Made by a program: the position numbers and the translations under genes
The notes under the pieces: model-generated
What the model saw: only the letters and a program-made list of their open reading frames with translations
Databases searched by the model: none
What the model was told of the DNA's origin: nothing
Assembly: GCA_964517795.1 (NCBI GenBank)
Contig: CAZFDE010000005.1
Span: 3,701-67,700, forward strand
Direction: 5' to 3'
DNA length: 64,000 nucleotides
From: an uncultured Pirellulales bacterium
GTDB lineage: Bacteria; Planctomycetota; Phycisphaerae; Sedimentisphaerales; Anaerobacaceae
Shown here: positions 1 to 64,000 of the stretch, in pieces
How the letters are laid out: each line of letters starts with the position of its first letter
Numbering within the stretch: the first letter of the stretch is position 1

Positions 1-1
1 C

Positions 2-982
2 ATCGGTGAGGCTCAAAGCTATGCCCGAACGATCGCCAACCGGCCGGCCAATATTATCAATCCGCCGGAATTGGCATCGACCGCCAAAAAATTAGCCGGT
101 CAGTATAAGGAGCTGACCTGTACGGTGTATGACGAAAAGCAGCTCAAGCAAAAAAAGATGGGCGGCATCCTGGCGGTCGGCGGCGGTTCGAAAACCCCGC
201 CCAGACTGATTATATTGAAATATACACCCAAGGCCGCCAAAGCCAAAAAGCTTCCGACGATTGCACTGGTCGGCAAGGCCGTAACCTTTGATTCCGGCGG
301 GATCAGCATCAAACCGTCTGCGAACATGGACCAGATGAAGCTCGACAAGTCCGGCGGTATCGCTGTGCTGGGCACAATGAAGGCGATCAGTGAGTTGCAG
401 GTGCCGATTGAGGTTTACGGGCTGATCCCGTCTGCGGAAAATATGCCCGGCGGTTCGAGCTATCGGCCCGGCGATATCGTCCAAACCTACAGCGGCAAGA
501 GCGTCGAGGTGCTCAATACCGATGCCGAGGGAAGGATGATCCTCTGTGATGCGCTGCATTATGCGACCGAGCAGAAGTGTGATATGATTGTAGATATTGC
601 GACGTTGACCGGGGCATGTATGGTGGCGCTGGGCAAATACATGGCGGGTGTGATGAGTAATGACGATAAGATGCTTAAACAGTTGAAGGCGGCCTCGAAG
701 CAGAGCGGCGAAAAGATATGGCACCTGCCGTGCAGTGAGGAATACGAAAAGGAAATGAAAAGTAAGATCGCGGACCTTCGTAATATCGGCAGCCGCTGGG
801 GCGGCGCCTGCACCGCGGCGGCATTTCTTAAACAATTTATCGGCGAAACCCGGTGGGCGCATATCGATATGGCCGGGGTGGATTTGTTCGAAAAGGCCGA
901 CGCCTTTTCATCGGAGGGATCCGGCGGATTCGGCGTGCGACTGTTAACCACGTTTGTTATGAATGCAGCAGGCAAGAAATAA
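2..982 (+). CDS. pepA: Leucyl aminopeptidase (M17 family), 5'-partial
   Basis: The frame is open from the window edge (IGEAQSYARTIANRPANIINPPEL...). M17 catalytic-domain motifs are present: VGKAVTFDSGGISIKP and NTDAEGRMILCDAL. Confidence 0.9.
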   Translation: MGEAQSYARTIANRPANIINPPELASTAKKLAGQYKELTCTVYDEKQLKQKKMGGILAVGGGSKTPPRLIILKYTPKAAKAKKLPTIALVGKAVTFDSGGISIKPSANMDQMKLDKSGGIAVLGTMKAISELQVPIEVYGLIPSAENMPGGSSYRPGDIVQTYSGKSVEVLNTDAEGRMILCDALHYATEQKCDMIVDIATLTGACMVALGKYMAGVMSNDDKMLKQLKAASKQSGEKIWHLPCSEEYEKEMKSKIADLRNIGSRWGGACTAAAFLKQFIGETRWAHIDMAGVDLFEKADAFSSEGSGGFGVRLLTTFVMNAAGKK

Positions 983-994
983 GGGGCGATACGC

Positions 995-1585
995 ATGGGA
1001 CCAGCACATAAACAAAGCAATATAGATAACGAGAAAATCGAAAAGGCAGTTAGTGAAATCCTCGAGGCGATCGGTGAAGACCCGGCCCGCGAAGGCCTTC
1101 GCGATACGCCGGCACGTGTGGCACGGATGTATAGCGAACTATTATCGGGGATGCATGAGGATCCAAGTGGACATATCGAGAGTGTCTTCCACGAAAAATA
1201 CAATGAGATCGTTTTGCTGCGTGATATTCCGTTTTCCAGCGTCTGCGAACATCATATGATGCCGTTTATCGGCTCGGCGCATGTGGCGTATCTGCCGGAC
1301 GGCAAGGTCTTAGGGGTCAGTAAACTGGCTCGGATCGTTGATTGCTTCGCCAAGCGTCTGCAGGTACAGGAGCGATTGACTAATCAGATCGCCGACTTTT
1401 TAATGAACCAGTTGAACCCGCAGGGAGTTGCGGTCGTGCTTCAGGCATCCCATAGCTGCATGACGATCCGGGGAATCAAAAAGCCCGGTTCGGTGATGGT
1501 GACTTCAGCGCTGCGGGGCATCTTTATCCGCGACCCGCGCAGCCGCAGCGAGGTGCTGAGCCTGATGCATAACGAAAACACATAA
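995..1585 (+). CDS. folE: GTP cyclohydrolase I
   Basis: 196 aa with the classic FolE motifs: [16 protein letters not shown] and [11 protein letters not shown]. Confidence 0.93.
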
Positions 1586-1595
1586 CGGTTTGGGT

Positions 1596-2399
1596 ATGCA
1601 TACGCTCTCTCGCCAAGTCCGTTTTTGTATCAATCCTTTTTTGCCGCAGGATGCATGGGGAGCGAATTCGCATTGCGCGATGCCCTCGGGAGAGGGATTG
1701 GGTTTGTATATGGAACTGACAGTCCATCTTTGCGGGCCTGTCAATGCGGCGACCGGATTTGTGATGAATGTGTCGGATATCGATGCCTGTGTTCAACAGG
1801 AGGCGATTCCGATTTTTTCAAAGCGGTTCCGCCAGTTGTTTGATCGTAAACAGCATCTTGGGCTCGAGGATCTGTCCGCGTTGCTTCGAGAGGTGTTGGT
1901 TCAATTGTCCGATTGTTTAGCGGATATTAACCTTGTTCAAATGGATCTGGCCCTGACCCCGAATCGCCGGATCGCGATTGTTCGTGAGGAAGAGAATATG
2001 GTTTATTTCAGCGAGAAATTCGAATTTTCGGCGATGCATACGCTGTGTAATGCCCGGTTTGACGAGCAGCAAAACCAGGATGTCTTCGGCAAATGTGCCA
2101 ATCCGGCCGGTCATGGCCATAATTATATCATCGAGGTGAAGGCGAAACTGCCCGAGCAGGGTAAATCATTTGAGACGGCCGCGTTTGAAGAGATCGTTAA
2201 CCGCGAATTTATCGAACAGGTGGATCATAAGAATCTCAATGTCGATGTGCTGGCATTTGCCAAGCTGAATCCGACGGTTGAGAACATCGCCAAGGTGGCA
2301 TGGACTTGCCTAAACGGCAAGATGAATGATGCTACGCTTGAATGTGTGACCATTTGGGAAAATGACCGAACCTGGTGCACTTATACCGAACCCAGCTAA
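1596..2399 (+). CDS. 6-carboxytetrahydropterin / 6-pyruvoyl-tetrahydropterin synthase family protein (long form)
   Basis: PTPS/QueD signature CANPAGHGHNYIIEV. It lies directly downstream of folE. The ATG at 1596 is preferred over the TTG at 1590. Confidence 0.75.
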   Translation: MHTLSRQVRFCINPFLPQDAWGANSHCAMPSGEGLGLYMELTVHLCGPVNAATGFVMNVSDIDACVQQEAIPIFSKRFRQLFDRKQHLGLEDLSALLREVLVQLSDCLADINLVQMDLALTPNRRIAIVREEENMVYFSEKFEFSAMHTLCNARFDEQQNQDVFGKCANPAGHGHNYIIEVKAKLPEQGKSFETAAFEEIVNREFIEQVDHKNLNVDVLAFAKLNPTVENIAKVAWTCLNGKMNDATLECVTIWENDRTWCTYTEPS

Positions 2400-4693
2400 A
2401 AGTGTTCCATCCAGTTTTCAGCGAAACCGGCAAGATCAACCAGGGTTATTTGTCCGTCTGCATCGTAGTCTAAACCTGTTTGAGCCGGTGCATTCAGCCA
2501 GATATTGCACAATGTGGACAGATCAAGCATATCCACCCGGGCTGAACCATCTGCATCACCAAAGAGGCAGTGAAAACGAATCGTGTAGGTATTGTCTGCC
2601 GGATTTGTATCATCATCCAGCAGTGTATTGTTATTGGCATCGGTAATTGATGTGCAATCAAGCTTGAGTTCATATGTGTCATCCGGCAGCATGTCCGTAT
2701 AATTTGAATCGTTATCGATATCAAAAGTTAGTACCATCGTACGGTTTGCGAAATGATAATCAAATAGAATTTGATTGGGATCGATGGTAGTTCCGTTAAA
2801 TGTTCCGGTCAGTGATATGTCATTCGCTTCAATATTGACGTCTCGGTTAAAGACAACCGCAATATCAGTGACAGTTGACCGTTGTTCGAGTCCATTAGCA
2901 ACACGAGTCGATTGAACATAAAGTCCCGGATCCGTATCGCCGGTTACTTCCAACTCCATGATCGTGGTGTAACCCAGTTGCCCGCCTGGGGTGCCGATGA
3001 TTCGTATTGCGTCCCCGACGGTAGGGGCAAAATCGAAACCAATTGTCTGATACATTTGATATTGGTCCAGCTCCGGGATCATTTGCAAATTAGCCGGCTG
3101 GATGAACTGACCATCGCGCAGGATCTGGACAGTGAGATCTTCAAAGAAACCGCCCCGTGGATTGTCCAGTCGATTATATGTATTGATCCCGTACCAGATG
3201 ATATCACCTTCATAAAATGTGAGTGAATCGAATTTGACTGGTTTGGAGAAATTTAATTGATACCAGTCTTCAGTTGACTTTTCGCAGGGATCGGCCGTCC
3301 AATAGCTGTAATAGGCTTTATGGCCATTGTATGAGTTGTCTATAATTCCGTCGATAATTGCATAGAGATTCCGTCGGTCATCATTTGTGTTGTAATACTG
3401 GATGGCCGCGGTCGGCGTAACGGTAATACCGGCGGCCTGTGCTTGGGCAACCAGTCCGGTTGGGCCGTTGGGATCCGGTTTTTCAGGTGCAATCGTGATC
3501 GTATTGTTATCCGGGATATGATATGTTTTATTGGGATCGTATGTGATATACCCGCTATTTCCGAGGATATTCTCTTCGGCCAAATCAGCCAGTTTGGATG
3601 CGATATTTGTTATTGTATCATATTGCGGTCGATAGAGATTCGGATCGGGCAGATACGGACGATATACATTTTTATACGTATCTCCGCATATATTGGGATC
3701 GGTCAAATCAGCAGGTAAACCACTGTACCCATTGATGATTCCGATCAGGCCGGCGGCGGTAGCCGGATTACAGTCGTTATCCCAACCGGCCAGAACGCTG
3801 ATTTGAACCGTATCTTTAAAATCGCCGTTTCCGTATAGCAGTGCGAGCACAGTCGCACCGGTATTGATTGCTGATTCGATCCAATTGTAATAACGACCAT
3901 AGTCACAAGCTCCCTGATAATCATCGTAGAGTTTTTGACGTGTTTGTCGCCAGTTCGGATCGCCGTCATTGATATCTTCGAGATACCAGTTCAGAACGTC
4001 ATCAATGACCTGATAGGTGCGACTGGTGGTGGGGATAACCTGCATTGTATTTGTTACAAGGGTAAAAACATTCGGTTCAAAAAAGGCCTGGGCATACATG
4101 GCCGCATAGAATTGAGCCGCATGAACCGGGAAGCCTTCATTACTGATATGCGCGAATTTTGAGGTCAGGTCGAGCGATTGCTGAATCATTCCCGGGCAAA
4201 TCGCACCAATACATTCAGTCGTGATCTGCGAATCAATCGAATACCAGTGTTCATTATAGGCTCGAGAACCGGTATCGGGAGGTAAATACCCATCGCCCAT
4301 CAGATGCCATGCCTGGCGGTTGGCAATATAGATTCCCATGGCAATGATATGATGTTGCCATTGGTTGCTTATATCGCTTTCATTGCAGTCCAGACCGTTG
4401 GCTTCGAGGATATGCATCGCAATATATTCGATGTCCGTATCGTCATCGGCATCCCAGGTTTGTTTGATGACCCACGGCACACATGGGTCTGGATTGGGAT
4501 AAATTTGGAAATCCCCTTCGGTAGGACGACCGGCAGCATTTCCAATCAGTTGACCAAGCCACATGCCGCGTATTTTATCTTCAAGCTGCTGATTGGCAAT
4601 CATCTTTTCAGCGGCTTCTGTCACAGAAAAAATATTTGATATAAATAGGGTAAGTGTAAATACAATAATAATGCTACTATATGAAATTTTCAT
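2396..4693 (-). CDS. Secreted ADP-ribosylglycohydrolase-fold protein with a CBM/discoidin-like middle region and C-terminal dockerin-like repeats
   Basis: N-terminal signal peptide (MKISYSSIIIVFTLTLFISNIFS). ARH-like motifs GMWLGQLIGNAAGRPTEG and VLAGWDNDCNPATAAGLIG. C-terminal Ca-binding-type repeats GDADGSARVDMLDLSTL and DYDADGQITLVDLAGF. Confidence 0.6.
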   Translation of the reverse strand: MKISYSSIIIVFTLTLFISNIFSVTEAAEKMIANQQLEDKIRGMWLGQLIGNAAGRPTEGDFQIYPNPDPCVPWVIKQTWDADDDTDIEYIAMHILEANGLDCNESDISNQWQHHIIAMGIYIANRQAWHLMGDGYLPPDTGSRAYNEHWYSIDSQITTECIGAICPGMIQQSLDLTSKFAHISNEGFPVHAAQFYAAMYAQAFFEPNVFTLVTNTMQVIPTTSRTYQVIDDVLNWYLEDINDGDPNWRQTRQKLYDDYQGACDYGRYYNWIESAINTGATVLALLYGNGDFKDTVQISVLAGWDNDCNPATAAGLIGIINGYSGLPADLTDPNICGDTYKNVYRPYLPDPNLYRPQYDTITNIASKLADLAEENILGNSGYITYDPNKTYHIPDNNTITIAPEKPDPNGPTGLVAQAQAAGITVTPTAAIQYYNTNDDRRNLYAIIDGIIDNSYNGHKAYYSYWTADPCEKSTEDWYQLNFSKPVKFDSLTFYEGDIIWYGINTYNRLDNPRGGFFEDLTVQILRDGQFIQPANLQMIPELDQYQMYQTIGFDFAPTVGDAIRIIGTPGGQLGYTTIMELEVTGDTDPGLYVQSTRVANGLEQRSTVTDIAVVFNRDVNIEANDISLTGTFNGTTIDPNQILFDYHFANRTMVLTFDIDNDSNYTDMLPDDTYELKLDCTSITDANNNTLLDDDTNPADNTYTIRFHCLFGDADGSARVDMLDLSTLCNIWLNAPAQTGLDYDADGQITLVDLAGFAENWMEHF

Positions 4694-5267
4694 TATATAC
4701 TCCCTTAGTTTTCAAATTCTTAGTATACCATTTTTTCTGCTCAGTAAAAGGTGTTCATCCGGTATTTTTAAGATTGTCCGATAAAAACGCGTATATTCTT
4801 ATTGAAAATGCGGCTAAATGCTGTCATTCTGTGGAAATTATTCGTTTGAATGAAACCGTAAATAAGGCGCTAAATAATGAACTTATGGGACGTTGGAACG
4901 TATTGATTTCGTTTTATATACGGTGTGAAATCACGGCATTACGATCACATATGAACTAAAGCTATGTTCTTTATTTGACGATACTTAAGCTATATAAGCA
5001 ACAGCGATCAAACCTGAGCGGTTTTTTCACCTCGCAGGGCTTTGGCGCTCTGTAAATTTTTCTTGTTGGTTTGTCCGGATTTTGGTGTCAACCAACGGGG
5101 ACGGAGTCCACATATCGTCGCTTCCTTCTACGCCAAAACTTCAGCGGTCGTCAATAGGGCGATGGTGGACAGGTCGAAGGACAGACATTACTGGTTTCTG
5201 GTTGCTATTTCACGAATGGATTCGTGCCCCTTTAATTGCATGTCGTTTAGATTGATTTAGAGGATTG

Positions 5268-6236
5268 ATGAGAGTACTGATCACAGGCGGTGCGGGCTTT
5301 ATCGGTTCGCATCTAGCGCAATATCTGATAAGCAACGGCCATTCGGTCGATGTTCTGGACAATTTAAGCACAGGCTCAAAAGCCAATATAGCCGAACTTG
5401 AATCCAAGTCCGGCTTTCGCTTTTATGAGGGGGATATTCAGGATACCAGGTTGGTCGATAAACTGACCCGGGATGCGGATATGGTGTACCACCTGGCGGC
5501 CGCGGTTGGTGTTCGGCTGATCGCTGAAAATCCGGTTCAGACCATTGAAACCAATATCAGCGGCACACAGGTTGTTCTCGAGGCGGCCAATCGATATCGA
5601 AAAAAGATCCTGCTGGCCTCCAGCAGCGAGGTGTATGGCAAAAGCGATTCGGTGCCTTTCGCAGAGGATGATGACCTTGTTCTCGGCAGTACTTCGGTTT
5701 CCCGTTGGTCGTATGCATGCAGCAAGGCGATCGACGAATTTTTAGGAATGGCGTTTTATCATCAATACGCCCTTGAGGTTATCATTGCCCGTTTTTTTAA
5801 TACCATTGGGCCGCGTCAGACCGGTCAATACGGCATGGTGGTTCCCCGGTTTATTCAGCAGGCATTGAAAAACGAGCCGTTGAGTATTTATGGCGATGGC
5901 AAGCAGACACGGTGTTTTTGTTATGTCGATGATGTGGTCGAGGCGATTGTCGGCTTGATGGATTCAGAGTCGGCCGGACACATTTATAATATCGGGACGC
6001 AGGAAGAAGTCAGTATCGAGCAGTTAGCCGATAAAGTGATTGCATTATCAGCCAGTACCAGCAGCAAAACGTTTATTCCCTATGATATTGCTTACGGGCG
6101 GCCGATGGAGGATATGATGCGGCGTGTGCCGGATATCAAGCGAATCGGCAAGGCAATCGGATGGACGCCGAAGGTGTCACTTGATGAAGCGCTGAATTTG
6201 ATCATTGAACATTTACGGGTAGCAAGCGACTATTGA
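5268..6236 (+). CDS. NAD-dependent epimerase/dehydratase (UDP-glucuronate decarboxylase / GalE-like SDR)
   Basis: Rossmann motif ITGGAGFIGSHL, SSSEVYGK and the YxxxK motif (YACSKAIDE). An AGAGGA RBS lies ahead of the ATG at 5268. Confidence 0.8.
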   Translation: MRVLITGGAGFIGSHLAQYLISNGHSVDVLDNLSTGSKANIAELESKSGFRFYEGDIQDTRLVDKLTRDADMVYHLAAAVGVRLIAENPVQTIETNISGTQVVLEAANRYRKKILLASSSEVYGKSDSVPFAEDDDLVLGSTSVSRWSYACSKAIDEFLGMAFYHQYALEVIIARFFNTIGPRQTGQYGMVVPRFIQQALKNEPLSIYGDGKQTRCFCYVDDVVEAIVGLMDSESAGHIYNIGTQEEVSIEQLADKVIALSASTSSKTFIPYDIAYGRPMEDMMRRVPDIKRIGKAIGWTPKVSLDEALNLIIEHLRVASDY

Positions 6237-9200
6237 AATCGACTCATTTACAAACCGGTGCCGGCTGGGATTATCTGATCGTAACCGCCTCCAATGAATC
6301 TCAGGCCAAAGCTTATCAATCGCAGCTTAATATTCGCCAAAAGCTCGGTCTGTTGGCCGGTGTTGATAAGGTACTGGTTGTTTCCGACCCTCAAGGCCAG
6401 CGGATCGGCAGCGGCGGCAGTACGTTGTTATGCCTGATGCATGTTTTGAAAAATTCGTTCAAGAAATCAATCGCTCGATCGTCACCGAAGCAGTGGCGGG
6501 ACGTTTTAAGCAAGCTTCGCATATTGATTATTCACGCCGGAGGTGATTCGCGACGACTGACGGCCTACGGCGCCTGCGGCAAGATCTTTTTGCCGGTTCC
6601 GGGTGAAACGGACCGGGCAATCTATTTGAGCTTGTTTGATCGTCAGCTTCCGACCTATCTGGCATTGCCTCAAACCTCGCCCGGTACGGGACAGGTCGTT
6701 ATTACATCGGGCGATGTTCTGCTACGGTTCGACCCGACATCGGTGTGTTTTGCCGATGAGGGAATTACCGCCCTGGCCTGTTATGCATCACCGCAACAGG
6801 CCGCCCGTCACGGTGTGTTCTGCTGCGGTCCGGATCATACGGTACGTCGGTATTTGCAAAAGCCCTCGATCGCCAATCAGAAAAAATATGGGGCGATAGA
6901 CCTCTATGAGCGAAGCTGTCTGGATATCGGGGTTATGAATTTCGATGCTTCGACAGCAGTACAATTGTTGAAGTGTTTTGGGGCGATATTTGATCGCCGA
7001 CAGAATATTGATTTTCGTCCCTCTTTCAAAAAAGCTATCTTTTCAAAAGGGCTGGATTTTTATCGAGAGATCTGTTGTGCGTTTGGGTCCCAAACGCAAT
7101 TTTCGGATTTTGAAAAAAATGCGTACCATGGCGGCTCCACATGGTCAACATCTTCGTTGAAAATAATATACCAACGGCTGCATGAGACGAAATTTTACAT
7201 GCAGCTTCTGACGCATTGTGAGTTTTTGGATTTTGGCAGTACGCAATCCATTATCCCCAGCGCAGGACGGCTGCTGCAGGAAGACAGGGGGCTTGCCGGG
7301 ACGCATGCCGCCATCGATTTGAACAATCATATTAGTGATACAGGGCAGATTGTCGGACACAACGCCTGGATAGAAGGATGTTCAATTAAAAATGAACTGA
7401 GAGTGAGCGGGCAGAATATGGTTGTGGGCGTGGACGTCGCCGAGCCGTTAACGGTGCCGCCGCAAATGTGTCTGGATGTGATCGAGGGCACGGTCAACAG
7501 ACGAAAAGTATGGTTTGTTCGCTGTTACGGACTGAACGATTCATTCAAGCAGCCGCTTTCTTCGAAAATTCAATTTTGCGGAATGGATATTCGTTGCTGG
7601 CTTGAAACCATCGGCGCAAAAGCCTCTGATATCTGGGATGCAAAGTTAAAGGACAGCCAAAGAAGCCTCTGGAATGCGAAGCTGTTTGCCGCCGTTCAAA
7701 AACCGGGTGCTTATCGTGATTTTATCTGGATGCTTGAGCCGGATAAGGCATCAGATCAGGACATTACGCTCTGGAAGAAATCGCGCCGATACAGTTTCGA
7801 ACAGATGCTTGATCTGGCGGATCATAAACAGTTCCTGCAGCGGCGGATCGCATTGACTGCAAAACGCATCGCGAATTCTTTGGGCAAGCTGTTTTCGCCG
7901 GACAGTCATTTTTCAGCATCAGAGTTATCATTTATTTTGAAAAACACAACCTGCAAGAGTCTATTATTAGCTGAAATTGTCGAGCCGTTGAAGAATCATC
8001 ACCAGAACAATGCGTTGTCCGGCAGCGATGTATTTGTGTATCCGCGAATTCTTCACTCGACGGCAACGGCGCTTTCGCAACTTAGTAAAACGAATACGGT
8101 TTTCACAAAGGCGATAGCGCCGTCTAAACAATCGTTAAGTCCGCAGCAAAAACGATGGCTGCGTATCAACGAGCTGTCGATCCGACCCGATGAACGTATT
8201 TCAACGTGGACAAATAAAGCGAAAGCCAAGGCCTTTACCTATCTCGGCGATGCGATCGTTTCCAGTGCCGGGCAGAAACAGCCGCGGCCGCATCATGTGC
8301 TGCGAAGCGATGAGATCATCTGGGCGAGGAGTCCGGCCCGGTTGGATTTTGCCGGAGGTTGGACGGATACCCCTCCTTATGCGCTGGAATACGGCGGCTG
8401 TGTGGTCAACGGTGCGATCGACCTCAATGGCCAGCCTCCGATCCATGTGTATGCTCGGATAATCAACGAACCAGTGATCCGAATCGGTTCGATCGATGTG
8501 GGGGTACGGATTGAAATCCATAAACTGGACGATCTACTGGATTATCGTAAGGCCACCAGCAGTTTTGCACTGGCCAAAGCGGCCCTGGCATTGTCGGGGT
8601 TTTCTCCTGAATATGCGGACTGGAAACAAACAGTGACCTTGAAACGGATGCTGAACGAATTTGGCGGCGGGATCGAATTGACCACGCTGGCGGCAATCCC
8701 GAAGGGCAGCGGCCTGGGGACATCCAGTATCATGGGCGCGGCCCTGGTTTCGGCGATCGAACGAATGAAGGGCAATGTGCTTTCCCCCCGAGAGTTATTT
8801 CACAGTGTACTGCGTCTGGAACAGGCGCTGACCACCGGCGGCGGCTGGCAGGATCAGATCGGCGGAACGGTTGATGGCGTCAAGAAAATTATTGCCGAAG
8901 CGGGGATGATCCCGAATACCGCGATTCATTATCTGCCGGATGATATTGTGAATAGCCGATCCAACGGCGGTCAAACACTGTTGTATTACACCGGTATTAC
9001 GCGATTAGCGAAAAATATCCTGCAGCAGGTGGTCGGCCGATATCTCGATCGCGATCGCGCGACGATGGCCACATTGCATCAGATTCATCAATTGACCGAT
9101 CAGATGAGTGACGTTTTTGTAAAAAAGGATACCGAACAGTTCGGAATGTTTATTGATCGCGCTTGGTCGCTGAATAAGCAGCTTGATCCCAATAGTACGA

Positions 9201-9418
9201 ACCCGCAAATCGAACGGTTGCTCAAGCGGGTTCGGCCGTATATCATTGGTGCGAAATTGTTAGGTGCCGGCGGCGGCGGGTTTTTGCTGATGGTTTGTCG
9301 ATCCCCAGTGCATGCGGTTCAGCTTAAAACGAAGCTTAAAAAGAATCCTCCGAATCCGCGAGCCCGTTTTTTCGAATACACTGTTAGTCGTAACGGCCTG
9401 GTGGTAACGGTATGTTAA
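6233..9418 (+). CDS. fkp: Bifunctional L-fucokinase / fucose-1-phosphate guanylyltransferase
   Basis: 1061 aa. The N-terminal half is nucleotidyltransferase/fucokinase-like (WDYLIVTASNESQAKAY, IHAGGDSRRL). The C-terminal half is a GHMP kinase (ARLDFAGGWTDTPPY, IPKGSGLGTSS). The TTG start overlaps the upstream stop codon. Confidence 0.8.
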   Translation: MKSTHLQTGAGWDYLIVTASNESQAKAYQSQLNIRQKLGLLAGVDKVLVVSDPQGQRIGSGGSTLLCLMHVLKNSFKKSIARSSPKQWRDVLSKLRILIIHAGGDSRRLTAYGACGKIFLPVPGETDRAIYLSLFDRQLPTYLALPQTSPGTGQVVITSGDVLLRFDPTSVCFADEGITALACYASPQQAARHGVFCCGPDHTVRRYLQKPSIANQKKYGAIDLYERSCLDIGVMNFDASTAVQLLKCFGAIFDRRQNIDFRPSFKKAIFSKGLDFYREICCAFGSQTQFSDFEKNAYHGGSTWSTSSLKIIYQRLHETKFYMQLLTHCEFLDFGSTQSIIPSAGRLLQEDRGLAGTHAAIDLNNHISDTGQIVGHNAWIEGCSIKNELRVSGQNMVVGVDVAEPLTVPPQMCLDVIEGTVNRRKVWFVRCYGLNDSFKQPLSSKIQFCGMDIRCWLETIGAKASDIWDAKLKDSQRSLWNAKLFAAVQKPGAYRDFIWMLEPDKASDQDITLWKKSRRYSFEQMLDLADHKQFLQRRIALTAKRIANSLGKLFSPDSHFSASELSFILKNTTCKSLLLAEIVEPLKNHHQNNALSGSDVFVYPRILHSTATALSQLSKTNTVFTKAIAPSKQSLSPQQKRWLRINELSIRPDERISTWTNKAKAKAFTYLGDAIVSSAGQKQPRPHHVLRSDEIIWARSPARLDFAGGWTDTPPYALEYGGCVVNGAIDLNGQPPIHVYARIINEPVIRIGSIDVGVRIEIHKLDDLLDYRKATSSFALAKAALALSGFSPEYADWKQTVTLKRMLNEFGGGIELTTLAAIPKGSGLGTSSIMGAALVSAIERMKGNVLSPRELFHSVLRLEQALTTGGGWQDQIGGTVDGVKKIIAEAGMIPNTAIHYLPDDIVNSRSNGGQTLLYYTGITRLAKNILQQVVGRYLDRDRATMATLHQIHQLTDQMSDVFVKKDTEQFGMFIDRAWSLNKQLDPNSTNPQIERLLKRVRPYIIGAKLLGAGGGGFLLMVCRSPVHAVQLKTKLKKNPPNPRARFFEYTVSRNGLVVTVC

Positions 9419-9452
9419 TCGGTCTATTATATTTCTAAGCGGGAGATTATGA

Positions 9453-10760
9453 ATGAAATTATCGGTAGTGGGAGTCGGGTATGTGGGTTTGGTTGCGGCG
9501 GCGTGTTTTGCCGAAGGCGGCAATCATGTGATCTGCGTGGATAACGACAAGAAGAAGATCAATAACCTGAAAAAGGGAATTATTCCGATCTATGAGCCGG
9601 GATTGACGGAGCTTGTTGAAAGTAATGAGCAGGCCGGCCGACTGCGGTTTACCACCGACCTCAAAGAAGGCGTCGATAACTCGAAGATTATTTTTCTGGG
9701 CGTTGGTACGCCCAGTGCGCCGGATGGGTCTGCGGACATTTCGGCGGTGCTCAATGTTTGCGGTCAGATCGCCGAGATCATGCAGGATTATAGGATCATT
9801 GTAACCAAAAGCACAGTACCGGTGGGGACGCACAAACAAGTCGAATCGTTGATCAAAAGCAAGACCGATCAGCCCTTTGATTATGTCAGTAATCCGGAAT
9901 TTTTGAAGGAAGGGGCGGCCGTCGAGGATTTCATGAAACCGGATCGCGTGATCGTCGGGACCAATAACCAGGAGGTTCGGGAATTATTCAAGCAGCTTTA
10001 CGCCCCGTTTATGCGCAAGTCCAGCCGGATTATTTTTATGGATCCAGCCAGTGCAGAGATGACCAAATATGCGGCCAATGTCATGCTGGCGACGCGGATA
10101 TCGTTTATGAATGAACTTTCGGGATTATGTGAAAAGAAAGGGGCCGATATTGAAATGGTACGACACGGCATCGGCAGCGACCCGCGGATCGGCAATTCAT
10201 TCCTTTTTGCGGGGGTGGGATATGGCGGTAGTTGTTTTCCCAAGGATGTCCGGGCATTGATCTATATAGGCCGCCAAGAGGATTATCCGATGACCATTGC
10301 CGAAGCGGTACAGGACGCTAATCATCGTCAACACGATCGATTTGCGCATAAGATACTGAACTATTTTAAGGGCAAGGAAAAACAAACGACATTAGCGGTC
10401 TGGGGGTTGGCATTTAAGGCCAAGACCGATGACGTTCGGGAATCGCCGGCGATCTGGTGTATTGAAAAATTCGTCCGGGCGGGGATGGCGGTTCGTGCAT
10501 TCGATCCGGAGGCGATGGATTCGGCCCGAGTCGTATTGGAAGATTCGATCACGTACGGCAAGGATGAGTATTCGATCCTCGATGGGGCCGATGCATTGGT
10601 GGTATTAACCGACTGGCAGCCGTTTCGCACCCCGGATTTCGATGCGATCAAGGAAAAATTGAATCAGCCGGTTATTTTCGACGGCCGCAATTTATTTAAC
10701 ATAGATATCATGAAACGTCAGGATATGACTTATCATTCGATGGGCAGGCTGCAAACCTAA
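9453..10760 (+). CDS. ugd: UDP-glucose 6-dehydrogenase
   Basis: N-terminal VVGVGYVGLV motif, the catalytic GGSCFPKD motif, and a length of 435 aa. Confidence 0.92.
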   Translation: MKLSVVGVGYVGLVAAACFAEGGNHVICVDNDKKKINNLKKGIIPIYEPGLTELVESNEQAGRLRFTTDLKEGVDNSKIIFLGVGTPSAPDGSADISAVLNVCGQIAEIMQDYRIIVTKSTVPVGTHKQVESLIKSKTDQPFDYVSNPEFLKEGAAVEDFMKPDRVIVGTNNQEVRELFKQLYAPFMRKSSRIIFMDPASAEMTKYAANVMLATRISFMNELSGLCEKKGADIEMVRHGIGSDPRIGNSFLFAGVGYGGSCFPKDVRALIYIGRQEDYPMTIAEAVQDANHRQHDRFAHKILNYFKGKEKQTTLAVWGLAFKAKTDDVRESPAIWCIEKFVRAGMAVRAFDPEAMDSARVVLEDSITYGKDEYSILDGADALVVLTDWQPFRTPDFDAIKEKLNQPVIFDGRNLFNIDIMKRQDMTYHSMGRLQT

Positions 10761-10824
10761 TGCTTGTGGATGCTTATCCATTCCATGTATTTAATTCGAT
10801 AATGCTATAATGCAAGGATGATCA

Positions 10825-11919
10825 ATGATCAAAATTATATGTGTATGTGGCGCACGCCCGAATTTTATGAAAATTGCACCTTTGATGCGGGCATTTAATG
10901 CGCACGGCGGTTTTGAAACGCTTCTTGTTCATACCGGCCAGCATTACGATGAAAACATGAGCCGGTTATTCTTTGACGAATTGGGCATTCCCAAGCCGGA
11001 CATTAACTTAGAGGTCGGTTCGGCCAGCCATGCGGTTCAGACTGCGGAGATCATGAAAAGTTTCGAGCCGGTTGTACAGCAGTTCAAACCGGATTATGTG
11101 CTTGTTGTCGGTGATGTCAACAGCACAATCGCCTGCGGTCTTGTGGCGGTAAAGCTGGGCGTTAAATTGATCCATGTGGAGGCGGGTTTACGCAGCTTTG
11201 ACCGGGCGATGCCGGAGGAAATCAATCGGATGCTCACCGATGCGATCAGTGATTTATTGTTTGTAACCGAACAATCCGGTGTGGATAATCTGAAAACCGA
11301 AGGCGTCAATAGTGACGCAATCCATTTTGTCGGCAATGTGATGATCGATACATTATTGGCAAACCGTGACAAAGCCGAGCAATCAGCCATTCTTGAACAG
11401 TTCAATTTGTCAGCGAAGGGATACGGCGTGATTACGCTTCACCGGCCAAGTAATGTGGATGATCCGACGAACTTCAACGAGATCATCACCGCCTTTGAAA
11501 AGATTCAGCAGGAGATCAAACTGGTTTTTCCGATTCACCCGCGAACGCGTCATAATCTTAAAGGAACCGATCTCGGCGGCCGGATGGAGAAGATGACGAA
11601 TATGCTGCTGATCGAGCCGGTGGGCTATCTTGATTTTCTGAAATTAATGTCCAATGCCGGGTTTGTTATGACCGATTCGGGGGGAATTCAGGAAGAGACG
11701 ACGATTCTCGGGGTCGCCTGTATGACGCTGCGTGAGAATACCGAGCGGCCGGTCACGTGCACGGAAGGGACCAACCGTCTGGTACATATCAGTACCGAAG
11801 ATATTCTTAAGCATTACGACCGGATTAAGGCAACGGGTTTTAATGTCACCGGCAATATCCCTTATCTCTGGGACGGCAAGGCCGCTGAACGCATTGCTGA
11901 AAAGATCGCCGGTGGATAG
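10825..11919 (+). CDS. wecB: UDP-N-acetylglucosamine 2-epimerase (non-hydrolysing)
   Basis: Motifs GARPNFMKIAPL, HTGQHYD, GDVNST, HVEAGLRSFD and DSGGIQEE. Confidence 0.9.
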   Translation: MIKIICVCGARPNFMKIAPLMRAFNAHGGFETLLVHTGQHYDENMSRLFFDELGIPKPDINLEVGSASHAVQTAEIMKSFEPVVQQFKPDYVLVVGDVNSTIACGLVAVKLGVKLIHVEAGLRSFDRAMPEEINRMLTDAISDLLFVTEQSGVDNLKTEGVNSDAIHFVGNVMIDTLLANRDKAEQSAILEQFNLSAKGYGVITLHRPSNVDDPTNFNEIITAFEKIQQEIKLVFPIHPRTRHNLKGTDLGGRMEKMTNMLLIEPVGYLDFLKLMSNAGFVMTDSGGIQEETTILGVACMTLRENTERPVTCTEGTNRLVHISTEDILKHYDRIKATGFNVTGNIPYLWDGKAAERIAEKIAGG

Positions 11920-11929
11920 GGTATAAAAT

Positions 11930-13525
11930 GTGAACATGAGGTTTTCCTTGCAGAACACATCTCCAACTGAGTCTTTGAGTGTAAATCCCCAAAACCCTGA
12001 ACGTCAGGTTCATAATATTCTGTTTGAAACAGACCATTTAAAAACCGGCTTACGTGAACGGTCGGCCAAAGGCGGATCAATCACACTGGTCGCCCAGGGG
12101 TTGAAATTTATACTTCAAATGACATCTAATGTTTTTCTGGCCAGGCTTTTGACACCTGAAGATTTCGGACTGGTTGCCATGGTTGCGGTCGTGACAGGAT
12201 TTGTTGTGATGTTCAAAGATATGGGCCTGTCGATGGCTACGGTCCAAAAGGAGCAGATCAATCACGGGCAGATCAGCACTTTATTTTGGATCAATGTTAC
12301 GTTCAGCTTATTCATGGCGGGGGTGTTGGTCCTGTGTTCTCCGCTGGTATCGAAGTTTTACGGGGAGCCGAGGCTCACGATGATTACGATCACGTTGGCG
12401 GGCGGGCTTATTTTCGGCGGTTTGTCCGTTCAGCACCAGGCCCTGCTGCGTCGGCAGATGAAATTCATTTCATTGGCAGCCGTTGAAGTAACCGGCATGT
12501 TCGTTGGGGTGGCGTTGGCGATTTTGTCGGCATGGCTGGGGGCAGGTTACTGGGCACTGGTGATCTTACAGTTAGGTATGGCCGTGTCGATGGCGGCAGG
12601 GTATTGGATTGCCTGCAGGTGGCTGCCGGGTTTGCCGGTCAAACGGTCGGGTGTCCGGGCGATGCTGAATTTCGGAGCCAACATGACGGGCTTTAGTTTT
12701 TCCAATTATTTTGCTCGGAATGCAGATAAAATGCTTCTGGGCTGGCGATGGGGTGCTGAATCAGTGGGCTATTATTCACGCGCATATGCGTTGTTATTAT
12801 TTCCGATCGGTCAGTTTACCGTTCCATTTACCAGTGTGGCTGTTCCCGCCATGAGCAGACTCCAAAACGAACCGCAGCGATATCGGAATTATTATTTAAG
12901 TGCCGTAATGTTCATTGCTTATATTTCAATGCCATTTGTTGCAATGCTGACAGGGCTGTCAACAGAAGTTGTTTCCATTGTACTGGGAAATCAATGGGGC
13001 ACCAGTGCCGTCCTTTTTAAGATTCTCGCATTTTCTGCATTTTGGCAACCCGTGGTTTCGACGGTAGGGTGGTTATTTGTTTCATCAGGTCAAACGCATC
13101 GGATGTTTTTCTGGTCTGTGGTCACCACTCCGATAAGAATTCTGTCGTTTCTTATCGCTTTGGCCTGGGGCAATATGGGCGTTGCTATTGCGTATAGTAT
13201 CGTAACGTGGTTATTTCTTTTTCCGACCTTTGCATTTGCAACCTATCGTTCTCCCATACGCGTGGCGGACCTTTGTAAAACGTTATATCGACCTGTGTGT
13301 ATGGGTGTTTTGATTGGATTAGCGGCAGGTGTTGTTCGGTATTTACTGATTGAGTATTTTATTATATGGCGAATTTTGGGGGCCTTAGGAATTGCCGGTA
13401 TTGTCTTTATCCTCCTGTTGGCACTGGATCGATCGATTCGCGGTGACATGAAACAAATCAGAGACACGGTGAAGCTTATTTTTAATAAAAAGCCCATCAA
13501 GAGCACGATTCCTACCCATGGATGA
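11930..13525 (+). CDS. wzx: Polysaccharide flippase (MOP/Wzx family)
   Basis: 531 aa, polytopic and hydrophobic throughout, with the typical N-terminal LARLLTPEDFGL motif. The start is either the GTG at 11930 or the ATG at 11936. Confidence 0.8.
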   Translation: MNMRFSLQNTSPTESLSVNPQNPERQVHNILFETDHLKTGLRERSAKGGSITLVAQGLKFILQMTSNVFLARLLTPEDFGLVAMVAVVTGFVVMFKDMGLSMATVQKEQINHGQISTLFWINVTFSLFMAGVLVLCSPLVSKFYGEPRLTMITITLAGGLIFGGLSVQHQALLRRQMKFISLAAVEVTGMFVGVALAILSAWLGAGYWALVILQLGMAVSMAAGYWIACRWLPGLPVKRSGVRAMLNFGANMTGFSFSNYFARNADKMLLGWRWGAESVGYYSRAYALLLFPIGQFTVPFTSVAVPAMSRLQNEPQRYRNYYLSAVMFIAYISMPFVAMLTGLSTEVVSIVLGNQWGTSAVLFKILAFSAFWQPVVSTVGWLFVSSGQTHRMFFWSVVTTPIRILSFLIALAWGNMGVAIAYSIVTWLFLFPTFAFATYRSPIRVADLCKTLYRPVCMGVLIGLAAGVVRYLLIEYFIIWRILGALGIAGIVFILLLALDRSIRGDMKQIRDTVKLIFNKKPIKSTIPTHG

Positions 13526-14891
13526 GAACGTTATTTCCGAAATCGTTGAACATGATCTATGTATCGGCTGCGGCATGTGCGCAGCAGTTTGTCCGACGCA
13601 AAATCTGGTCATCGATCAGGCAAAAACACGATATGCTCCTGAAGATACAGGTCAATGTCGTTCATCGTGTCGCCTTTGTCTGATGGTGTGCCCTTTTTTC
13701 GATAATAATTGTAATGAAGACGTGATCGGTGAATCTATTTTCGCGGATGTCGAAGGGATCCGGCACAATATTTATACCGGGTATGATTTGGGCAATTATG
13801 TCGGCCATGTTGCGGATTCGGATTGGCGTTGGCACAGTGCATCGGGCGGCGTTGCAAGCTGGTTTTTGAAGAGGCTTTTAAAGAAAGATCATGTTGATTA
13901 TGTTATCTGTTCGATGCCTCACCCTGATCCCAATCAATTATTTCGCTTTGAGATTCTCGATGATCCCGAAGATCTGTATCATGCGGCCGGATCTGCGTAT
14001 TATCCATTGGAGCTGTCACAGGTTCTTCAAACGATTCAACACACATCTGCGCGATATGCGGTGATCGGGCTGCCGTGTTTTATAAAAGGACTGCGCCTGG
14101 CGATGATGCATCATAAAAAGATACGAGAAAATATGGTTGTTTTGGCGGGACTGACTTGCGGACATCTGGTCAGTAAAGATATGGCCTCTTATCTGACAAG
14201 ATGCGTCGGCCTGGATTATACAGCCGTTCAAAAAGCAGCATTTCGGACGAAGCAAGACAAGCATTCTAACATTGGTTATTGTTTTTCGGCTGAAACCAAA
14301 GACAGCGATACAACCTGCATGGCTTATGTCGGTCGTTATTCGCAGGCAATGGCATTGAATATGTTCGGCTTAAATCCCTGTCGATATTGTGATGATGTTT
14401 TTGCGGAACTGGCCGATATTACGTTTATGGATGCCTGGCTGCCCGAATATTCAACAGAAGGGCGAGGAACCAGTATCGTTATTTGCCGTTCAAAGCGCTC
14501 GCAGTCCATTCTCCAAGAGGGCATATCCCAAAATCATTTGCATCTTGATCAGACAGACATTGAGACCGTCATTGCAAGCCAAAGAGATGTGATTACGAAT
14601 AAACGCAATAAGCTTCAGGAACGGCTTTATATCGCCGATGAACGGAATATCCCTCATCCCACTAAGCGTGTTCGTGCACGGAAACCCGGATGGGCGACAC
14701 GATGGGTCGATCAGACCAAAGAAAAGATAAGGCAGACGTCTCATAGCGCATTAGCGCAACAGAAACACAAAAACGCGACCGGGTTGGACGTGTTTGACAA
14801 GCAGATGAAGCCGTTGTTGAAAAGATGGGCATGGGTCCTTCGATTGGGGGCCCTGCGGAAATTTGCATCCCGACTTCGGGCCGTTAAATGA
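13518..14891 (+). CDS. Coenzyme F420 hydrogenase/dehydrogenase beta-subunit-like Fe-S protein (partner of pyruvyl transferases)
   Basis: Two ferredoxin-type cysteine motifs (CIGCGMCAAVCP and CRLCLMVCP) followed by an FrhB-like body. It overlaps wzx by 8 nt and the next gene by 4 nt. Confidence 0.7.
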   Translation: MDENVISEIVEHDLCIGCGMCAAVCPTQNLVIDQAKTRYAPEDTGQCRSSCRLCLMVCPFFDNNCNEDVIGESIFADVEGIRHNIYTGYDLGNYVGHVADSDWRWHSASGGVASWFLKRLLKKDHVDYVICSMPHPDPNQLFRFEILDDPEDLYHAAGSAYYPLELSQVLQTIQHTSARYAVIGLPCFIKGLRLAMMHHKKIRENMVVLAGLTCGHLVSKDMASYLTRCVGLDYTAVQKAAFRTKQDKHSNIGYCFSAETKDSDTTCMAYVGRYSQAMALNMFGLNPCRYCDDVFAELADITFMDAWLPEYSTEGRGTSIVICRSKRSQSILQEGISQNHLHLDQTDIETVIASQRDVITNKRNKLQERLYIADERNIPHPTKRVRARKPGWATRWVDQTKEKIRQTSHSALAQQKHKNATGLDVFDKQMKPLLKRWAWVLRLGALRKFASRLRAVK

Positions 14892-16033
14892 AAATCGGAA
14901 TTTTAACATTTCATTTTACCAATAATTATGGTGCCCTGCTCCAGGCTTATGGGTTGCAACATACCTTGTCTGGACTTGGGCATGATGTTGACATTGTCCG
15001 TTATTATCCGGTTTTTGCGGCACCTCGGCCTCGCAACGCAACGTCTTACGCCCCAAAGGGTGATTCGTCTGAAGCGTTACCGCAATCAAAAAAAACATCA
15101 CTGAAATCGCGCAAAAACCGATTCGGGCGAATGGCAGCTCGTTTACAGGGATTGCCGAAAAAGATCGTTTTTTTACGATTCAAGAAAAAGTTTTTGAATT
15201 TGACAAAAAAATACCTTACTCCGGAGGCGTTCTTTAGAGATATTGATCGATACGATATTCTGATTACCGGAAGTGACCAGGTATGGAATGTCGGGGGTAT
15301 CTTTAAACAATACGATCCGGTATATTTTCTGGATTATCCCGGTCAAACCGGTCCCCGGCGGGTCAGTTATGCCGCGTGTTTTGGAACCAGGGATCAGCCC
15401 GGTCAATATATATCACTTATGCGTAACGCATTATTGAAATTTGACTACCTTTCCGTTCGTAATGTGTTCAGTCGGGAACTGGTCAAAGAAATAAGCGGTC
15501 TGGACGCTCACATGGTTGTGGATCCAACATTTCTTGCATCCTTTGAAGACGTGATGTCGAAAAAAAGATATCCTGGAAATTATATTTTAGTTTACCCGCT
15601 ACTCTATCAGCTCAATGCTCAATTATTATCCATTGCGGAACAGATCAAGAAATTATATTCCATGCCGATTGTTGCCATCGGCTCTCCGGAGATTTTTGCG
15701 GGTGCGGATGTGTATCACAAAAATGTCGGCCCGGCCGAATTTTTGGCTTTATTCAGAGATGCATCTTATATCTGTACGACCTCATTTCATGGGACTGTTT
15801 TTGCGATAAAGCATCGTAAGCCTTTTTCCACGGCCATCGAAGGCTGGAAATCGGAACGGATGAGAGATTTTTTAAGACATTATCAATTGGATCAAAGACT
15901 TCTCACTCCGTCAGACAGTGAAATGCGCCCCAAATCCGTTGATTTGACGATCAATTATGATCAGGTATGGTCAAAGATTAACGAAGACATTCGTTTTTCG
16001 ATCGAATATATTCAAACTGCATTACGTTCTTGA
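14888..16033 (+). CDS. Polysaccharide pyruvyl transferase
   Basis: N-terminal ILTFHFTNNYGALLQAYGL motif and a C-terminal SFHGTVFAI-type motif. Pairing with the FrhB-like gene is classic for this family. Confidence 0.75.
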   Translation: MKIGILTFHFTNNYGALLQAYGLQHTLSGLGHDVDIVRYYPVFAAPRPRNATSYAPKGDSSEALPQSKKTSLKSRKNRFGRMAARLQGLPKKIVFLRFKKKFLNLTKKYLTPEAFFRDIDRYDILITGSDQVWNVGGIFKQYDPVYFLDYPGQTGPRRVSYAACFGTRDQPGQYISLMRNALLKFDYLSVRNVFSRELVKEISGLDAHMVVDPTFLASFEDVMSKKRYPGNYILVYPLLYQLNAQLLSIAEQIKKLYSMPIVAIGSPEIFAGADVYHKNVGPAEFLALFRDASYICTTSFHGTVFAIKHRKPFSTAIEGWKSERMRDFLRHYQLDQRLLTPSDSEMRPKSVDLTINYDQVWSKINEDIRFSIEYIQTALRS

Positions 16034-17234
16034 GTACTTATGTTATAAGGAGTGGTTTCAAATACGTGTATTTATTATTCCATCCTGGCACCCGACACCG
16101 GATCGGCCGCACTGGTGCCGGTGGATTGTTCCGCATATCAACGCCATTAAAGCCAGTGGTGCGGATCCGTACATTTTGCAGGTCGATCTTGAGGCCGATT
16201 CTCCAAGAACCGATCAAGCTCACATGCAGTTTTTTACCGAAAACCATTTATATGGTCCACTGCCCATCAAACGAGGCCGATATCACCGGACGCGGTTTTT
16301 TTATGGAAAGATACTTCAACAATATACCAAAGAACTAAAACAGGCCTATGAAATCGCCGAAAAACGATGGGGCAGGCCGGATATGCTTCACGCGCATGTG
16401 TCGCTTCCGGCCGGCTATGGGGCATCGCAATTAGCAATCGAAAAAGGAGTACCTGTGATTGTAACCGAACATTACACCGGTTTTGAGAGTGATGCGCGGT
16501 TCTGGTGGCGCGTGGGCTGTTATATTAAAGAAATGGGATGTCGCATTCAGGGTTTTTATGCGGTCAGCCCGGGTTATGCCGAACGTATCAGGCGTACCGG
16601 GCTGGTCAACGTGAGCGGTGTTTTACCGAATCCGATCGATACCGAGATATTCAGACCGTCAGGAAAGGACAAAACGCCGACCGGGTCCTTTCAGATGATC
16701 ACAGCGGGGGGGTTGAGTTTCCGAAAGGGGATAGATGTCCTGTTCAATGCATTGAAAGGTTTGTCCCTGCAGCGGGCTTGGCAACTGACTGTTTTTGGTA
16801 ACACCCAAAATCGGAAGGGATTTGAAAAATGGCTCGATGATCCGCAACTCAAAGACCGCATCCGCTTGGAAGGAAAAGTACCGCAAAAACGCATAATCGA
16901 GGCCTATTCAACAGCCGATCTGTATATTGTTTCGAGCAGGGTTGAGACGGCCAATGTGGCCATGCTGGAGGCCCTTTCGTGCGGGGTGCCGGTCCTGACG
17001 ACGCGATGCGGTGCGCCCGAAACACTGATCGATGATTCGGTCGGCATGGCCGTGGAATCGGAAAATCCGGCACAAATGGCCGATGCCATTGAAACGATCG
17101 CTCGCGGCGGTCAAAAATTTGATCGGCAGCACCTTCGGCAGTTTGTTCTGGCGCGATATTCGATTCCGGCGGTGGGGCAAAAAATCGCATCTGCATATAC
17201 TGATGCGATGAATCGAAAACCCCTCCGGTCTTAA
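15957..17234 (+). CDS. Glycosyltransferase family 4 (true start probably near 16060)
   Basis: GT-B C-terminal motif ETANVAMLEALSCGVPVLTTRCGAPE. The conserved body begins at RVFIIPSW after an AAGGAG at 16047-16052. The ORF-track 5' end overlaps the preceding gene by 77 nt, so the start is uncertain. Confidence 0.75.
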   Translation: MIRYGQRLTKTFVFRSNIFKLHYVLEYLCYKEWFQIRVFIIPSWHPTPDRPHWCRWIVPHINAIKASGADPYILQVDLEADSPRTDQAHMQFFTENHLYGPLPIKRGRYHRTRFFYGKILQQYTKELKQAYEIAEKRWGRPDMLHAHVSLPAGYGASQLAIEKGVPVIVTEHYTGFESDARFWWRVGCYIKEMGCRIQGFYAVSPGYAERIRRTGLVNVSGVLPNPIDTEIFRPSGKDKTPTGSFQMITAGGLSFRKGIDVLFNALKGLSLQRAWQLTVFGNTQNRKGFEKWLDDPQLKDRIRLEGKVPQKRIIEAYSTADLYIVSSRVETANVAMLEALSCGVPVLTTRCGAPETLIDDSVGMAVESENPAQMADAIETIARGGQKFDRQHLRQFVLARYSIPAVGQKIASAYTDAMNRKPLRS

Positions 17235-17266
17235 CGTTTACCTTTTTATGATCGAAATGCAGAAAC

Positions 17267-18733
17267 ATGATGCAAGACTATAATCCGCAAATGCTGAACG
17301 ATGCATACGCGTATCCGGTAAACGAATACCCCGATACCGATTCGCGTCTTTCGTATATCAGTCAAATGCAGTTTTTCTGGCTTTGCGGTCTTCTTCTTAG
17401 CTTTTGCTATGAGCGACCGCTGGTACAGATTACCGCGATGGACCGATTGAATCCGCGTTTGTTTGATATCGTATTTTTTGTCGGCCTGTTTTTTATTCTG
17501 CCGAATTTAAAAGAACGGTACCCATTACCCAGGCCCATGAAAATATGGATCGGGATCGTCGTTGTTTTCGGGGTGTGTGCAGTCTTCTGGTTCCCGTGGT
17601 TTCCGTTTTATTACAGCAAGTACACCGCCTTTTTCTTCTTGAAGTATTTACAGGGACTGATTGCGATCTATATTGCCCTGCAAATGCCGATCACCGAACG
17701 GCAGAAACGGATTTTGCATTATATGGTTGTGATCGGAGGAATTGTTGTTGCGACCTATGCCATCCCGGAGTATTTGCGCGGGGGCAGCCGGTTAACATTT
17801 GCCAAAGGTGAAAAAGAACTGGAATTTACACAGGGTTCCTTTTTCAGTTGTCTGGGCCTGAATTATTTTCATGTCGCCGCATTCAGCGCGCTGTCATCGA
17901 CCATGACTCTGGCATTGATCAATCATGCCAAGAATCCGACCAAAGCGTTTTACTGGTTTCTGTTGGCGGCCTATGTCGCATGGCCCGCTTTCTTCAGCGG
18001 CGCCAGAGCGGGAATATTTTTGACGGTTTTCGGCTGGGGGATTGTGTTTTTGTTTTCAAGAGCGACATCCAAAGGCATGCTCTTAATGGCGGGGATTGTG
18101 TCCTTTGGTTTGGTTGCTTTGGCGGCGCCGCGGTTTTTATCACTGGATTATCTTTCGCAAAAATCGGTTGCGATAAAGCGATTGGTCACCATTGAACAGC
18201 AAGAAGGGGCGGGATTAGGGACCATCAGCGAACGTCTGGAGGTTATGCGGCTCAGGCACTGGATGCTGTATAAATGGCAGGGGATACGCTTGCCGATCTT
18301 TGGAGGTGGATTTTATGTGGCCCCGCATACCTATGAAGACGGTCAGCGAAAATACCGGGTCGGATATGGTGTCCATAACAGTTATCTGTTCGCATTTGAA
18401 CAAGGCGGGTTGGCCGCCATGATCCTGTTTATCGCATTTCTTGTTGTGACCTGGCGACATTTGTGGTTCATGCGTAAACATGCGGCCACTGATCCGGATA
18501 AGGATTTTGCGCTGGGGATGCTGGCCTATTTTACCGCGAGTTTACCGGTAATGATGGGCGGGCAGATCTTCTGGCATGGGTTTGGAAAAGTCAATTTTAA
18601 TTCCTATCTGATCCTGCTTTTGGTCCTTGGTTGTTCGGCATCCTATACGTTCAGTAATCAATGGTATGGCGGCTATGAAAATGATCAGCAGGACTATTTA
18701 CCGGATGACCCGATGTATCCGCAATACGATTAA
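17267..18733 (+). CDS. O-antigen polymerase/ligase-family membrane protein (Wzy-like)
   Basis: 488 aa with many TM helices and the Wzy_C-type motif HNSYLFAFEQGGLAAMILF. Confidence 0.7.
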   Translation: MMQDYNPQMLNDAYAYPVNEYPDTDSRLSYISQMQFFWLCGLLLSFCYERPLVQITAMDRLNPRLFDIVFFVGLFFILPNLKERYPLPRPMKIWIGIVVVFGVCAVFWFPWFPFYYSKYTAFFFLKYLQGLIAIYIALQMPITERQKRILHYMVVIGGIVVATYAIPEYLRGGSRLTFAKGEKELEFTQGSFFSCLGLNYFHVAAFSALSSTMTLALINHAKNPTKAFYWFLLAAYVAWPAFFSGARAGIFLTVFGWGIVFLFSRATSKGMLLMAGIVSFGLVALAAPRFLSLDYLSQKSVAIKRLVTIEQQEGAGLGTISERLEVMRLRHWMLYKWQGIRLPIFGGGFYVAPHTYEDGQRKYRVGYGVHNSYLFAFEQGGLAAMILFIAFLVVTWRHLWFMRKHAATDPDKDFALGMLAYFTASLPVMMGGQIFWHGFGKVNFNSYLILLLVLGCSASYTFSNQWYGGYENDQQDYLPDDPMYPQYD

Positions 18734-18748
18734 GGTGATTTTTTAAAG

Positions 18749-19969
18749 ATGCAGACCGGTCAAGCCACCATTTTACTGATCAACGATCATATTCATTTCG
18801 GCGGGGGCGGTGATGCAACCTTTCGGCGTGAGCGCGACATACTGACTGAAGCGGGTTTTGACGTACACACATTCTCGCATGCTCTGAAACACCCTGAAGA
18901 TGCCGGGGTCAATGATCATATTCATGTCGAGAGTAAATCCAATCTAATTCGAAAAATGGGGAAATATCTGTTTAACTTTTCCTTGTATTTGAAGTTACGG
19001 AAGCTGTTAAAAAAGCTTTCTCCCGACGTGATCCATTTACATCTGCCGTCACGGTATCCATCGACGATCTATGCGGCCCTGGGAGGCTATCGGGTCTATC
19101 ATACATTGCATGGGCCGAGTCTGTTTTGTGCGACGTCGTGGGGGTGTTTGAAGAAGGACAGCAGTTATTGCGAACTGGGGACCGGATTGAAATGTTTTGT
19201 CCGGGGGTGTGTACCATTATGGCAATTACCGCTGGTTTGCTGGAATTACGGGTTGTGCCGATATTTTGCGCGCCGCTCGATTGCGCTGTATCTGGGTCCA
19301 AGCCGGCAAATCTGTCGGGCCGCCGAACGAGTAGGTTTTAAGCCTGCACGCTATTTTCCGCTTTGTGTGGATCCTCATTTTTCAGGGGAACCGGCAGATG
19401 TTGAAAAAAATGAACCTGCGATCATTTATGTCGGGGCAATCGCAGAGGTCAAAGGTGTCCATATTCTGTTGGATGCATTCAGAATTATTCATGCAACAAT
19501 GCCGGAGGCGAAACTGGTCTATGCCGGACGCGGGGATATGCTGGAATGGCTGAAAAAGCGGACCGGTGAATATGGGCTGGCGGATCATGTGGAATTTCTC
19601 GGATTCGTCGATCATGATCAGATTCCTGATGTTTATCGTCGAGGACGGGTATTTGTATTGCCGAGTATCTGGGCCGAGCAGTTCGGCCTGGTTGGTCCGG
19701 AGGCTTTCGTCTGCGGCCTGCCGTGTGTGGCTACCGATATTGGCGGTATTGGTGAATGGCTCGATCATAACCAATCCGGTTACCTTGTGGCGCCGCGCGA
19801 TACACAGGCATTGGCAGAAAAGCTTATGGATTTGCTGGAGCATCCGCGAAAAGGTAAACGCTTTGCACAATACGGCAGCGACTGTATGGCGACCCGATTC
19901 AGCCCGGAACAGTTTTCTAAAAACATCCTTGAATTGTTCCATTCTAAAAATGAGATACATAAGGATTGA
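18749..19969 (+). CDS. Glycosyltransferase family 4
   Basis: GT-B motif EQFGLVGPEAFVCGLPCVATDIGGIGEW. Confidence 0.85.
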   Translation: MQTGQATILLINDHIHFGGGGDATFRRERDILTEAGFDVHTFSHALKHPEDAGVNDHIHVESKSNLIRKMGKYLFNFSLYLKLRKLLKKLSPDVIHLHLPSRYPSTIYAALGGYRVYHTLHGPSLFCATSWGCLKKDSSYCELGTGLKCFVRGCVPLWQLPLVCWNYGLCRYFARRSIALYLGPSRQICRAAERVGFKPARYFPLCVDPHFSGEPADVEKNEPAIIYVGAIAEVKGVHILLDAFRIIHATMPEAKLVYAGRGDMLEWLKKRTGEYGLADHVEFLGFVDHDQIPDVYRRGRVFVLPSIWAEQFGLVGPEAFVCGLPCVATDIGGIGEWLDHNQSGYLVAPRDTQALAEKLMDLLEHPRKGKRFAQYGSDCMATRFSPEQFSKNILELFHSKNEIHKD

Positions 19970-19973
19970 GTCC

Positions 19974-20471
19974 ATGTTCAAAAAGATTCTTTTAACATCC
20001 GCACGATTGGCAAACGGTTTTCGACGCAGAATACGGAATGCTTACTATCGATTGCTTTTTCAGAAAATGGGAAAAAACTGCCAGATCTGTGACGATGTAT
20101 TTATTACAAATCCGCAGTGTATTTCATTTGGCGAACAGGTGATTGTCAATAATCGGGTTGTTTTGCAGGCGTGCCCGGATGCCCCGATTACCGTCGGTAA
20201 TCATGTAAATATTGCTTATGAAGCGATGATTTTAACAGCGGGTTTAGAGATAAATGATTTTATCGATCACAACACCCATCTGTATAAACCTGTTGAAATC
20301 GGGGATTATGCCTGGATTGGTGCCAGAGCAGTTGTTCTTCCGGGCGTAACAATAAGAACAGGTGCAGTAGTTGCGGCAGGTGCGGTTGTGACCAAAGATG
20401 TTGAGTCTAATACAATTGTCGCGGGTGTTCCGGCTAACGTAATACGTTATTTGAATCACACCGATAAGTGA
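19974..20471 (+). CDS. Hexapeptide-repeat (LbH) O-acetyltransferase
   Basis: Left-handed beta-helix repeats IGDYAWIGARAVVLPGVTIRTGAVVAAGAVVTKDV. The ATG at 19974 lies 2 nt after the upstream stop, so the longer ORF-track 5' extension (from 19566) is just overlap with the previous gene. Confidence 0.85.
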   Translation: MFKKILLTSARLANGFRRRIRNAYYRLLFQKMGKNCQICDDVFITNPQCISFGEQVIVNNRVVLQACPDAPITVGNHVNIAYEAMILTAGLEINDFIDHNTHLYKPVEIGDYAWIGARAVVLPGVTIRTGAVVAAGAVVTKDVESNTIVAGVPANVIRYLNHTDK

Positions 20472-20483
20472 AAAGCTAAGGCG

Positions 20484-21701
20484 ATGCCTGAAAAGATATT
20501 TTATATATGCAGCGGCAGAAGTTTCCGCTCGGGTCATTTAAAGCCTAAAATAAAGGGGGTCGTTGATTCCTGGCAAAATCAGGGCATCTGTGTCCTACAT
20601 CTTTGTGCCGGAGATGTACTCGATGGGAAAAACGCGGTTTCTCGAACGAATGTTCACTCGGCCGCCCCCAAAGATTTTCATGACAAGTGGTATCGGCGCA
20701 ATCGGTTGATGCGTGTCATTACGCATTCGTTTTCTGAAATTCGCGATATCCGTTGTGATCAGCTTATGCGGCCGCACATTGAAAAATTGATCCATGAAAA
20801 CAGGCCCTATTTGATTTGGGAGCGCTCGAGCCGTTTAGCCGCATCCGGCCTGCAGGCGGCCCAAAAATACAATATTCCTTATGTGTTGGAATGGAAAGAT
20901 CATTTAGTACCCTATCAATTTTCGCTTTATCATTCCAGAGCGGTCAATCTAGAAAAAAGGAAAAACAGGGAAGCCGATTTTATAGTCGTTGAATCCGAAA
21001 AGCTTCTCCGTGATCTTGCTGCAGAAGGAGTCGATGAAAGCAAAATTTTTGTTGCCCATAACGCGGTCGATCCCGACCAATTTATGCGCGATGATCATTT
21101 ACGCAAAGCAATGCGGGATAAATACGACATTGCCGATAACACACTTTTTGCGGGTTATTTGGGCAGCTATGCCTTTTACCATGATACGATACGACTGCCA
21201 AAGGCGGTTTTGGAACTTAAAAAACGCGGCGTCCAGAATATAAAAATATTGATGGTCGGTTCGGGTAAAGAGTATTCACAGACCCGCCGGTACGCGCAGG
21301 ATAATAGGTTAGATTCGCATATCCTTTTTTTGCCCTGGGTTCCGAAAGAAGAGGTGCCCGGGATTCTGTCTGCGTTGGATGTCGGCATCTTACCCGGTTG
21401 TACCGATATCATTTGTCCGATCAAGATACAGGAATATATGGCCATGGAACTTGCGACCATTGCCCCGGATTATGCATGTAATCATGAGGTTATTCGTCAG
21501 GAACAGGATGGCCTTTTATTCGAACCGTTTAATGAAAAATCGCTCGCCGATGCCCTTGAAAAGCTGGCCGCAGCACCGCCATTAAGGGAAAAAATCGGCC
21601 AAAATGCTCGCCAGCGGGTAATCGATCATTTTACGTGGGAGAAGACATGGGGGCGGGTACTTCAGGAAATCATGGATGAGATCGCAACTAAAAAGGATTA
21701 A
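20484..21701 (+). CDS. Glycosyltransferase (GT4-like, GT-B fold)
   Basis: 405 aa with a C-terminal GT-B region (FAGYLGSYAFYH ... KIQEYMAMELATIAP) and its position in the cluster. Confidence 0.7.
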   Translation: MPEKIFYICSGRSFRSGHLKPKIKGVVDSWQNQGICVLHLCAGDVLDGKNAVSRTNVHSAAPKDFHDKWYRRNRLMRVITHSFSEIRDIRCDQLMRPHIEKLIHENRPYLIWERSSRLAASGLQAAQKYNIPYVLEWKDHLVPYQFSLYHSRAVNLEKRKNREADFIVVESEKLLRDLAAEGVDESKIFVAHNAVDPDQFMRDDHLRKAMRDKYDIADNTLFAGYLGSYAFYHDTIRLPKAVLELKKRGVQNIKILMVGSGKEYSQTRRYAQDNRLDSHILFLPWVPKEEVPGILSALDVGILPGCTDIICPIKIQEYMAMELATIAPDYACNHEVIRQEQDGLLFEPFNEKSLADALEKLAAAPPLREKIGQNARQRVIDHFTWEKTWGRVLQEIMDEIATKKD

Positions 21702-21736
21702 TAACGTTTGAAAAAATGTCCATGAACAAAGGGTAG

Positions 21737-23860
21737 ATGAAGCCGTTTGTCATTCTTATTTTGCTGAATTTAGTCTATCTCACATCGGCAACGACATACT
21801 ATGTCGATGTCGATGCCGAGACGGGCGGCAATGGGACAAGTCCTTCCCTAACCGGACCGAACGCCGCCTGGCAAGATACACGCGATATTGTTGGAATTCA
21901 ACCGGGGGACACCATCTTATTTGAACGTGGGGATATCTGGGATAGCTATTTGCCTGTTAAAATATCCGGTGAACCGAATACTTATATTACCTACGGGGCC
22001 TATGGTGCCGGGGAAAAGCCGCTGATCGATGTCAGCCAATCTCAAGTCGGCGTACCGGCCATATGGATACGTGGTGTGGATTATGTTGAAGTGCGGGATT
22101 TTCGATTAAAAGGCAATGGCGGTTTTGGTGTTGTTGACATAAGGCATGGTACCGAAAAACCTGCAAGCGGCGCGATGGGAACCGGGTATACGATTACAAT
22201 CCGCAACATTGACATCCTCTCAAATTATGGCGCCAGTAGTGGCAATCATGATGGTTTTTCGGTAAGAGCAAAAGATACGAGCGATTCATCTCAGGTTTTA
22301 TTTTATAATATTAGTGCAACAAAGTGCAGACATGAAACGGAGCCGGGCGGCAGTCATCAATGTCTCACCTTGCATCAAAACAGCAAGGCCAAAGTTTATG
22401 GTGCTGTGTTTTCAGATAGTGTAAGCTGGTATGCGGCCACCAATGGCAGCCAGGTTGAATTCTACAATATTTATGCCGACTCTCCAACCGCAGGGGGTCT
22501 GGTTGCGACTGACAGTGCGACGCAGGCATATGAAATTTATGTGACGGACAGTACACTCATCGCCAATCATAATGCGAAGCTGTTTACCGCGAGTTCCGCT
22601 TCTTCTTTAGCGGGCGATCGGATCATCATTGAAAATTCCAAACTCATTGCGGAAAGTACATCACCGACGGCAAATGCCGGAAATGTAAAGTTAAAGCATT
22701 GTGAGTTCGTCATCCATGATCCCAATTGGCTGTTTTCGCAAGTCCGCGGCACCCTTACGCTGGAAGATAATAAGGTGGTCTATGGCGGCCCCGGCCAGGT
22801 TTCGAATTTTGTCAATCTACTTTCGCAGGGACGGGTGATTGCCACCGGCAATCTCTTCGAAATTGTTCATGCGGACAATTCTCTTTTTTATGTGCGCATG
22901 TATGCCAGTGCGTTTCAATCCGATATACAGAATAATATTTTTACCCATGTTCATCATGCCGGGCAGATGTTTACTGTTGCGGATGATGCTGTTGCCCCTC
23001 GAATTATCAACAATACTTTTTATAGTCCTTCCTCGGGCGGTGTCGGGGTTCGACTGCTGCACAATGGCGATGAGCCCGAGGGCCACAGGCTTATCCTTCA
23101 CAATAATATCTTTTACAATTTACAGGATGCTGTTATTCATTCGGATGCCGCCGTAATGCTGTCCAACTATAATTGTTATGATCATACACCGGTTCTTATG
23201 GATGCGTATTTCATTACACAAGATCCATGCTTTGTCAATCCCGATGCAAACGATTTTCACCTTCAATCTCAGGGGTGGCGATATGATCCCGAGCAGGGGT
23301 GGACATGGGATTCAACAAGCAGTCGCTGTATTGATGCAGGAAATCCCCAGTATGATCTTGCAGATGAACCCCTGCATTTGGAATCAGACCCGACCAATCG
23401 GTGGGGTGTCAATCGGCGAATCAATCAGGGCGCGTATGGAGGAACATCTCAGGCCAGCATGGCCCCCCAACGATGGGCATTAAGAGCGGATCTGAATAAT
23501 GACGGTACGGTGAACACCGGCGATTTGATCATCTTTTTATCGATGTGGCTTGGACAGGACTCATTTATACCGGCGGATTTTAATCGTAACGGAGTTGTCG
23601 AAATGGTCGATTTTAATATCCTGGCGGATGATTGGCATCGAGAGACGCTGTGGCATTCCGGTGCCAATCCTATCAACATTGATCTTGTCCGCGATAATCA
23701 TATCGATTTTTCTGATTATGCATTTTTCACATCTTATTGGTTAACGTCCGACTGCAATCTGGCAAATCGATGGTGTGAACATGCGGATACGGACCACAAT
23801 ACCAAAGTCGATCAAGCTGATTTAGCTCCACTGATTCAAGAATGGTTGAAACTGTATTAA
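21737..23860 (+). CDS. Secreted right-handed beta-helix (pectate-lyase-fold) protein with three C-terminal dockerin-like repeats
   Basis: Signal peptide MKPFVILILLNLVYLTSA. Repetitive beta-helix-type segments (NNIF.., INNTFY, HNNIFYN). Ca-binding-type repeats DLNNDGTVNTGDLIIF, DFNRNGVVEMVDFNIL and DTDHNTKVDQADLAPL. Confidence 0.6.
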   Translation: MKPFVILILLNLVYLTSATTYYVDVDAETGGNGTSPSLTGPNAAWQDTRDIVGIQPGDTILFERGDIWDSYLPVKISGEPNTYITYGAYGAGEKPLIDVSQSQVGVPAIWIRGVDYVEVRDFRLKGNGGFGVVDIRHGTEKPASGAMGTGYTITIRNIDILSNYGASSGNHDGFSVRAKDTSDSSQVLFYNISATKCRHETEPGGSHQCLTLHQNSKAKVYGAVFSDSVSWYAATNGSQVEFYNIYADSPTAGGLVATDSATQAYEIYVTDSTLIANHNAKLFTASSASSLAGDRIIIENSKLIAESTSPTANAGNVKLKHCEFVIHDPNWLFSQVRGTLTLEDNKVVYGGPGQVSNFVNLLSQGRVIATGNLFEIVHADNSLFYVRMYASAFQSDIQNNIFTHVHHAGQMFTVADDAVAPRIINNTFYSPSSGGVGVRLLHNGDEPEGHRLILHNNIFYNLQDAVIHSDAAVMLSNYNCYDHTPVLMDAYFITQDPCFVNPDANDFHLQSQGWRYDPEQGWTWDSTSSRCIDAGNPQYDLADEPLHLESDPTNRWGVNRRINQGAYGGTSQASMAPQRWALRADLNNDGTVNTGDLIIFLSMWLGQDSFIPADFNRNGVVEMVDFNILADDWHRETLWHSGANPINIDLVRDNHIDFSDYAFFTSYWLTSDCNLANRWCEHADTDHNTKVDQADLAPLIQEWLKLY

Positions 23861-23867
23861 GGTTCAC

Positions 23868-26639
23868 ATGAATTTGGAAATTCAGAAAGACAGCTTATCC
23901 TTATCGCTGGTGATTGTTTTATTGGCCTGCAGTTCGAGTTTTGCAGATCAAGTAAAAGCGCCAGAAGGTCCGATAGTAAACAAAATGTCCGCAGAATTAA
24001 CTGCTGTTTTTTCAGATTCCAATACATGGTCTTTTAATGCGTATTGGCGGCCTAACATTAAGGTGCCAAAAGATTTTTATATGGCGGATCACGGCCCTTA
24101 TATGAGAATAACGAAGGAAGGCGTCGCGAAATTAAAACAAACCGGTTTATACGAGCGTTTCATACCCGGCCACATTAATTCGGATCTGGTTCAATATTTT
24201 CTTCCGGAGCAGCGCGGAAGATTAAACAATATTTATATTAAAAAAATGATCGAACGGATTTTGCAAAATCAGTGGCCGGTGCATACACTTTTTTATTGTC
24301 GATTTCAAGGCAATCCGCCTCCAACTGAGCGATTTATTGATATTATCGGTGATCAGTGGATCGGCGACGGGCAGCCGGAAACGGTATACCGTCTTGAGCC
24401 GGTATTTCATTTCCTCAAAACCGGCCGCCGATGGAACGGCTCTTCCATGTATTTGTGGGATGAAACATTAGCGGAAGCTTTTTTTGAGGATGAACTTATT
24501 CCAAGGCTGAAGAATGAACTGCCCTTTGTTCAGAACATCCAACACAAATGGACGCGAAGTGAGTTGAGGAGGTTAAGTGATCTTTATTGTGAGGAATTTT
24601 GTCGGCCTACAAAACGCCCAATTGCGTGGGGGATGTACGTTGGAAGCTATCATATGGCTTCGATGCCTAATGTTGTAACCGTTGCTGAAAAAGGGTGCGA
24701 CCCGTTAAATAGTGCCCGGTCCAGGGGGATGCAGAGGCAATTTAAGGGAAATGAATATTCGATGGTATGGCAGGGGCATAGCCCGATCGAAAAATATTGT
24801 TATCCGACAAATGCCAAATTTCTTATCAATCGGGACCATTGGGGAGTACCGTTACCTTTATTACGATATTATATTTGGCGACCATATCTAACCGGTGCTC
24901 ATTATTATACCAACGAAACACTTCCCTCTGGTTGTATCCAGGATGTTGAAGGTGATGAACAATACGAACTCTCAACGATCGGGCATGTCGTGAAAGATAT
25001 GCTTGATTTCACCGATCGACACCCCCAAAGGGGTATTATCTATTCGCCAATTGGTTTAATGTTAGATTACAGCAGAGCTTTGAGTGCTTTCGGAAAGTCC
25101 TATTCTCGGAAAATCATCAATGATGATGCAGATGATATGACAGCGTGTATCTTAAATGCACTTTTCCCAGAACCCCCCCAAATCGCCGGTTCAGGCCCTC
25201 ATGGGAGCACTTATTTCAGAGCGGCCCCCTATGGGGAATTATTTGACCTCTTAAAGCCGAACAAGCCCGACAGTATGATTGAATCGAAAGCATTAGAAAA
25301 CTACAAAATCCTGTTTGCTTTAGGCGGGATGACATTTAATGAACATTTTTCAAAAATCATAAAAGATTATGTCGCTCAAGGGGGTGTTTTTGTGATCAAT
25401 GCCTCCGATATCACCGAATATATCGAAGGTGATTTTACAGGGCTTACGCTTAAAGGAAAAAAAACGGTTGAGGCGGGAGGTGAAATTATATGTAAGGAAT
25501 ATGATTTCGCAAGCATCGAAAAGCAATATACCTTAAATACGGTTCATTTGAAAAGTGCTGAGGTGATTTATGAAAATAGCGACGGAGATCCGGTTGTTGT
25601 TGTGAATCGCTACGGCCAGGGCCATGTTATTACACTGCTGCCTCACTATGGGTTAGCCGATCAAAGAGAATTGATCGTCACACCCCGTGGGCATACGTAT
25701 AGTCAAAAGATGATTTTGCGTTTTATGCAGCATTTTTTGCAACAGTTGTCAACCAAAGCCGTGCCTGTCCAAGTCAAGATTCCGGACGGTTTTGAAAGAA
25801 ACTTTGGGTGGCTTCTTTCGAAAAAGGATGCGAACTGGATCGTTACATTATTCAATTATTCCTGTGATCGCGAAACGGGTATTGCAAAAATTTATGGTAC
25901 CGGAAAAGCGGTTGTTGAGTACCCTTTAAAAGAAGTTCCATTTGAAATTCTGTGTACTGAGCCGACCGCCGATGTAATGGAGTGGTATAATGACCGTGAT
26001 GTTCGATGGAAGAAAGCAGGTTCAAAAGCGGTTGTTTCTGAAACCATGCATGGGGGTGAAATTCGTGTTTATGAGTTTAGTCCTGACAAGATTAAACCGG
26101 TTTCTCGGAAGCGATACTTGAATTATGCCAAAAATGCCAAGGTTACTTCATCGTCGTATCGAGATGGCTATGAACCCTGGCGCGCTGTGGACGGCAAGAT
26201 CGATGAAAACAGTTATTGGTGGTCGGATGTCGATTCCACGACAAAAAGGGTATTTGAAATGCCCCAGACGCTGACGATTGATCTGGGCGAAGCAAAAACG
26301 ATCGATCATATTTTTATTCTTTGGAAATTTTTCCCACAGGATACTTTAGCAACACGCCTGCATATAAATAAATACGTGATTGATGTCTCATTAGACGGCA
26401 AAGTGTGGGATCGGGTTTTCGATGAGAGTGAAAATGAGGATAACGCATCTGCCGAGGGACTGGAGCGATGGTTTGCCTCGATACGCGCCCGCTATGTTCG
26501 ATTAACAGTGCTTCGAAGTTCGTCATTTGACGGTGCCCGTCTGATCGAATTAAAAGTGATGGGGCCAAAAACAGAATACTATCAGCCGGTACGAAATTCC
26601 GTTGATTATCGTAATCCGTTATTTCAGTTGGTACGCTGA
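23868..26639 (+). CDS. Secreted 923-aa protein of unknown function with a C-terminal F5/8 type C (discoidin)-like domain
   Basis: N-terminal hydrophobic signal. The C-terminal AKVTSSSYRDGYEPWRAVDGKIDENSYWWSD ... RYVRLTVL pattern is typical of discoidin/CBM32-like domains. Confidence 0.5.
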   Translation: MNLEIQKDSLSLSLVIVLLACSSSFADQVKAPEGPIVNKMSAELTAVFSDSNTWSFNAYWRPNIKVPKDFYMADHGPYMRITKEGVAKLKQTGLYERFIPGHINSDLVQYFLPEQRGRLNNIYIKKMIERILQNQWPVHTLFYCRFQGNPPPTERFIDIIGDQWIGDGQPETVYRLEPVFHFLKTGRRWNGSSMYLWDETLAEAFFEDELIPRLKNELPFVQNIQHKWTRSELRRLSDLYCEEFCRPTKRPIAWGMYVGSYHMASMPNVVTVAEKGCDPLNSARSRGMQRQFKGNEYSMVWQGHSPIEKYCYPTNAKFLINRDHWGVPLPLLRYYIWRPYLTGAHYYTNETLPSGCIQDVEGDEQYELSTIGHVVKDMLDFTDRHPQRGIIYSPIGLMLDYSRALSAFGKSYSRKIINDDADDMTACILNALFPEPPQIAGSGPHGSTYFRAAPYGELFDLLKPNKPDSMIESKALENYKILFALGGMTFNEHFSKIIKDYVAQGGVFVINASDITEYIEGDFTGLTLKGKKTVEAGGEIICKEYDFASIEKQYTLNTVHLKSAEVIYENSDGDPVVVVNRYGQGHVITLLPHYGLADQRELIVTPRGHTYSQKMILRFMQHFLQQLSTKAVPVQVKIPDGFERNFGWLLSKKDANWIVTLFNYSCDRETGIAKIYGTGKAVVEYPLKEVPFEILCTEPTADVMEWYNDRDVRWKKAGSKAVVSETMHGGEIRVYEFSPDKIKPVSRKRYLNYAKNAKVTSSSYRDGYEPWRAVDGKIDENSYWWSDVDSTTKRVFEMPQTLTIDLGEAKTIDHIFILWKFFPQDTLATRLHINKYVIDVSLDGKVWDRVFDESENEDNASAEGLERWFASIRARYVRLTVLRSSSFDGARLIELKVMGPKTEYYQPVRNSVDYRNPLFQLVR

Positions 26640-26664
26640 CTTTTTCTGAAGAGACAAAGATTCA

Positions 26665-27834
26665 ATGGCTTTAAGAGTAGCTATCATTGCACATGCATGT
26701 CGTTCCGGCGGGGGTTTATTCCAAACCCAAAACCTGTTCGATGCGTTTAAGCGGGTGACGAACGATGAAGAATTTTTTTGGGTTTTTTCGGAAGGTGTCG
26801 GGTTCGATAAAATTGAATTACCAACACATAGTCAGGTATATACATATCGCGGACGACACAATATGGTTGAGCGATACGCGTTTGAATTGATTCAATTGCC
26901 AAAAATGGTAAAGGATTTTCAAGCAGATGTGATTTACAGCCCTGTCAATATCGGGTTAACGAATCCCGGTGTTCCCCAGGCATTATTCATACGAAATGCA
27001 TATTTGTTTTATCCCAAAAAATATTATCCCGATTTAAATTGTCGATTACGGTTAAGAATTCAATCGTTAAAAATGCAACTTCGAAAGTCGTTAAAAAAAA
27101 CACAATTAATATTCTGCCAAACCCCCGTTGTTAAAAAGCGATTTTCACAATACTATCATTATCCACCTGAAAACATTTGTGTTTTGGGATTTCCACCGCC
27201 TGCAGAAATAAACATCGAAACAAAAAATGAAAGGCCCGCTATTTATGAAGCGGCAGGTAAACATTTTAATATATTGATGATGTGTTCCTACATGCCTCAT
27301 AAAAATCCGGCTGTATTGATTTCCTTATGCAAAACATATGGTGCAGATTTCAGAAAACGCCGAATTCGCTTTGTTACAACAGTTGAACCGTCTGAGCATC
27401 CGAATGCGCCGTTGTTTCTTCGGGATATACAGCGTTTCGGCTGCGAAGATTTGATTATCAATAACGGATCGATTGCCAGGGAGAATGTGGCTGGTTTTAT
27501 ATCTCATTGCGAGGCATTTTGGTTGCCGACGCTTCTGGAATGCTTGTCCACGACTCATCTTGAAGCATTGGCACTGAATGTTCCGGTGCTTGCCCCGGAT
27601 ATTGATTTTGCTCAACACGTGTGTGGCCAGGCTGCGGTATATTATGACCCATGGGATATCGATTCGATTTACGCGGGAATTATTCAGTTATATGAGAACC
27701 CGGCTCTGCGAAATAGATTAACAGAAAAAGGCCGTCAACAACTCCAGGACAATATAAAATTCCCTCAAAATTGGGACGAAGTAGCGCAAACGACACTAAG
27801 CCGGCTACGGGGCCTTGCGCATAAGTCGTTTTAA
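26665..27834 (+). CDS. Glycosyltransferase family 4-like
   Basis: GT-B C-terminal motif ECLSTTHLEALALNVPVLAPD, and its position in the cluster. Confidence 0.7.
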   Translation: MALRVAIIAHACRSGGGLFQTQNLFDAFKRVTNDEEFFWVFSEGVGFDKIELPTHSQVYTYRGRHNMVERYAFELIQLPKMVKDFQADVIYSPVNIGLTNPGVPQALFIRNAYLFYPKKYYPDLNCRLRLRIQSLKMQLRKSLKKTQLIFCQTPVVKKRFSQYYHYPPENICVLGFPPPAEINIETKNERPAIYEAAGKHFNILMMCSYMPHKNPAVLISLCKTYGADFRKRRIRFVTTVEPSEHPNAPLFLRDIQRFGCEDLIINNGSIARENVAGFISHCEAFWLPTLLECLSTTHLEALALNVPVLAPDIDFAQHVCGQAAVYYDPWDIDSIYAGIIQLYENPALRNRLTEKGRQQLQDNIKFPQNWDEVAQTTLSRLRGLAHKSF

Positions 27835-27924
27835 TTAAAGTGCATACGTAAGGTTGTTTTTGAGGTCAAATCGTGATATACTTTTGGGTTTCTAACTTGA
27901 ACAAGATTAACTGAAAGTGCAGAT

Positions 27925-28821
27925 GTGAAGAAAAGAATACTCGTTTTTGGTGCTGCGGGGATGTTGGGGCATAAACTCTATCAGCAGTTGGGGTCGCATT
28001 ATGAAGTTTATGGAACACTTCGCGGCAGTGCCGCCAATTATCAAAAATACGGCATCTATGATCCTGAATCGTTATTTCCTCATTTAGACATTTCCGATTA
28101 TGATGGGGTTATCCGTGTTATTTCCGAGGTAAAACCCCATGTGGTTATTAATTGCATCGGGGTAATCAAACAGCTTAAAACCGCAAAAGATCCTATTGTA
28201 ACGTTAAAGATTAACTCTTTGTGGCCGCACCAGTTAGCCAATCTTTGTCAAGCCGCCGGCGCCCGAATGTTTCATATCAGTACAGATTGTGTTTTTTCCG
28301 GAAGCAAGGGAATGTATACGGAAGAAGATGTTTCAGACGCCAAAGATTTGTATGGCCGGACAAAATTTTTGGGAGAAGTTAACAGAGAAGGGGCCTTGAC
28401 GTTAAGAACTTCTATTATTGGCAGGGAACTGGCGACTGCAAGCGGCCTGGTAGAGTGGTTTTTGAGTAATCAAAACGGTCACGTCAAAGGATTTAAAAAA
28501 GCCATTTATACGGGTTTTACAACCATTGAATTGTCAAAGATCATCATGAATTTAATCGAACATTTTCCGAACTTGTCGGGCTTATACCAAGTTTCGTCTG
28601 ATCCGATCGATAAATATACATTGCTGAATTTAGTGAATCAGGCATTTGGGCTGAATATTAAAATTGAGCCGGATGAGCAGTTCTGTATTGACCGAAGTCT
28701 TGACGGTAGCCGATTTAGGAAAACATGTAATTTTACGCCTCCTTCCTGGCAGAGTATGATCAGTGAAATGGCTAATGATACGACGTCGTATGAACGATGG
28801 CATTCTCAGTTTAGTTCGTAA
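27925..28821 (+). CDS. RmlD-like SDR reductase (4-reductase of a UDP-2-acetamido-2,6-dideoxy-L-hexose pathway)
   Basis: Motifs ILVFGAAGMLGHKL, HISTDCVFSG..GMYTEED and YGRTKFLGE, which are RmlD substrate-binding family motifs. GTG start. Confidence 0.7.
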   Translation: MKKRILVFGAAGMLGHKLYQQLGSHYEVYGTLRGSAANYQKYGIYDPESLFPHLDISDYDGVIRVISEVKPHVVINCIGVIKQLKTAKDPIVTLKINSLWPHQLANLCQAAGARMFHISTDCVFSGSKGMYTEEDVSDAKDLYGRTKFLGEVNREGALTLRTSIIGRELATASGLVEWFLSNQNGHVKGFKKAIYTGFTTIELSKIIMNLIEHFPNLSGLYQVSSDPIDKYTLLNLVNQAFGLNIKIEPDEQFCIDRSLDGSRFRKTCNFTPPSWQSMISEMANDTTSYERWHSQFSS

Positions 28822-28850
28822 GGCAGACTTGGAAAGAAAGTGAGGTAAAG

Positions 28851-29879
28851 GTGGACGGTTTAAAAGGTAAAACGGTCTTAATTCCCGGGGGGACCGGTTC
28901 TTTTGGCAATGCTGTACTGGATGGATTGCTGCAGAGTGATTGCGCGGAAATCCGCATTTTCAGCAGGGATGAATGGAAGCAGGAGATGATGCGGATCAAG
29001 TACTCTAATCCAAGGCTCAAATTCTATATCGGCGATGTCAGAGACAAGGACGGTGTAGATCATGTTATGGATGGGGTGGATTTGGTATTCCATGCCGCGG
29101 CACTTAAACAAGTGCCCTCATGTGAATTTTTTCCGATGCAGGCGGTGATGACGAATATCATCGGCAGTCATAATGTCGTGACTTCAGCGATCGAGCACGG
29201 TGTTGACAAAGTGGTCTGCCTTAGCACGGATAAGGCGGCCTACCCGATAAATGCGATGGGCATGACTAAAGCCCTGATGGAGAAAGTCGCGCTTTCGGCA
29301 ACACGGATGATAACCCGTGCCAAAACGACAGTGTGTTGTGTTCGTTACGGCAATGTGATGTGCTCCCGCGGTTCGGTCATCCCCCTGTTTATCGGCCAAA
29401 TCCGCCACAATGAGCCGGTAACGATTACCGTGCCGCACATGACCCGTTTTTTATTGCCGTTGCGAGATGCGGTGGCATTGGTGTTGTTTGCGTTTCAACA
29501 TGCCACCCAGGGAGATCTGTTCATTAAAAAAGCACCGGCCTGTACGATTCTCGATCTGGCCAAAGCAGTCAAAAATATTTTTCATTCGGATGTAAAGGAA
29601 GAAATTATTGGTATTCGTCATGGTGAAAAAATTTATGAAACGCTGGCAACGCGTGAAGAACTGGTCCGATCTGAAGATATGGGAGATTATTATCGAATCA
29701 GGCTTGATGATCGAGATTTGAATTATGTCAACTATGGAAAATACTTTACAGAAGGATCAGTCGAAGAAACGAAACTGGATGATTACACATCGCATAACAC
29801 AGAACAATTGACTGTTTCTCAAGTGGAGGAACTCTTGTTGAGTCTGCCGGAAATTCAGAAAGAACTTCAGCAAGGGTAA
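28851..29879 (+). CDS. UDP-N-acetylglucosamine 4,6-dehydratase/5-epimerase (CapE/FnlA/WbvB type)
   Basis: Motifs GGTGSFGNAV and STDKAAYPINAMGMTKALMEK, with a length of 342 aa. GTG start. Confidence 0.85.
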   Translation: MDGLKGKTVLIPGGTGSFGNAVLDGLLQSDCAEIRIFSRDEWKQEMMRIKYSNPRLKFYIGDVRDKDGVDHVMDGVDLVFHAAALKQVPSCEFFPMQAVMTNIIGSHNVVTSAIEHGVDKVVCLSTDKAAYPINAMGMTKALMEKVALSATRMITRAKTTVCCVRYGNVMCSRGSVIPLFIGQIRHNEPVTITVPHMTRFLLPLRDAVALVLFAFQHATQGDLFIKKAPACTILDLAKAVKNIFHSDVKEEIIGIRHGEKIYETLATREELVRSEDMGDYYRIRLDDRDLNYVNYGKYFTEGSVEETKLDDYTSHNTEQLTVSQVEELLLSLPEIQKELQQG

Positions 29880-29916
29880 TATGCTTTATCATTTCATAGT
29901 TGGATAACGAGCGAAA

Positions 29917-31059
29917 ATGAATCAAACAATTAAAGTGATCACGATCGTAGGGACTCGTCCGGAGATTATCAGGCTTTCTGAGACGATCCGTTTACTGGAC
30001 ACATTTACCGATCATCTTTTGGTCCATACCGGCCAAAACTATGATTATGAGCTCAATGAGATCTTTTTTGAAGATCTGGGCGTGCGAAAACCGGATTATT
30101 TCATGAATGTCGATACGACCAGTTTGGGGCATGTTTACGGCGGAGTGATGGTTGCGGCCGAACAGATACTTCGAAAGGAACAACCTGATGCCGTTTTGAT
30201 TTTAGGCGACACCAACAGTTCGATCGCCTGTATCATGGCGAAGCGGCTAAAAATACCGATTTTTCATATGGAAGCAGGCAATCGATGTTTTGATTTCAAT
30301 GTTCCCGAAGAGATCAATCGGCGCATCATCGATCATATCAGCGATTTTAACCTTGTCTATACCGAACATGCCCGTCGCAACCTGATCGCTGAAGGACTGC
30401 CGTCCAGACGAATCCATCTAACCGGTTCACCACTAAAAGAAGTGCTCTCTCGGCATATGCAGCGCATTGCGTCATCCGATGTTTTGCAAAAACTAAAGTT
30501 GGAGCCTAAACAGTATTTTCTGGTCAGTATGCATCGTGAAGAAAACGTGGATAACAGCCGGAATTTGACCGATTTACTTTCTGCATTGGAATCGCTTCAC
30601 GGCGAATTCAACTATCCGGTGATTGTATCCACCCATCCACGGACGCGGAAGCGGCTGGAAAATCTGGATAAAGAGATTCATAGCGGTATCCGGTTCTTAA
30701 AACCGTTTGGTTTTGTGGATTATGTCCATTTACAGATGAATGCGGCCTGCGTGCTCTCCGACAGCGGCACGATTAGTGAAGAGTCGGCAATACTTGATTT
30801 TCCGGCCGTAACAATACGTAATTCGATGGAACGCCCCGAAGCGATCGATGCAGGAACTATGATCATGACGGGTATGGATGCCGATGTGATCCGATCCGCG
30901 GTTCGATTGCAGATATCGTCAGAGAATCAGGCGGCCGAAGCAACACTCCCGTCCGAATACCAAGTACAGGATGTTTCATTCAGGGTGGTTAAGCTTATTT
31001 TGGGGGCAGCGAGATTGAGCAATCGGTGGGATGGTATACAAATCAATGATCTAACATAA
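29917..31059 (+). CDS. UDP-2-acetamido-2,6-dideoxy-hexose 2-epimerase (CapG/FnlC/WbvD type)
   Basis: 2-epimerase motifs GTRPEIIRL, HTGQNYDYELNEIFF, GDTNSS and HMEAGNRCFD. It is the second epimerase_2 paralogue in the cluster and lies next to the CapE-like gene. Confidence 0.85.
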   Translation: MNQTIKVITIVGTRPEIIRLSETIRLLDTFTDHLLVHTGQNYDYELNEIFFEDLGVRKPDYFMNVDTTSLGHVYGGVMVAAEQILRKEQPDAVLILGDTNSSIACIMAKRLKIPIFHMEAGNRCFDFNVPEEINRRIIDHISDFNLVYTEHARRNLIAEGLPSRRIHLTGSPLKEVLSRHMQRIASSDVLQKLKLEPKQYFLVSMHREENVDNSRNLTDLLSALESLHGEFNYPVIVSTHPRTRKRLENLDKEIHSGIRFLKPFGFVDYVHLQMNAACVLSDSGTISEESAILDFPAVTIRNSMERPEAIDAGTMIMTGMDADVIRSAVRLQISSENQAAEATLPSEYQVQDVSFRVVKLILGAARLSNRWDGIQINDLT

Positions 31060-31060
31060 A

Positions 31061-32296
31061 ATGCGTATTCTTTTTATTACTCATTATTTTCAACCTGAGC
31101 CCAATTTTTTTATGGGGTTACCTTTTGCGAAAGAACTCCGGCGTCGGGGTCATCATATTCAGGTTCTGACGGGCTTTCCAAACTATCCCGGCGGGAAGAT
31201 ATATCATGGCTATAAAATAAAAGCTCGTATGACAGAAGTAATGGATGGTATTCCGATTATCAGGGTGCCATTATACCCCAGTCATGATCATTCCACGATA
31301 AAAAGGATTATTACTTATGTAACATTCGCACTTTCGGCTTCGGTTATTGGAACATTCAGTGTTGATAAAGCAGATGTGGCCTATGTTACACAAGGTCCGG
31401 CTACGATTGGTTATCCCGCCGAAATCATAAAGCTTATACGTCGTATTCCTTTTGTTTATGATATTAAAGATTTATGGCCTGATAGTTTGACAGCGACAGG
31501 AATGTTCGACAGCCGATTCGGCATGAAACTTGCAAACGCATGGTGTAAAATGACCTATAAATGGGCGGAAAAAATTACCGTCTGTACACCGGGCTACAAA
31601 AAAACATTGATTGAGCGGGGGGTGCCGGCTCAAAAAATTGAAGTGATATACAATTGGTGTGATCGTCATATCGTCACTCTTCCCCGCGATGAAGATTTAA
31701 TGGCAGCATTGCGTCTGGAGAATAAATTTATCATTACATATGCCGGCAACATTGGCAAAGCGCAAGCGATGGAGGTTGTGATCAAAGCGGCCGAAACATT
31801 AAAAGGTATGATTCCAGCCGTATGTTTTTTGATGGTTGGATCAGGAGTGGATTATAAATCGCTGAAACAGACGGCAGAGCAAAAAAAGCTTGATAATGTT
31901 CGATTTCTTGGCAGAAAACCCGTCGATCAGATTGCGTCATATTTGAGTATATCGGATGCTTTGCTGGTGCACCTGAAAAATACCCCGTTGTTTAAGATTA
32001 CGATACCCGGTAAAACTGAAGCTTATTTGGCGGCCGGAAAGCCCATATTAACGGGGGTGGGCGGGGACGCCAATGATATCGTCGAGAAGGCAAATGCAGG
32101 TATTGCGTTTGAATCAGAAAATGCAGAGGGGCTTGTCGAGGCGGTAGCAACGTTATTCAATATGAGCCCCGAACAGCGACGGCAAATGGGTGAAAATGGT
32201 TCAAGGTTTTATCAAGAGAATGTTTCATTTGAAATTGGTGTTGATAAATTTGAAAAGGTGTTCAATGCTCTATATAACAAAAAAGGAAAAGAATGA
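31061..32296 (+). CDS. wbuB: Glycosyltransferase family 4, WbuB-like (L-hexosamine transferase)
   Basis: N-terminal MRILFITHYFQPEPN motif typical of WbuB. It sits immediately after the FnlC-like gene, as in O-antigen loci. Confidence 0.75.
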   Translation: MRILFITHYFQPEPNFFMGLPFAKELRRRGHHIQVLTGFPNYPGGKIYHGYKIKARMTEVMDGIPIIRVPLYPSHDHSTIKRIITYVTFALSASVIGTFSVDKADVAYVTQGPATIGYPAEIIKLIRRIPFVYDIKDLWPDSLTATGMFDSRFGMKLANAWCKMTYKWAEKITVCTPGYKKTLIERGVPAQKIEVIYNWCDRHIVTLPRDEDLMAALRLENKFIITYAGNIGKAQAMEVVIKAAETLKGMIPAVCFLMVGSGVDYKSLKQTAEQKKLDNVRFLGRKPVDQIASYLSISDALLVHLKNTPLFKITIPGKTEAYLAAGKPILTGVGGDANDIVEKANAGIAFESENAEGLVEAVATLFNMSPEQRRQMGENGSRFYQENVSFEIGVDKFEKVFNALYNKKGKE

Positions 32297-32967
32297 AGTT
32301 TGAAAAAGACCATTCCAGTCACACGATTGTACCGCTCAGTTCTGAATATGTTGAAGGAGCTGTCGAAATGCATATGGTGGCATTCAGAGATTTCTTTTTA
32401 ACCTTTCTTGGAAAAGGTTTTTTGAGGGAAATGTATAACGCTGCTGTTGACCATCCTCTTTCTGTTTCATATGTGGCAATCAATCAAAATGGAGAGGTAT
32501 TGGGCGCTACGTTGGGTTTTATTGATTCACGAAAGTATTATCGAGATATTTTTAGAAAACGGTGGTTCAGATTTGCCTGGCAGGCTAGTTTCGCGGCCTT
32601 AAAAAAACCTTCCATTGTCCCCCGTCTTTTTAGGGCAACGCGACATACCGGGTATTACCCGCCGTGTGACATCCGGCCGCTTGCGGCCTTGCCATCGACC
32701 GCGGTCAAACCAGGGGTTCAGGGACTTGGCTTGGCGATCGGATTGATGAGAAAGGCCTGTGAAGAATTCGTCAATCGCGGGATTGATGCTGTTTATCTTA
32801 CCACTGATCGGGACAATAATGACCGTGTCAGAGGTTTTTACGAGGCACTTGGATGGGAATTACTGGGGTATTATACCACGGCTGAGGGCCGGCGCATGTG
32901 CTGGTATATTTGGCAAAACCCCAAAACCAGAAAATCAATTAAACAGGTAAACGTTAATGATGAGTGA
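32293..32967 (+). CDS. GNAT-family N-acetyltransferase
   Basis: GNAT core motifs VQGLGLAIGLMRKACEEF and RVRGFYEALGWEL. Confidence 0.75.
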   Translation: MKFEKDHSSHTIVPLSSEYVEGAVEMHMVAFRDFFLTFLGKGFLREMYNAAVDHPLSVSYVAINQNGEVLGATLGFIDSRKYYRDIFRKRWFRFAWQASFAALKKPSIVPRLFRATRHTGYYPPCDIRPLAALPSTAVKPGVQGLGLAIGLMRKACEEFVNRGIDAVYLTTDRDNNDRVRGFYEALGWELLGYYTTAEGRRMCWYIWQNPKTRKSIKQVNVNDE

Positions 32968-34846
32968 TTCACACACAGATCCAATCGGTCAAATGAAAGC
33001 CGTTATTGAAGGGTGGAAGAAGCCTCCCTTGCGCTGGCAGGTAGCCCATGTTTTTGAGCCGAAACAATTCTCAGATGTAAATCGGCTTTTGAACACCTGG
33101 AAAGAAACTAATTTAGCTGATTGCCCGTGGCCGGAATCGCAGCAGATTCATATCGCCGTTGCCGGATTCGGCACCTTGAATTACATCAAGCCATATGTTG
33201 AAATTGCGGCACTTGCCGATGGAGCGGTGCCTGAAGTGACTCTCGGCAATTACAATCAACTTTATCAGGAGCTTTCAAATTCGGTATCACCTATTTTAAA
33301 AGATGATGTCAAACTGCTCTGGATATGGGTCGATCTGGAAGATATTCTCCCTGCCGAGTTCTGCAAGAATCGCAAGCTTCTGCTTACAAAAGACGGTCTG
33401 CAGCAAACAGAAAATGCGGTCCAAGAATTTTGCACCTTGATCGAAAAGGCCAGAGAAAATTTTAATGGGTTTATTCTGATTAATAATTTTGTTCAGCAGT
33501 CTCGTTCTCCTTTTGGGATCGCAGATTCAAAACGGCAGGAATCTCAGTGGAAAATATATGCGATTGCGAACGAGCTGTTATACGACCGTATTGGCAGTGT
33601 TGAACATGCTTTAGTATTTCCCCTGGATTATCACCTGGGCCGATTTGGGTTGGCCAATGCAGTCGAATATAAACTGAAGCTGATGGCAGATTGCCGCTAT
33701 CGGCCTGAGTTTTATTACTATGTATCACAAAAGATCAGACCCTATCTTCGCAATATACAAGGTACGATCAAAAAGGTTTTGGTGTTGGATCTGGATAATA
33801 CACTTTGGGGAGGGGTTGTTGGAGAGGATGGTTGGCAAAATGTCAAGATTGCACCAGACTCGCCGACCGGCAAAGCGCATATGAATTTCCAGAAGGCGAT
33901 CTTGGAGTTGTTTGAACGCGGAGTGATTCTTGCAATCAACAGTAAAAATAATTACGATGACGTTAAAGAATTATTCGAGCAGCGAGAGGATATGGTTTTG
34001 AGTTTTGACCACTTCGCCTGCATGCAAATTAACTGGAATGACAAAGCCACGAATTGCAGACGGATTGCAGAAGAAATTAATGTCGGGATCGATTCGCTGG
34101 TGTTCTGGGATGATAATCCTTCGGAAAGAGCGTTGGTCAAAGAACTTGCCGGGCAAGTATATGTTGTGGATGTACCCGGCGATGCGGCGAAATGGGCGGA
34201 TTACCTGATGGAACTCGATCTTTTCGACCCGCTTGAAATCAGCGCCGAAGATTCACGTCGCGGTGTCATGTATGCTGAAGAGCGAAAGCGGCGGGATTAT
34301 GCGTCCACAGTGTCGGATGTGGAGTCTTTTTTACAAAGCCTTGATCTTAAAGTGAATTATGCCAAAGCAAATAAAAAGAATATCCCGCGTATCGTATCGC
34401 TTCTGTCAAGAACCAATCAGTTTAATTTGACCACGCGCAGACATGGAGAGGCGACCATTCAAAAATGGGCAAACGATGACCGATATGCCGTCGTCGCCTA
34501 TGCGGCGGAGGACCGATTTGGTAGTTACGGGATCGTGGGAGTGACGATCCTTAAGAAGGATGGAGGAAACGCGGTGATTGATTCCCTTTTACTGAGTTGC
34601 CGCGCGATGGCAAAGGGTATTGAAAATGTGATGTTGTCCGTTATTGCCGAACAAGCGCGCGCATGGAATTGCAAAGATATTAAAGGGGTTTTTATCCCGA
34701 CAAAAAAGAACGCTCCGATAAAAGAATTTCTTCCGCAAAATGGCTTTGAGATTGTGGACGAGTCTGAAACGAAAATTGAGTATAAGCTTCCAGTCCATAA
34801 AACGGTTCTGGATGCCCCGGAATATGTTACGATAACCAACGATTAA
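32957..34846 (+). CDS. FkbH-like HAD-IIIC family protein
   Basis: HAD-IIIC/FkbH signature VLVLDLDNTLWGGVVGEDG and FWDDNPSER. Length 629 aa, with an ACP gene immediately downstream. Confidence 0.8.
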   Translation: MMSDSHTDPIGQMKAVIEGWKKPPLRWQVAHVFEPKQFSDVNRLLNTWKETNLADCPWPESQQIHIAVAGFGTLNYIKPYVEIAALADGAVPEVTLGNYNQLYQELSNSVSPILKDDVKLLWIWVDLEDILPAEFCKNRKLLLTKDGLQQTENAVQEFCTLIEKARENFNGFILINNFVQQSRSPFGIADSKRQESQWKIYAIANELLYDRIGSVEHALVFPLDYHLGRFGLANAVEYKLKLMADCRYRPEFYYYVSQKIRPYLRNIQGTIKKVLVLDLDNTLWGGVVGEDGWQNVKIAPDSPTGKAHMNFQKAILELFERGVILAINSKNNYDDVKELFEQREDMVLSFDHFACMQINWNDKATNCRRIAEEINVGIDSLVFWDDNPSERALVKELAGQVYVVDVPGDAAKWADYLMELDLFDPLEISAEDSRRGVMYAEERKRRDYASTVSDVESFLQSLDLKVNYAKANKKNIPRIVSLLSRTNQFNLTTRRHGEATIQKWANDDRYAVVAYAAEDRFGSYGIVGVTILKKDGGNAVIDSLLLSCRAMAKGIENVMLSVIAEQARAWNCKDIKGVFIPTKKNAPIKEFLPQNGFEIVDESETKIEYKLPVHKTVLDAPEYVTITND

Positions 34847-34857
34847 GGAATGGATAG

Positions 34858-35097
34858 ATGTCTGATGTAAGACAAAGAGTGGCGAATGTGATTAGTCAGG
34901 TGATTGATTATCCTCAGGAGGAGATCGACACAATAGATTATTTCCAGGAAATCCCTAAATGGGACTCACTGCATAATATTAATGTGGTATTGGGGCTTGA
35001 AAATGAATTTGGTATTAGCTTCAATGTCGATGAAATTACTTCAATGACGAGTGTGACCTCAACGACCGCCCTGATTCAATCTAAGCGTGCTACTTGA
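34858..35097 (+). CDS. Acyl carrier protein
   Basis: 79 aa with a phosphopantetheine attachment context (WDSLHNINVVLGLENEF, a DSL motif). Confidence 0.8.
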   Translation: MSDVRQRVANVISQVIDYPQEEIDTIDYFQEIPKWDSLHNINVVLGLENEFGISFNVDEITSMTSVTSTTALIQSKRAT

Positions 35098-35117
35098 AAT
35101 AATATCTGTCGATTCAT

Positions 35118-36269
35118 ATGAACCCACAGGTCCAATTTGAGAAAGCTTTTTCTGTTATTGCAAAAAGGGCTTTTGCTTTTTCTTTTTTCAAAGCGCGTAT
35201 CGCGTTTTACGCGATTCTCCGAGCAATGAACATCCGTGCCGGGGACGAAATTATCCTGCCCGGTTATACCTGTGTGATGGATGTCAACCCCATCACCTAT
35301 GTCAAAGCAAAACCCGTGTATGTGGATATTGAGCCGGATACATATAATATGAGGCCTGACTTGGTCGAAGCGGCAATCACCGGCAAAACAAAGGCGATTA
35401 TTGTCCAGCATACATATGGATATCCTTGTCAAATGGATGCCATGATCGATATTGCCGCCCGACATAACATCGCGTTGATCGAAGACTGTTGTTTGTCGTT
35501 AGGATCGACATATAACAATAAGATGGTCGGAACATTCGGACAGGCCGCCTATTTCTCTTTTCAGTGGAATAAGCCGTTTACGACCGGTCTGGGCGGAATG
35601 GCGACCACCGATGATGCAACACTCAGTCGGGGTCTTGAGCGTGTTCGTCAGGAAATGCTCCAGCCGTCACTGAAAGAGAAACTGTTTTTAGCGGCTCAGT
35701 TGGGTGTTTATCGAACAATTATTTATCCGCGCACGACTGCGTTTGCCCAAAATCTGTTTCGCTATCTGACACAGAAAGGCCTTGTCGTAGGGTCATCTTC
35801 CGTATGTGAATTCGAGCCTGTAATGCCGGATGATTTCTTCAAGGCAATGAGCGCAATTCAAGCCCGCTCCGGATTAAGGCAGTTGAAAAAGCTGAGAAGC
35901 AATATCGCGCACCGGAAAAAAATAGCTGCTTTTTACGATCATTTGTTACAAGAAAAGGGTTGGCACTGCCGTCAATATGATGCCGTCACCATGAATCCGG
36001 TAATGGTCCGATATCCGGTTCGCATAACTGAAAAGAAAAAAGCACTTGAATCAGCCGCCTCGCAGGGTATCGAATTGGGAAGTTGGTTTGAAAGTCCGCT
36101 TCACCCCGAAGAGACACCCCTTGAACAATACGGGTATAAATGGGGAATGTGTCCCGAAGCTGAAAAAGCCGCTCAACAAGTGGTCAATCTCCCTCTTCAC
36201 CCGAGAGTTAGCGAAAAAACGGCTGAAAAAACAGTGGCGTTTATTACGCAATATACCCAGGCACAGTGA
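35118..36269 (+). CDS. DegT/DnrJ/EryC1/StrS-family sugar aminotransferase
   Basis: PLP-lysine context SFQWNKPFTTGLGGMATT and overall family architecture. 383 aa. Confidence 0.8.
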   Translation: MNPQVQFEKAFSVIAKRAFAFSFFKARIAFYAILRAMNIRAGDEIILPGYTCVMDVNPITYVKAKPVYVDIEPDTYNMRPDLVEAAITGKTKAIIVQHTYGYPCQMDAMIDIAARHNIALIEDCCLSLGSTYNNKMVGTFGQAAYFSFQWNKPFTTGLGGMATTDDATLSRGLERVRQEMLQPSLKEKLFLAAQLGVYRTIIYPRTTAFAQNLFRYLTQKGLVVGSSSVCEFEPVMPDDFFKAMSAIQARSGLRQLKKLRSNIAHRKKIAAFYDHLLQEKGWHCRQYDAVTMNPVMVRYPVRITEKKKALESAASQGIELGSWFESPLHPEETPLEQYGYKWGMCPEAEKAAQQVVNLPLHPRVSEKTAEKTVAFITQYTQAQ

Positions 36270-36892
36270 AAAGGCTGATCAATCTCATTTTAGCAATAGC
36301 GGTGATAGCGGTTTTATTTCCGGTTTTTTTGATTTTGTTTGTTGTGATAAAGGTCTCCGGTGACGGACCGGTTATATTTAATCAGCAGCGTGCGGGCAAG
36401 GGCGGCAAGCCCTTTACGTTTTATAAGTTTCGCACAATGCGGGCCGATGCCGACCCGTACGGCGCCAGCCCGAAATCCGGTGACGATCCCCGATTAACCA
36501 AAGTCGGCCGCTTCCTGCGCGAATCTTCACTCGACGAGTTGCCGCAGTTGTTCAACATCCTCAAGGGTGACATGAGCATCGTTGGTCCGCGTCCGCTCTA
36601 TATTTCGCAAATCGACGAATGGGACGAACGCCAGAAAAAGCGACTTCTGGTCAAACCCGGCCTGACGGGTTTGGCGCAGATTCACGGCCGCGGACATCTT
36701 ACACGCGAAGAAAAGCTCGAACTGGACGTCCAATACGCCGAAAATGCGTCATTATGGCTGGATATCAAGATTATTTGCTTGACCATCGGACACATTTTTT
36801 GTAAAAAAGATATATACGAAAAACGTTATTCGGAAACCGAGTTAACGCGGGGGGAAAAGCAAAGCAGCGCTTCTGACGAACCTGAATCATGA
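36266..36892 (+). CDS. Initiating phosphoglycosyl transferase (bacterial sugar transferase, PglC/WbaP C-terminal type)
   Basis: N-terminal TM helix followed by FYKFRTM, DELPQLFNILKGDMSIVGPRP and KPGLTGLAQI. Confidence 0.88.
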   Translation: MKRLINLILAIAVIAVLFPVFLILFVVIKVSGDGPVIFNQQRAGKGGKPFTFYKFRTMRADADPYGASPKSGDDPRLTKVGRFLRESSLDELPQLFNILKGDMSIVGPRPLYISQIDEWDERQKKRLLVKPGLTGLAQIHGRGHLTREEKLELDVQYAENASLWLDIKIICLTIGHIFCKKDIYEKRYSETELTRGEKQSSASDEPES

Positions 36893-38028
36893 ATACGGAT
36901 ACATTTAAAAAATATCTTCACGATCTTGATCGGCTGGACCGATTGACGCCGGCTGAAAAGGAACGCTTAAAACGGGTGGCCCAAGCCTATCCGTTCCGCG
37001 CCCATGATTATTATTTATCCCTGATTGATTGGGATGATCCGGATGATCCGATCCGCCGCCTGATCGTCCCCGCGATGTGCGAAATGGAGGATTTTGGAAA
37101 GCTCGATCCGTCCGATGAGCAAACCTACACGGTCATGCCGGGCGTTGAGCATAAATACAGTTCCACCGTACTGCTGCTGGTCAGTAATGTCTGTGCCGGC
37201 ATCTGCCGCTATTGTTTCCGCAAGCGCGTCTTTATCAACAAGCAGCAGGAATACCTCAAGGACATTCCGGCCGCGGTGGAATATATTCGCGCGCATCCCA
37301 AAGTTACGAATGTTCTGCTCACCGGCGGCGATCCTCTAATGCTGGCCACCCGAAAGTTATATGATTTGATCTCTCAGATTCGCGAGATCGACCATGTTCA
37401 GATCATCCGGATCGGGACCAAAGTACCGGCATTCAATCCCTCTCGTATTTTGGACGATCCGGATTTTGCCGGTATGCTCAAAGAATTCAGTACGCCCAGG
37501 AAAAAGCTGTACATCATGACTCATTTTTCGCATCCGCGTGAACTGACAGATTGTGCGATCCGCGCCGTGGATACACTTCAAAAAGCCGGCGCGATCATTT
37601 GCAATCAGACACCCCTGATCAACGGCGTGAACGACGATCCGCAGGTTTTGGCTGAACTGTTGGCGCAATTATCGTTTATCGGTGCGGTGCCGTATTATAT
37701 TTTCCAGTGCCGTCCGGCCGTCGGCAATAAGGCCTATACTGTCCCGATCGAGCTGGGCTATGAAATCGTCGAGCAGGCCAAGGCACAAGTTTCCGGACTG
37801 GCCAAACGGATACGGTTTGTGATGTCGCATGCGACCGGCAAGATCGAGATTGCCGGAAGAACGCAAGGATATGTGTATTTCAAATATCACCGAGCGGCCG
37901 ATGACGCCGAGAGCGGTCGCTTTATGATCTTTAAGAGCAATCCCGACGCCTGCTGGCTCGAGGATTACGATGAGATGCTTGTTGATGATACGATGGAATT
38001 GCCGTATCGTGTCCACGGCCCGCAATAA
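36889..38028 (+). CDS. KamA-family radical SAM protein (lysine 2,3-aminomutase-like)
   Basis: CxxxCxxC motif in a KamA context (VSNVCAGICRYCFRKR), plus VLLTGGDPLM. It overlaps the upstream sugar transferase by 4 nt. Confidence 0.8.
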   Translation: MNTDTFKKYLHDLDRLDRLTPAEKERLKRVAQAYPFRAHDYYLSLIDWDDPDDPIRRLIVPAMCEMEDFGKLDPSDEQTYTVMPGVEHKYSSTVLLLVSNVCAGICRYCFRKRVFINKQQEYLKDIPAAVEYIRAHPKVTNVLLTGGDPLMLATRKLYDLISQIREIDHVQIIRIGTKVPAFNPSRILDDPDFAGMLKEFSTPRKKLYIMTHFSHPRELTDCAIRAVDTLQKAGAIICNQTPLINGVNDDPQVLAELLAQLSFIGAVPYYIFQCRPAVGNKAYTVPIELGYEIVEQAKAQVSGLAKRIRFVMSHATGKIEIAGRTQGYVYFKYHRAADDAESGRFMIFKSNPDACWLEDYDEMLVDDTMELPYRVHGPQ

Positions 38029-38108
38029 CAGACCATTCATTGATATCGATTCATGTAACCTTCCGGCTGCTTTACAGTCGGGAGGTTTTTGTGTTTAATG
38101 AGGTGCCC

Positions 38109-39329
38109 ATGTATAAAAAAATAGTGATGAGTATAGTATTTTGGCTTTGCCTTGTTTCGATAGCGGTTGCACTGGAACCGGATAACGTGCTTGTGCTGGT
38201 CAATGCCGATATGAACGAATCGGTCGAACTGGGACAATATTATTGTCGCTGGCGAAATGTCCCCCGGGAAAATCTGCTGGAAATATCGTTAGGCAAAACA
38301 CTTCGAACAATGATATCTCGTGCGGCATATGATTCGAAGATCGCCCCCGCCGTGCGAAAGAAGATTGATCAGCTTCGATCCGATCACCCGATCCGCTGTA
38401 TCCTGACGACTTATGGGGTGCCGTATCGTGTGAGCGGTCGTGGAATGCTTCAAACGTATAAACGTTCGCTGGCAACACTGAAAGATCGGATATCGCAAAT
38501 AGAAAACCGAATCGAATCAGTCAAGCTGAGAAACCCAAAAAGCCCCCAGGTCCCTACCCTTGAGCGGCAACTTCGTATTCTTCAATCGCAGTCCGATTAT
38601 ATCACCGGCCGACTAACCGATGCGGCCCTGGACAGCGAACTGGCAATGCTGATGGCCGATTCGTATGAACTGTTCCGTTTTCAGGACAATCGGCTCAAGG
38701 GCCGCGACAAACCGGATGGTTTAACCGTGATGGTCTGCCGTATCGACGGCCCCGGGGTCGAGATTGCACGGCTATTAATCGATAAAGCAATTACCGCTGA
38801 ACGCAATGGCCTTACAGGTAAGATGGTCATCGATGCCCGTGGAAAAACACAACAAAGCAGTGAATCGCTTTTTTATATTTACGACCAGGCCCTGCTGAAT
38901 CTTGCTCAATGGGCCAAAGATGGGCGCTGGCCGCAGGTCATGGTTGATAAAACAGAAGCGCTTTTTCAACCCCGCAGTTGTCCGAATACAGCATTATACT
39001 GCGGCTGGTACAGTCTTAAAAACTATATCGATGCCTTTGATTTTGTCGATGGGGCGATCGGTTATCATATTGCAAGCTGGGAGGCGATCGACCTGCGGGA
39101 TCCCAACAGCACGCAATGGTGTCCGGCCATGCTCAAAGACGGCATCACCGCGACTATCGGTGCGGTTGCCGAACCATATCTGACTGCTTTTCCCATGCCG
39201 GATGAATTTTTCAAAGCCCTCTTTGACGGCAAAACACTGGTTGAAGCCTACTTCTATACCAATCCGTATAATTCCTGGCAGATGATGCTGATTGGTGATC
39301 CCCTGTATCGGCCATTCGCAAAAAATTAG
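38109..39329 (+). CDS. Secreted conserved hypothetical protein (possibly the TIGR03790-type family)
   Basis: The ATG at 38109 gives a signal peptide (MYKKIVMSIVFWLCLVSIAVA). The N-terminal NVLVLVNADMNESVELGQYYCRWRNVPRENLL pattern resembles that family from memory only. Confidence 0.4.
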   Translation: MYKKIVMSIVFWLCLVSIAVALEPDNVLVLVNADMNESVELGQYYCRWRNVPRENLLEISLGKTLRTMISRAAYDSKIAPAVRKKIDQLRSDHPIRCILTTYGVPYRVSGRGMLQTYKRSLATLKDRISQIENRIESVKLRNPKSPQVPTLERQLRILQSQSDYITGRLTDAALDSELAMLMADSYELFRFQDNRLKGRDKPDGLTVMVCRIDGPGVEIARLLIDKAITAERNGLTGKMVIDARGKTQQSSESLFYIYDQALLNLAQWAKDGRWPQVMVDKTEALFQPRSCPNTALYCGWYSLKNYIDAFDFVDGAIGYHIASWEAIDLRDPNSTQWCPAMLKDGITATIGAVAEPYLTAFPMPDEFFKALFDGKTLVEAYFYTNPYNSWQMMLIGDPLYRPFAKN

Positions 39330-40063
39330 TTTGCTGTGATGCCTTTGGTTTTGCCCGCCTTGATTAAATAGGTGATTCCGATAGAGAACATAACCGCAGA
39401 CAGGCAGATAAACCATTCGCCGAGCAGCAGCGATTTTGTGGTGAGGGCATAAAAGCCGTGGCTGACGACCAGGACCAATACCGGACCAAGCAGCGATTGG
39501 ATAAGCCATGCCTTGCTGAACAGTTTTTGTCCGCGTCTTATATAAAGAAACCGCATCCACAGCAGGCTGAAAAAACTGTAGGCGAAAAAATAAAACGCCC
39601 AGATGATCAAAAAAAGCTTATCGGATAGATTGATCGATACGAAATTTGTTGCGAAAAAGATGGTGCCGGCCGTCAGGAGGATAAAGGCGGGCCAGAACGA
39701 AATAAAACTCAGGATTACTAAACTGATTAGCGATCCGCTCAAGTCGGCCACGAAATCCCACACATCCGGAACACGTCCGACATAACTCTGCAACCATTCG
39801 TCGAGCACACCATACCAGACGACCACAAATAAGATCCACCACACCGCGGCACGCCGCCAGTCCACTTTTTTGTAAGGACTGATCACCGACCACAGCAAAA
39901 AAACCAGAATGAAATAAATGATTCCGTGCGCGACCTTGTCGGACACATCGATGCGGATTTGCAGACGCGAGATTTTCGGGATCGGCAGGTGCGTCAACAC
40001 GAAGATCAGCGGCCAATACAATGCCAGCAGAACAAATACAACTTTACGGCGTAAAAGACTCAT
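39326..40063 (-). CDS. VanZ-like membrane protein
   Basis: Polytopic protein with an N-terminal VanZ-type motif (VSDKVAHGIIYFILVFLL). Its 3' end overlaps the convergent gene by 4 nt. Confidence 0.6.
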   Translation of the reverse strand: MSLLRRKVVFVLLALYWPLIFVLTHLPIPKISRLQIRIDVSDKVAHGIIYFILVFLLWSVISPYKKVDWRRAAVWWILFVVVWYGVLDEWLQSYVGRVPDVWDFVADLSGSLISLVILSFISFWPAFILLTAGTIFFATNFVSINLSDKLFLIIWAFYFFAYSFFSLLWMRFLYIRRGQKLFSKAWLIQSLLGPVLVLVVSHGFYALTTKSLLLGEWFICLSAVMFSIGITYLIKAGKTKGITAN

Positions 40064-40226
40064 TTACAATCCTGGTTAACTCTCATACCAAAAAACACTT
40101 AGGGAAAAGGCTGGATTTTATCATGCTTGACGATTCTTGCAATGGTTCTTTTATTTTAACGTTGATGGTGTTATGATGGATTGCGCGACATGAGAAGACG
40201 AAAACCGATTATAAGGAGCATGGAAA

Positions 40227-41495
40227 ATGAAAACGAAAAATGATAGAATGATTCGATTAAACAGTTGTTTTATATTATTGGCCCTATCCGTACTGATCGG
40301 ATTGATTACGATGAGATCCATGGCCCAACGGCGAGAACGCATGACCGAGCCGACGAATACATCCTTACCCCAGCCGAAACTGAGCGGCCTGCTCAGTCTC
40401 GAGGAAGCGCTCGCCTTGCGTCGCAGCGTTCGTGATTTCAAGGATGAACGTCTGCCGATTGAGTTGATCGGTCAATTGCTCTGGGCGGGCCAGGGCATTA
40501 CCGAGCCGAATGAGGGGTTTCGGACGGCGCCGTCGGCCGGGGCTGTCTATCCGATAACTCTTTATCTGATAACGCCCGAGGGTGTTTATCGATATAACGC
40601 GGCGGATCATTCCCTCGACAAACATTTTGACGAAGATGTTCGCCGAAAGCTGGCCGAAGCAGCCCTGGATCAGCAATGGGTGCAGCAAGCTCCATGCAAT
40701 ATAATCATAACCGGTTCGCGGAAAAAGCTTTCACAGCGTTACGGGCGTCGGGCCGAAACGTTTCTCTGGCTCGAAGCCGGGCACGTCGCCCAGAATATTC
40801 TTCTGCAGGCGACAACGCTGCAGTTAGGGGCCGTACCGGTGGGGGCATTTGCCGGGCGTGATGTCGAGCGAGCCTGTCGGATCCCCACGCTGCTGGAACC
40901 GCTGTACATTATCTCCATCGGATATCCCCGGGTTGTGTCTGAACCGGAGCAAGCCGAAGCGGCCGAAGAAAAGCCTGCGGCCAAAGCACTCGTGATCATT
41001 CCCAGTCAGCAGTTTCGCGACGAAGAGCTTTTCGACACACTGGCGGTTTTTCGTGATGCGGGGATCGAAGCGACGATCGCCAGTTCGAAAACCGGCGAAA
41101 TTACCGGGATGCTTGGCGGCAAAGCCGAGGCCGGCGTTTTGATTTCATTGGTGGAGATAGATCCCTATGATGCCTTTGTGTTTATCGGCGGCTCCGGTGC
41201 GAAAGCATATTTCGAAGATCCGGTTGCCCTGAAAATTGCGCAACAGGCCGATGAACAGAAAAAGATTCTCGGTGCAATCTGTATCGCGCCGTCCATTCTG
41301 GCCAATGCCGGTGTGCTGCGGGGTAAAAACGCGACCGCGTTTTCATCCGAACGTGCGAATTTACGAAAAGCGGGTGCGAATTATAGCCCGATGAACGTTG
41401 TCAAACATGGAAATATCATTACGGCCAGCGGGCCACAGGCGGCCATTCAATTTGCAAATATGATTGCCCGCGAGGTGCTGCAGAAGTCTCGGTAA
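40227..41495 (+). CDS. SagB-type nitroreductase-fold domain fused to a DJ-1/PfpI domain, membrane-anchored or secreted
   Basis: N-terminal hydrophobic segment. Nitroreductase/SagB motifs LRRSVRDF and LEAGHVAQNILLQATTLQLGAVPVGAF. C-terminal DJ-1/PfpI motif ILGAICIAPSILANAGVL. Confidence 0.7.
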   Translation: MKTKNDRMIRLNSCFILLALSVLIGLITMRSMAQRRERMTEPTNTSLPQPKLSGLLSLEEALALRRSVRDFKDERLPIELIGQLLWAGQGITEPNEGFRTAPSAGAVYPITLYLITPEGVYRYNAADHSLDKHFDEDVRRKLAEAALDQQWVQQAPCNIIITGSRKKLSQRYGRRAETFLWLEAGHVAQNILLQATTLQLGAVPVGAFAGRDVERACRIPTLLEPLYIISIGYPRVVSEPEQAEAAEEKPAAKALVIIPSQQFRDEELFDTLAVFRDAGIEATIASSKTGEITGMLGGKAEAGVLISLVEIDPYDAFVFIGGSGAKAYFEDPVALKIAQQADEQKKILGAICIAPSILANAGVLRGKNATAFSSERANLRKAGANYSPMNVVKHGNIITASGPQAAIQFANMIAREVLQKSR

Positions 41496-41506
41496 TTGCC
41501 CCGCGG

Positions 41507-43132
41507 TCAGCCGCTGTAGCGGTTGGTCATGGGCAGCCGCCGGTCTTTGCCGAAGGCTTTGGGGGTGATCTTGATTCCCGGCGGACACTGGCGCCGCTTG
41601 TATTCGTTTTTGTCCACCAGCCGAACGACTTTTTTGACCATCTCGGCATCCATGCCCGATTCGATCAGTTCGCGGGCGGACTTGTCCTGCTCCACATAGC
41701 CTTTGAGGATCTCGTCGAGCACTGCGTAATCGGGCAGTGAATCGCTGTCCTTTTGGTCGGGTTTCAATTCCGCGCTGGGCGGGCGGGTAATGACCGCTTT
41801 GGGGATGATCTGGTTTTGGCGGATTTCGTTGATATATCGCGCGAGCTGATAGACGACGGTTTTGGGGATATCCTTGATCACGGCAAATCCGCCGGCCGTG
41901 TCACCATACAGGGTCGAGTACCCGACCGCGGTTTCGCTCTTGTTGCCGGTTGTCAGGACCAGTGCGCCGAACTGATTGCTCAGTGACATCAGCAGTGTGC
42001 CGCGGATTCGGGCCTGCAGGTTTTCGTATGCGATTCCCTGATTGTCCCAGCCGGGAACCGTCGAAAGCGTACTGTCAAACGTCGCCAAGGTCGATTCGAT
42101 CGGGATGCTGTGAAAAATAATACCCAGCCGCTCGGCGAGGATTTTCGCATCGTTTTGGGTGTCCGGACTGTTAAACTGTGTCGGCATGGTGATCCCGATG
42201 ACATTGTCCTTGCCCAATGCTTCTGCGGAAATCGCGGCCACGACGGAGGAATCGATGCCGCCGCTGAGGCCGATCAGGACTTTCTCGAAGCCGTTCTTTC
42301 GGGTATAGTCCCGCGTGCCGAGGATCAGGGCGCGGTAGATCTCTTCCATCGGGTCGGCCGGCTCTGGCTGAGATTTGCGCTGTGGCGAGATTGACACATC
42401 GGGATTTTTACCGCTGATGTCGGCAACCAAGAGGTCTTCCTCGAAGGCGTTGGCCTTAATGACGGTCTGGCCGGAGGAATCGGCCATGATGCTGCGGCCG
42501 TCGAAGATCAGTTCGTCCTGCCCGCCGATCAGGTTACAATAGCAGACCGCACTGTTCATTTCTTGCGCACATTCGCAGACGACCTGTTCGCGGGTCGCGA
42601 TCTTGCCGATATGAAAGGGCGATGCGGAAATGTTGACGATCAGATCACAGGATTTCGGGCCGAGAAATGTCCTCAGCCAGGCGATGTTCCAGATGTCCGC
42701 ACAGATCGTGACGGCGATTCGGATGTTCTTGACTGTGATAAAAACCGGTTTGTCGCCTTTGTCGAAGTAACGTTTTTCGTCGAATACGCCGTAATTAGGC
42801 AGCAGCCCTTTTCGATAGCATTCGGTGATTTTGCCGTTCTCGATGACCGCGGCGCTGTTATAGATCTTTTGTCGGCGCTGGGCGGGATAGCCGAGGATGA
42901 CGGTTTTTTGCTTGCAATGATGTGCGACTTTTTTGACGGCCGCCAGGCAATCCTCGAGGAAATGGCCTTTATGCAGCAGGTCCTCGGGCGGATAGCCGCA
43001 GATTGCCAGTTCCGGAAAGACGACCAGATCGCAGCCGGCTGCGATCGCACGGTCGTAGAATTCGCACATCCTGGCCGCATTGCCCGCCAGGTCGCCGACC
43101 GTCGCATTAAATTGTCCCAGGCCGATACGCAT
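41507..43132 (-). CDS. nadE: Glutamine-dependent NAD+ synthetase
   Basis: N-terminal CN-hydrolase domain (VVFPELAICGYPPEDL). C-terminal PP-loop GLSGGIDSS. 541 aa. Confidence 0.92.
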   Translation of the reverse strand: MRIGLGQFNATVGDLAGNAARMCEFYDRAIAAGCDLVVFPELAICGYPPEDLLHKGHFLEDCLAAVKKVAHHCKQKTVILGYPAQRRQKIYNSAAVIENGKITECYRKGLLPNYGVFDEKRYFDKGDKPVFITVKNIRIAVTICADIWNIAWLRTFLGPKSCDLIVNISASPFHIGKIATREQVVCECAQEMNSAVCYCNLIGGQDELIFDGRSIMADSSGQTVIKANAFEEDLLVADISGKNPDVSISPQRKSQPEPADPMEEIYRALILGTRDYTRKNGFEKVLIGLSGGIDSSVVAAISAEALGKDNVIGITMPTQFNSPDTQNDAKILAERLGIIFHSIPIESTLATFDSTLSTVPGWDNQGIAYENLQARIRGTLLMSLSNQFGALVLTTGNKSETAVGYSTLYGDTAGGFAVIKDIPKTVVYQLARYINEIRQNQIIPKAVITRPPSAELKPDQKDSDSLPDYAVLDEILKGYVEQDKSARELIESGMDAEMVKKVVRLVDKNEYKRRQCPPGIKITPKAFGKDRRLPMTNRYSG

Positions 43133-43327
43133 CCGAAAACCTCGAAAACCTTTTCTTATGCTATTGTAATAGACTCAACCGGCATGTGCCAACAAAAATA
43201 GTCCGATACCCCCTATATACCGAACAACGGGCTAATGTTTCTGATGAAGTCCTGATTCAACTTTCGAGGATGTTATGTATTATAAAATACCTAAATAAGC
43301 TGATTATTAATTGTAAAGTTTTGCAAT

Positions 43328-43400
<73 letters not shown>

Positions 43401-43406
43401 AACTCT

Positions 43407-44465
43407 TTATTTACAAGCACTTACAGTTATTTTATTTTCTGCTAATTTTTTTTGGTGTCCATATGGTGTCCATACGGAATCCAAACGCTCTATTGCTTGC
43501 TGTACATATTCAGGCGATAAATGCGAGTATCTCATGGTCGTTTTTATCACTTTATGCCCCATCACCTGTTGTACGGTTTTCAAATCTATTCCCTTCATAA
43601 CCAGGTATGACCCGAAGGTATGTCGCAGGTCATGGAAGCGAAAATCTTCTATTTCGGCTTTCTTCAAAGCCGTTGCAAAGCTTTTTTTAATATCTCCAAT
43701 CGCCTGGCCGTCGCCGTTGCAAAAGACATAATCACTTTCTGACTGCTCTGAAAGCTCAGAAAGCTCCCGATAAAGGGTTTTGTTGATCGGAATGACCCTG
43801 AGTTCGTTGTTCTTTGGCTTTTTGACGGTAATCTTGCGATTATGCAGGTCAACATCCTGCCATTTCAAATTAAGCAACTCTCCCCTTCTCATTCCGGTAT
43901 TCAAGGCGGTTATTACGATTGAACGCAGATAACCGTGGCAGGCCTTGATAAGGGCATCGGCTTCATCAGCACTTAAATACCTTAGCCTGCCGGGTGGCTC
44001 TTTCAGGGATTTAACTGATTTTACCGGATTTGTTTTTACATAGTCCCATTCAATAGCCTTTGTGTACATGTGCTTCAAACAGGCCAGTTCCCTATTAACC
44101 GTGGCAGGAGAGACTCTCTCTAGCCTGTCAGCTTTGTATTTTTCGATCATCCGGGGAGTGATATCAAATAAATATCGTCCTTCAAAGGCAGAACTCAATT
44201 GAGCGACACTGAACCTGTCCCGGCGGTTATAAGTTGAAAAAGCCTTGTTGGCCTTGGAAAATGCTAAATACTGTTTTCCATACTCTTCAAAAAGTATCTT
44301 TTTCTCATCGTAAACGCCCAGGTACTCGCCCTTGGCGAGCTTGACGTGGACATCCTTTAGAACCTGCTGGGCCAGCTTCTTTGACGGGCCGATTTTTCTG
44401 CGCTTACGCCGACCCTTGACGTAATAGTCGATATACCAGTTTTTTCCTTTTTTATATACAGCCAT
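43407..44465 (-). CDS. int: Tyrosine recombinase / phage-type integrase
   Basis: Catalytic C-terminal domain with the R..H-x-x-R..Y pattern (TGMRRGEL, HDLRHTFGSYLVMKG, TTMRYSHL). Its stop codon is 6 bp from the tRNA 5' end. Confidence 0.92.
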   Translation of the reverse strand: MAVYKKGKNWYIDYYVKGRRKRRKIGPSKKLAQQVLKDVHVKLAKGEYLGVYDEKKILFEEYGKQYLAFSKANKAFSTYNRRDRFSVAQLSSAFEGRYLFDITPRMIEKYKADRLERVSPATVNRELACLKHMYTKAIEWDYVKTNPVKSVKSLKEPPGRLRYLSADEADALIKACHGYLRSIVITALNTGMRRGELLNLKWQDVDLHNRKITVKKPKNNELRVIPINKTLYRELSELSEQSESDYVFCNGDGQAIGDIKKSFATALKKAEIEDFRFHDLRHTFGSYLVMKGIDLKTVQQVMGHKVIKTTMRYSHLSPEYVQQAIERLDSVWTPYGHQKKLAENKITVSACK

Positions 44466-44496
44466 CTTTCGGATTTACCTTGAGTCAGACTTTTCA

Positions 44497-47400
44497 TTAG
44501 TCATCAAGTATATCATAACTTTCCTCTTTTTGAAGCCTTTTTTCCAGCCACTTCTCCAAATCTTTTACCCTGTACCTATTATTGCCGCCCACTTTGATGT
44601 ACGGGATTTTTCTTTGGTTGCCCCACATGTAAAGAGTTGACGGAGCTACCCCGAGATACGCAGCAGCTTCTTTTACATTCAATAATTCTTTCTGTTTTTT
44701 AATTTGGCCAGAAACAATGGGCTTTTCAGAAACAATAGAGCCTCCCGTGGTATGGAAAAAGTGCTTTATGCTTTCAGGAGAATAGAAATAGATGCGTTCT
44801 TTTTCTTTTGAGTTAAAGGTTTGCTTTACCAACCTTTTGATTTCAGCTAACAGCTTATCATCTGAGCTTACAGCCAAAATATAGTCGTAACCAGCTTGGA
44901 GGCATTTTTTGATATTTTCTTTTTCGTGTTTGGGCTTTGTGGTACTGGCTATCTCAACGGCTACCTTAATATCATCTTTCTTTAGCTCTACATCAACACT
45001 TTCTAAAGAACGCGGAATTTTCTTTTCAATATCAGCTTTCCAGCCAAATACCTTAGCTTGCTCTGCTATACTTTCTTGAAGCTGTTGATGAACATCCCCA
45101 CCTTTTCCCCTGGTTGTGAGTTTTTGGGCCAGAGCCTGTCCTTTTTCAGTTAAAACAAGTTCTTTTGCCAGCCTTCCTCTTTTGCCTTTTCTGGTTTCCT
45201 GCTGAACTACAAGCCCCTTTTCAATCAGGCTGTTCTTCAATTTATCGCCCTTGTAGCCGCTCAATTTCAAAGCCTTGTATATCTTGGTTACGAACTTTCC
45301 GCTATGAGAGTCAATAAACTTCAAAAATCCTTGCTCTTGGAGCGATAATTCAGATTTTGGCTTAGCCGCTTTTTCTTTTGGAGCGGGCTTTTTTGCTCGA
45401 ATAGTTGGCGTCTCAACAGCAGGAGCCTTTTCTTTTAAAGCTTCCTCTTGCCAATCCAATAACTGCTCAAGCTCTTTTCTGCTCTTTGCGTACTTTTTAC
45501 GAGAAAGCTCGATTATCTTTTCTTTGCGCTCAAGGCCAAGTTGATGTGGCACATTTTCCGGTAAGTAAGTCTCTATATTAAAATCATAATCTGATTTATC
45601 TACCCTGACTATGGCCTCACCAACATCCAGATTCGTCAAATCCTTCGCCTCAAAGTAAGAAAAACCTTCTTCAAGCTTTTTAGCATCGAAATCTCCCAGG
45701 CCGAAACAAATCCTGGTACCCGGATTTGATCTCACAGAACTTGCCAATTCGGGATTTTGACTCCAAAGTTGTTTCAATTCCTGATGGGTCACTATGAGGC
45801 CAAGCCTGTATTTCCGAGCTTCGGATAAGATTTCTGTCATCGATTGGGTAGCGAAATTCTGAAACTCATCGACATAAAGGTAAAAGTCTTTTCGTTTTTC
45901 TTCTGGTTGAGCTTGTCTTGCCATGGCAGCCTGATGGAACTTGGTAACGAGTAACGCTCCTAACAGATACGAAACACCTTTACTAACCATTCCTTGGGAG
46001 AGGTTGGCGAGGAAGATTTTCTTTGTGTCCATTATTTTCTGGAAGTCCAGGCCTTCTTTTTGAATAACCATGTTGCGGATTGACTTTCGACGAAGAAACT
46101 CATTTAAACGTGTCAGAATCGGTGAGCACGCATTCGGACGCAGCATTGGAAACTGCTTTTTCCAATAATATATAACCTGTTGGTCTGTGACTGTTTTCAA
46201 AAAGTCCCTTCGGAAGCTGTTATCAACCAGAAAATGTTGCAAGTCAATTAGTGTGCCGCCTTTTTCGCTTTCCAGAAAAGCTAATATGGCATTGGCGAAA
46301 ACTGAGTTCATCTGGTCGCCCCAGCTTGTCGATAGTCTGCGAAAAACACCGACTAAGTCCGAGGAAAGCAGGGTTTTTTCTTGCTCAGAGTGTGCAGATA
46401 AAACATTCAGCCCCACAGGGTAATTTGAGTCCGCAGCATCAAGCAAAATCACGTCATCGAATCTTTCTTCGGGTACATAGGGCATGATGTGTTCGATAAG
46501 GTCACCGTGCGGATCCAAAACAGCAATCCCATTGCCTTGCTGTATATCCTGGCGAATCATATTCAAAAACAAGGTAGATTTACCCCTGCCCGTAGTGCCG
46601 ATGATATAGGTATGTCGCCGCCTTTGAATCGGGCTTAAGGTAACTTCTATTTCTTTGCCCTGGTGGACGTTTTTACCGAGCACCAACTTGTGGCCAGAAA
46701 CAATAGAAGGTGCTTGTTTGGTTCTCTTTATTTCCCGTTTCAGCTTGGCGGTCTTTACTGAAACAGAAGGCAGATGAACAAGCGAAAGTAACTCTGCTGT
46801 ATTTAACAACATCCCTGTCCTGTGGCTTTGCCTGTAGTATAAATCGTCAAAGTGAAGGTCGTGAGTGTAGGCTTCATCGGTATCTAAAGGGATAAGCTCA
46901 TTACTCGGCGGATTCGAGACCTGCTGCAATCCCGCTGCCAGGCCTTTTGTAATCTCCCAGGCCCGGGCTTCAGATTGACTGGAACCTGCTACCCTGATAA
47001 CCGCAGCCAACAATGGCTTATTTATCTTTTCTTGAGCTAGTTTTATCATTTCAGGACTATCGGTAAAAAAGTTACCGCCTTCACAGTCTGTTAATGATTT
47101 CAAGATGTTTTCATGCCAGGGATTCCTAACCGGTTCAAATAGAATCTGGAACATTGCCATTTCACCTTCAGCTAAATTTTCCATTGAACCTACAATGCCG
47201 GTCAAGGGATCAGGTTCAAAACCACGAAATGCCTTCAAAGGCCTCATAAACTCTTGAGATAAACCAAAGTCAACTATCACAGAAGGATTGTTTCTATCTA
47301 ACCTGCACTTTGGCTGTTGATTCTCGTACAAGGCGGCGTCAGGAAAATATGCTTTTAGCTGCTGGATAACTGTTGAAAAATCAGGTTCTCGGCAAATGAC

Positions 47401-47859
47401 CTGGAATGAAATCTCCTCGAAACAGCCCACAATTTCAAAGCTGACCGGAAATTTGCAGTATCTAAGGTTTAGCAGAAATTGTTCAGTGTAGTCGAAATCT
47501 ATTTTTTGACCTTCGGGTACAGAGACAGTGACACTGGTCAAAGGCGCACTTTCTGTAAGAAATTCCGGTCCTTGGCTGAAGAAATAATCTTTTGACTTCT
47601 CTTGTTCTTCGGAGCTTGCGAACTTATTTTTAACTTTTTCTGCAAAGCTGGTTAAAAGGGATGGTTTTCTGCCGTCATCTACGATTGGTTCTCTTGTGAA
47701 AACACTCGAAATGAAAGGGATGAAGGGCGGCTCTAATCGGACAGGGAAATCCCAGAGCAGCCAGCCCCTGCCTCTTTGCTCCCATTTGTAAAAATCCTCT
47801 GTAAGCTGCTCTGAAAGAGTTTTTTGGTTTTCATTCTGTTCTAAAGGCTCGTTTGCCAT
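44497..47859 (-). CDS. TraD/VirD4-like (FtsK/HerA-superfamily) P-loop ATPase fused to wHTH, a possible PD-(D/E)XK-like module and a C-terminal excisionase-type HTH
   Basis: Walker A motif IIGTTGRGKSTLF. Walker B and coupling-protein-type motifs FYLYVDEFQNFAT and ARKYRLGLIVTHQ. wHTH-like segment KGLVVQQETRKGKRGRLAKELVLTEKG. Possible nuclease core VDVELKKDDIKVAVEIASTTK. Terminal HTH LLNVKEAAAYLGVAPSTLYMWGNQRKIPYIKVG. Confidence 0.65.
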   Translation of the reverse strand: MANEPLEQNENQKTLSEQLTEDFYKWEQRGRGWLLWDFPVRLEPPFIPFISSVFTREPIVDDGRKPSLLTSFAEKVKNKFASSEEQEKSKDYFFSQGPEFLTESAPLTSVTVSVPEGQKIDFDYTEQFLLNLRYCKFPVSFEIVGCFEEISFQVICREPDFSTVIQQLKAYFPDAALYENQQPKCRLDRNNPSVIVDFGLSQEFMRPLKAFRGFEPDPLTGIVGSMENLAEGEMAMFQILFEPVRNPWHENILKSLTDCEGGNFFTDSPEMIKLAQEKINKPLLAAVIRVAGSSQSEARAWEITKGLAAGLQQVSNPPSNELIPLDTDEAYTHDLHFDDLYYRQSHRTGMLLNTAELLSLVHLPSVSVKTAKLKREIKRTKQAPSIVSGHKLVLGKNVHQGKEIEVTLSPIQRRRHTYIIGTTGRGKSTLFLNMIRQDIQQGNGIAVLDPHGDLIEHIMPYVPEERFDDVILLDAADSNYPVGLNVLSAHSEQEKTLLSSDLVGVFRRLSTSWGDQMNSVFANAILAFLESEKGGTLIDLQHFLVDNSFRRDFLKTVTDQQVIYYWKKQFPMLRPNACSPILTRLNEFLRRKSIRNMVIQKEGLDFQKIMDTKKIFLANLSQGMVSKGVSYLLGALLVTKFHQAAMARQAQPEEKRKDFYLYVDEFQNFATQSMTEILSEARKYRLGLIVTHQELKQLWSQNPELASSVRSNPGTRICFGLGDFDAKKLEEGFSYFEAKDLTNLDVGEAIVRVDKSDYDFNIETYLPENVPHQLGLERKEKIIELSRKKYAKSRKELEQLLDWQEEALKEKAPAVETPTIRAKKPAPKEKAAKPKSELSLQEQGFLKFIDSHSGKFVTKIYKALKLSGYKGDKLKNSLIEKGLVVQQETRKGKRGRLAKELVLTEKGQALAQKLTTRGKGGDVHQQLQESIAEQAKVFGWKADIEKKIPRSLESVDVELKKDDIKVAVEIASTTKPKHEKENIKKCLQAGYDYILAVSSDDKLLAEIKRLVKQTFNSKEKERIYFYSPESIKHFFHTTGGSIVSEKPIVSGQIKKQKELLNVKEAAAYLGVAPSTLYMWGNQRKIPYIKVGGNNRYRVKDLEKWLEKRLQKEESYDILDD

Positions 47860-47867
47860 AACCTATT

Positions 47868-48377
47868 TTAACGGCTAAGAATATCTTTCAAGATAGGCTT
47901 TTTCTGCTCTTCTGTAAGCTGTCTAAGCCCTTTGGCATCAACTACATTGTCAACCACTTCCAAAACCGCTGTATGAACCGAATCCCTGAACATCATAGCC
48001 GTATCCAGGGTGTAAAAGGTTTCACGCCGAGAACTGAGCCAGGCCAGCAGGCCAATGGGTGGCAGCAGCCAGAGCAGTAATACCTGCTTTTTAGACAGTT
48101 TTCGCCTCGTGCCCAACCACCAGGAAACAAAAAAGCCGGTACCGAAAGGTGCTGCACAAATATCGAAGATATATTCGTTACGAACGACCCTCAGATACTC
48201 TCTTTTTGCAGATAATACGCCTGCTTCTTTGTAGCTGATGCGTGAGATTTTGACTCCGGGCAATTTCCGGGAGTTGATGGCCTGTTCCATTTGGGAGTAA
48301 ATTTGCTGAGGAGATTCCTGGAGTCCTTCGATGAGTTGGTGCCAGTGCGACAGAATTACAGAAGCTTTTCTTGCCAT
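47868..48377 (-). CDS. Hypothetical protein with one central TM segment, co-transcribed with the giant ATPase
   Basis: GGAGGT RBS. The gap to the downstream ATPase gene is 8 nt. Hydrophobic segment VLLLWLLPPIGLLAWL. I recognise no family. Confidence 0.5.
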   Translation of the reverse strand: MARKASVILSHWHQLIEGLQESPQQIYSQMEQAINSRKLPGVKISRISYKEAGVLSAKREYLRVVRNEYIFDICAAPFGTGFFVSWWLGTRRKLSKKQVLLLWLLPPIGLLAWLSSRRETFYTLDTAMMFRDSVHTAVLEVVDNVVDAKGLRQLTEEQKKPILKDILSR

Positions 48378-48551
48378 TTTTATACCTCCAATTGAAATAA
48401 CATTTACACCAGAATTTTAAGGGCAAACGCTTTTAAAATCAAGGAAGAGAACAAGTTACAATGTTTCGTGGCAATATCTGCTTATCATAAATTTTTCTAA
48501 CCCACTATGCTTTATAGATTTATAACTTTATGAGGCCGCAATTCTTTTAAC

Positions 48552-48579
48552 TTGACTATGCCCAGATTTTGATTATGAT
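48552..48579 (+). promoter_or_regulatory. Putative sigma70-type promoter for the seven-gene operon
   Basis: TTGACT (48552-48557), a 16-nt spacer, then TATGAT (48574-48579), about 50 nt upstream of the ATG at 48631. Found by eye only. Confidence 0.25.
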
Positions 48580-48630
48580 TTACCCAATCCTTTCATTTTT
48601 TATTGGACAATATTTTCAGGGAGCAAAATT

Positions 48631-48807
48631 ATGCCTGAAGACAGATGGTATTCAGTCGAAGAAATCGCAGAGTATTTGGGCGTGAAAAGGGACACTCTCT
48701 ACAAATGGATCATTCGCAAGAAAATGCCTGCCCACAAGGTCGGGCGATTGTGGAAGTTTCGTAAAAAAGAAGTCGATAAATGGGTTAAGACGGGTAAATC
48801 AGCTTAA
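48631..48807 (+). CDS. Excisionase/MerR-type helix-turn-helix protein (58 aa; below the ORF-track cutoff)
   Basis: Translation: MPEDRWYSVEEIAEYLGVKRDTLYKWIIRKKMPAHKVGRLWKFRKKEVDKWVKTGKSA. A GGGAG RBS lies 8 nt upstream, and the stop is 1 nt before the next start. Confidence 0.8.
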   Translation: MPEDRWYSVEEIAEYLGVKRDTLYKWIIRKKMPAHKVGRLWKFRKKEVDKWVKTGKSA

Positions 48808-48808
48808 A

Positions 48809-51800
48809 ATGTCGGACTTTCTCGAACAATCTGTTGATATTCTCAAGCTTGGCACTAAGGAATTGCATGCGTTGAGGCTTTTAAAAGTTGAAAGTATTAA
48901 AGATTTTATAAAGCTTAAGCTCAATAGCGACCTTATGCCGAGAGGGTATGGGTATTTTACGTATAAATCGCTTCAGAAAACTCAAAAGAAATTACTTAAA
49001 AAGCAACATATTTTAGTTCAGAAAACGAATCGTGATAAAACTCAAATATTTTCAGAGATATTAAATAGAGTCAACGTTAGAACACAACATTGCCTTCGTA
49101 GATTAGGCGTAATTACACTCCAAGGTTTTCTTGAATTAACGGATGAGGATGTTTTGGGTTGCAAAGGGGCAGGACAGAAAGTTTTATCTGAAATAAAAAT
49201 GATCCAAAATGATTATATACATCTGAGATCATTTGATAGTAATAGTTTTCTGAGTACTCCCGCTAATCATGAAATATTTAAGAATTTGCCTTTGTTTTCT
49301 AGTAAACCATTACCAATTACCGATGTAGAGTTGAATTCGTCATATTTCCCATATTTAAAGGTCGAACAGATACAATTACCTGATTGGACAAGTCAATATT
49401 TAAAACAAATGAATATAAAAACTTTTGGTGAATTGTTATTGACCCCAGGAGAAGAATTTTTGCAACTTTCCGGATTCGGAACAAATAAACTGCATGAACT
49501 TAAGCAAGCTGCATATCTTTTTCTTAGCTGTAACATAGAACAAAAGGGCGCCAAAGATAAAAAAGAAATATTCAAAGACGTAATCCAAACAATGAGCGTT
49601 AGGACACAAAATATTTTGAAAAGATTAGAGGTAAATACAACTAAAGAGTTGCTTTTCCTTACAGATCAAGAAATTATACATTGTAAAGGAGCGGGATACA
49701 AGGTTTTATCTGAAATAAAACTGTTTCAAAAAAAATATCGGCATCTTAAATCTATCCCTCTAGTGGATTGTTTACGTAGCCCTGCAAACAAAGAAAACAT
49801 AAAGTTTTTACCTTTATTTTCTAATGAACCTTTAGCTGAAAATAATATAGATTTGCATCCATCATATCTTCCAATAAAAAAATTATCTGAAATAATGTTT
49901 CCATCAAGAGCTACAAAATTGTTCAAAAATTTGAAGATTAGAACTATTGGGGAGCTTTTACTGACTCCACCACAAACTTTTATTGACCAAGACAATGTGG
50001 GAATAATAACTATAAAGCAAATTAGGGAGAAAATTGAAAATTGTATTTTAAATAATCAAAATCATATTAATATTTTTAATAAAAGCTTTTCCTCAACTGA
50101 CTTATTGAAGAATTTTACGCAAACAGCTCTTACAACGCGAGAAAGAAAAGTAATTCTGCTTAGAGCGGGGGTATTTGACTCAGTCAATACATTAGAACAA
50201 ATTGCAAAACACTTAAGACTAACACGAGAAAGAATCCGTCAAATACAAAGTAAAGCCGAAAAAAAATTAAGACATCCCTCTAATATCAAGTTGCTTAATA
50301 AATTACAAAACAATATTGAACAAATTATTAAATATTCCGGTGGCAGGATATTACTGAGTGAATTGGCAAAGAAATTGGATTATGAATTGAGTTGGGATAA
50401 GCCCAGCAAAATATCAGTAATTGATTTCATCATTAGCCTATTTGGAAATATGAAAACTGACAACGAGATCGTTTATTTAGATGATTTTCCATGTAGATAT
50501 TGCAATGCAGCCAAAGACGCAATTGAAAATAAAATGCGATTGTCCTTTGAGGTTAATATAAAAGACATATCCGATAAAACTAAAGAATTTTGCTCTTCGC
50601 AAGACTGTAAACTTTTTGATCAGGAAAAAACAAATTTTTCCTGCATTTTTATAAAGCATTATATTGCCAATAGGCCAAAGCTACGGAAACTTTATTCGTG
50701 TCATAATAACCTTATCTGCAAGGCAGAGCTTAAATGTCTAAAATATGGGCCAAAACATCTTGCAGTCGAACAAATTCTTAAAGACTCTCGGAAGCCCTTG
50801 CATTTTACCGAAATAACTTCGATATATAAAGATTATCGTCCTGAAGAAAAGGTTTCAGACCAATCGATCTATGGAATATTAGGCAATTTGAATAAAGCTG
50901 TGCTTTGGGATCGGGGAACTTTTATACATTATGATTATATTCTTTTTGACACTGAATTTACTGATGATGTTTCTGATTGGCTATTTTTAAATTTACGTAA
51001 TGGGTTGAGTTTTATTTCTATTTCAGGAGCGTACTCAACATTTAAAAAGAGATGTAAAAAACTTAATATAAAATCAGAGATGGCTTTATATTCATACCTA
51101 AGGTTAGAAAGACCCAAAAAACTTTTTTTGAATAAATACCCATTCATTACAAGAACAAACCGTAAAATATCTGTTCAAGATTTTTTGGTAGATTATGTGA
51201 AAGCACGAGACGGGGAAATACCTTTGAACGAGCTAAAAGAGCACTTGAAAACGTATGGCTTTAAAAATCATTTAGGAAATATGTTAAGAAATGTTCCGAG
51301 TCTATTAATAGCAGACAATAATAAAATAATACATGTTGATAATTTAAATATAACGTCGCCCAGATTTTATAAAATATGCAAGTATGCTCAAAGCCTGTTG
51401 CTTAACTCAAATATTATTAGTGTCCAAAAAGTATATAAAGACAAAATGATAAGCTGCAAACTACTTGGTATAAATGGCCCTCGTTTGTTGTTTTCTTGTT
51501 TCCAAAACTTTGGCCAACAATTCATAATTACAGGGCGTTATCCGCAATTAAAGAGTTTAGATAAAAAACATCTTAAAGGATTAGGTATTAGGACAGAATT
51601 TGAAGACTACCTTAAAAAACACGGCACCTGTAGCAAAGAAGGATTGATTGAACATTTTGTTGAAAAAATGGGCTACAGTGAAGGCTCAATTGAGGCTGCC
51701 GTTTATTACTTAGATGACATTTTACTTTACACTCCTAATTGTTACATAAATAGGACTAATTTGGGTTGGAGTCAGAAACAGTACAATAAATTATTACAAA

Positions 51801-52216
51801 TATTGAGAGAAGCATATTTTGAGAGTTCTAAAAAAGGAAAATATTATGCTCGACTCAAAGATATTTATGATTATTGGTATGTTAAATTGCCAGAAATCCA
51901 AAGTGATATTCCTTGGACATTCACATTGCTGCGGAGTTTAACTGAAAGTATTGAAGATTTTAGATTTCTCGGAAATGCTAAAGATGCTTATATCGCTCTA
52001 AACTCTAATAATCAAATTAAAACCCTACAAGATTTGATTCATATGTTACTGTACCAAGAATATGATGGTGCCGCGAAAAAAGATGATTTAGAAAAACAAT
52101 TGGTCAGTGAAGGTATTCTGAGGAAGCATTTGACACCAAACATGTTAAATGACTCAGACAAAATAGTTATTAACGGAAATAATGTAATTGCAAAAGAGCT
52201 AGTCCAAAATGTTTAA
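48809..52216 (+). CDS. 1135-aa multi-DNA-binding-module protein: RpoA-alphaCTD-like HhH modules (4-5), sigma-70 region-4 HTH, Cys-rich segment, HARE-HTH-like module, long uncharacterised C-terminus
   Basis: alphaCTD-like units: VNVRTQHCLRRLGVITLQGFLELTDEDVLGCKGAGQKVLSEIK, MSVRTQNILKRLEVNTTKELLFLTDQEIIHCKGAGYKVLSEIK, LPDWTSQYLKQMNIKTFGELLLTPGEEFLQLSGFGTNKLHELK and FPSRATKLFKNLKIRTIGELLLTPPQTFIDQDNVGIITIKQIREKIE. Sigma region 4: LTTRERKVILLRAGVFDSVNTLEQIAKHLRLTRERIRQIQSKAEKKL. HARE-HTH-like: LAVEQILKDSRKPLHFTEITSIYKDY...SIYGILGN..AVLWDRGTFIH. Confidence 0.7.
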   Translation: MSDFLEQSVDILKLGTKELHALRLLKVESIKDFIKLKLNSDLMPRGYGYFTYKSLQKTQKKLLKKQHILVQKTNRDKTQIFSEILNRVNVRTQHCLRRLGVITLQGFLELTDEDVLGCKGAGQKVLSEIKMIQNDYIHLRSFDSNSFLSTPANHEIFKNLPLFSSKPLPITDVELNSSYFPYLKVEQIQLPDWTSQYLKQMNIKTFGELLLTPGEEFLQLSGFGTNKLHELKQAAYLFLSCNIEQKGAKDKKEIFKDVIQTMSVRTQNILKRLEVNTTKELLFLTDQEIIHCKGAGYKVLSEIKLFQKKYRHLKSIPLVDCLRSPANKENIKFLPLFSNEPLAENNIDLHPSYLPIKKLSEIMFPSRATKLFKNLKIRTIGELLLTPPQTFIDQDNVGIITIKQIREKIENCILNNQNHINIFNKSFSSTDLLKNFTQTALTTRERKVILLRAGVFDSVNTLEQIAKHLRLTRERIRQIQSKAEKKLRHPSNIKLLNKLQNNIEQIIKYSGGRILLSELAKKLDYELSWDKPSKISVIDFIISLFGNMKTDNEIVYLDDFPCRYCNAAKDAIENKMRLSFEVNIKDISDKTKEFCSSQDCKLFDQEKTNFSCIFIKHYIANRPKLRKLYSCHNNLICKAELKCLKYGPKHLAVEQILKDSRKPLHFTEITSIYKDYRPEEKVSDQSIYGILGNLNKAVLWDRGTFIHYDYILFDTEFTDDVSDWLFLNLRNGLSFISISGAYSTFKKRCKKLNIKSEMALYSYLRLERPKKLFLNKYPFITRTNRKISVQDFLVDYVKARDGEIPLNELKEHLKTYGFKNHLGNMLRNVPSLLIADNNKIIHVDNLNITSPRFYKICKYAQSLLLNSNIISVQKVYKDKMISCKLLGINGPRLLFSCFQNFGQQFIITGRYPQLKSLDKKHLKGLGIRTEFEDYLKKHGTCSKEGLIEHFVEKMGYSEGSIEAAVYYLDDILLYTPNCYINRTNLGWSQKQYNKLLQILREAYFESSKKGKYYARLKDIYDYWYVKLPEIQSDIPWTFTLLRSLTESIEDFRFLGNAKDAYIALNSNNQIKTLQDLIHMLLYQEYDGAAKKDDLEKQLVSEGILRKHLTPNMLNDSDKIVINGNNVIAKELVQNV
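49046..50038 (+). repeat. Internal tandem duplication (about 155-aa unit, two copies) inside the 1135-aa gene
   Basis: Unit 1 is aa 80-233 and unit 2 is aa 254-410; they align collinearly (IFSEILNRVNVRTQ.. / IFKDVIQTMSVRTQ.., PANHEIFKNLPLFSSKPL / PANKENIKFLPLFSNEPL). Short stretches are near-identical at the nucleotide level, for example GTTTTATCTGAAATAAAA in both copies. Confidence 0.8.
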
Positions 52217-54320
52217 AAAGCTTAATTTACAACCTATTTACGATAGTTCGGAGCTAAGCATTATTAACGAACTTATAATTCCGCTTTTATCAAATTCCGT
52301 AGCATATCACAGAGGTGTCGGTTTTTTTACTTCTGGTTGGCTTCGATTGGCATCAAAAGGGTTGGCTAAATTAATAGAAAATGGTGGAACAGCAAAAATA
52401 GTAGTTTCACCATTATTATGTGAAGGGGATTGGAAAGCTTTGGTTTTGGGTGAAGAAGCTAAACACAATAAAGTACTAAAAGAAAAACTACATCTTAGTC
52501 TAGATGAGATAAGTAAAAATCTTGAAGCAAATACTCTCAGCACATTAGCATGGATGGTTGCGGATGAATTGGTTGAATTTAAATTTGCCATTGCAAAACA
52601 GGAGTTTGCTGGGGGTGATTACCATGATAAAGTTGGATTATTTCAAGACAACAATGGTGATGAAATAGCAATACATGGATCTTTCAATGATACACTGAAG
52701 GGCACATTAAATGGAGAAGCCTTTTCTGTATTTAAGTCTTGGGAAACAGGGCAAAATCCTTATGTAGTTAAACACAAACAACGTTTAATTAAGCTTTGGA
52801 ATAACAATAATGGTCAATTTATTGTTTATACCATTCCGGAAGCTATAAAAAAACAATTCATTCAGTACCGTACCCAAGAGCGGCCCTACATTCTTAAAAA
52901 TAAAAGTACTGCTGCTGTAGCTAAAATAGCTGATAATGCGATTAATCTCCGCTATTATCAAAAAAAAGCTATTCAAGAGTGGCTGTCTAATGAGCGTAAA
53001 GGTATTTTTGAGATGGCTACGGGAACAGGAAAAACATTTACTGCATTAGCAACAGCACAAAAAGCCTTTGAAATTGACAACATTCAAGCCTTGGTAGTCT
53101 TAGTTCCATACATACATCTTTTAGAACAATGGGCAGAGGAAACGGAAAAATTTGGATATGTGCCTGTATTATGTAGCGGTCAGCACAAACATTGGCCCAA
53201 AAAGGCTAGATCTAAAATTGAAGATTATAATCTTGGTAGCCTAAAAAAGATATGCCTTATTTCAGTTCACCATACAGCTTCCACTAATCGCTTTTTAAAA
53301 ACAGTTGGCAAACTTAAAAACCATTCAATGGTCGTTGCGGATGAAGTACATCGCTTAGGTTCCGGAGAATTAAAAAAAGCCCTTTATGAAAAGTACCAAT
53401 ATCGTTTGGGACTCTCAGCAACTCCTGAACGATGGTATGATGAAATTGGGACACAAGCGCTATTTAATTACTTTGAAGGTATATGTTACAGGTATGGCTT
53501 AAGCGAAGCCATAGAAAATAAATACCTCACACCTTATGATTATAATCCCATACTTGTTGAGTTAACGTCTGATGAATTAGACAAATATGAACAGCTTACC
53601 AATAAAATAATCTCACTGGCACCACAAGCCAAGGCTGATATTGAAGTTTCAGAAACGTTAAAAATTCTTTTGCTAAAAAGAACTGAATTAATTGCAAAAG
53701 CTGCACATAAATTACCAGTACTTATAAAATTGCTTAAAGGCATTATTTCAGAAACATATAGGGAACAGCAAGAAGCCTCACACATTTTAATTTATTGTGC
53801 TCCTGGCAAACATAGAGAAATCTTAAAGGCTGTTTCCGATATAGGCTTACGATGCCATGAGTTTGTGCACACCGTATCATTAAAAGATCGAAGAAAGGTA
53901 TTAACAGATTTTAAATCTGGTCATATACAAGTCTTGGTTGCCGTTAAGTGTCTGGACGAAGGTGTTGATGTGCCTGCAACACAATCAGCTTTTATTCTTG
54001 CCAGTAGCACTAACCCAATGGAATATGTTCAACGCCGAGGTAGGATATTAAGGCCATCTGAAGGAAAAAATAAAGCAAATATTTATGATTTCATTGTTAC
54101 ACCGTCTGCCAATAATATTATTGGAGATAAGTTTGCAGGGGTACTTAAACGTGAAATGCCCCGGTTTGTAGAATTTTCTTCTTTAGCAAAAAATAAATTT
54201 CAAGCAAGAAAAGTAGTGCGTGAAATGTTAGATAAGAATGGGCTATTAGATTTATTAGACAAATTTCCTTGGGATATTTACAGGGAAGCAAAAAAGGACA
54301 TGTTAAATGATTACGAATAA
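52209..54320 (+). CDS. PLD-family (single HKD) nuclease domain fused to an SF2 DEAD/DEAH (ResIII-type) helicase
   Basis: HKD motif: DYHDKVGLFQDNNGDEIAIHGSFNDT. Helicase motifs: I MATGTGKTF, II VVADEVHRLG, III LGLSATPER, VI QRRGRILR. It overlaps the upstream gene by 8 nt. Confidence 0.85.
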   Translation: MFKKLNLQPIYDSSELSIINELIIPLLSNSVAYHRGVGFFTSGWLRLASKGLAKLIENGGTAKIVVSPLLCEGDWKALVLGEEAKHNKVLKEKLHLSLDEISKNLEANTLSTLAWMVADELVEFKFAIAKQEFAGGDYHDKVGLFQDNNGDEIAIHGSFNDTLKGTLNGEAFSVFKSWETGQNPYVVKHKQRLIKLWNNNNGQFIVYTIPEAIKKQFIQYRTQERPYILKNKSTAAVAKIADNAINLRYYQKKAIQEWLSNERKGIFEMATGTGKTFTALATAQKAFEIDNIQALVVLVPYIHLLEQWAEETEKFGYVPVLCSGQHKHWPKKARSKIEDYNLGSLKKICLISVHHTASTNRFLKTVGKLKNHSMVVADEVHRLGSGELKKALYEKYQYRLGLSATPERWYDEIGTQALFNYFEGICYRYGLSEAIENKYLTPYDYNPILVELTSDELDKYEQLTNKIISLAPQAKADIEVSETLKILLLKRTELIAKAAHKLPVLIKLLKGIISETYREQQEASHILIYCAPGKHREILKAVSDIGLRCHEFVHTVSLKDRRKVLTDFKSGHIQVLVAVKCLDEGVDVPATQSAFILASSTNPMEYVQRRGRILRPSEGKNKANIYDFIVTPSANNIIGDKFAGVLKREMPRFVEFSSLAKNKFQARKVVREMLDKNGLLDLLDKFPWDIYREAKKDMLNDYE

Positions 54321-54339
54321 TATGAATAAGAGGTGATAC

Positions 54340-54510
54340 ATGGCAGAAATAAATGACTTGATAATTAAAAAACTCAAAGCTTATCCCAGGGATGTTCAGA
54401 AGATAGCAATAAAAGCTATTGAGTTATCTGAAAATCAACCAGAAATCACAGTTCGCGATAGGATTGAAGCTGAAATAAGAAGTATTGTCAAAATGGATGG
54501 ACAAAAATGA
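54340..54510 (+). CDS. 56-aa hypothetical protein (below the ORF-track cutoff)
   Basis: Translation: MAEINDLIIKKLKAYPRDVQKIAIKAIELSENQPEITVRDRIEAEIRSIVKMDGQK. AAGAGG RBS. Its stop overlaps the next start (ATGA). Confidence 0.6.
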   Translation: MAEINDLIIKKLKAYPRDVQKIAIKAIELSENQPEITVRDRIEAEIRSIVKMDGQK

Positions 54511-56552
54511 TACTTAAAGAAATAAAGTTTAAAAATTTTAGGCAGTTCAAGGATGAACAGAACATCAAATTTGCTTATAGTTCCGGTAAAAAAAATGTGA
54601 CGGTAATATTTGGGCAAAATGGGCGAGGTAAAACGGCTGTTTTTAGGGCTATCATGTTTTGCTTGTACGGAGACAGAAAACTTTCCCAAGACGGCGAAAC
54701 AGCTGAAAAAGAGATACATCTTGTTAATACAGCAGCCTTGGAAAATTCTAAAGGCAGCAACGAACCGGTAGAAACTTATGTACAGCTAGATTTCGAACAC
54801 AGAGGAATTAAATATTCGATCAAACGCACTCTTTTAGGAATAATTGAAGGAAATAGGGTCATCGAAGAGCTTGGAGAAATAACCCTTTATCAAACTGATG
54901 AAAAAGGAAATACTCGGCCAATACGTGATCCTAAAGACATAAATGAGGTTGTTAACAAAATACTCGACCAAAGAGTTCGTGAATACTTTTTATTTGATGG
55001 GGAAAAAATTGAGCGACTTACAAGGGCAAGTCAGGACCAGAAAAGAGAAATTTCTAAGGGCATTCGAAATCTTCTAAATATTGATTCTCTGCAAAAATCA
55101 ATAGGTGCTATAAAAAAAGTTCGAAAAAAGCTTGATACTGAGTTGGCAAATAATTCTTCAGGAGAATTGGCCAGAGTAATAAAAAAAATAAACGATAATA
55201 TTGACAAAAGAGATAAGCTCGAAAAAGAACTTGAAGAGTTAGGGCAAGAATATGATTTGGCGCGTTCCGAAAAAATCGATGTTGACAAAAAACTTGACGA
55301 ATATGGTGAGATTGCTGATTTAATAAGACAACGTAAAGAATTGGAGCGTGAGGAGAAGGAAAGGGAAAGTTCTTTGCATGAAAACAGCATAAACATGCGT
55401 ACTCGCATAGGCAAGGGATCATTTCTGTTAGTCAGTAATTTAGTTGACCGCGTTTACGAAGAAATCGAACAATGCAAAAAAAGGGGTGAAATACCATCAG
55501 AAATAAGGCGAGAACTTATAGAAAAAATATTAATAGAACAAAAATGTATTTGTGGCAGAAATATAAAACCTGACTCTGATGCTTTCCATAAAATTATAGA
55601 ATGGAAGAATAAAACCGCAGACATTACTCTTCAAGATATAATACTTGAGGTATGGAGACATCTAAGCACAATTCGCAGTAGAAAAGAAGATACTGGAGAA
55701 TCAATTGAAGCTGCACTTCAAAAATATGGTGTGGATAAAAATGAACTGGAAGAAGCAAGACGTAAAATACAAAACATCAGTGAAAAAATTGGCAGCGATG
55801 TTCGCCAGGATGCAGTTGGGTTAGAACAACATAGGAAGAATATAGAAGACAGTTTAGTAAAAATAGAAGCTAAACGCCAATTAATAGATTCTGAAATTAT
55901 CGCACTAAAAGAGGAATATCAGAGCTTAACCAAACAGCGTAAAGAATTCGAGAAGAAAGAAGGTTTGATCGGGGAATTGAATAGCCGAGCGGATTTGGCT
56001 TCACGATGTTACGATGCTCTTTTCGAAATATATAAAGAATTTACTGATGATGTTAAAATTAGCCTTGGCAAGGAAGCAACTCAAGTTTTAGAAAAACTAT
56101 TATCCGAACATGGTCATAAGAATTTGCGAGAAGTAAAAATAGCCAATGATTATTCTCTCCAAGTTGTGGATAAATGGGGCAAGCCTTTCCTGGCCAATAT
56201 TTCTGCTGGTGAACGGCAGATCATGTCAATATCCTTTATAACGGCTCTTGCTAAAGCTGCTTCAGGCGGTAATACTTTAGAAATGCCTTTATTTATGGAC
56301 ACCCCTTTTGGCCGCTTATCTTCTGACCACCGCCAAAATCTTATTGAAGTTATTCCAAATGAAACAACGCAATGGATACTTCTTGCTACAGATACAGAAT
56401 TTAGAAAACAAGAGGCTATACTTTTGAAGGATGGTGGAAGATGGGGTAGATTTTATACTTTAGAAACAAACAATGATGGAAGTACAAGAATCCAAGAACG
56501 TAAAATTCAGGAATCAATGCAATTATTAATTGATGAAATAGAGGATTATTGA
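54507..56552 (+). CDS. DndD-like SMC/ABC-type ATPase
   Basis: N-terminus: LKEIKFKNFRQFKDEQNIKF....VTVIFGQNGRGKTAVFRAIMFCLYGD. A long coiled-coil middle region. C-terminal SAGERQIMSISFITALAKA and the DndD-type signature LFMDTPFGRLSSDHRQNLIEVIP...QWILLATDTEF. Confidence 0.85.
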   Translation: MILKEIKFKNFRQFKDEQNIKFAYSSGKKNVTVIFGQNGRGKTAVFRAIMFCLYGDRKLSQDGETAEKEIHLVNTAALENSKGSNEPVETYVQLDFEHRGIKYSIKRTLLGIIEGNRVIEELGEITLYQTDEKGNTRPIRDPKDINEVVNKILDQRVREYFLFDGEKIERLTRASQDQKREISKGIRNLLNIDSLQKSIGAIKKVRKKLDTELANNSSGELARVIKKINDNIDKRDKLEKELEELGQEYDLARSEKIDVDKKLDEYGEIADLIRQRKELEREEKERESSLHENSINMRTRIGKGSFLLVSNLVDRVYEEIEQCKKRGEIPSEIRRELIEKILIEQKCICGRNIKPDSDAFHKIIEWKNKTADITLQDIILEVWRHLSTIRSRKEDTGESIEAALQKYGVDKNELEEARRKIQNISEKIGSDVRQDAVGLEQHRKNIEDSLVKIEAKRQLIDSEIIALKEEYQSLTKQRKEFEKKEGLIGELNSRADLASRCYDALFEIYKEFTDDVKISLGKEATQVLEKLLSEHGHKNLREVKIANDYSLQVVDKWGKPFLANISAGERQIMSISFITALAKAASGGNTLEMPLFMDTPFGRLSSDHRQNLIEVIPNETTQWILLATDTEFRKQEAILLKDGGRWGRFYTLETNNDGSTRIQERKIQESMQLLIDEIEDY

Positions 56553-56553
56553 T

Positions 56554-56991
56554 ATGAGCATGTCAACAGACTTGAGAGTAAAGGTAAATAAAGAATACTC
56601 GGATTTATATACGGATTGGAGAAACCTCTGTTCTGATATGCACGAGTTATTTTTCTTGTGTGTTTGTTTGGGTTACAATGCTCAAAAAAATACTCCTTTG
56701 GGAAGAAAAGGTGAACCGAAATTTTGGTCGGGTACAATAACTCCTGAAGAATGGAGTTGCTTTTATGCAATGCTTCTCAAAAAAAACCAAATGGATCCTA
56801 AGTCTGTTATGGATGACAAAATAGTTATGTCTGAAATGGAAGGCTTTGCTAATGCCGGAATGGAAATATTAATTGACGAACTTTTAACTGATTTTACTAT
56901 TGGAGACAGAAAAAACCTTAGAATTGATAGCAGTAGCTCAAAAGACTTGGCTAAAAGTATTTTGGCTTATATTAATGATTTAGCACAATAA
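56554..56991 (+). CDS. 145-aa hypothetical protein (possibly a small Dnd-associated/DndE-like helper; unverified)
   Basis: It is tightly coupled, with 1-nt gaps on both sides. The segment ELFFLCVCLGYNAQKNTPLGRKGEPKFW reminds me of small Dnd-associated proteins, but I cannot confirm this without an HMM search. Confidence 0.45.
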   Translation: MSMSTDLRVKVNKEYSDLYTDWRNLCSDMHELFFLCVCLGYNAQKNTPLGRKGEPKFWSGTITPEEWSCFYAMLLKKNQMDPKSVMDDKIVMSEMEGFANAGMEILIDELLTDFTIGDRKNLRIDSSSSKDLAKSILAYINDLAQ

Positions 56992-56992
56992 A

Positions 56993-58345
56993 ATGAGAAT
57001 ATTATTAGTTGAACCTGATTATAAAAATAAATACCCACCTTTGGGACTTATGAAACTTTCTGCTTTTCATAAGCGAATAGGAGATTTTGTAAAGTTTGTA
57101 AAAGGATGTGATAGAGAAATTGTCCAGGAAGAATGGGACAGAATTTATATAAGTACATTATTTACGTTCTATTGGAACAAAACTTTGCAAACCGTCAAAT
57201 ATTATGAGCGAAAAACAACTGATCCTAAAAAAATTTTTATCGGTGGCGTTTTAGCTACACTTCTTACTGAAGAGATTAAAAAAGAAACAAATGTCAATAT
57301 TGTTAGAGGCCTTATTACATCACCTCATGATATTGGCTTAAAAGGGTCGTATTGTATAGACCATATAATGCCGGATTACAGCATCTTAAGTGAAATCAAT
57401 TATAAGTATTCTACAGAAAATGCTTATATTGGCTACGCAACTCGTGGTTGCCCTAATAGATGCGATTTTTGCGCAGTAAAAAGCATAGAACCTAATTTTG
57501 AACATTATTTACCACTAAAAAAACAGATCAAGGGCGTAGAGGATATTTATGGTACTCGTAAAGACTTACTACTTCTTGATAATAATGTCCTGGCATCTAA
57601 TAAGTTTAAAACGATCATTGAAGACATAATTAGTTTGGGTTTTGGAAAAGGAGCCACGTTAAACGGCAAAAAACGATACGTTGATTTCAATCAAGGTATA
57701 GATGCTAGGAAATTTAGTAAAAAAAATGCTAAGCTACTGTCAAAAATAGCACTAAAACCTTTAAGATTAGCATTTGACAGCATCAAATATCGAAATATTT
57801 ATGAAAAGAGCGTTAGATTAGCAAGTGAATGGGGGATTTCTCATCTGTCAAATTATATTCTTTATAACTATACTGATACACCCGAAGATTTTTACCAAAG
57901 GCTTAAAATTAATATTCGACTAAACAGACAGCTTGGAACCAAAATATACTCATTTCCTATGAAATATATTCCTCTTGATTCAAAAAACAGGAGGTATATT
58001 GGCGAAAACTGGAATAGACAATATATTCGTGGGGTTCAATGCATTCTTTTAGCAACACATGGTATGGTGGGGCCTAATAATGAGTTTTTTAAAGCAGCGT
58101 TTGGTAGTTCTCAAGAAGAGTTTAAGAAAATAATTTCAATGCCAGAAAAATATATAATATACAGAGAAGCACATAAGAATAATGGAGCTCTGGATTGGAA
58201 GTTGCTTTACAATCGTTTATCACCTGGACAAAAAAGAACTTTTCATTCAAAACTCTTCTCAAAAAGAATTGATAAATTAGATGTGATTCGAGAAAGTAGC
58301 ATTAGACTTAAAAATATATACAGTCATTACACAGCCATCCCATAA
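56993..58345 (+). CDS. Radical SAM enzyme with an N-terminal B12-binding-like domain; last 4 codons and the stop are supplied by an IS end
   Basis: N-terminus MRILLVEPDYKNKYPPLGLMKLSAFHK, typical of B12-domain radical SAM proteins. CxxxCxxC cluster motif ATRGCPNRCDFCAV. Codons TAIP plus the stop (58331-58345) lie within the IS inverted repeat. Confidence 0.85.
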   Translation: MRILLVEPDYKNKYPPLGLMKLSAFHKRIGDFVKFVKGCDREIVQEEWDRIYISTLFTFYWNKTLQTVKYYERKTTDPKKIFIGGVLATLLTEEIKKETNVNIVRGLITSPHDIGLKGSYCIDHIMPDYSILSEINYKYSTENAYIGYATRGCPNRCDFCAVKSIEPNFEHYLPLKKQIKGVEDIYGTRKDLLLLDNNVLASNKFKTIIEDIISLGFGKGATLNGKKRYVDFNQGIDARKFSKKNAKLLSKIALKPLRLAFDSIKYRNIYEKSVRLASEWGISHLSNYILYNYTDTPEDFYQRLKINIRLNRQLGTKIYSFPMKYIPLDSKNRRYIGENWNRQYIRGVQCILLATHGMVGPNNEFFKAAFGSSQEEFKKIISMPEKYIIYREAHKNNGALDWKLLYNRLSPGQKRTFHSKLFSKRIDKLDVIRESSIRLKNIYSHYTAIP

Positions 58346-59685
58346 GTTTGTAGATTTTGCATCGTGACCTCATTTACCGTAGCAATAAGGCCATTTTTGT
58401 GGTGCGTTTCTATAACCCCAGTTTGCAATTTTTATTGGCTATTATCAATTCGGCAAGATGATCCTTGATCTGAGATTCATTAATTTTGATAACATTATTA
58501 AAGTTCTTGTGCTGTTGTGACGATTCATTGTTATGCATCGTTCTGTCCTTTCTTTGTTTTAATGGTTAATAATTATTTTTATACCATCGACCAAAGAAAG
58601 GACTCTTTTAATTTCAATTTCAAATGTGCGAAAAATATTATACGTTCCCGCTTGAAAAACACCTCGACACCCCAGCGACATTTATACAAATCACAAATAC
58701 TGCTCGGTGCCCATATCATATTGTTTGTGATAAATGTCATTGTTTTTTTCACGCCATTAATTTCCACTTCAGCTGTAATTAAACGTAATCTCTGCGGGTA
58801 AGCCTTGCGGCTTTTCAGTGTTTTAAGTTCGATTAATACATCGCTAAGAATATCACCCTTTGGTTTTGTATGCCGTTTAACAATACGATACTGCATATTG
58901 TCTTTAGCACGAGTAACCCAGAAAACGCATCGTCTGTCAAGGTCAGCCAGATGCGTGAAATCCACGTAGGCCTTATCAAACACCGATATTTCGCCACTTT
59001 TAAGATTCAGGCAGAGGCGATAGGCTTCGGTGGAATCATGCGTAGAAGCCTCTTTGACGATAGCGAATTGCGGCAGAAATGTCTGGAGGTTAAGCTGCAT
59101 ATGACACTTTGCCGCCGCTTTACGCCTGCGATGTTTGGCCCAGTCAATACAATTTGCAACAAGCTGAATAGTGGTTGAGTCAATTGCATAGATTGTTCGC
59201 TTGAACCGTCTTGGCAGACCGGAATACTTATGGTTACGCCCGAAGTCGGGGTGTTTGTTTTCGATATGGGACAGCACATCCCAGAAGAGTGTTTGTGCCA
59301 TATTGGGGTCTCGAACACGGTTTGCATGCGACAGGCCATTCCTGCTGGGCGGTGTTGCACCGCGAATAGTTGTCAAAACTCCCGAATGATTACGCAATGT
59401 GTCTGCCACGTCGTTGAGCGATAGGCTGTGTGCAATCTGGACGTGCAACATAGCAACAACATGCGACCAAGGCGAAAAAGATCGTGCTTTCTTGTCTATT
59501 CCGAAAGACCGGGCAAGTTTTGGAACAAGATGAGCTGGAATATGCTGGCATATTTGATTGAGAATGGTATAGTTATGTTTAGCTGGCTTCATGAGTTACT
59601 CCTATTTTTTTCACGATTATAGTGTAACTCAGAAGCCGCTATTTTAGAAGAAATCTCATAGTTAATTTCCTATGGGATGGCTGTG
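58330..59685 (-). mobile_element. IS4-family-like insertion sequence (1356 bp) with terminal inverted repeats and a 9-bp target-site duplication
   Basis: IRL at 58330-58346 is CACAGCCATCCCATAAG. The reverse complement of IRR (59669-59685) is CACAGCCATCCCATAGG, a 16/17 match. Direct repeats CAGTCATTA at 58321-58329 and 59686-59694 flank the IRs. The element is visibly GC-richer than the surrounding island. Confidence 0.85.
58579..59592 (-). CDS. IS4-family DDE transposase (DUF4372-type N-terminus); C-terminus possibly degenerate
   Basis: N-terminus: ILNQICQHIPAHLVPKLARSFGIDKKARSFSPWSHVVAMLHVQIAHSLSLNDV. DDE region with YAIDSTTI and VFDKAYVDF. C-terminal YKCRWGVEVFFK is followed by a short atypical tail and about 250 bp of non-coding sequence. 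Confidence 0.75.
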   Translation of the reverse strand: MKPAKHNYTILNQICQHIPAHLVPKLARSFGIDKKARSFSPWSHVVAMLHVQIAHSLSLNDVADTLRNHSGVLTTIRGATPPSRNGLSHANRVRDPNMAQTLFWDVLSHIENKHPDFGRNHKYSGLPRRFKRTIYAIDSTTIQLVANCIDWAKHRRRKAAAKCHMQLNLQTFLPQFAIVKEASTHDSTEAYRLCLNLKSGEISVFDKAYVDFTHLADLDRRCVFWVTRAKDNMQYRIVKRHTKPKGDILSDVLIELKTLKSRKAYPQRLRLITAEVEINGVKKTMTFITNNMIWAPSSICDLYKCRWGVEVFFKRERIIFFAHLKLKLKESFLWSMV

Positions 59686-59946
59686 CAGTCATTACATAGG
59701 TAATTAAGGGTAAGCAAATGCCAGTTGAAGATGAAAACATGCATGAAACCTTTTTACTAAAAGAATATGACAATATTGCAAAGGCACACTTTACTACGGT
59801 CGGAGCAAGGCTATTAGCAAATCTTTACTGCTGCCGGTTAAATTTGCAAACATTTTTAATGTTGACTTCATTAGCTATATGCCTAAATAAATATCTTGTG
59901 TTGTTGATTTAGGGCTTTATAATATTCGGTGAAAGGATTAGTAAGA

Positions 59947-60534
59947 ATGAAAAAGGTTTTTCGTGATTTTATAGGCATTTTTTTAGGAATTATTGTAGGT
60001 ATAGCAATTTATCACTTCTACATAAACTTCCAGACTTCCTCACATAAATCTTTTCTAAATACAACAGCCAATAATCCTCAGGCAACTGATAAGGATTTTG
60101 CTAAATTAACCAATGATGTAACACCAAAAGCAAGTAACGAAACAAACATTTCTTCTGCTGAATTTTATTTATGTGAAATAAGCGATTTTTATGAAAGTCT
60201 TATTACGGTGTTATATTCAACAATAGGTATTTTGCTTGTAGTAAGTTTTATCTACGTTTATACAAGGTCCAGAAGTCATGCAGAAGAAATGGCACGTGAA
60301 GCACTTAAGGAAGAGGCATTTTTGATTGCTCTTAAAGACAAGATTCAAAGATCATTTACTGCATTGAAAAATGAAGGAGAAATAGCTGATTTAATTGAAA
60401 AAACGTCAGATTTAAATGAGAGAATAGAGTTTTTAGAAAAAGCTATAACAAAGCAAAGCTATGAAATAAACTCAACCACAAATTCTCAAGACGCACAAGG
60501 AGAAAAAAATAGTGGCGATAATAAGAAGGCATAG
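59947..60534 (+). CDS. Membrane protein with two TM helices and a C-terminal coiled coil
   Basis: The ATG at 59947 gives MKKVFRDFIGIFLGIIVGIAIYHF. The second TM helix is LITVLYSTIGILLVVSFIYVY, followed by a heptad-like EEMAREALKEE...ERIEFLEKAI segment. Confidence 0.5.
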   Translation: MKKVFRDFIGIFLGIIVGIAIYHFYINFQTSSHKSFLNTTANNPQATDKDFAKLTNDVTPKASNETNISSAEFYLCEISDFYESLITVLYSTIGILLVVSFIYVYTRSRSHAEEMAREALKEEAFLIALKDKIQRSFTALKNEGEIADLIEKTSDLNERIEFLEKAITKQSYEINSTTNSQDAQGEKNSGDNKKA

Positions 60535-61051
60535 TAGGCGTACGAAGGCAAGTGATCATGATTTAGTTGATACACCTGCGAGATTACTTGAATTTGCCCG
60601 AAAAAATAATTTGGAACTTTTGCCATTGGACATTGAAGGTGTTGGTAACAAGTTAAGTATCAAAATTAGCAGAACCTCTTTGGAAGATGATGTATCAGGG
60701 GTTCTTCAAGAGAATAAGAGCGATAATAGCTGGGAGCTCTTAATAAATAAAAACCACCATCCTAATAGACAACGTTATACGATCGCTCACGAAGTTGGTC
60801 ACTATTGCCTACATCGTCATTTGAAGACTGAATTTAAAGATAAAATTTTTTTTCGAGGCGGTGATACTACTAGACAAGAACTGCAAGCTAACTCTTTTGC
60901 AAGTGAAGTTTTGATGCCAGAGCATGAATTTCGGAGGTTAGTAAGAGAAGGAACTAAAAGTATAGAACAATTAGCAAATATATTCAAAGTATCGACTTTA
61001 GCGTTAAGAATTAGAGCTAAAAATCTAGGTATGTCAGGGCATGGATTATGA
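60512..61051 (+). CDS. ImmA/IrrE-family (COG2856) zinc metallopeptidase
   Basis: HExxH motif in the family context YTIAHEVGHYCLH, plus the downstream ELQANSFASEVLMPEHEF. It overlaps both neighbouring genes. Confidence 0.85.
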   Translation: MAIIRRHSRRTKASDHDLVDTPARLLEFARKNNLELLPLDIEGVGNKLSIKISRTSLEDDVSGVLQENKSDNSWELLINKNHHPNRQRYTIAHEVGHYCLHRHLKTEFKDKIFFRGGDTTRQELQANSFASEVLMPEHEFRRLVREGTKSIEQLANIFKVSTLALRIRAKNLGMSGHGL

Positions 61052-62175
61052 AAAAGTGCAAATTGTTTTATTGTCCAATTATCAAAACAGGTGATGCTGA
61101 AATAAGAGGCTTAGAAAACCTTGATGAAGAAGTCAAAAACCACATCACCCCATTAATAGAATTGACGCGTTCACGTTCAACAAAAAAACTACCCCGAGGA
61201 GACATATTTCGTCGTATTAAAAGATTAAAACAAGCATATGGAGAAAGACGATTTATTTTAGATCTTACAAGTATCCCCGAATTAACAAATATGCAAATTG
61301 AGGACTTACTTAAATCTGAGGGAAACTACCAGAATTGGATAGACTTTTTGATAGATCTAAAAGAGGAACTTCCACTTTTAATACCAACTATTCTTGTTAC
61401 AGATGACGTAGATGACCTTTCGGAAATTAATGGACGACTTCAACGAGAAGCAAAAGAGTTAAACAAATCCTTTGATTGGATAACATATAGGTTTGAAATA
61501 CAGGATGAGGAATATGAATCAGATCTGGATATTATTAAAACGGAAATAGATTTAGCACATAAATTAATATGCGTAATTGATTGTAATTTTATTAGTCAAC
61601 AAAAGGCTTCTATCTATTCTAATACAATTGAGAACACTATCAAGAAACTTATAAACTTGGGAGTTCATAATATTATTGTTGCCGGCACTTCTTTCCCGCA
61701 AAATCCCACAGAATTTGGGGAAGAAAAATATGGCGAATATAAATTAGAAGAGGTATTAACATTTGAGAAAGTCCATAAAGATATAAATCGTGATTTCAAT
61801 AAAAAAATAAATCTAATATACGGGGATTATGCTTCCGTTAATCCTAACAGAAATGATCAAAGAGGCGGAAGTCCTTGGATACCAAGGATAGATATCCCCA
61901 TGTCGCAGAATCTATTTTATTTTAGATATAGGAGAAACAAAGATATCGAAGAAACATATGATCAAGCCTATAAAAAAGTTGCACGCCAAATCGTTCGTGA
62001 CGATCGCTATAAAAAAATAAGAAAAAAATTAAATTCATGTTGGGGGGTACAACAAATAGAAATGGCCGCCAATAATTCTCCTCCAGGACTTTCGCCTTCT
62101 TTTTGGATATCGGTAAGGATGAATATTCATATTACACTTCAGCTATCTCGTATTTTATCTAGAATAAATCTTTGA
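61048..62175 (+). CDS. Beta_protein (PF14350) / sce7725-like family protein
   Basis: The N-terminal pattern LFYCPIIKTGDAEIRGLENLDEEVKNHITPLIEL matches my memory of the family signature (Y.P.lK.k.gE..AL..L......itPLiE). It overlaps the ImmA gene by 4 nt. Confidence 0.5.
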   Translation: MKKCKLFYCPIIKTGDAEIRGLENLDEEVKNHITPLIELTRSRSTKKLPRGDIFRRIKRLKQAYGERRFILDLTSIPELTNMQIEDLLKSEGNYQNWIDFLIDLKEELPLLIPTILVTDDVDDLSEINGRLQREAKELNKSFDWITYRFEIQDEEYESDLDIIKTEIDLAHKLICVIDCNFISQQKASIYSNTIENTIKKLINLGVHNIIVAGTSFPQNPTEFGEEKYGEYKLEEVLTFEKVHKDINRDFNKKINLIYGDYASVNPNRNDQRGGSPWIPRIDIPMSQNLFYFRYRRNKDIEETYDQAYKKVARQIVRDDRYKKIRKKLNSCWGVQQIEMAANNSPPGLSPSFWISVRMNIHITLQLSRILSRINL

Positions 62176-62800
62176 CATTCCCACTTAGAGATATAAGATC
62201 ATCTATATGCATTTCTTTGCCTTTATCCTTCAAAAATAGGTTAAATAGCTTTTTGTACCTAGTTCGAGTGACCATCAAAGATGCTTGGCGAATTTCGCTT
62301 AGATTAAGTTTTTGATGAGCTAAATACCTCACCTGATCAGTTGAGTAATTATTTATATTACTAAGCTTTAAGAGCCTAGCAATTTCTCCTTTTTTCAAAA
62401 ACATTAACAGAGAATATTTGTCTAGTCTTTTTCTTAATTTAGCTTTTCTGATCACCTTGAATGTTTTTTCTTCAAATGATATTAACCCTGTATAATTCGT
62501 TATTTTTTTCTTTGCTTCAGATAGATGTTTAGGTGTCGTTACGATTGAAACTTTATCAAATGTTTTATGGTAATCTGCTAATTGAGATTTAAGTTTTTTT
62601 AAAGTATCGCGATTGCCTTTTATCTCAAAAGCATGAGTCTCGCTGTTGATAGTTACTAAATCTGCTTTTCTTTTATTGACCGAAAATAATACTTCTGTCC
62701 CAATGGCACTGTTTCTTTTATTGAAATCTAAATTCCCAGATAGTAGCCATTGTATTAAATAAATTTTTAAATGTTCTGCATCACTTTTGGGCATTTGCAT
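62159..62800 (-). CDS. PD-(D/E)XK-fold protein, sce7726/MmcB-like
   Basis: Core sequence GTEVLFSVNKRKADLVTINSETHAFEIKGNRDTLKKLKSQLADYHKTFDKVSIV, showing the E...D...ExK pattern plus the D-T-L..L..Q...Y pattern typical of sce7726-type proteins. Its 3' end overlaps the convergent gene by 17 nt. Confidence 0.5.
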   Translation of the reverse strand: MQMPKSDAEHLKIYLIQWLLSGNLDFNKRNSAIGTEVLFSVNKRKADLVTINSETHAFEIKGNRDTLKKLKSQLADYHKTFDKVSIVTTPKHLSEAKKKITNYTGLISFEEKTFKVIRKAKLRKRLDKYSLLMFLKKGEIARLLKLSNINNYSTDQVRYLAHQKLNLSEIRQASLMVTRTRYKKLFNLFLKDKGKEMHIDDLISLSGNVKDLF

Positions 62801-63090
62801 ATAAAAATAGTATATGATAGTTGTTAAATATGGTTTTTGATGAAGTCGTACAATTTGCCTTCATAAATTTATTAAAATTTTATCCTTATGTACCTTATGA
62901 TAATTGGTTTTGTTCTAGAAGTCAATTACAGAATTATCCTGAGCAATCAACTAACACGTTTTTTGCCATATCTACTCGAGTTTTAAGCAATATGGTGATA
63001 TTGACAAAATCTTACCGAGATAATAAAATATAGGTAGCATATTCAAACGAGAATAAGCATTATCACCCCGGCTATTCAGTCGAAACATAT

Positions 63091-63175
63091 CGGTCATCCA
63101 CTCGAAAGGTCTCTGTCATTTAAACGAATAGCCTCGGTCATTTAATCGAGAAAACTGTCAGATAATTTGCACTTT
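63091..63175 (+). repeat. Iteron-like direct repeats (3-4 copies, about 22-bp period) upstream of the rep gene
   Basis: Copies start at 63091 (CGGTCATCCACTCGAAAGG), 63113 (CTGTCATTTAAACGAATAG), 63135 (CGGTCATTTAATCGAGAAA) and, in degenerate form, 63155 (CTGTCAGATAATTTGC). The spacing is 22, 22 and 20 bp. Confidence 0.6.
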
Positions 63176-63285
63176 TATTCGTACATTCAGCTTTTCGAGC
63201 CACTTCTCATAGTTTTAATAATAATTTAATAACGTTTTCATACGTCAGCCTTAACCAGGTCGACAAAAAACGTTTCTAAAATTTT

Positions 63286-64000
63286 ATGGCATACGAAAAT
63301 TTCACAAGGGATGAACTAATTAAAAACAAAAAGTCGAAATTTTGGAATTTACCCGAATATGTATGGGCGGAGGTACTTATAGAAACCTTAGGGTTCTTTA
63401 CGCCGTCGAGCAAAAGAATAAAAGACATATACACGAAGGTAAAACGAATATTACATAAAAACAAAGAAACAGGCAGTCAACAGATTATCGAAATAACAAT
63501 CAGTGCAAACCATAAATTGGGCCTGCCGACAACAAAGGACTGCGATTACTACCGGGCTTTTCTTAAAATCTGCGATGAGCAGGTAGATCATAACCATAAA
63601 TTCAAATTACCCATTAAAGTACCCACTCGAAGGCTTATTCGTTATGCTGGCAAAAAAGAAGGCAGCAGAACGAGAAAAGAGGTAAGAGAATGGTTCGATA
63701 GGATGATAGGGACAATTATAAAAGGCGGAGTGTATAGGGCTAAAAACGAAGAATATGATGTAGGATTTACTGGCACGCTATTTTCACAAGTGGTTATGTA
63801 TGGCGAGCACAAGAGAACGGGTGAAATAGCAGATACCAATTACGTATGGCTTTCACCCTGGTTTCTTTCAAACTATTCCTATCACTATGTAAGAAGAATT
63901 GACCTGAACTTTTACAAAAGACTGCGTAAGCCCATAGCAAAAGCCCTTTATCCGCTTTTGGAAACGGGCTTTTATGCTTCAAATTCAACAAGTTATTCCA
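63286..64000 (+). CDS. Putative plasmid-type replication initiator protein (RepA/RPA-like), 3'-partial
   Basis: The frame is open from the ATG at 63286 to the window edge (238 codons, absent from the ORF track because it has no stop). Segments LGLPTTKDCDYYRAFLKI and LSPWFLSNY..RIDLNFYKRLRKPIAKALYPLL resemble replication initiator A-type proteins. Iterons lie upstream. Confidence 0.45.
   Translation, partial: MAYENFTRDELIKNKKSKFWNLPEYVWAEVLIETLGFFTPSSKRIKDIYTKVKRILHKNKETGSQQIIEITISANHKLGLPTTKDCDYYRAFLKICDEQVDHNHKFKLPIKVPTRRLIRYAGKKEGSRTRKEVREWFDRMIGTIIKGGVYRAKNEEYDVGFTGTLFSQVVMYGEHKRTGEIADTNYVWLSPWFLSNYSYHYVRRIDLNFYKRLRKPIAKALYPLLETGFYASNSTSYS

Follow-up and report, generated by a model that had tools for sequence, protein, structure and literature searches.

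Pbe is a named anti-virus restriction cassette comprising the components PbeA, PbeB, PbeC and PbeD, as defined in PMC10853773 and PMC6459918. The only Pbe cassette tested to date is that of Haloterrigena, in which restriction strictly requires each of pbeB, pbeC and pbeD, residual defence remains after the loss of pbeA, and the DNA is modified by a separate set of genes, dndCDEA (PMC6459918). Xiong et al. described 165 of 553 PbeAC pairs as 'solitary', with no modification gene nearby (PMC6459918). Here we analyse a 64,000-nucleotide stretch of DNA, hereafter the window, in which lies a PbeABCD-type defence cassette of horizontal origin, a type that also goes by the name CxC ABC-ATPase/DndE system. 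We favour the reading, with a probability of roughly 0.5, that this is an acquired restriction cassette in which a radical SAM enzyme, the product of gene G, serves as a swappable self-marking DNA-modification module.

A Pbe core within an acquired operon

Seven forward-strand open reading frames, A to G, were verified between positions 48631 and 58345, and their coordinates confirm the coupling that had been proposed for them. A single nucleotide separates A from B, B and C overlap by 8 nt, C and D are 19 nt apart, D and E share a 4-nt ATGA overlap, and there is a 1-nt gap at both the E/F and F/G junctions. The sequence GGGAG is found 5′ of A, and AAGAGGTGA 5′ of D. A promoter-like site lies around 50 nt upstream of A on the forward strand (48552–48579; TTGACT, 16-nt spacer, TATGAT; 10/12 match), but as such sites are no commoner across the region than in shuffles of it, we consider this a mere candidate promoter. 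GC content is 0.31–0.36 over the operon compared to 0.45–0.55 upstream, and the left end of the island carries a tRNA-Arg(TCT) gene (43327–43401) and a tyrosine integrase gene (43407–44465), both on the reverse strand. These features bear out the proposal of a single co-directional unit on an AT-rich tRNA/integrase island.

Genes C, D, E and F are PbeA, PbeB, PbeC and PbeD. Gene C (52209–54320) encodes PbeA, in which an HKD (PLD-type) nuclease is joined to an SF2 helicase (PADLOC PbeA, E 8.6e-227), with further matches to Pfam ResIII and Helicase_C and, below the cut-off of 600, to TIGR04095 dnd_restrict_1 (480 bits, E 7.8e-144). It carries GTGKT, DEVH, SATP and QRRGR, and its HKD motif (H139-x-K ... 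GS-x-N) is kept in 16 of 16 relatives. Gene E (54507–56552) encodes PbeC, an ABC ATPase that resembles DndD and falls in the CxC (Zn-hook) clade (PADLOC PbeC, E 7.5e-177). Its likeness to DndD, which had been predicted, is also seen in a match to TIGR03185 at 188.6 bits, under the cut-off of 245.85. It has the Walker A sequence GQNGRGKT, the signature sequence SAGERQ and the Walker B sequence LFMDTPFG, and the CxC hook C347-I-C349 is kept in 18 of 18 relatives.

The other two components are less readily recognised. Gene D (54340–54510) encodes a 56-aa protein that matched no family in Pfam, PADLOC and NCBIfam profile searches, and is PbeB-like by its position between PbeA and PbeC. This slot is conserved among loci: tblastn matched D in five of them (L001, L002, L007, L009 and L050) at 35–45 % identity, and ORFs of 53–62 aa occupy it in others. 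D fits the description of the 'rapidly evolving small protein' of the system (PMC10853773). Gene F (56554–56991) encodes PbeD, a DndE-like 'DNA phosphorothioation-associated protein 4'. A direct Pfam or NCBIfam match was absent for F, but its family profile aligned to an annotated Ruegeria protein in hhalign (probability 97.8 %, E 9.5e-13), and its orthologues carry the precomputed annotation PF27807 DNA_S_mod_dnd_assoc_4.

The original prediction had stated that the operon matches no named system, Pbe included. This is wrong, as PADLOC scores C as PbeA and E as PbeC, D holds the PbeB position and F is homologous to PbeD, so that a named system covers four of the seven genes and for these the prediction fails on its own terms. 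The proposed division into an E-F-G marking module and a B-C restriction module is doubtful, since pbeB, pbeC and pbeD are all needed for restriction in the tested Pbe (PMC6459918).

Genes A and B upstream of PbeA

Gene B (48809–52216) encodes a 1135-aa DNA-binding giant, characterised using Pfam, an AF2 model and Foldseek as non-enzymatic, no enzyme domain being found. Pfam RNA_pol_A_CTD is matched in three stretches (E 4.8e-25), as is Sigma70_r4 (E 5e-10), and B also matches PglW positions about 804–984. The AF2 model, with a pLDDT of 68.6 overall and roughly 75–89 over most of residues 650–1135, has a repeated H-H-H-E-E pattern, with five or more winged helices arrayed towards the C-terminus. 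Its Foldseek matches are tandem winged-helix proteins (UFL1, Dcc1 and the C-terminus of SelB) and sigma region 4. On a Ruegeria plasmid we see the gene order dndE, cysteine desulfurase, a sigma-like 1026-aa protein, PbeA, small ORF, PbeC, PbeD, and hhalign identifies this 1026-aa protein as a homologue of B (probability 98.1 %, E 9e-14, 559 columns); there is a weaker match in a Lactiplantibacillus plasmid. Because a B homologue precedes PbeA in this Dnd-linked locus, B belongs to Pbe generally and is not peculiar to the present variant. It is a frequent fifth partner of Pbe.

Gene A (48631–48807) encodes a 58-aa excisionase/MerR-type HTH protein (Pfam HTH_17, E 2.9e-18) that is MAD1-like, matching PADLOC mad1 at E 9.1e-13 and NCBIfam antiphage_MADS1 at 77.3 bits, where the cut-off is 80. 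Besides the window, only L002, L007 and L092 have an HTH_17 ORF upstream of B, and in L050 an XRE-type HTH stands in its place. A is an optional regulator, so of the proposed seven-gene unit it is B-PbeABCD-G(-H) that is conserved, where H is an eighth gene discussed below, and the full set of seven is not fixed.

Gene G and the interrupted 3′ end

Gene G (56993–58345, native only to 58329/58330) encodes a radical SAM enzyme whose N-terminus forms a B12-binding-like Rossmann domain, in line with the original prediction. Pfam Radical_SAM and B12-binding are both matched under cut-off (E 0.0033 for the latter), B12 being no more than a putative ligand of the predicted domain. The sole invariant cysteines are C153, C157 and C160 of a CX3CX2C motif. 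The family is large, comprising over 7900 clusters at 90 % identity and 307 at 50 % identity (E <= 1e-30). A recognisable DNA-binding domain was not found in G, a point against a DNA substrate. Foldseek searches with the AF2 model (pLDDT 89) gave MgmA as the best match, followed among the top matches by MtaB, TsrM, MiaB, AprD4 and RimO, with TM scores of only around 0.5. The substrate is a protein for MgmA, tRNA for MiaB and MtaB, a ribosomal protein for RimO and a small molecule for TsrM and AprD4, which likewise counts against DNA.

MgmA, a B12 radical SAM enzyme, methylates glutamine in a protein, and the operon itself encodes a fast-evolving 56-aa protein, so G might modify a protein of the complex post-translationally (PbeB or the partner ATPase, for example) in a RiPP- or MCR-type reaction that tunes or licenses the nuclease. 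We find this highly improbable, as DGQHR-G-GHKL and DrmAB cassettes hold G in the absence of PbeB or any conserved small ORF. Phage homologues of G also speak against it: these orphans of around 300 aa (phrog_9298, matched by G at E 2.9e-53) are found among replication genes with no adjoining peptides. Near them lie, among others, genes for DNA helicases, DnaB, a DNA methyltransferase and a PAPS reductase. The orphans' function may differ from that of G, because they are only around 30 % identical to it and lack its C-terminal 100–150 residues.

The 3′ end of G was predicted to be non-native, and this proved correct. An IS element (58330–59685) with perfect 15-bp terminal inverted repeats (CACAGCCATCCCATA / TATGGGATGGCTGTG) lies in codon 446, flanked by a 9-bp target duplication, CAGTCATTA, at 58321–58329 and 59686–59694, and supplies the present last four codons and stop. 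Its reverse-strand transposase ORF (58579–59592; DDE_Tnp_1 and DUF4372 domains) encodes 337 aa compared to 405–408 aa in members of its own 90 % cluster, and so seems shortened. The displaced native end, read directly from the sequence, is C followed by ATA GGT AAT TAA (59695–59707, forward strand). The restored terminus, ...SHYIGN*, agrees with the HY(I/V) C-terminus of the family.

Beyond it, profile and tblastn matches identify a 64-codon forward-strand stub of the eighth gene, H (59718–59912). The H profile matches the window solely at 59727–59801 (profile positions 13–37, E 4.6e-7), and tblastn with H gave E values of 3e-4 to 7e-2 at the stub. The native operon once held H, and its 3′ end has begun to decay here, with an IS in the last codons of G and H truncated. 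The intact target duplication, the stub and the seemingly shortened transposase would all suit a decaying remnant that has lost protection and has no cognate modification. We regard this as unlikely: none of the seven ORFs is broken and their coupling is tight, PbeA and PbeC retain intact catalytic motifs, every invariant residue of G is kept (including H445 and Y446), and most functional-looking loci also lack H.

In relatives, full-length H comprises around 460 aa, with four TM helices and a HAD/NT5C-like domain; it has a DIDGVL motif and matches Pfam NT5C under cut-off (E 5.5e-4). Its gene lies downstream of G in the two closest relatives (L090 and L092) and in six further loci of two cassette types (L007, L041, L049, L050, L052 and L081). 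A membrane protein with a HAD/5′-nucleotidase-like domain after G hints at nucleotide chemistry, against DNA marking. Prokaryotic viperins demonstrate that radical SAM enzymes can defend in this way, and AprD4, among the nearer folds, is a diol dehydratase of small molecules that works without B12. G might then act on a free nucleotide or other small molecule, in a viperin-like reaction or precursor synthesis, with H processing the product and Pbe serving as sensor or effector. This seems quite improbable to us, given that H is present in only 2 of the 20 Pbe+G loci of the genome set and truncated in the window, that the constant neighbours of G bind or translocate DNA, that neither a viperin nor a nucleotide-kinase partner was seen, and that viperin is absent among the best 50 fold matches of G.

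G as a candidate self-marking module

The gene set is conserved across other loci. The order B-PbeA-small ORF-PbeC-PbeD-G was found again in 12 fetched loci and also in loci reached through single proteins, including B as anchor, with around eight further loci holding a partial or B-less version. Pbe genes adjoin G in 20 of 82 loci, and the closest relatives of G sit in this cassette too. As this order recurs across unrelated lineages (Chromatiaceae, Bacteroides, Myxococcota, Planctomycetota, Actinomycetota, Cryosericum and Kuenenia), the gene set is not a product of chance. G is moreover the terminal gene in at least five cassette types, among them DISARM-like cassettes (DrmA E 1.3e-172, DrmB E 7.4e-59) and SNF2 + ParB-like cassettes. 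In DGQHR/GHKL cassettes, it follows a DGQHR/DndB-like protein and precedes a GHKL ATPase. The context types are interleaved across the G tree, and G is demonstrably modular in its spread.

Several lines of evidence support G as a self-marker that acts on DNA. Of the 25 commonest Pfam families listed for 66 ORFs flanking the 20 Pbe+G loci, none is seen more than three times, and DNA methylase, PAPS-reductase and desulfurase families never occur twice or more, though a methylase may sit in a single locus; the flanks thus show no recurrent rival marker. In the window itself, no gene for DndA, DndC, DndB or a methyltransferase was detected, judged by the commonest Pfam families listed, as had been predicted. 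Such dnd or methylase genes could lie outside the window in the host genome, which counts against G as the sole marker. In Dnd and Dpd systems, DndB and DpdB occur alongside DNA-modifying enzymes, and the DGQHR proteins directly upstream of G are related to both, which supports DNA as its substrate, as do the replication and methylase genes beside the phage orphans. A precedent is gp53 of phage M6, a radical SAM enzyme that acts post-replicatively on DNA (PMC8989533).

In a rival reading, which follows the partition of the original prediction, PbeC, PbeD and G would form a Dnd-like marking machine, with G replacing DndC/DndA and restriction left to B and PbeA only. PbeC and PbeD are paralogues of DndD and DndE, which are modification proteins in Dnd, G begins immediately after PbeD, and the DGQHR protein and GHKL ATPase flanking G elsewhere parallel DndB and DndD. 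We give this reading little credence, as the Haloterrigena results assign pbeB, pbeC and pbeD to restriction and modification to dndCDEA, with residual defence after pbeA loss (PMC6459918), cassettes without G still pair PbeC and PbeD with PbeA, and B is found in Dnd-linked Pbe too.

In the favoured reading, of Pbe restriction with G as self-marker, the zinc-hook ABC ATPase PbeC and the DndE-like DNA binder PbeD would scan DNA, the HKD nuclease-SF2 helicase PbeA would be the translocating effector, and PbeB may be a small, fast-evolving subunit or regulator. B, with its alpha-CTD-like, sigma region 4 and winged-helix modules, would most likely be a DNA reader or scaffold, and A an optional HTH regulator of the cassette. 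G would add a covalent mark to host DNA, which the Pbe machinery would take as 'self', leaving unmarked invading DNA open to attack; we infer both the DNA substrate and this self/non-self logic. G behaves as a portable module, its family being shared among Pbe, DISARM-like DrmA/DrmB, ParB/SNF2 and DGQHR/GHKL cassettes.

A pairing of radical SAM enzyme and Pbe was absent from the literature searched; the original CxC paper (Krishnan et al. 2020), outside that search, may mention such a partner. In other Pbe cassettes, the partner is a set of DndACDE phosphorothioation genes or a cytosine methylase, whereas here it is G. What is new in this locus is a Pbe cassette partnered by a widespread, unstudied radical SAM family instead of DNA-sulfur or methylase genes.

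Operon layout and its Pbe core

The operon consists of seven plus-strand ORFs, here named A to G, and their coordinates and junctions all match those of the original prediction. A (48631-48807) is separated by 1 nt from B (48809-52216), which overlaps C (52209-54320) by 8 nt. A gap of 19 nt precedes D (54340-54510), which shares an ATGA overlap with E (54507-56552), and single nucleotides separate E from F (56554-56991) and F from G (56993-58345), the last ORF of the seven. D has a strong Shine-Dalgarno sequence, AAGAGGTGA, and GGGAG is found upstream of A. A promoter-like TTGACT-16-TATGAT lies at 48552-48579, in a region where such sites are no commoner than in shuffled sequence. The GC content of the operon is 0.31-0.36, compared to 0.45-0.55 upstream.

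The island begins at a tRNA-Arg (43327-43401), after which come a tyrosine integrase and a 1120-aa TrwB/TraG-type coupling protein with a C-terminal HTH_17 domain (44497-47859, minus strand), which adjoins the cassette. A coupling protein of the same type stands next to the cassette in a comparison locus (L083, 5848-9416), and a relaxase lies beside it in L083-L085. This association suggests that integrative or conjugative elements carry the cassette. Outside the island, a long polysaccharide biosynthesis cluster of glycosyltransferases, epimerases/dehydratases, a flippase-like protein and a sugar transferase occupies about 5200-39400 on the plus strand, an ordinary chromosomal context.

Four of the seven genes correspond to a described system. 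The Aravind laboratory (PMC10853773) equates PbeABCD with its CxC ABC-ATPase/DndE systems, which combine an HKD nuclease joined to an SF2 helicase (PbeA), a small and rapidly evolving protein (PbeB), a CxC-hook ABC ATPase (PbeC) and a DndE cognate (PbeD). All of these traits were checked in the window proteins and their relatives, by PADLOC models, motifs, profile comparison and the position of D, so the original prediction was wrong for C to F in holding that the set does not match Pbe. C is recognised by the PADLOC PbeA model (E 8.6e-227) and carries Pfam ResIII and Helicase_C; it also matches NCBIfam TIGR04095, 'DNA phosphorothioation system restriction enzyme', under the cut-off of that model. 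The H-x-K ... GS-x-N motif is kept in all 16 PbeA relatives compared, and helicase motifs I, II, III and VI are present. E is recognised by the PbeC model (E 7.5e-177) and contains Walker A, signature and Walker B motifs, with C-I-C kept in 18/18 PbeC relatives; on the DndD equivalog TIGR03185 it reaches 188.6 bits, below the cut-off of 245.85.

The assignment of F as a PbeD-type protein (DndE-like, with a putative double RHH) is made by sequence. Searching F against solved structures returned only spurious matches to botulinum NTNH and no DndE, so the link to PbeD comes from hhalign, which aligned the F family profile with annotated 'DNA phosphorothioation-associated protein 4' at a probability of 97.8 % (E 9.5e-13); F orthologues carry PF27807. 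D is a 56-aa ORF in the PbeB slot between PbeA and PbeC, and in relatives the same slot is filled by weak D homologues or by ORFs of 53-62 aa. Overall, the Pbe identity of the core is hardly in doubt and its conservation is very likely, and the locus contains a restriction core of the Pbe type whose catalytic motifs are intact.

The cassette differs from many described Pbe loci in its surroundings. Pbe systems were defined as phosphorothioate-dependent, and most described members, not all, are paired with dnd genes or a cytosine methylase. Xiong et al. (PMC6459918) report 165 PbeAC pairs as 'solitary'; more than half of the pairs are without nearby dnd genes, and about 30 % are without any nearby modification gene. 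No dnd or methylase gene was matched in the operon, among its island neighbours or in the families listed for other window ORFs, and this includes DndC (PP-loop/PAPS-reductase-like) and the DndA/IscS desulfurase. Among the families listed for the flanks of 20 Pbe loci that have a relative of G attached, neither dnd genes nor methylases recur, and in the 66 flanking ORFs no DNA methylase, PAPS-reductase or desulfurase family was listed twice. Pbe homologues on plasmids are distant (PbeC 23-36 % identity), and none of them is accompanied by G.

Accessory genes A and B

A is a HTH_17/excisionase-type protein that scores 77.3 bits on the model antiphage_MADS1, just under the cut-off of 80, and the other mad models in PADLOC find no match among B to G. 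Of the loci compared, just three besides the window (L002, L007 and L092) have a HTH_17 ORF before B, so A is optional.

B was searched for enzymatic domains and none was found; Pfam detects no kinase domain, nor was an iSTAND domain detected. Instead the protein carries alpha-CTD-like repeats and a sigma-70 region 4. It matches the middle of PglW at positions about 804-984 (E 7.7e-13 and 5.6e-11, far under cut-off) and, through sigma region 4, the end of MzaA. PglW itself is described as following the same grammar of an alpha-CTD-like module, winged-helix HTH modules and a sensory end (PMC12839542). In an AF2 model the C-terminal half of B forms an array of at least five winged helices, and Foldseek matches the model to tandem winged-helix proteins and sigma region 4. 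A word-indexed profile search for B relatives gave mostly RpoD region 4, so this model rests on only seven sequences, and its N-terminal half is of low confidence. The sigma region 4 (residues 439-497, at about 50123-50299) is 46-57 % identical to that of housekeeping RpoD and contains an invariant TRERxRQ motif, while the remainder of B evolves fast.

Counterparts of B are also found in cassettes without G. On a plasmid of Ruegeria sp. THAF33 (L088, 2596-5676), a 1026-aa 'sigma factor-like' protein is encoded directly upstream of PbeA in a Pbe cassette that adjoins dndE and a cysteine desulfurase, and it is homologous to B over 559 columns at a probability of 98.1 %. A weaker counterpart stands directly before PbeA on a Lactiplantibacillus (L.) plantarum plasmid (L089, 3053-6478). 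These comparisons indicate that B is not specific to the variant with G, and with a B homologue directly upstream of PbeA in G-less cassettes, many 'PbeABCD' cassettes seem to be five-gene units; the text of the two Pbe papers (PMC10853773, PMC6459918) makes no mention of such a giant protein. B is absent from three divergent Pbe loci with G, and a 1343-aa protein upstream of PbeA in one locus (L060), tested as an analogue, proved not to be one. Taken together, B is a conserved, non-enzymatic DNA-binding partner in the locus. It could act as a promoter-like DNA reader, or it could be a decoy that closely copies RNAP alpha-CTD and sigma region 4 and so senses phage anti-RNAP factors.

The terminal radical SAM enzyme

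The CX3CX2C motif of G (C153, C157, C160) is invariant in 28 of 28 sequences, which share no further invariant cysteine. An AF2 model of pLDDT 89 gives radical SAM matches at a Foldseek probability of 1.00, and its kin by fold (TM ~0.5) are MgmA, TsrM, MiaB/MtaB, AprD4 and RimO, which have a B12-type or UPF0004-type N-terminal domain. By motif and predicted fold, G is thus assigned to the radical SAM superfamily, which is defined by a CX3CX2C cluster motif on a partial TIM barrel. No curated Pfam or NCBIfam cut-off is reached, as PF04055 scores 19.6 bits against 29.5 and the B12-binding family matches under cut-off at E 0.0033, and PADLOC finds no match. Set against the class B (cobalamin-dependent) radical SAM methyltransferases, which bind B12 in an N-terminal Rossmann-type domain, G resembles MgmA and TsrM in fold, but also AprD4, which is without B12; Rfam detected no cobalamin riboswitch, a tRNA being the sole match. 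The methylthiotransferases MiaB, RimO and MtaB have three N-terminal auxiliary-cluster cysteines and a C-terminal TRAM domain, whereas G has neither (Pfam finds no TRAM), and the absence of the auxiliary cluster argues against MiaB-type sulfur insertion. Viperin-like and SPL-like identities were also considered and rejected, since the top 50 matches by fold include neither type.

G belongs to a large, clearly bounded family: over 7900 clusters match at 90 % identity, a collection with one genome per species contains at least 587 stretches that match, and 307 clusters at 50 % identity reach E <= 1e-30. Some relatives (P0265-P0279 and others) are 620-680 aa long, their match split into three stretches, and one archaeal plasmid record (LC711081) annotates a radical SAM enzyme with an intein. 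The long relatives may carry inteins or other inserts.

We classified 82 loci by the context of G, and found that it is usually the last conserved gene of its cassette. In 20 of these the order is (B)-PbeA-small ORF-PbeC-PbeD-G. The most frequent context, with 25 loci, is a ParB-like / AHJR-like nuclease / SNF2 / ParB-like-(DGQHR)-G-(GHKL ATPase) cassette, and a further 13 loci have DGQHR(-metallo-beta-lactamase)-G-GHKL. Five loci have UvrD-like (c13) / c24 / DrmA / DrmB / NERD-UvrD-G-GHKL, with DrmA at E 1.3e-172 and DrmB at E 7.4e-59. Two small types, marked by clusters c16/c17 and c21 and with partners that match no family, account for 4 and 3 loci, respectively, and the last 12 have another context or lie on contigs too short for classification. 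In a neighbour-joining tree the window G falls in a clade holding most Pbe-linked copies, with the remaining Pbe-linked ones dispersed between copies from different contexts, which indicates that the G module has been exchanged repeatedly. G is, in short, a conserved terminal enzyme that is interchangeable among restriction-like cassettes. In the papers that could be searched, no link was found between this family of radical SAM enzymes and cassettes of the Pbe, DISARM or DGQHR kind, and a radical SAM partner is not mentioned in the text of the two Pbe papers (PMC10853773, PMC6459918).

Several of these cassettes merit individual description. Those resembling DISARM (L079, 108-13545; also L077, L082, L031, L025 and L095) contain a c13 UvrD-like protein, c24, DrmA, DrmB and NERD-UvrD, and end in a long G of ~686 aa, often with a GHKL ATPase next. 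A trio of DGQHR, radical SAM and GHKL 'ATP-binding protein' genes is found on plasmids of cultured bacteria, namely Novosphingobium aromaticivorans pNL1 (L086, 118850-125348 of NC_009426) and Rhizobium leguminosarum pR132505 (L087), where ParB-like and SNF2-like genes precede it; these strains would be convenient for experiments. Contig DAINAU010000004.1 has two copies of the DGQHR / metallo-beta-lactamase / G cassette (L023, 8836-30128; L024, 35238-52917).

Viral contigs contain at least 583 stretches matching G. Close viral relatives (40-48 % identity) mostly come with the same cassettes and are probably prophage islands. About 45 distant homologues (~30 % identity, ~300 aa) are without cassette partners; they belong to phrog_9298, which G itself matches at E 2.9e-53, and sit as orphans in phage gene arrays (IMG/VR contigs L121-L171; for example L170, 9309-10232). 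Among the genes repeatedly found next to them are those for DNA helicases, a DnaB-like helicase, a DNA methyltransferase and a PAPS reductase, and no restriction partners are present beside them. The orphans also lack the C-terminal helical region of 100-150 residues seen in G, which may, by inference, be a docking surface for partners.

The 3' end of G had been called non-native, and this is borne out by an IS element (58330-59685) in codon 446. The element is bounded by perfect inverted repeats of 15 bp and flanked by a target duplication of 9 bp, CAGTCATTA, the whole site with its duplication spanning 58321-59694. G now ends ...HY-TAIP* in place of the native ...HYIGN*, and it retains H445 and Y446, the final invariant positions. 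The change is limited to 3-4 terminal residues that are not conserved, which rules out the loss of a domain, and the damage looks trivial. The transposase ORF (58579-59592, minus strand) encodes 337 aa, compared to 405-408 aa in its 90 % cluster, and is probably shortened at its C-terminus. In the two closest relatives, G is followed by an eighth gene, H (L090, 7514-8890; L092, 10739-12130), whose product of ~460 aa has four TM helices plus a HAD/NT5C-like (5'-nucleotidase-like) domain with a DIDGVL motif. The window retains just the first 64 codons of H (59718-59912), of which an H profile finds only positions 13-37. In a rival reading, local decay may have left the system non-functional in this genome. 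Past the IS, three genes in the same direction (59929-62175) may be further island cargo: a 201-aa protein with weak matches to membrane-protein families, all under cut-off, an ImmA/IrrE M78 peptidase (60512-61051) and a 'Beta_protein' (61048-62175).

Proposed role of G and relation to known systems

We propose that G would serve as the self-labelling, DNA-marking module of a Pbe variant, and we put this model as a whole, a Pbe cassette with G as its marker, at about even odds (roughly 0.5). The marking role taken by itself falls slightly short of that. It is suggested by the position of G, which occupies the place that dnd genes or methylases have in other Pbe loci, and by the DrmA/DrmB cassettes ending in G, in which no conserved methyltransferase is present. 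DndB and DpdB accompany DNA-modifying enzymes, and G is coupled elsewhere to DGQHR proteins related to both. The orphan copies kept by phages among DNA-metabolism genes point the same way, and there is one precedent of radical SAM chemistry on DNA, in phage M6 gp53 (PMC8989533). Two other substrates are suggested by parts of the same data: H hints that G acts on a nucleotide, and the fold match to MgmA that it acts on a protein. For DNA marking, the division of labour in the original prediction, with PbeC, PbeD and G marking and B and PbeA restricting, is at odds with what genetics showed in the Pbe system that has been tested. More tentatively, the G family might install a new covalent DNA mark by radical chemistry that is read as 'self' by at least three unrelated machineries (these would be Pbe, DISARM-like DrmA/DrmB and ParB/SNF2-DGQHR-GHKL), phages having captured the short phrog_9298 version to counterfeit it; the decoy role considered above for B is a weaker reading than this one.

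G is a concrete and testable candidate for the missing Pbe marker. If it does mark DNA, some of the 'solitary' Pbe systems would be accounted for, and its mark would be the first radical SAM-based epigenetic mark in restriction-modification; among radical SAM enzymes, only phage M6 gp53 has so far been reported to introduce such a change into DNA (PMC8989533). A new DNA modification could emerge from such work and, with the family present on DISARM-like and ParB/SNF2 cassettes and as phage orphans, one biochemical result would bear on several defence systems. As G has no PADLOC match and lies far under the Pfam and NCBIfam cut-offs, current pipelines would call at most a bare Pbe here. What is new, as far as the papers searched go, is a candidate radical SAM marker on a known Pbe system, with the wider lead of a portable radical SAM module common to several defence cassettes.

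Compared to known systems, the locus is closest to PbeABCD (Xiong et al.), with which it shares an HKD-SF2 helicase, a small protein, a CxC-hook ABC ATPase and a DndE-like protein in the same order, very strong scores on the PADLOC Pbe models, and a place on mobile islands. It differs in having no dndCDEA, cytosine methylase or MTaX1 nearby, and in ending with a radical SAM enzyme that has a B12-binding-like domain, after which the closest relatives encode H. With Dnd (DndABCDE-DndFGH) it has in common a paralogous ABC ATPase (DndD/PbeC), a RHH protein (DndE/PbeD), an Fe-S enzyme in the operon and a restriction-modification logic. However, DndA, DndB, DndC and DndFGH were not detected in the window, E falls under the DndD equivalog cut-off, and the Fe-S enzyme is a radical SAM superfamily member instead of a PP-loop protein of the DndC family. 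DISARM (DrmA/DrmB with DrmMI/MII methylases) and Dpd (DpdA/DpdB with DpdD-K helicases) likewise combine multi-gene helicase/nuclease restriction with an exchangeable marking module, and relatives of G end DrmA/DrmB cassettes and adjoin DpdB/DndB-like DGQHR proteins; the window itself has no DrmA, DrmB, DpdA or DGQHR, so the likeness lies in the other homes of the G family.

Single components can be compared in the same way. MADS needs other mad genes (methylase, kinase/ATPase, nuclease) besides the MAD1 HTH, and the window does not hold that set. B resembles the C-terminal half of PglW from type 2 BREX, and MzaA, in having an alpha-CTD-like module followed by HTH/winged-helix modules, but unlike PglW it is without a kinase, and the locus does not class as type 2 BREX, which is defined by a Ser/Thr kinase domain and Pgl/Brx partner genes. 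Phage M6 gp53 (PMC8989533) is set beside G by role and not by sequence: it is a radical SAM enzyme that works on DNA post-replication, in restriction evasion, but it is SPL-like, without a B12-like domain, phage-encoded, and reshapes an existing hypermodified base.

Follow-up and report, generated by a model that had tools for sequence, protein, structure and literature searches.

What does a bacterial protein of 1135 amino acids do when it carries modules resembling parts of several RNA polymerase subunits, and with which partners does it act? The question is raised by a gene at 48809..52216 (ORF call, ATG start), here called BIG, in a 64,000-nucleotide window of DNA from an uncultured Pirellulales bacterium; all features described below lie on the + strand. 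BIG combines five HhH repeats of the alpha-CTD type with an HTH of sigma-70 region 4, a module with four Cys and a winged helix that resembles HARE-HTH; behind these lies a C-terminal tandem winged-helix array in which two or three extra HARE-like copies are interleaved with a second repeat type. Three of these modules (alpha-CTD, sigma-4 and HARE-HTH) had been recognised in a first-pass annotation from sequence alone, and all three assignments hold in profile tests. On balance, domain content and gene neighbourhood suggest that BIG is a dedicated DNA-recognition subunit, conferring specificity or sensing DNA state, of a six-gene defence cassette.

Modules shared with RNA polymerase subunits

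The alpha-CTD-type (HhH)2 array occupies 48848..50032 and is supported by Pfam RNA_pol_A_CTD, by NCBIfam rpoA C-terminal matches and by a repeat HMM. The Pfam model matches in 4 stretches (E=4.8e-25, 87.5 bits, cutoff 23.8) and an HMM retrained on the family resolves five copies (aa 14-59, 89-133, 190-234, 262-307 and 364-408), in keeping with the 4-5 copies counted previously. Repeats 2+3 and 4+5, linkers included, look like a tandem duplication. Positions in this array and in the sigma-4 module were mapped onto E. coli residues. In the resulting alignment, the equivalents of alpha-CTD R265, G296 and K298 are retained in repeats 2 and 4, and the R265-equivalent arginine is present in repeats 2, 4 and 5. 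BIG is not an RNA polymerase alpha subunit, which would have an N-terminal dimerisation/assembly domain and a single CTD; only C-terminal-domain matches were found, in five copies, and the two best NCBIfam rpoA models score 60.7-61.1 bits against cutoffs of 227.8-277.

The sigma-70 region-4 HTH (aa 441-489, 50129..50275; recognition helix LTRERIRQIQ) matches Pfam Sigma70_r4 above the cutoff (E=5e-10, 39.2 bits, cutoff 24.1), which bears out the earlier assignment based on the RERIRQIQ helix. The segment also gives partial matches to RpoD, MzaA and PglW models. Sigma70_r4 is the sole sigma match in Pfam and NCBIfam; hits to regions 2 and 3 are absent, and the absence of region 2 rules out a sigma factor of the sigma-70 family. 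The helix TRERIRQ is conserved at 81-98% among 147 family representatives, and the positions matching R584, E585, R586, R588 and Q589 are conserved at 88-98% in the family.

Between this HTH and the winged helices lies a helical unit (50486..50734; AF2 pLDDT 54-86) that probably carries a metal site, judging by the conservation of C562/C565 and C595/C600 (76-85% in about 145 representatives). The Cys-rich stretch pointed out in the first-pass annotation is therefore conserved at these four residues, but not at its remaining cysteines, among them those of the CHNNLIC segment.

Across the BIG family, which comprises 618 clusters at 50% identity, the conserved core consists of the sigma-4 HTH and an array of seven to eight winged-helix units, and the alpha-CTD array is the least conserved portion. 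These patterns bear on the idea that BIG is an RNA polymerase mimic or decoy, and that phage attack on it releases or activates PbeA, the nuclease-helicase encoded next to it. During takeover, phages ADP-ribosylate R265 of alpha and target region 4 with anti-sigma proteins. Polymerase subunits contain all three kinds of module (alpha-CTD, sigma-4 and delta-type HARE-HTH), the arginine equivalent to R265 is kept in the three repeats named above, and primary sigma factors have a near-identical region-4 helix, KLRHPS included. However, the number of alpha-CTD repeats ranges from 0 to 5 in the family, with none detectable in about a third of representatives, the best-kept region-4 residues are those that contact DNA and not the hydrophobic positions, and the winged-helix array has no counterpart in polymerase. 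We consider a decoy function unlikely.

A tandem winged-helix array

The C-terminus of about 420 aa, previously regarded as uncharacterised, is in fact a tandem array of winged-helix units, as indicated by AF2 (pLDDT 81.5), Foldseek and internal repeats detected by hhalign. Its first unit, A1 (aa 643-712, 50735..50944; profiles and AF2), carries the motif KPLHFTEI...LWDRGTFIH and is followed by A2 (aa 784-846, 51158..51346; hhalign 98.4% to A1 and 99.0% to A3) and A3 (aa 921-985, 51569..51763; hhalign 97.8% to A1 and 99.0% to A2), so that the three segments are mutually alike at 98-99% hhalign probability. A2 additionally shows weak TFIIE_beta/PaaX winged-helix matches. Alternating with the A units are the winged-helix-like units B1 (aa 713-783, 50945..51157), defined by AF2 secondary structure and an hhalign probability of 98.8% against aa 847-920, and B2 (aa 847-920, 51347..51568), defined by the same alignment. 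The array ends in two further units (aa 986-1066 and 1067-1135, 51764..52213), delimited by AF2 and hhalign; the second of them is a winged helix that shows a weak relationship to the A units (80% hhalign probability against aa 784-846). The repetition of the HARE-like unit is a feature that the first-pass annotation did not contain.

The identification of A1 as a HARE-HTH-type unit stands on profile homology and fold, but the protein does not reach the Pfam gathering score. Against PF05066 it scores about 15.5 bits (E=0.024-0.037), below the cutoff of 25.9. Twelve of 39 BIG family members match the HARE-HTH model, and any other family matches at most one member. The A1 segment profile aligns to the Pfam-passing HARE-HTH of a smaller related protein, P0011, with 97% hhalign probability (E=7.9e-11), and AF2 predicts the winged-helix order H-b-H-H-b-b with pLDDT 86-95. 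Against the sequence of the B. subtilis delta subunit, hhalign gives only 15%.

The operon

BIG is the second gene of a tight operon with the order HTH_17, BIG, PbeA, PbeB, PbeC, PbeD and radical SAM enzyme. The first gene (48631..48807) encodes a small DNA-binding protein of 58 aa of the HTH_17 (excisionase/MerR) type (Pfam HTH_17 E=2.9e-18), with its stop codon 1 nt upstream of BIG. Among promoter-like sites the best is TTGACT-16-TATGAT at 48552-48579, a match to the consensus only. PbeA (52209..54320), whose first 8 nt overlap the end of BIG, is a fusion of a PLD/HKD nuclease and an SF2 helicase that matches the PADLOC PbeA model over its full length (E=8.6e-227). It also matches NCBIfam dnd_restrict_1 (E=7.8e-144), phospholipD_antiphage on the N-terminal half (aa 13-385) and Pfam ResIII/DEAD/Helicase_C. 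PbeB (54340..54510) is an ORF for a small protein of 56 aa with the position and size described for this component (PMC6459918, PMC10853773). PbeC (54507..56552) is a CxC-type, DndD-like ABC ATPase (PADLOC PbeC E=7.5e-177; NCBIfam DndD E=1.8e-55) with a CICG motif, KCICGR in the sequence, in its coiled-coil insert. PbeD (56554..56991; 145 aa) was assigned as the DndE-like partner of PbeC by position and size; homologues from two other loci (L019 and L024) bear PF27807 DNA_S_mod_dnd_assoc_4 and one from L006 matches it faintly. When the Pfam library was searched, PbeB and PbeD of the window gave no direct match. Together, the neighbours of BIG supply every component of a PbeABCD (CxC-ABC-DndE) system. 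Genes of the dnd, ssp or methylase kind do not adjoin the operon in the window. The complete system around BIG had gone unrecognised in the first-pass annotation.

Many defence operons begin with a regulator, and BIG possesses sigma region 4 as well as numerous HTH units. It might accordingly be a transcription regulator or alternative-sigma-like factor that controls operon expression only. We regard this as highly improbable: sigma regions 2 and 3 are lacking, the size of 1135 aa and the roughly 14 DNA-binding units greatly exceed what a regulator needs, and a separate small HTH_17 gene is located directly upstream of BIG here and in four other loci (L001, L009, L010 and L019). This small protein is the probable operon regulator.

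The radical SAM enzyme

The last gene (56993..58345) encodes an enzyme with an N-terminal cobalamin-binding-type Rossmann domain, as judged by sequence and weak Pfam Radical_SAM/B12-binding matches. The cluster motif CX3CX2C is present at C153/C157/C160, and CPNRCDFC is invariant in 42 homologues. The top Foldseek matches of the AF2 model (pLDDT 89.7) are MgmA, MiaB/MtaB, TsrM, AprD4, OxsB and RimO. Both the motif and the structure matches show that the enzyme belongs to the radical SAM superfamily. It shares the Rossmann domain and radical SAM barrel of cobalamin-dependent (class B) enzymes and methylthiotransferases (MgmA, TsrM, OxsB, MiaB, RimO; Foldseek E 3.5e-11 to 5e-6), although identity to them is only 10-14% and a sequence search of the PDB returned no match. 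In its Rossmann domain the enzyme is similar to MgmA, TsrM and OxsB, but the fold is also found in the non-cobalamin enzymes MiaB and RimO. A conserved N-terminal Cys triad was not found in the homologues, which argues against an auxiliary cluster of the MTTase type. The enzyme is abundant (at least 7955 clusters at 90% identity), and distant homologues lie between DGQHR (DndB-like) genes on plasmid pNL1.

Conservation of the cassette

The order BIG-PbeA-PbeB-PbeC-PbeD-radical SAM recurs in 39 fetched full-cassette loci from many phyla, with hosts that include Bacillota, Patescibacteria, Smithella, Geobacter, Desulfocapsa, Chromatiaceae and Cryosericum, and a search started from the radical SAM protein leads back to the same cassette. 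The radical SAM gene and PbeD are present in 39/39 of these loci and PbeB homologues in 33/39. The radical SAM gene, a constant partner that the first-pass annotation had missed, is an obligate component of this Pbe subtype. Wherever a fetched Pbe-type locus extends more than about 700 nt beyond BIG, the next gene is PbeA. In 7 of the 8 called loci, one of them the window, the end of BIG and the start of PbeA share 7-17 nt. The linkage of BIG to PbeA-D and the radical SAM gene is obligate and collinear, usually with overlap. The strict gene order and the overlap with PbeA speak for a structural subunit and against a regulator.

Alternatively, BIG might serve solely to target the radical SAM enzyme to DNA, in the manner of HsdS for a type I methylase, and PbeABCD would sense the mark alone. 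Two genes, BIG and the radical SAM gene, are specific to the subtype, and each is always accompanied by the other. Against this, BIG is coupled to PbeA, at the operon end opposite the radical SAM gene, and still adjoins PbeA in decayed cassettes where the radical SAM gene is truncated. We therefore hold an exclusive targeting function to be doubtful.

In the cassette loci BIG has a median identity of 28.5% and 0.24 bits per residue, whereas PbeA, PbeC, PbeD and the radical SAM enzyme reach 42-52% and about 0.9-1.06 bits per residue. BIG is the fastest-evolving component, with a rate of divergence about four times that of its partners. Such a pattern is expected of a specificity or sensor subunit; it would also fit the invader-facing sensor that a polymerase decoy would be.

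Comparison with related systems

The window contains PbeA, PbeB, a CxC PbeC and a DndE-like PbeD in the canonical order of PbeABCD. In described systems this core is paired with DndCDEA, or with cytosine methylases and an MTaX1 protein (PMC6459918, PMC10853773), whereas here BIG stands in front of the core and the radical SAM gene behind it in every cassette. The main text of these two papers mentions neither BIG nor the radical SAM gene, and a literature search found no paper describing the combination. The six-gene BIG-PbeABCD-radical SAM cassette is apparently an undescribed, widespread PbeABCD variant.

In the C-terminal half of PglW from type 2 BREX, as in BIG, HTH and winged-helix units come after an alpha-CTD-like domain; the alpha-CTD-like and three wHTH domains of PglW have been interpreted as a module that binds or scans DNA (PMC12839542). 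The PglW models align BIG aa 360-523 (PADLOC; 261-523 with NCBIfam) with PglW residues ~804-984, at 40.9 bits against a cutoff of 990. BIG is nevertheless not a PglW: only this stretch matches, and the NERD nuclease, tandem kinase and inactive STAND domains are absent. BIG differs further in its five HhH repeats, its seven or eight winged helices and its different system. The C-terminus of MzaA, the sigma-70 family protein of the MZA system, matches the BIG region-4 HTH, but over about 60 residues only (50.8 bits against a cutoff of 800), and BIG is without sigma region 2. DndG, SspB/DUF4007 and BrxA are likewise tandem winged-helix arrays in PT or BREX systems, and such arrays have been proposed to scan DNA (PMC10853773, PMC12839542). 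A sequence relation between the C-half of BIG and a DUF4007 protein was not detectable (hhalign 0.1% probability).

The proteins P0010, P0011 and P0008 carry alpha-CTD, sigma-4 and HARE-HTH modules in the same order as BIG but are smaller (553-845 aa) with fewer repeats. P0010 and P0011 exceed the Pfam HARE-HTH threshold, and BIG A1 aligns to them. P0008 is located between SspABCD and an inverted PbeABCD, and a C5 DNA methylase is found near P0011. In L009 and L016, related BIG proteins directly precede a PAPS-reductase protein. The proximity of smaller relatives to phosphorothioate-modification genes fits a sensor of DNA state; together with the variable alpha-CTD copy number, the DNA-modification contexts argue mildly against a polymerase decoy. 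That relatives directly precede, or in the case of P0008 directly follow, other modification enzymes (PAPS reductase) also agrees with BIG as a targeting subunit, as does the finding that an archaeal PbeABCD functions without a BIG homologue (PMC6459918).

A proposed model for DNA recognition by BIG

The first-pass annotation had suggested a DNA-state sensor acting with the PLD-helicase, and the context agrees with this in the adjacency of PbeA, the cassette, the fast evolution of BIG and its relatives beside phosphorothioate genes. If BIG is the DNA-recognition subunit, the variable N-terminal HhH array might provide avid DNA contact that is largely sequence-independent or directed at the A/T minor groove, and the sigma-4 HTH and seven or eight winged helices would read the major groove. 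The sigma-4 helix would recognise a -35-like hexamer in host and phage DNA and thus could not by itself discriminate self from non-self. The HARE-like winged helices may read sequence, or a mark laid by the radical SAM enzyme; HARE-HTH as a reader of modified DNA is a published prediction rather than a demonstrated rule. Through BIG, PbeC-PbeD as the scanning pair and PbeA as the nuclease-helicase would be told which DNA to attack and which to leave alone; alternatively or additionally, BIG might target the radical SAM enzyme to DNA. The position of A1 below the Pfam threshold counts against a reader role.

The radical SAM gene would occupy the place of DndCDEA, SspABCD or cytosine methylases in other Pbe/CxC systems, and we infer that it probably stands in for them as DNA modifier, although its substrate could also be a nucleotide, a peptide (e.g. 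PbeB) or a protein. More tentatively, the whole cassette could possibly be restriction-modification-like, with the radical SAM enzyme writing a novel DNA mark whose chemistry is neither phosphorothioation nor the methylation carried out by SAM-dependent transferases, and BIG as the reader that licenses or restrains PbeA. In the only Pbe system studied experimentally, viral replication was blocked and no DNA cleavage was seen (PMC6459918), which counts against BIG as the DNA-recognition subunit of such a cassette, but the no-cleavage reading has been disputed in a comparative reappraisal (PMC10853773).

In a very common Pbe subtype, phosphorothioation genes are replaced by a radical SAM gene and a putative giant DNA reader, a compact cassette for asking what PbeABCD-type systems recognise. 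If the enzyme modifies DNA, radical chemistry would join the known kinds of epigenetic self-marking, and BIG would be the first tractable case for HARE-HTH as a reader of modified DNA. As the alpha-CTD/sigma-4/winged-helix combination is also found in PglW and MzaA, a result for BIG would carry over to BREX type 2 and MZA. The six genes may have an optional small HTH_17 regulator in front.

A conserved cassette around a multi-HTH protein

The gene of BIG, a multi-HTH protein, runs from 48809 to 52216 on the forward strand, opens with an ATG and encodes 1135 aa, exactly the reading frame proposed in the first-pass annotation. The genes 3' of it form a complete PbeABCD system: the PLD nuclease-SF2 helicase PbeA immediately downstream (PADLOC, E=8.6e-227), PbeB of 56 aa, the ABC ATPase PbeC with its CxC motif (E=7.5e-177), and the DndE-like PbeD of 145 aa. 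A radical SAM enzyme of 450 aa (56993-58345, forward strand) follows directly after the Pbe genes, and an HTH_17 gene encoding 58 aa lies 1 nt upstream of BIG. The genes of this operon abut or overlap throughout; a scan for promoters and terminators gave signals not above shuffled expectation.

Loci for comparison were gathered in three ways, through homologues of BIG, through homologues of the radical SAM enzyme, and by pattern scans of genomes and metagenomes. The full gene set is found in unchanged order in 39 of the fetched loci, and PbeA is next to BIG in every Pbe-type locus that extends more than ~700 nt past BIG. Exceptions occur in L025, L038, L039 and L061, where the cassette is decayed or interrupted, and in L008, in which an inserted gene has flipped the radical SAM gene. 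Across the cassettes the median identity is 28.5% for BIG (0.24 bits per residue), compared with 42-52% (about 0.9-1.06 bits per residue) for PbeA, PbeC, PbeD and the radical SAM enzyme. BIG is a multi-HTH component dedicated to this conserved Pbe-plus-radical SAM cassette, and one that evolves fast. A role as targeting subunit of the radical SAM enzyme only is ranked lower than recognition of a target or of a DNA state.

Among the four decayed or interrupted loci, the decayed cassettes have an ORF of ~300 aa in place of PbeB-PbeD, with PbeA and the radical SAM enzyme truncated. The other variant carries a 429-aa gene inserted on the reverse strand after PbeB.

Domain architecture of BIG

The N-terminal half of BIG resembles parts of RNA polymerase, as had been noticed from the sequence. 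Four stretches match Pfam RNA_pol_A_CTD (E=4.8e-25, well over the curated cutoff), and a repeat HMM retrained on the BIG family resolves five HhH copies (aa 14-59, 89-133, 190-234, 262-307 and 364-408), at the upper end of the 4-5 alpha-CTD-like copies predicted. The expected sigma-70 region 4 lies at aa 441-489 (Sigma70_r4, E=5e-10, also well over the curated cutoff). Aligned with the E. coli alpha-CTD, repeats 2 and 4 retain the positions of R265, G296 and K298, and repeat 5 those of R265 and G296. The TRERxRQ helix of sigma region 4 is 81-98% conserved in the BIG family; its residues are those that contact the -35 element in sigma-70. The NCBIfam rpoA and RpoD models are matched by BIG through their C-terminal parts only. 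A protein with such modules could be pictured as an RNA-polymerase decoy, a reading ranked lower than the one we favour, in which BIG would bind DNA and supply recognition of a target or of a DNA state.

The proposed HARE-HTH is below the cutoff in a direct Pfam scan (15 bits against PF05066, cutoff 25.9), although profile and family matches uphold its homology. PF05066 is matched by 12 of 39 BIG family members, and no other family by more than one. Two smaller relatives, P0010 and P0011, contain alpha-CTD, sigma region 4 and HARE-HTH over the Pfam cutoff, and a profile of the HARE-like segment of BIG matches the HARE-HTH of P0011 with 97% probability (E=7.9e-11). Against PDB sequences the profile of this unit gave no significant match (best E=0.38). 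The Cys-rich stretch is real in part: C562/C565 and C595/C600 are conserved (76-85%), which suggests a single four-Cys metal site, but the remaining cysteines are not.

The C-terminus, previously called uncharacterised, is predicted to be a tandem winged-helix array by AlphaFold2, Foldseek and internal repeats. An AlphaFold2 model of residues 497-1135, built on six sequences of the family (pLDDT 81.5), shows a string of about eight predicted H-b-H-H-b-b units. The top Foldseek matches of this model in the PDB (UFL1, SelB WH1-4, Dcc1, STK19, TFIIIC and Rpc5) are all tandem winged-helix arrays. When units cut from 150 family representatives were compared, aa 643-712, 784-846 and 921-985 proved mutually homologous (98-99%), with weak homology of aa 1067-1135 to this type (80%); a second type comprises aa 713-783 and 847-920 (98.8%). 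BIG therefore contains three or four copies of the HARE-like winged helix, in alternation with a different winged-helix-like unit. A plain regulator is a further role that has been considered for a protein with so many HTH units, and it too is ranked lower than target or DNA-state recognition. Kinship of the C-terminal half to SspB/DUF4007 was rejected (hhalign, 0.1%).

An exhaustive HMMER search returned 618 representatives of the BIG family (50%-identity clusters, E<=1e-30), overturning the tiny family of nine relatives that a word-indexed search had given; the low count was an artefact of the fast divergence of BIG. The conserved core of the family consists of sigma region 4 and the winged-helix array, and the N-terminal HhH array is variable (0-5 copies, 62% occupancy). 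The related protein P0003 (locus L009) shares its N-terminal half with BIG but clearly differs in the C-terminal one, and alignments of the C-terminus excluded it. A tblastn search of PLSDB plasmids with the C-terminal half gave no match.

The radical SAM enzyme

The radical SAM enzyme belongs to a very large family of at least 7955 clusters, which is well conserved, the top 120 being at >=53% identity. By sequence the enzyme has no match in the PDB. Its AlphaFold2 model (pLDDT 89.7) groups in Foldseek with the two-domain radical SAM enzymes MgmA, TsrM, OxsB, AprD4, MiaB/MtaB and RimO. The CX3CX2C cysteines are invariant among homologues, which share no conserved N-terminal Cys triad; an identity as a methylthiotransferase was therefore rejected. 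Homologues on alphaproteobacterial plasmids (39-42% identity) lie between DGQHR (DndB-like) genes, again a DNA-modification setting, and we infer that the enzyme is the modification arm of the cassette. On the conjugative plasmid pNL1 (NC_009426.1, 118850-125348) the order is DGQHR, radical SAM (39% identity), ATPase, DGQHR, which looks like a different, unnamed system of DNA-modification type.

Relatives in other systems

Published Pbe cores are accompanied by DndCDEA, or by cytosine methylases and an MTaX1 protein; no radical SAM enzyme or BIG-like protein is named in the main text of either account (PMC6459918; PMC10853773). No description of a Pbe-plus-radical SAM subtype was found in the searchable literature, and an earlier mention in Krishnan et al. 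2020 is possible.

The alpha-CTD/sigma-4 part of BIG is also recognised by the PglW and MzaA models of PADLOC and NCBIfam. In PglW, a stretch composed of an alpha-CTD-like domain and three winged helices has been proposed to scan DNA (PMC12839542). P0011 is encoded near a C5 methylase. In both L009 (4358-4930) and L016 (2818-9277) the BIG-related protein is followed by a 780-aa protein with a PAPS-reductase domain, and these groups resemble modification modules of the type 4 BREX or Ssp kind; a 1375-aa ATPase also follows in L016.

P0008 (845 aa) has two alpha-CTD copies, sigma region 4 and a HARE-like unit. It is found in a hybrid locus (Logan SRR27422822 contig), immediately behind SspA-SspB-SspC-SspD and before an inverted PbeA-PbeD-PbeC-PbeB. 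Here a BIG-like protein links a Pbe core with a phosphorothioation module of Ssp type.

The genomic island

From the tRNA-Arg and integrase genes onward, GC content drops from ~50% to about 31-41%, and the block with the cassette is included, at 31-36%. The tRNA-Arg(TCT) gene (43327-43401, reverse strand) directly adjoins a tyrosine integrase (43407-44465, reverse strand). The tRNA, the integrase and the GC drop therefore place the defence genes in a tRNA-integrated island.

Two further gene groups lie near the cassette. At 44497-48377 (reverse strand) a HerA/FtsK/TraD-like ATPase of 1120 aa carries an HTH_17 at its C-terminus and has PADLOC matches to mad8 and mad1. Its 169-aa partner had no matches in model scans, and the pair may act either in transfer or as a second defence module of the island. 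An IS4 transposase (58579-59592, reverse strand) is found just before a group at 59929-62175 (forward strand), comprising a 201-aa ORF, a Peptidase_M78 (ImmA/IrrE) protein and a 375-aa 'Beta protein' (PF14350), which may be another defence-type module.

The host genes at the island border include a 422-aa nitroreductase-DJ-1/PfpI fusion (40227-41495, forward strand) adjoining a glutamine-dependent NAD synthetase. Positions 1-39329 are occupied by a long same-strand cluster, probably a locus for surface-polysaccharide or similar biosynthesis. Its products include a DegT-type aminotransferase, a protein of 923 aa with an F5/8 type C domain and, from 36889-38028, a further radical SAM enzyme.
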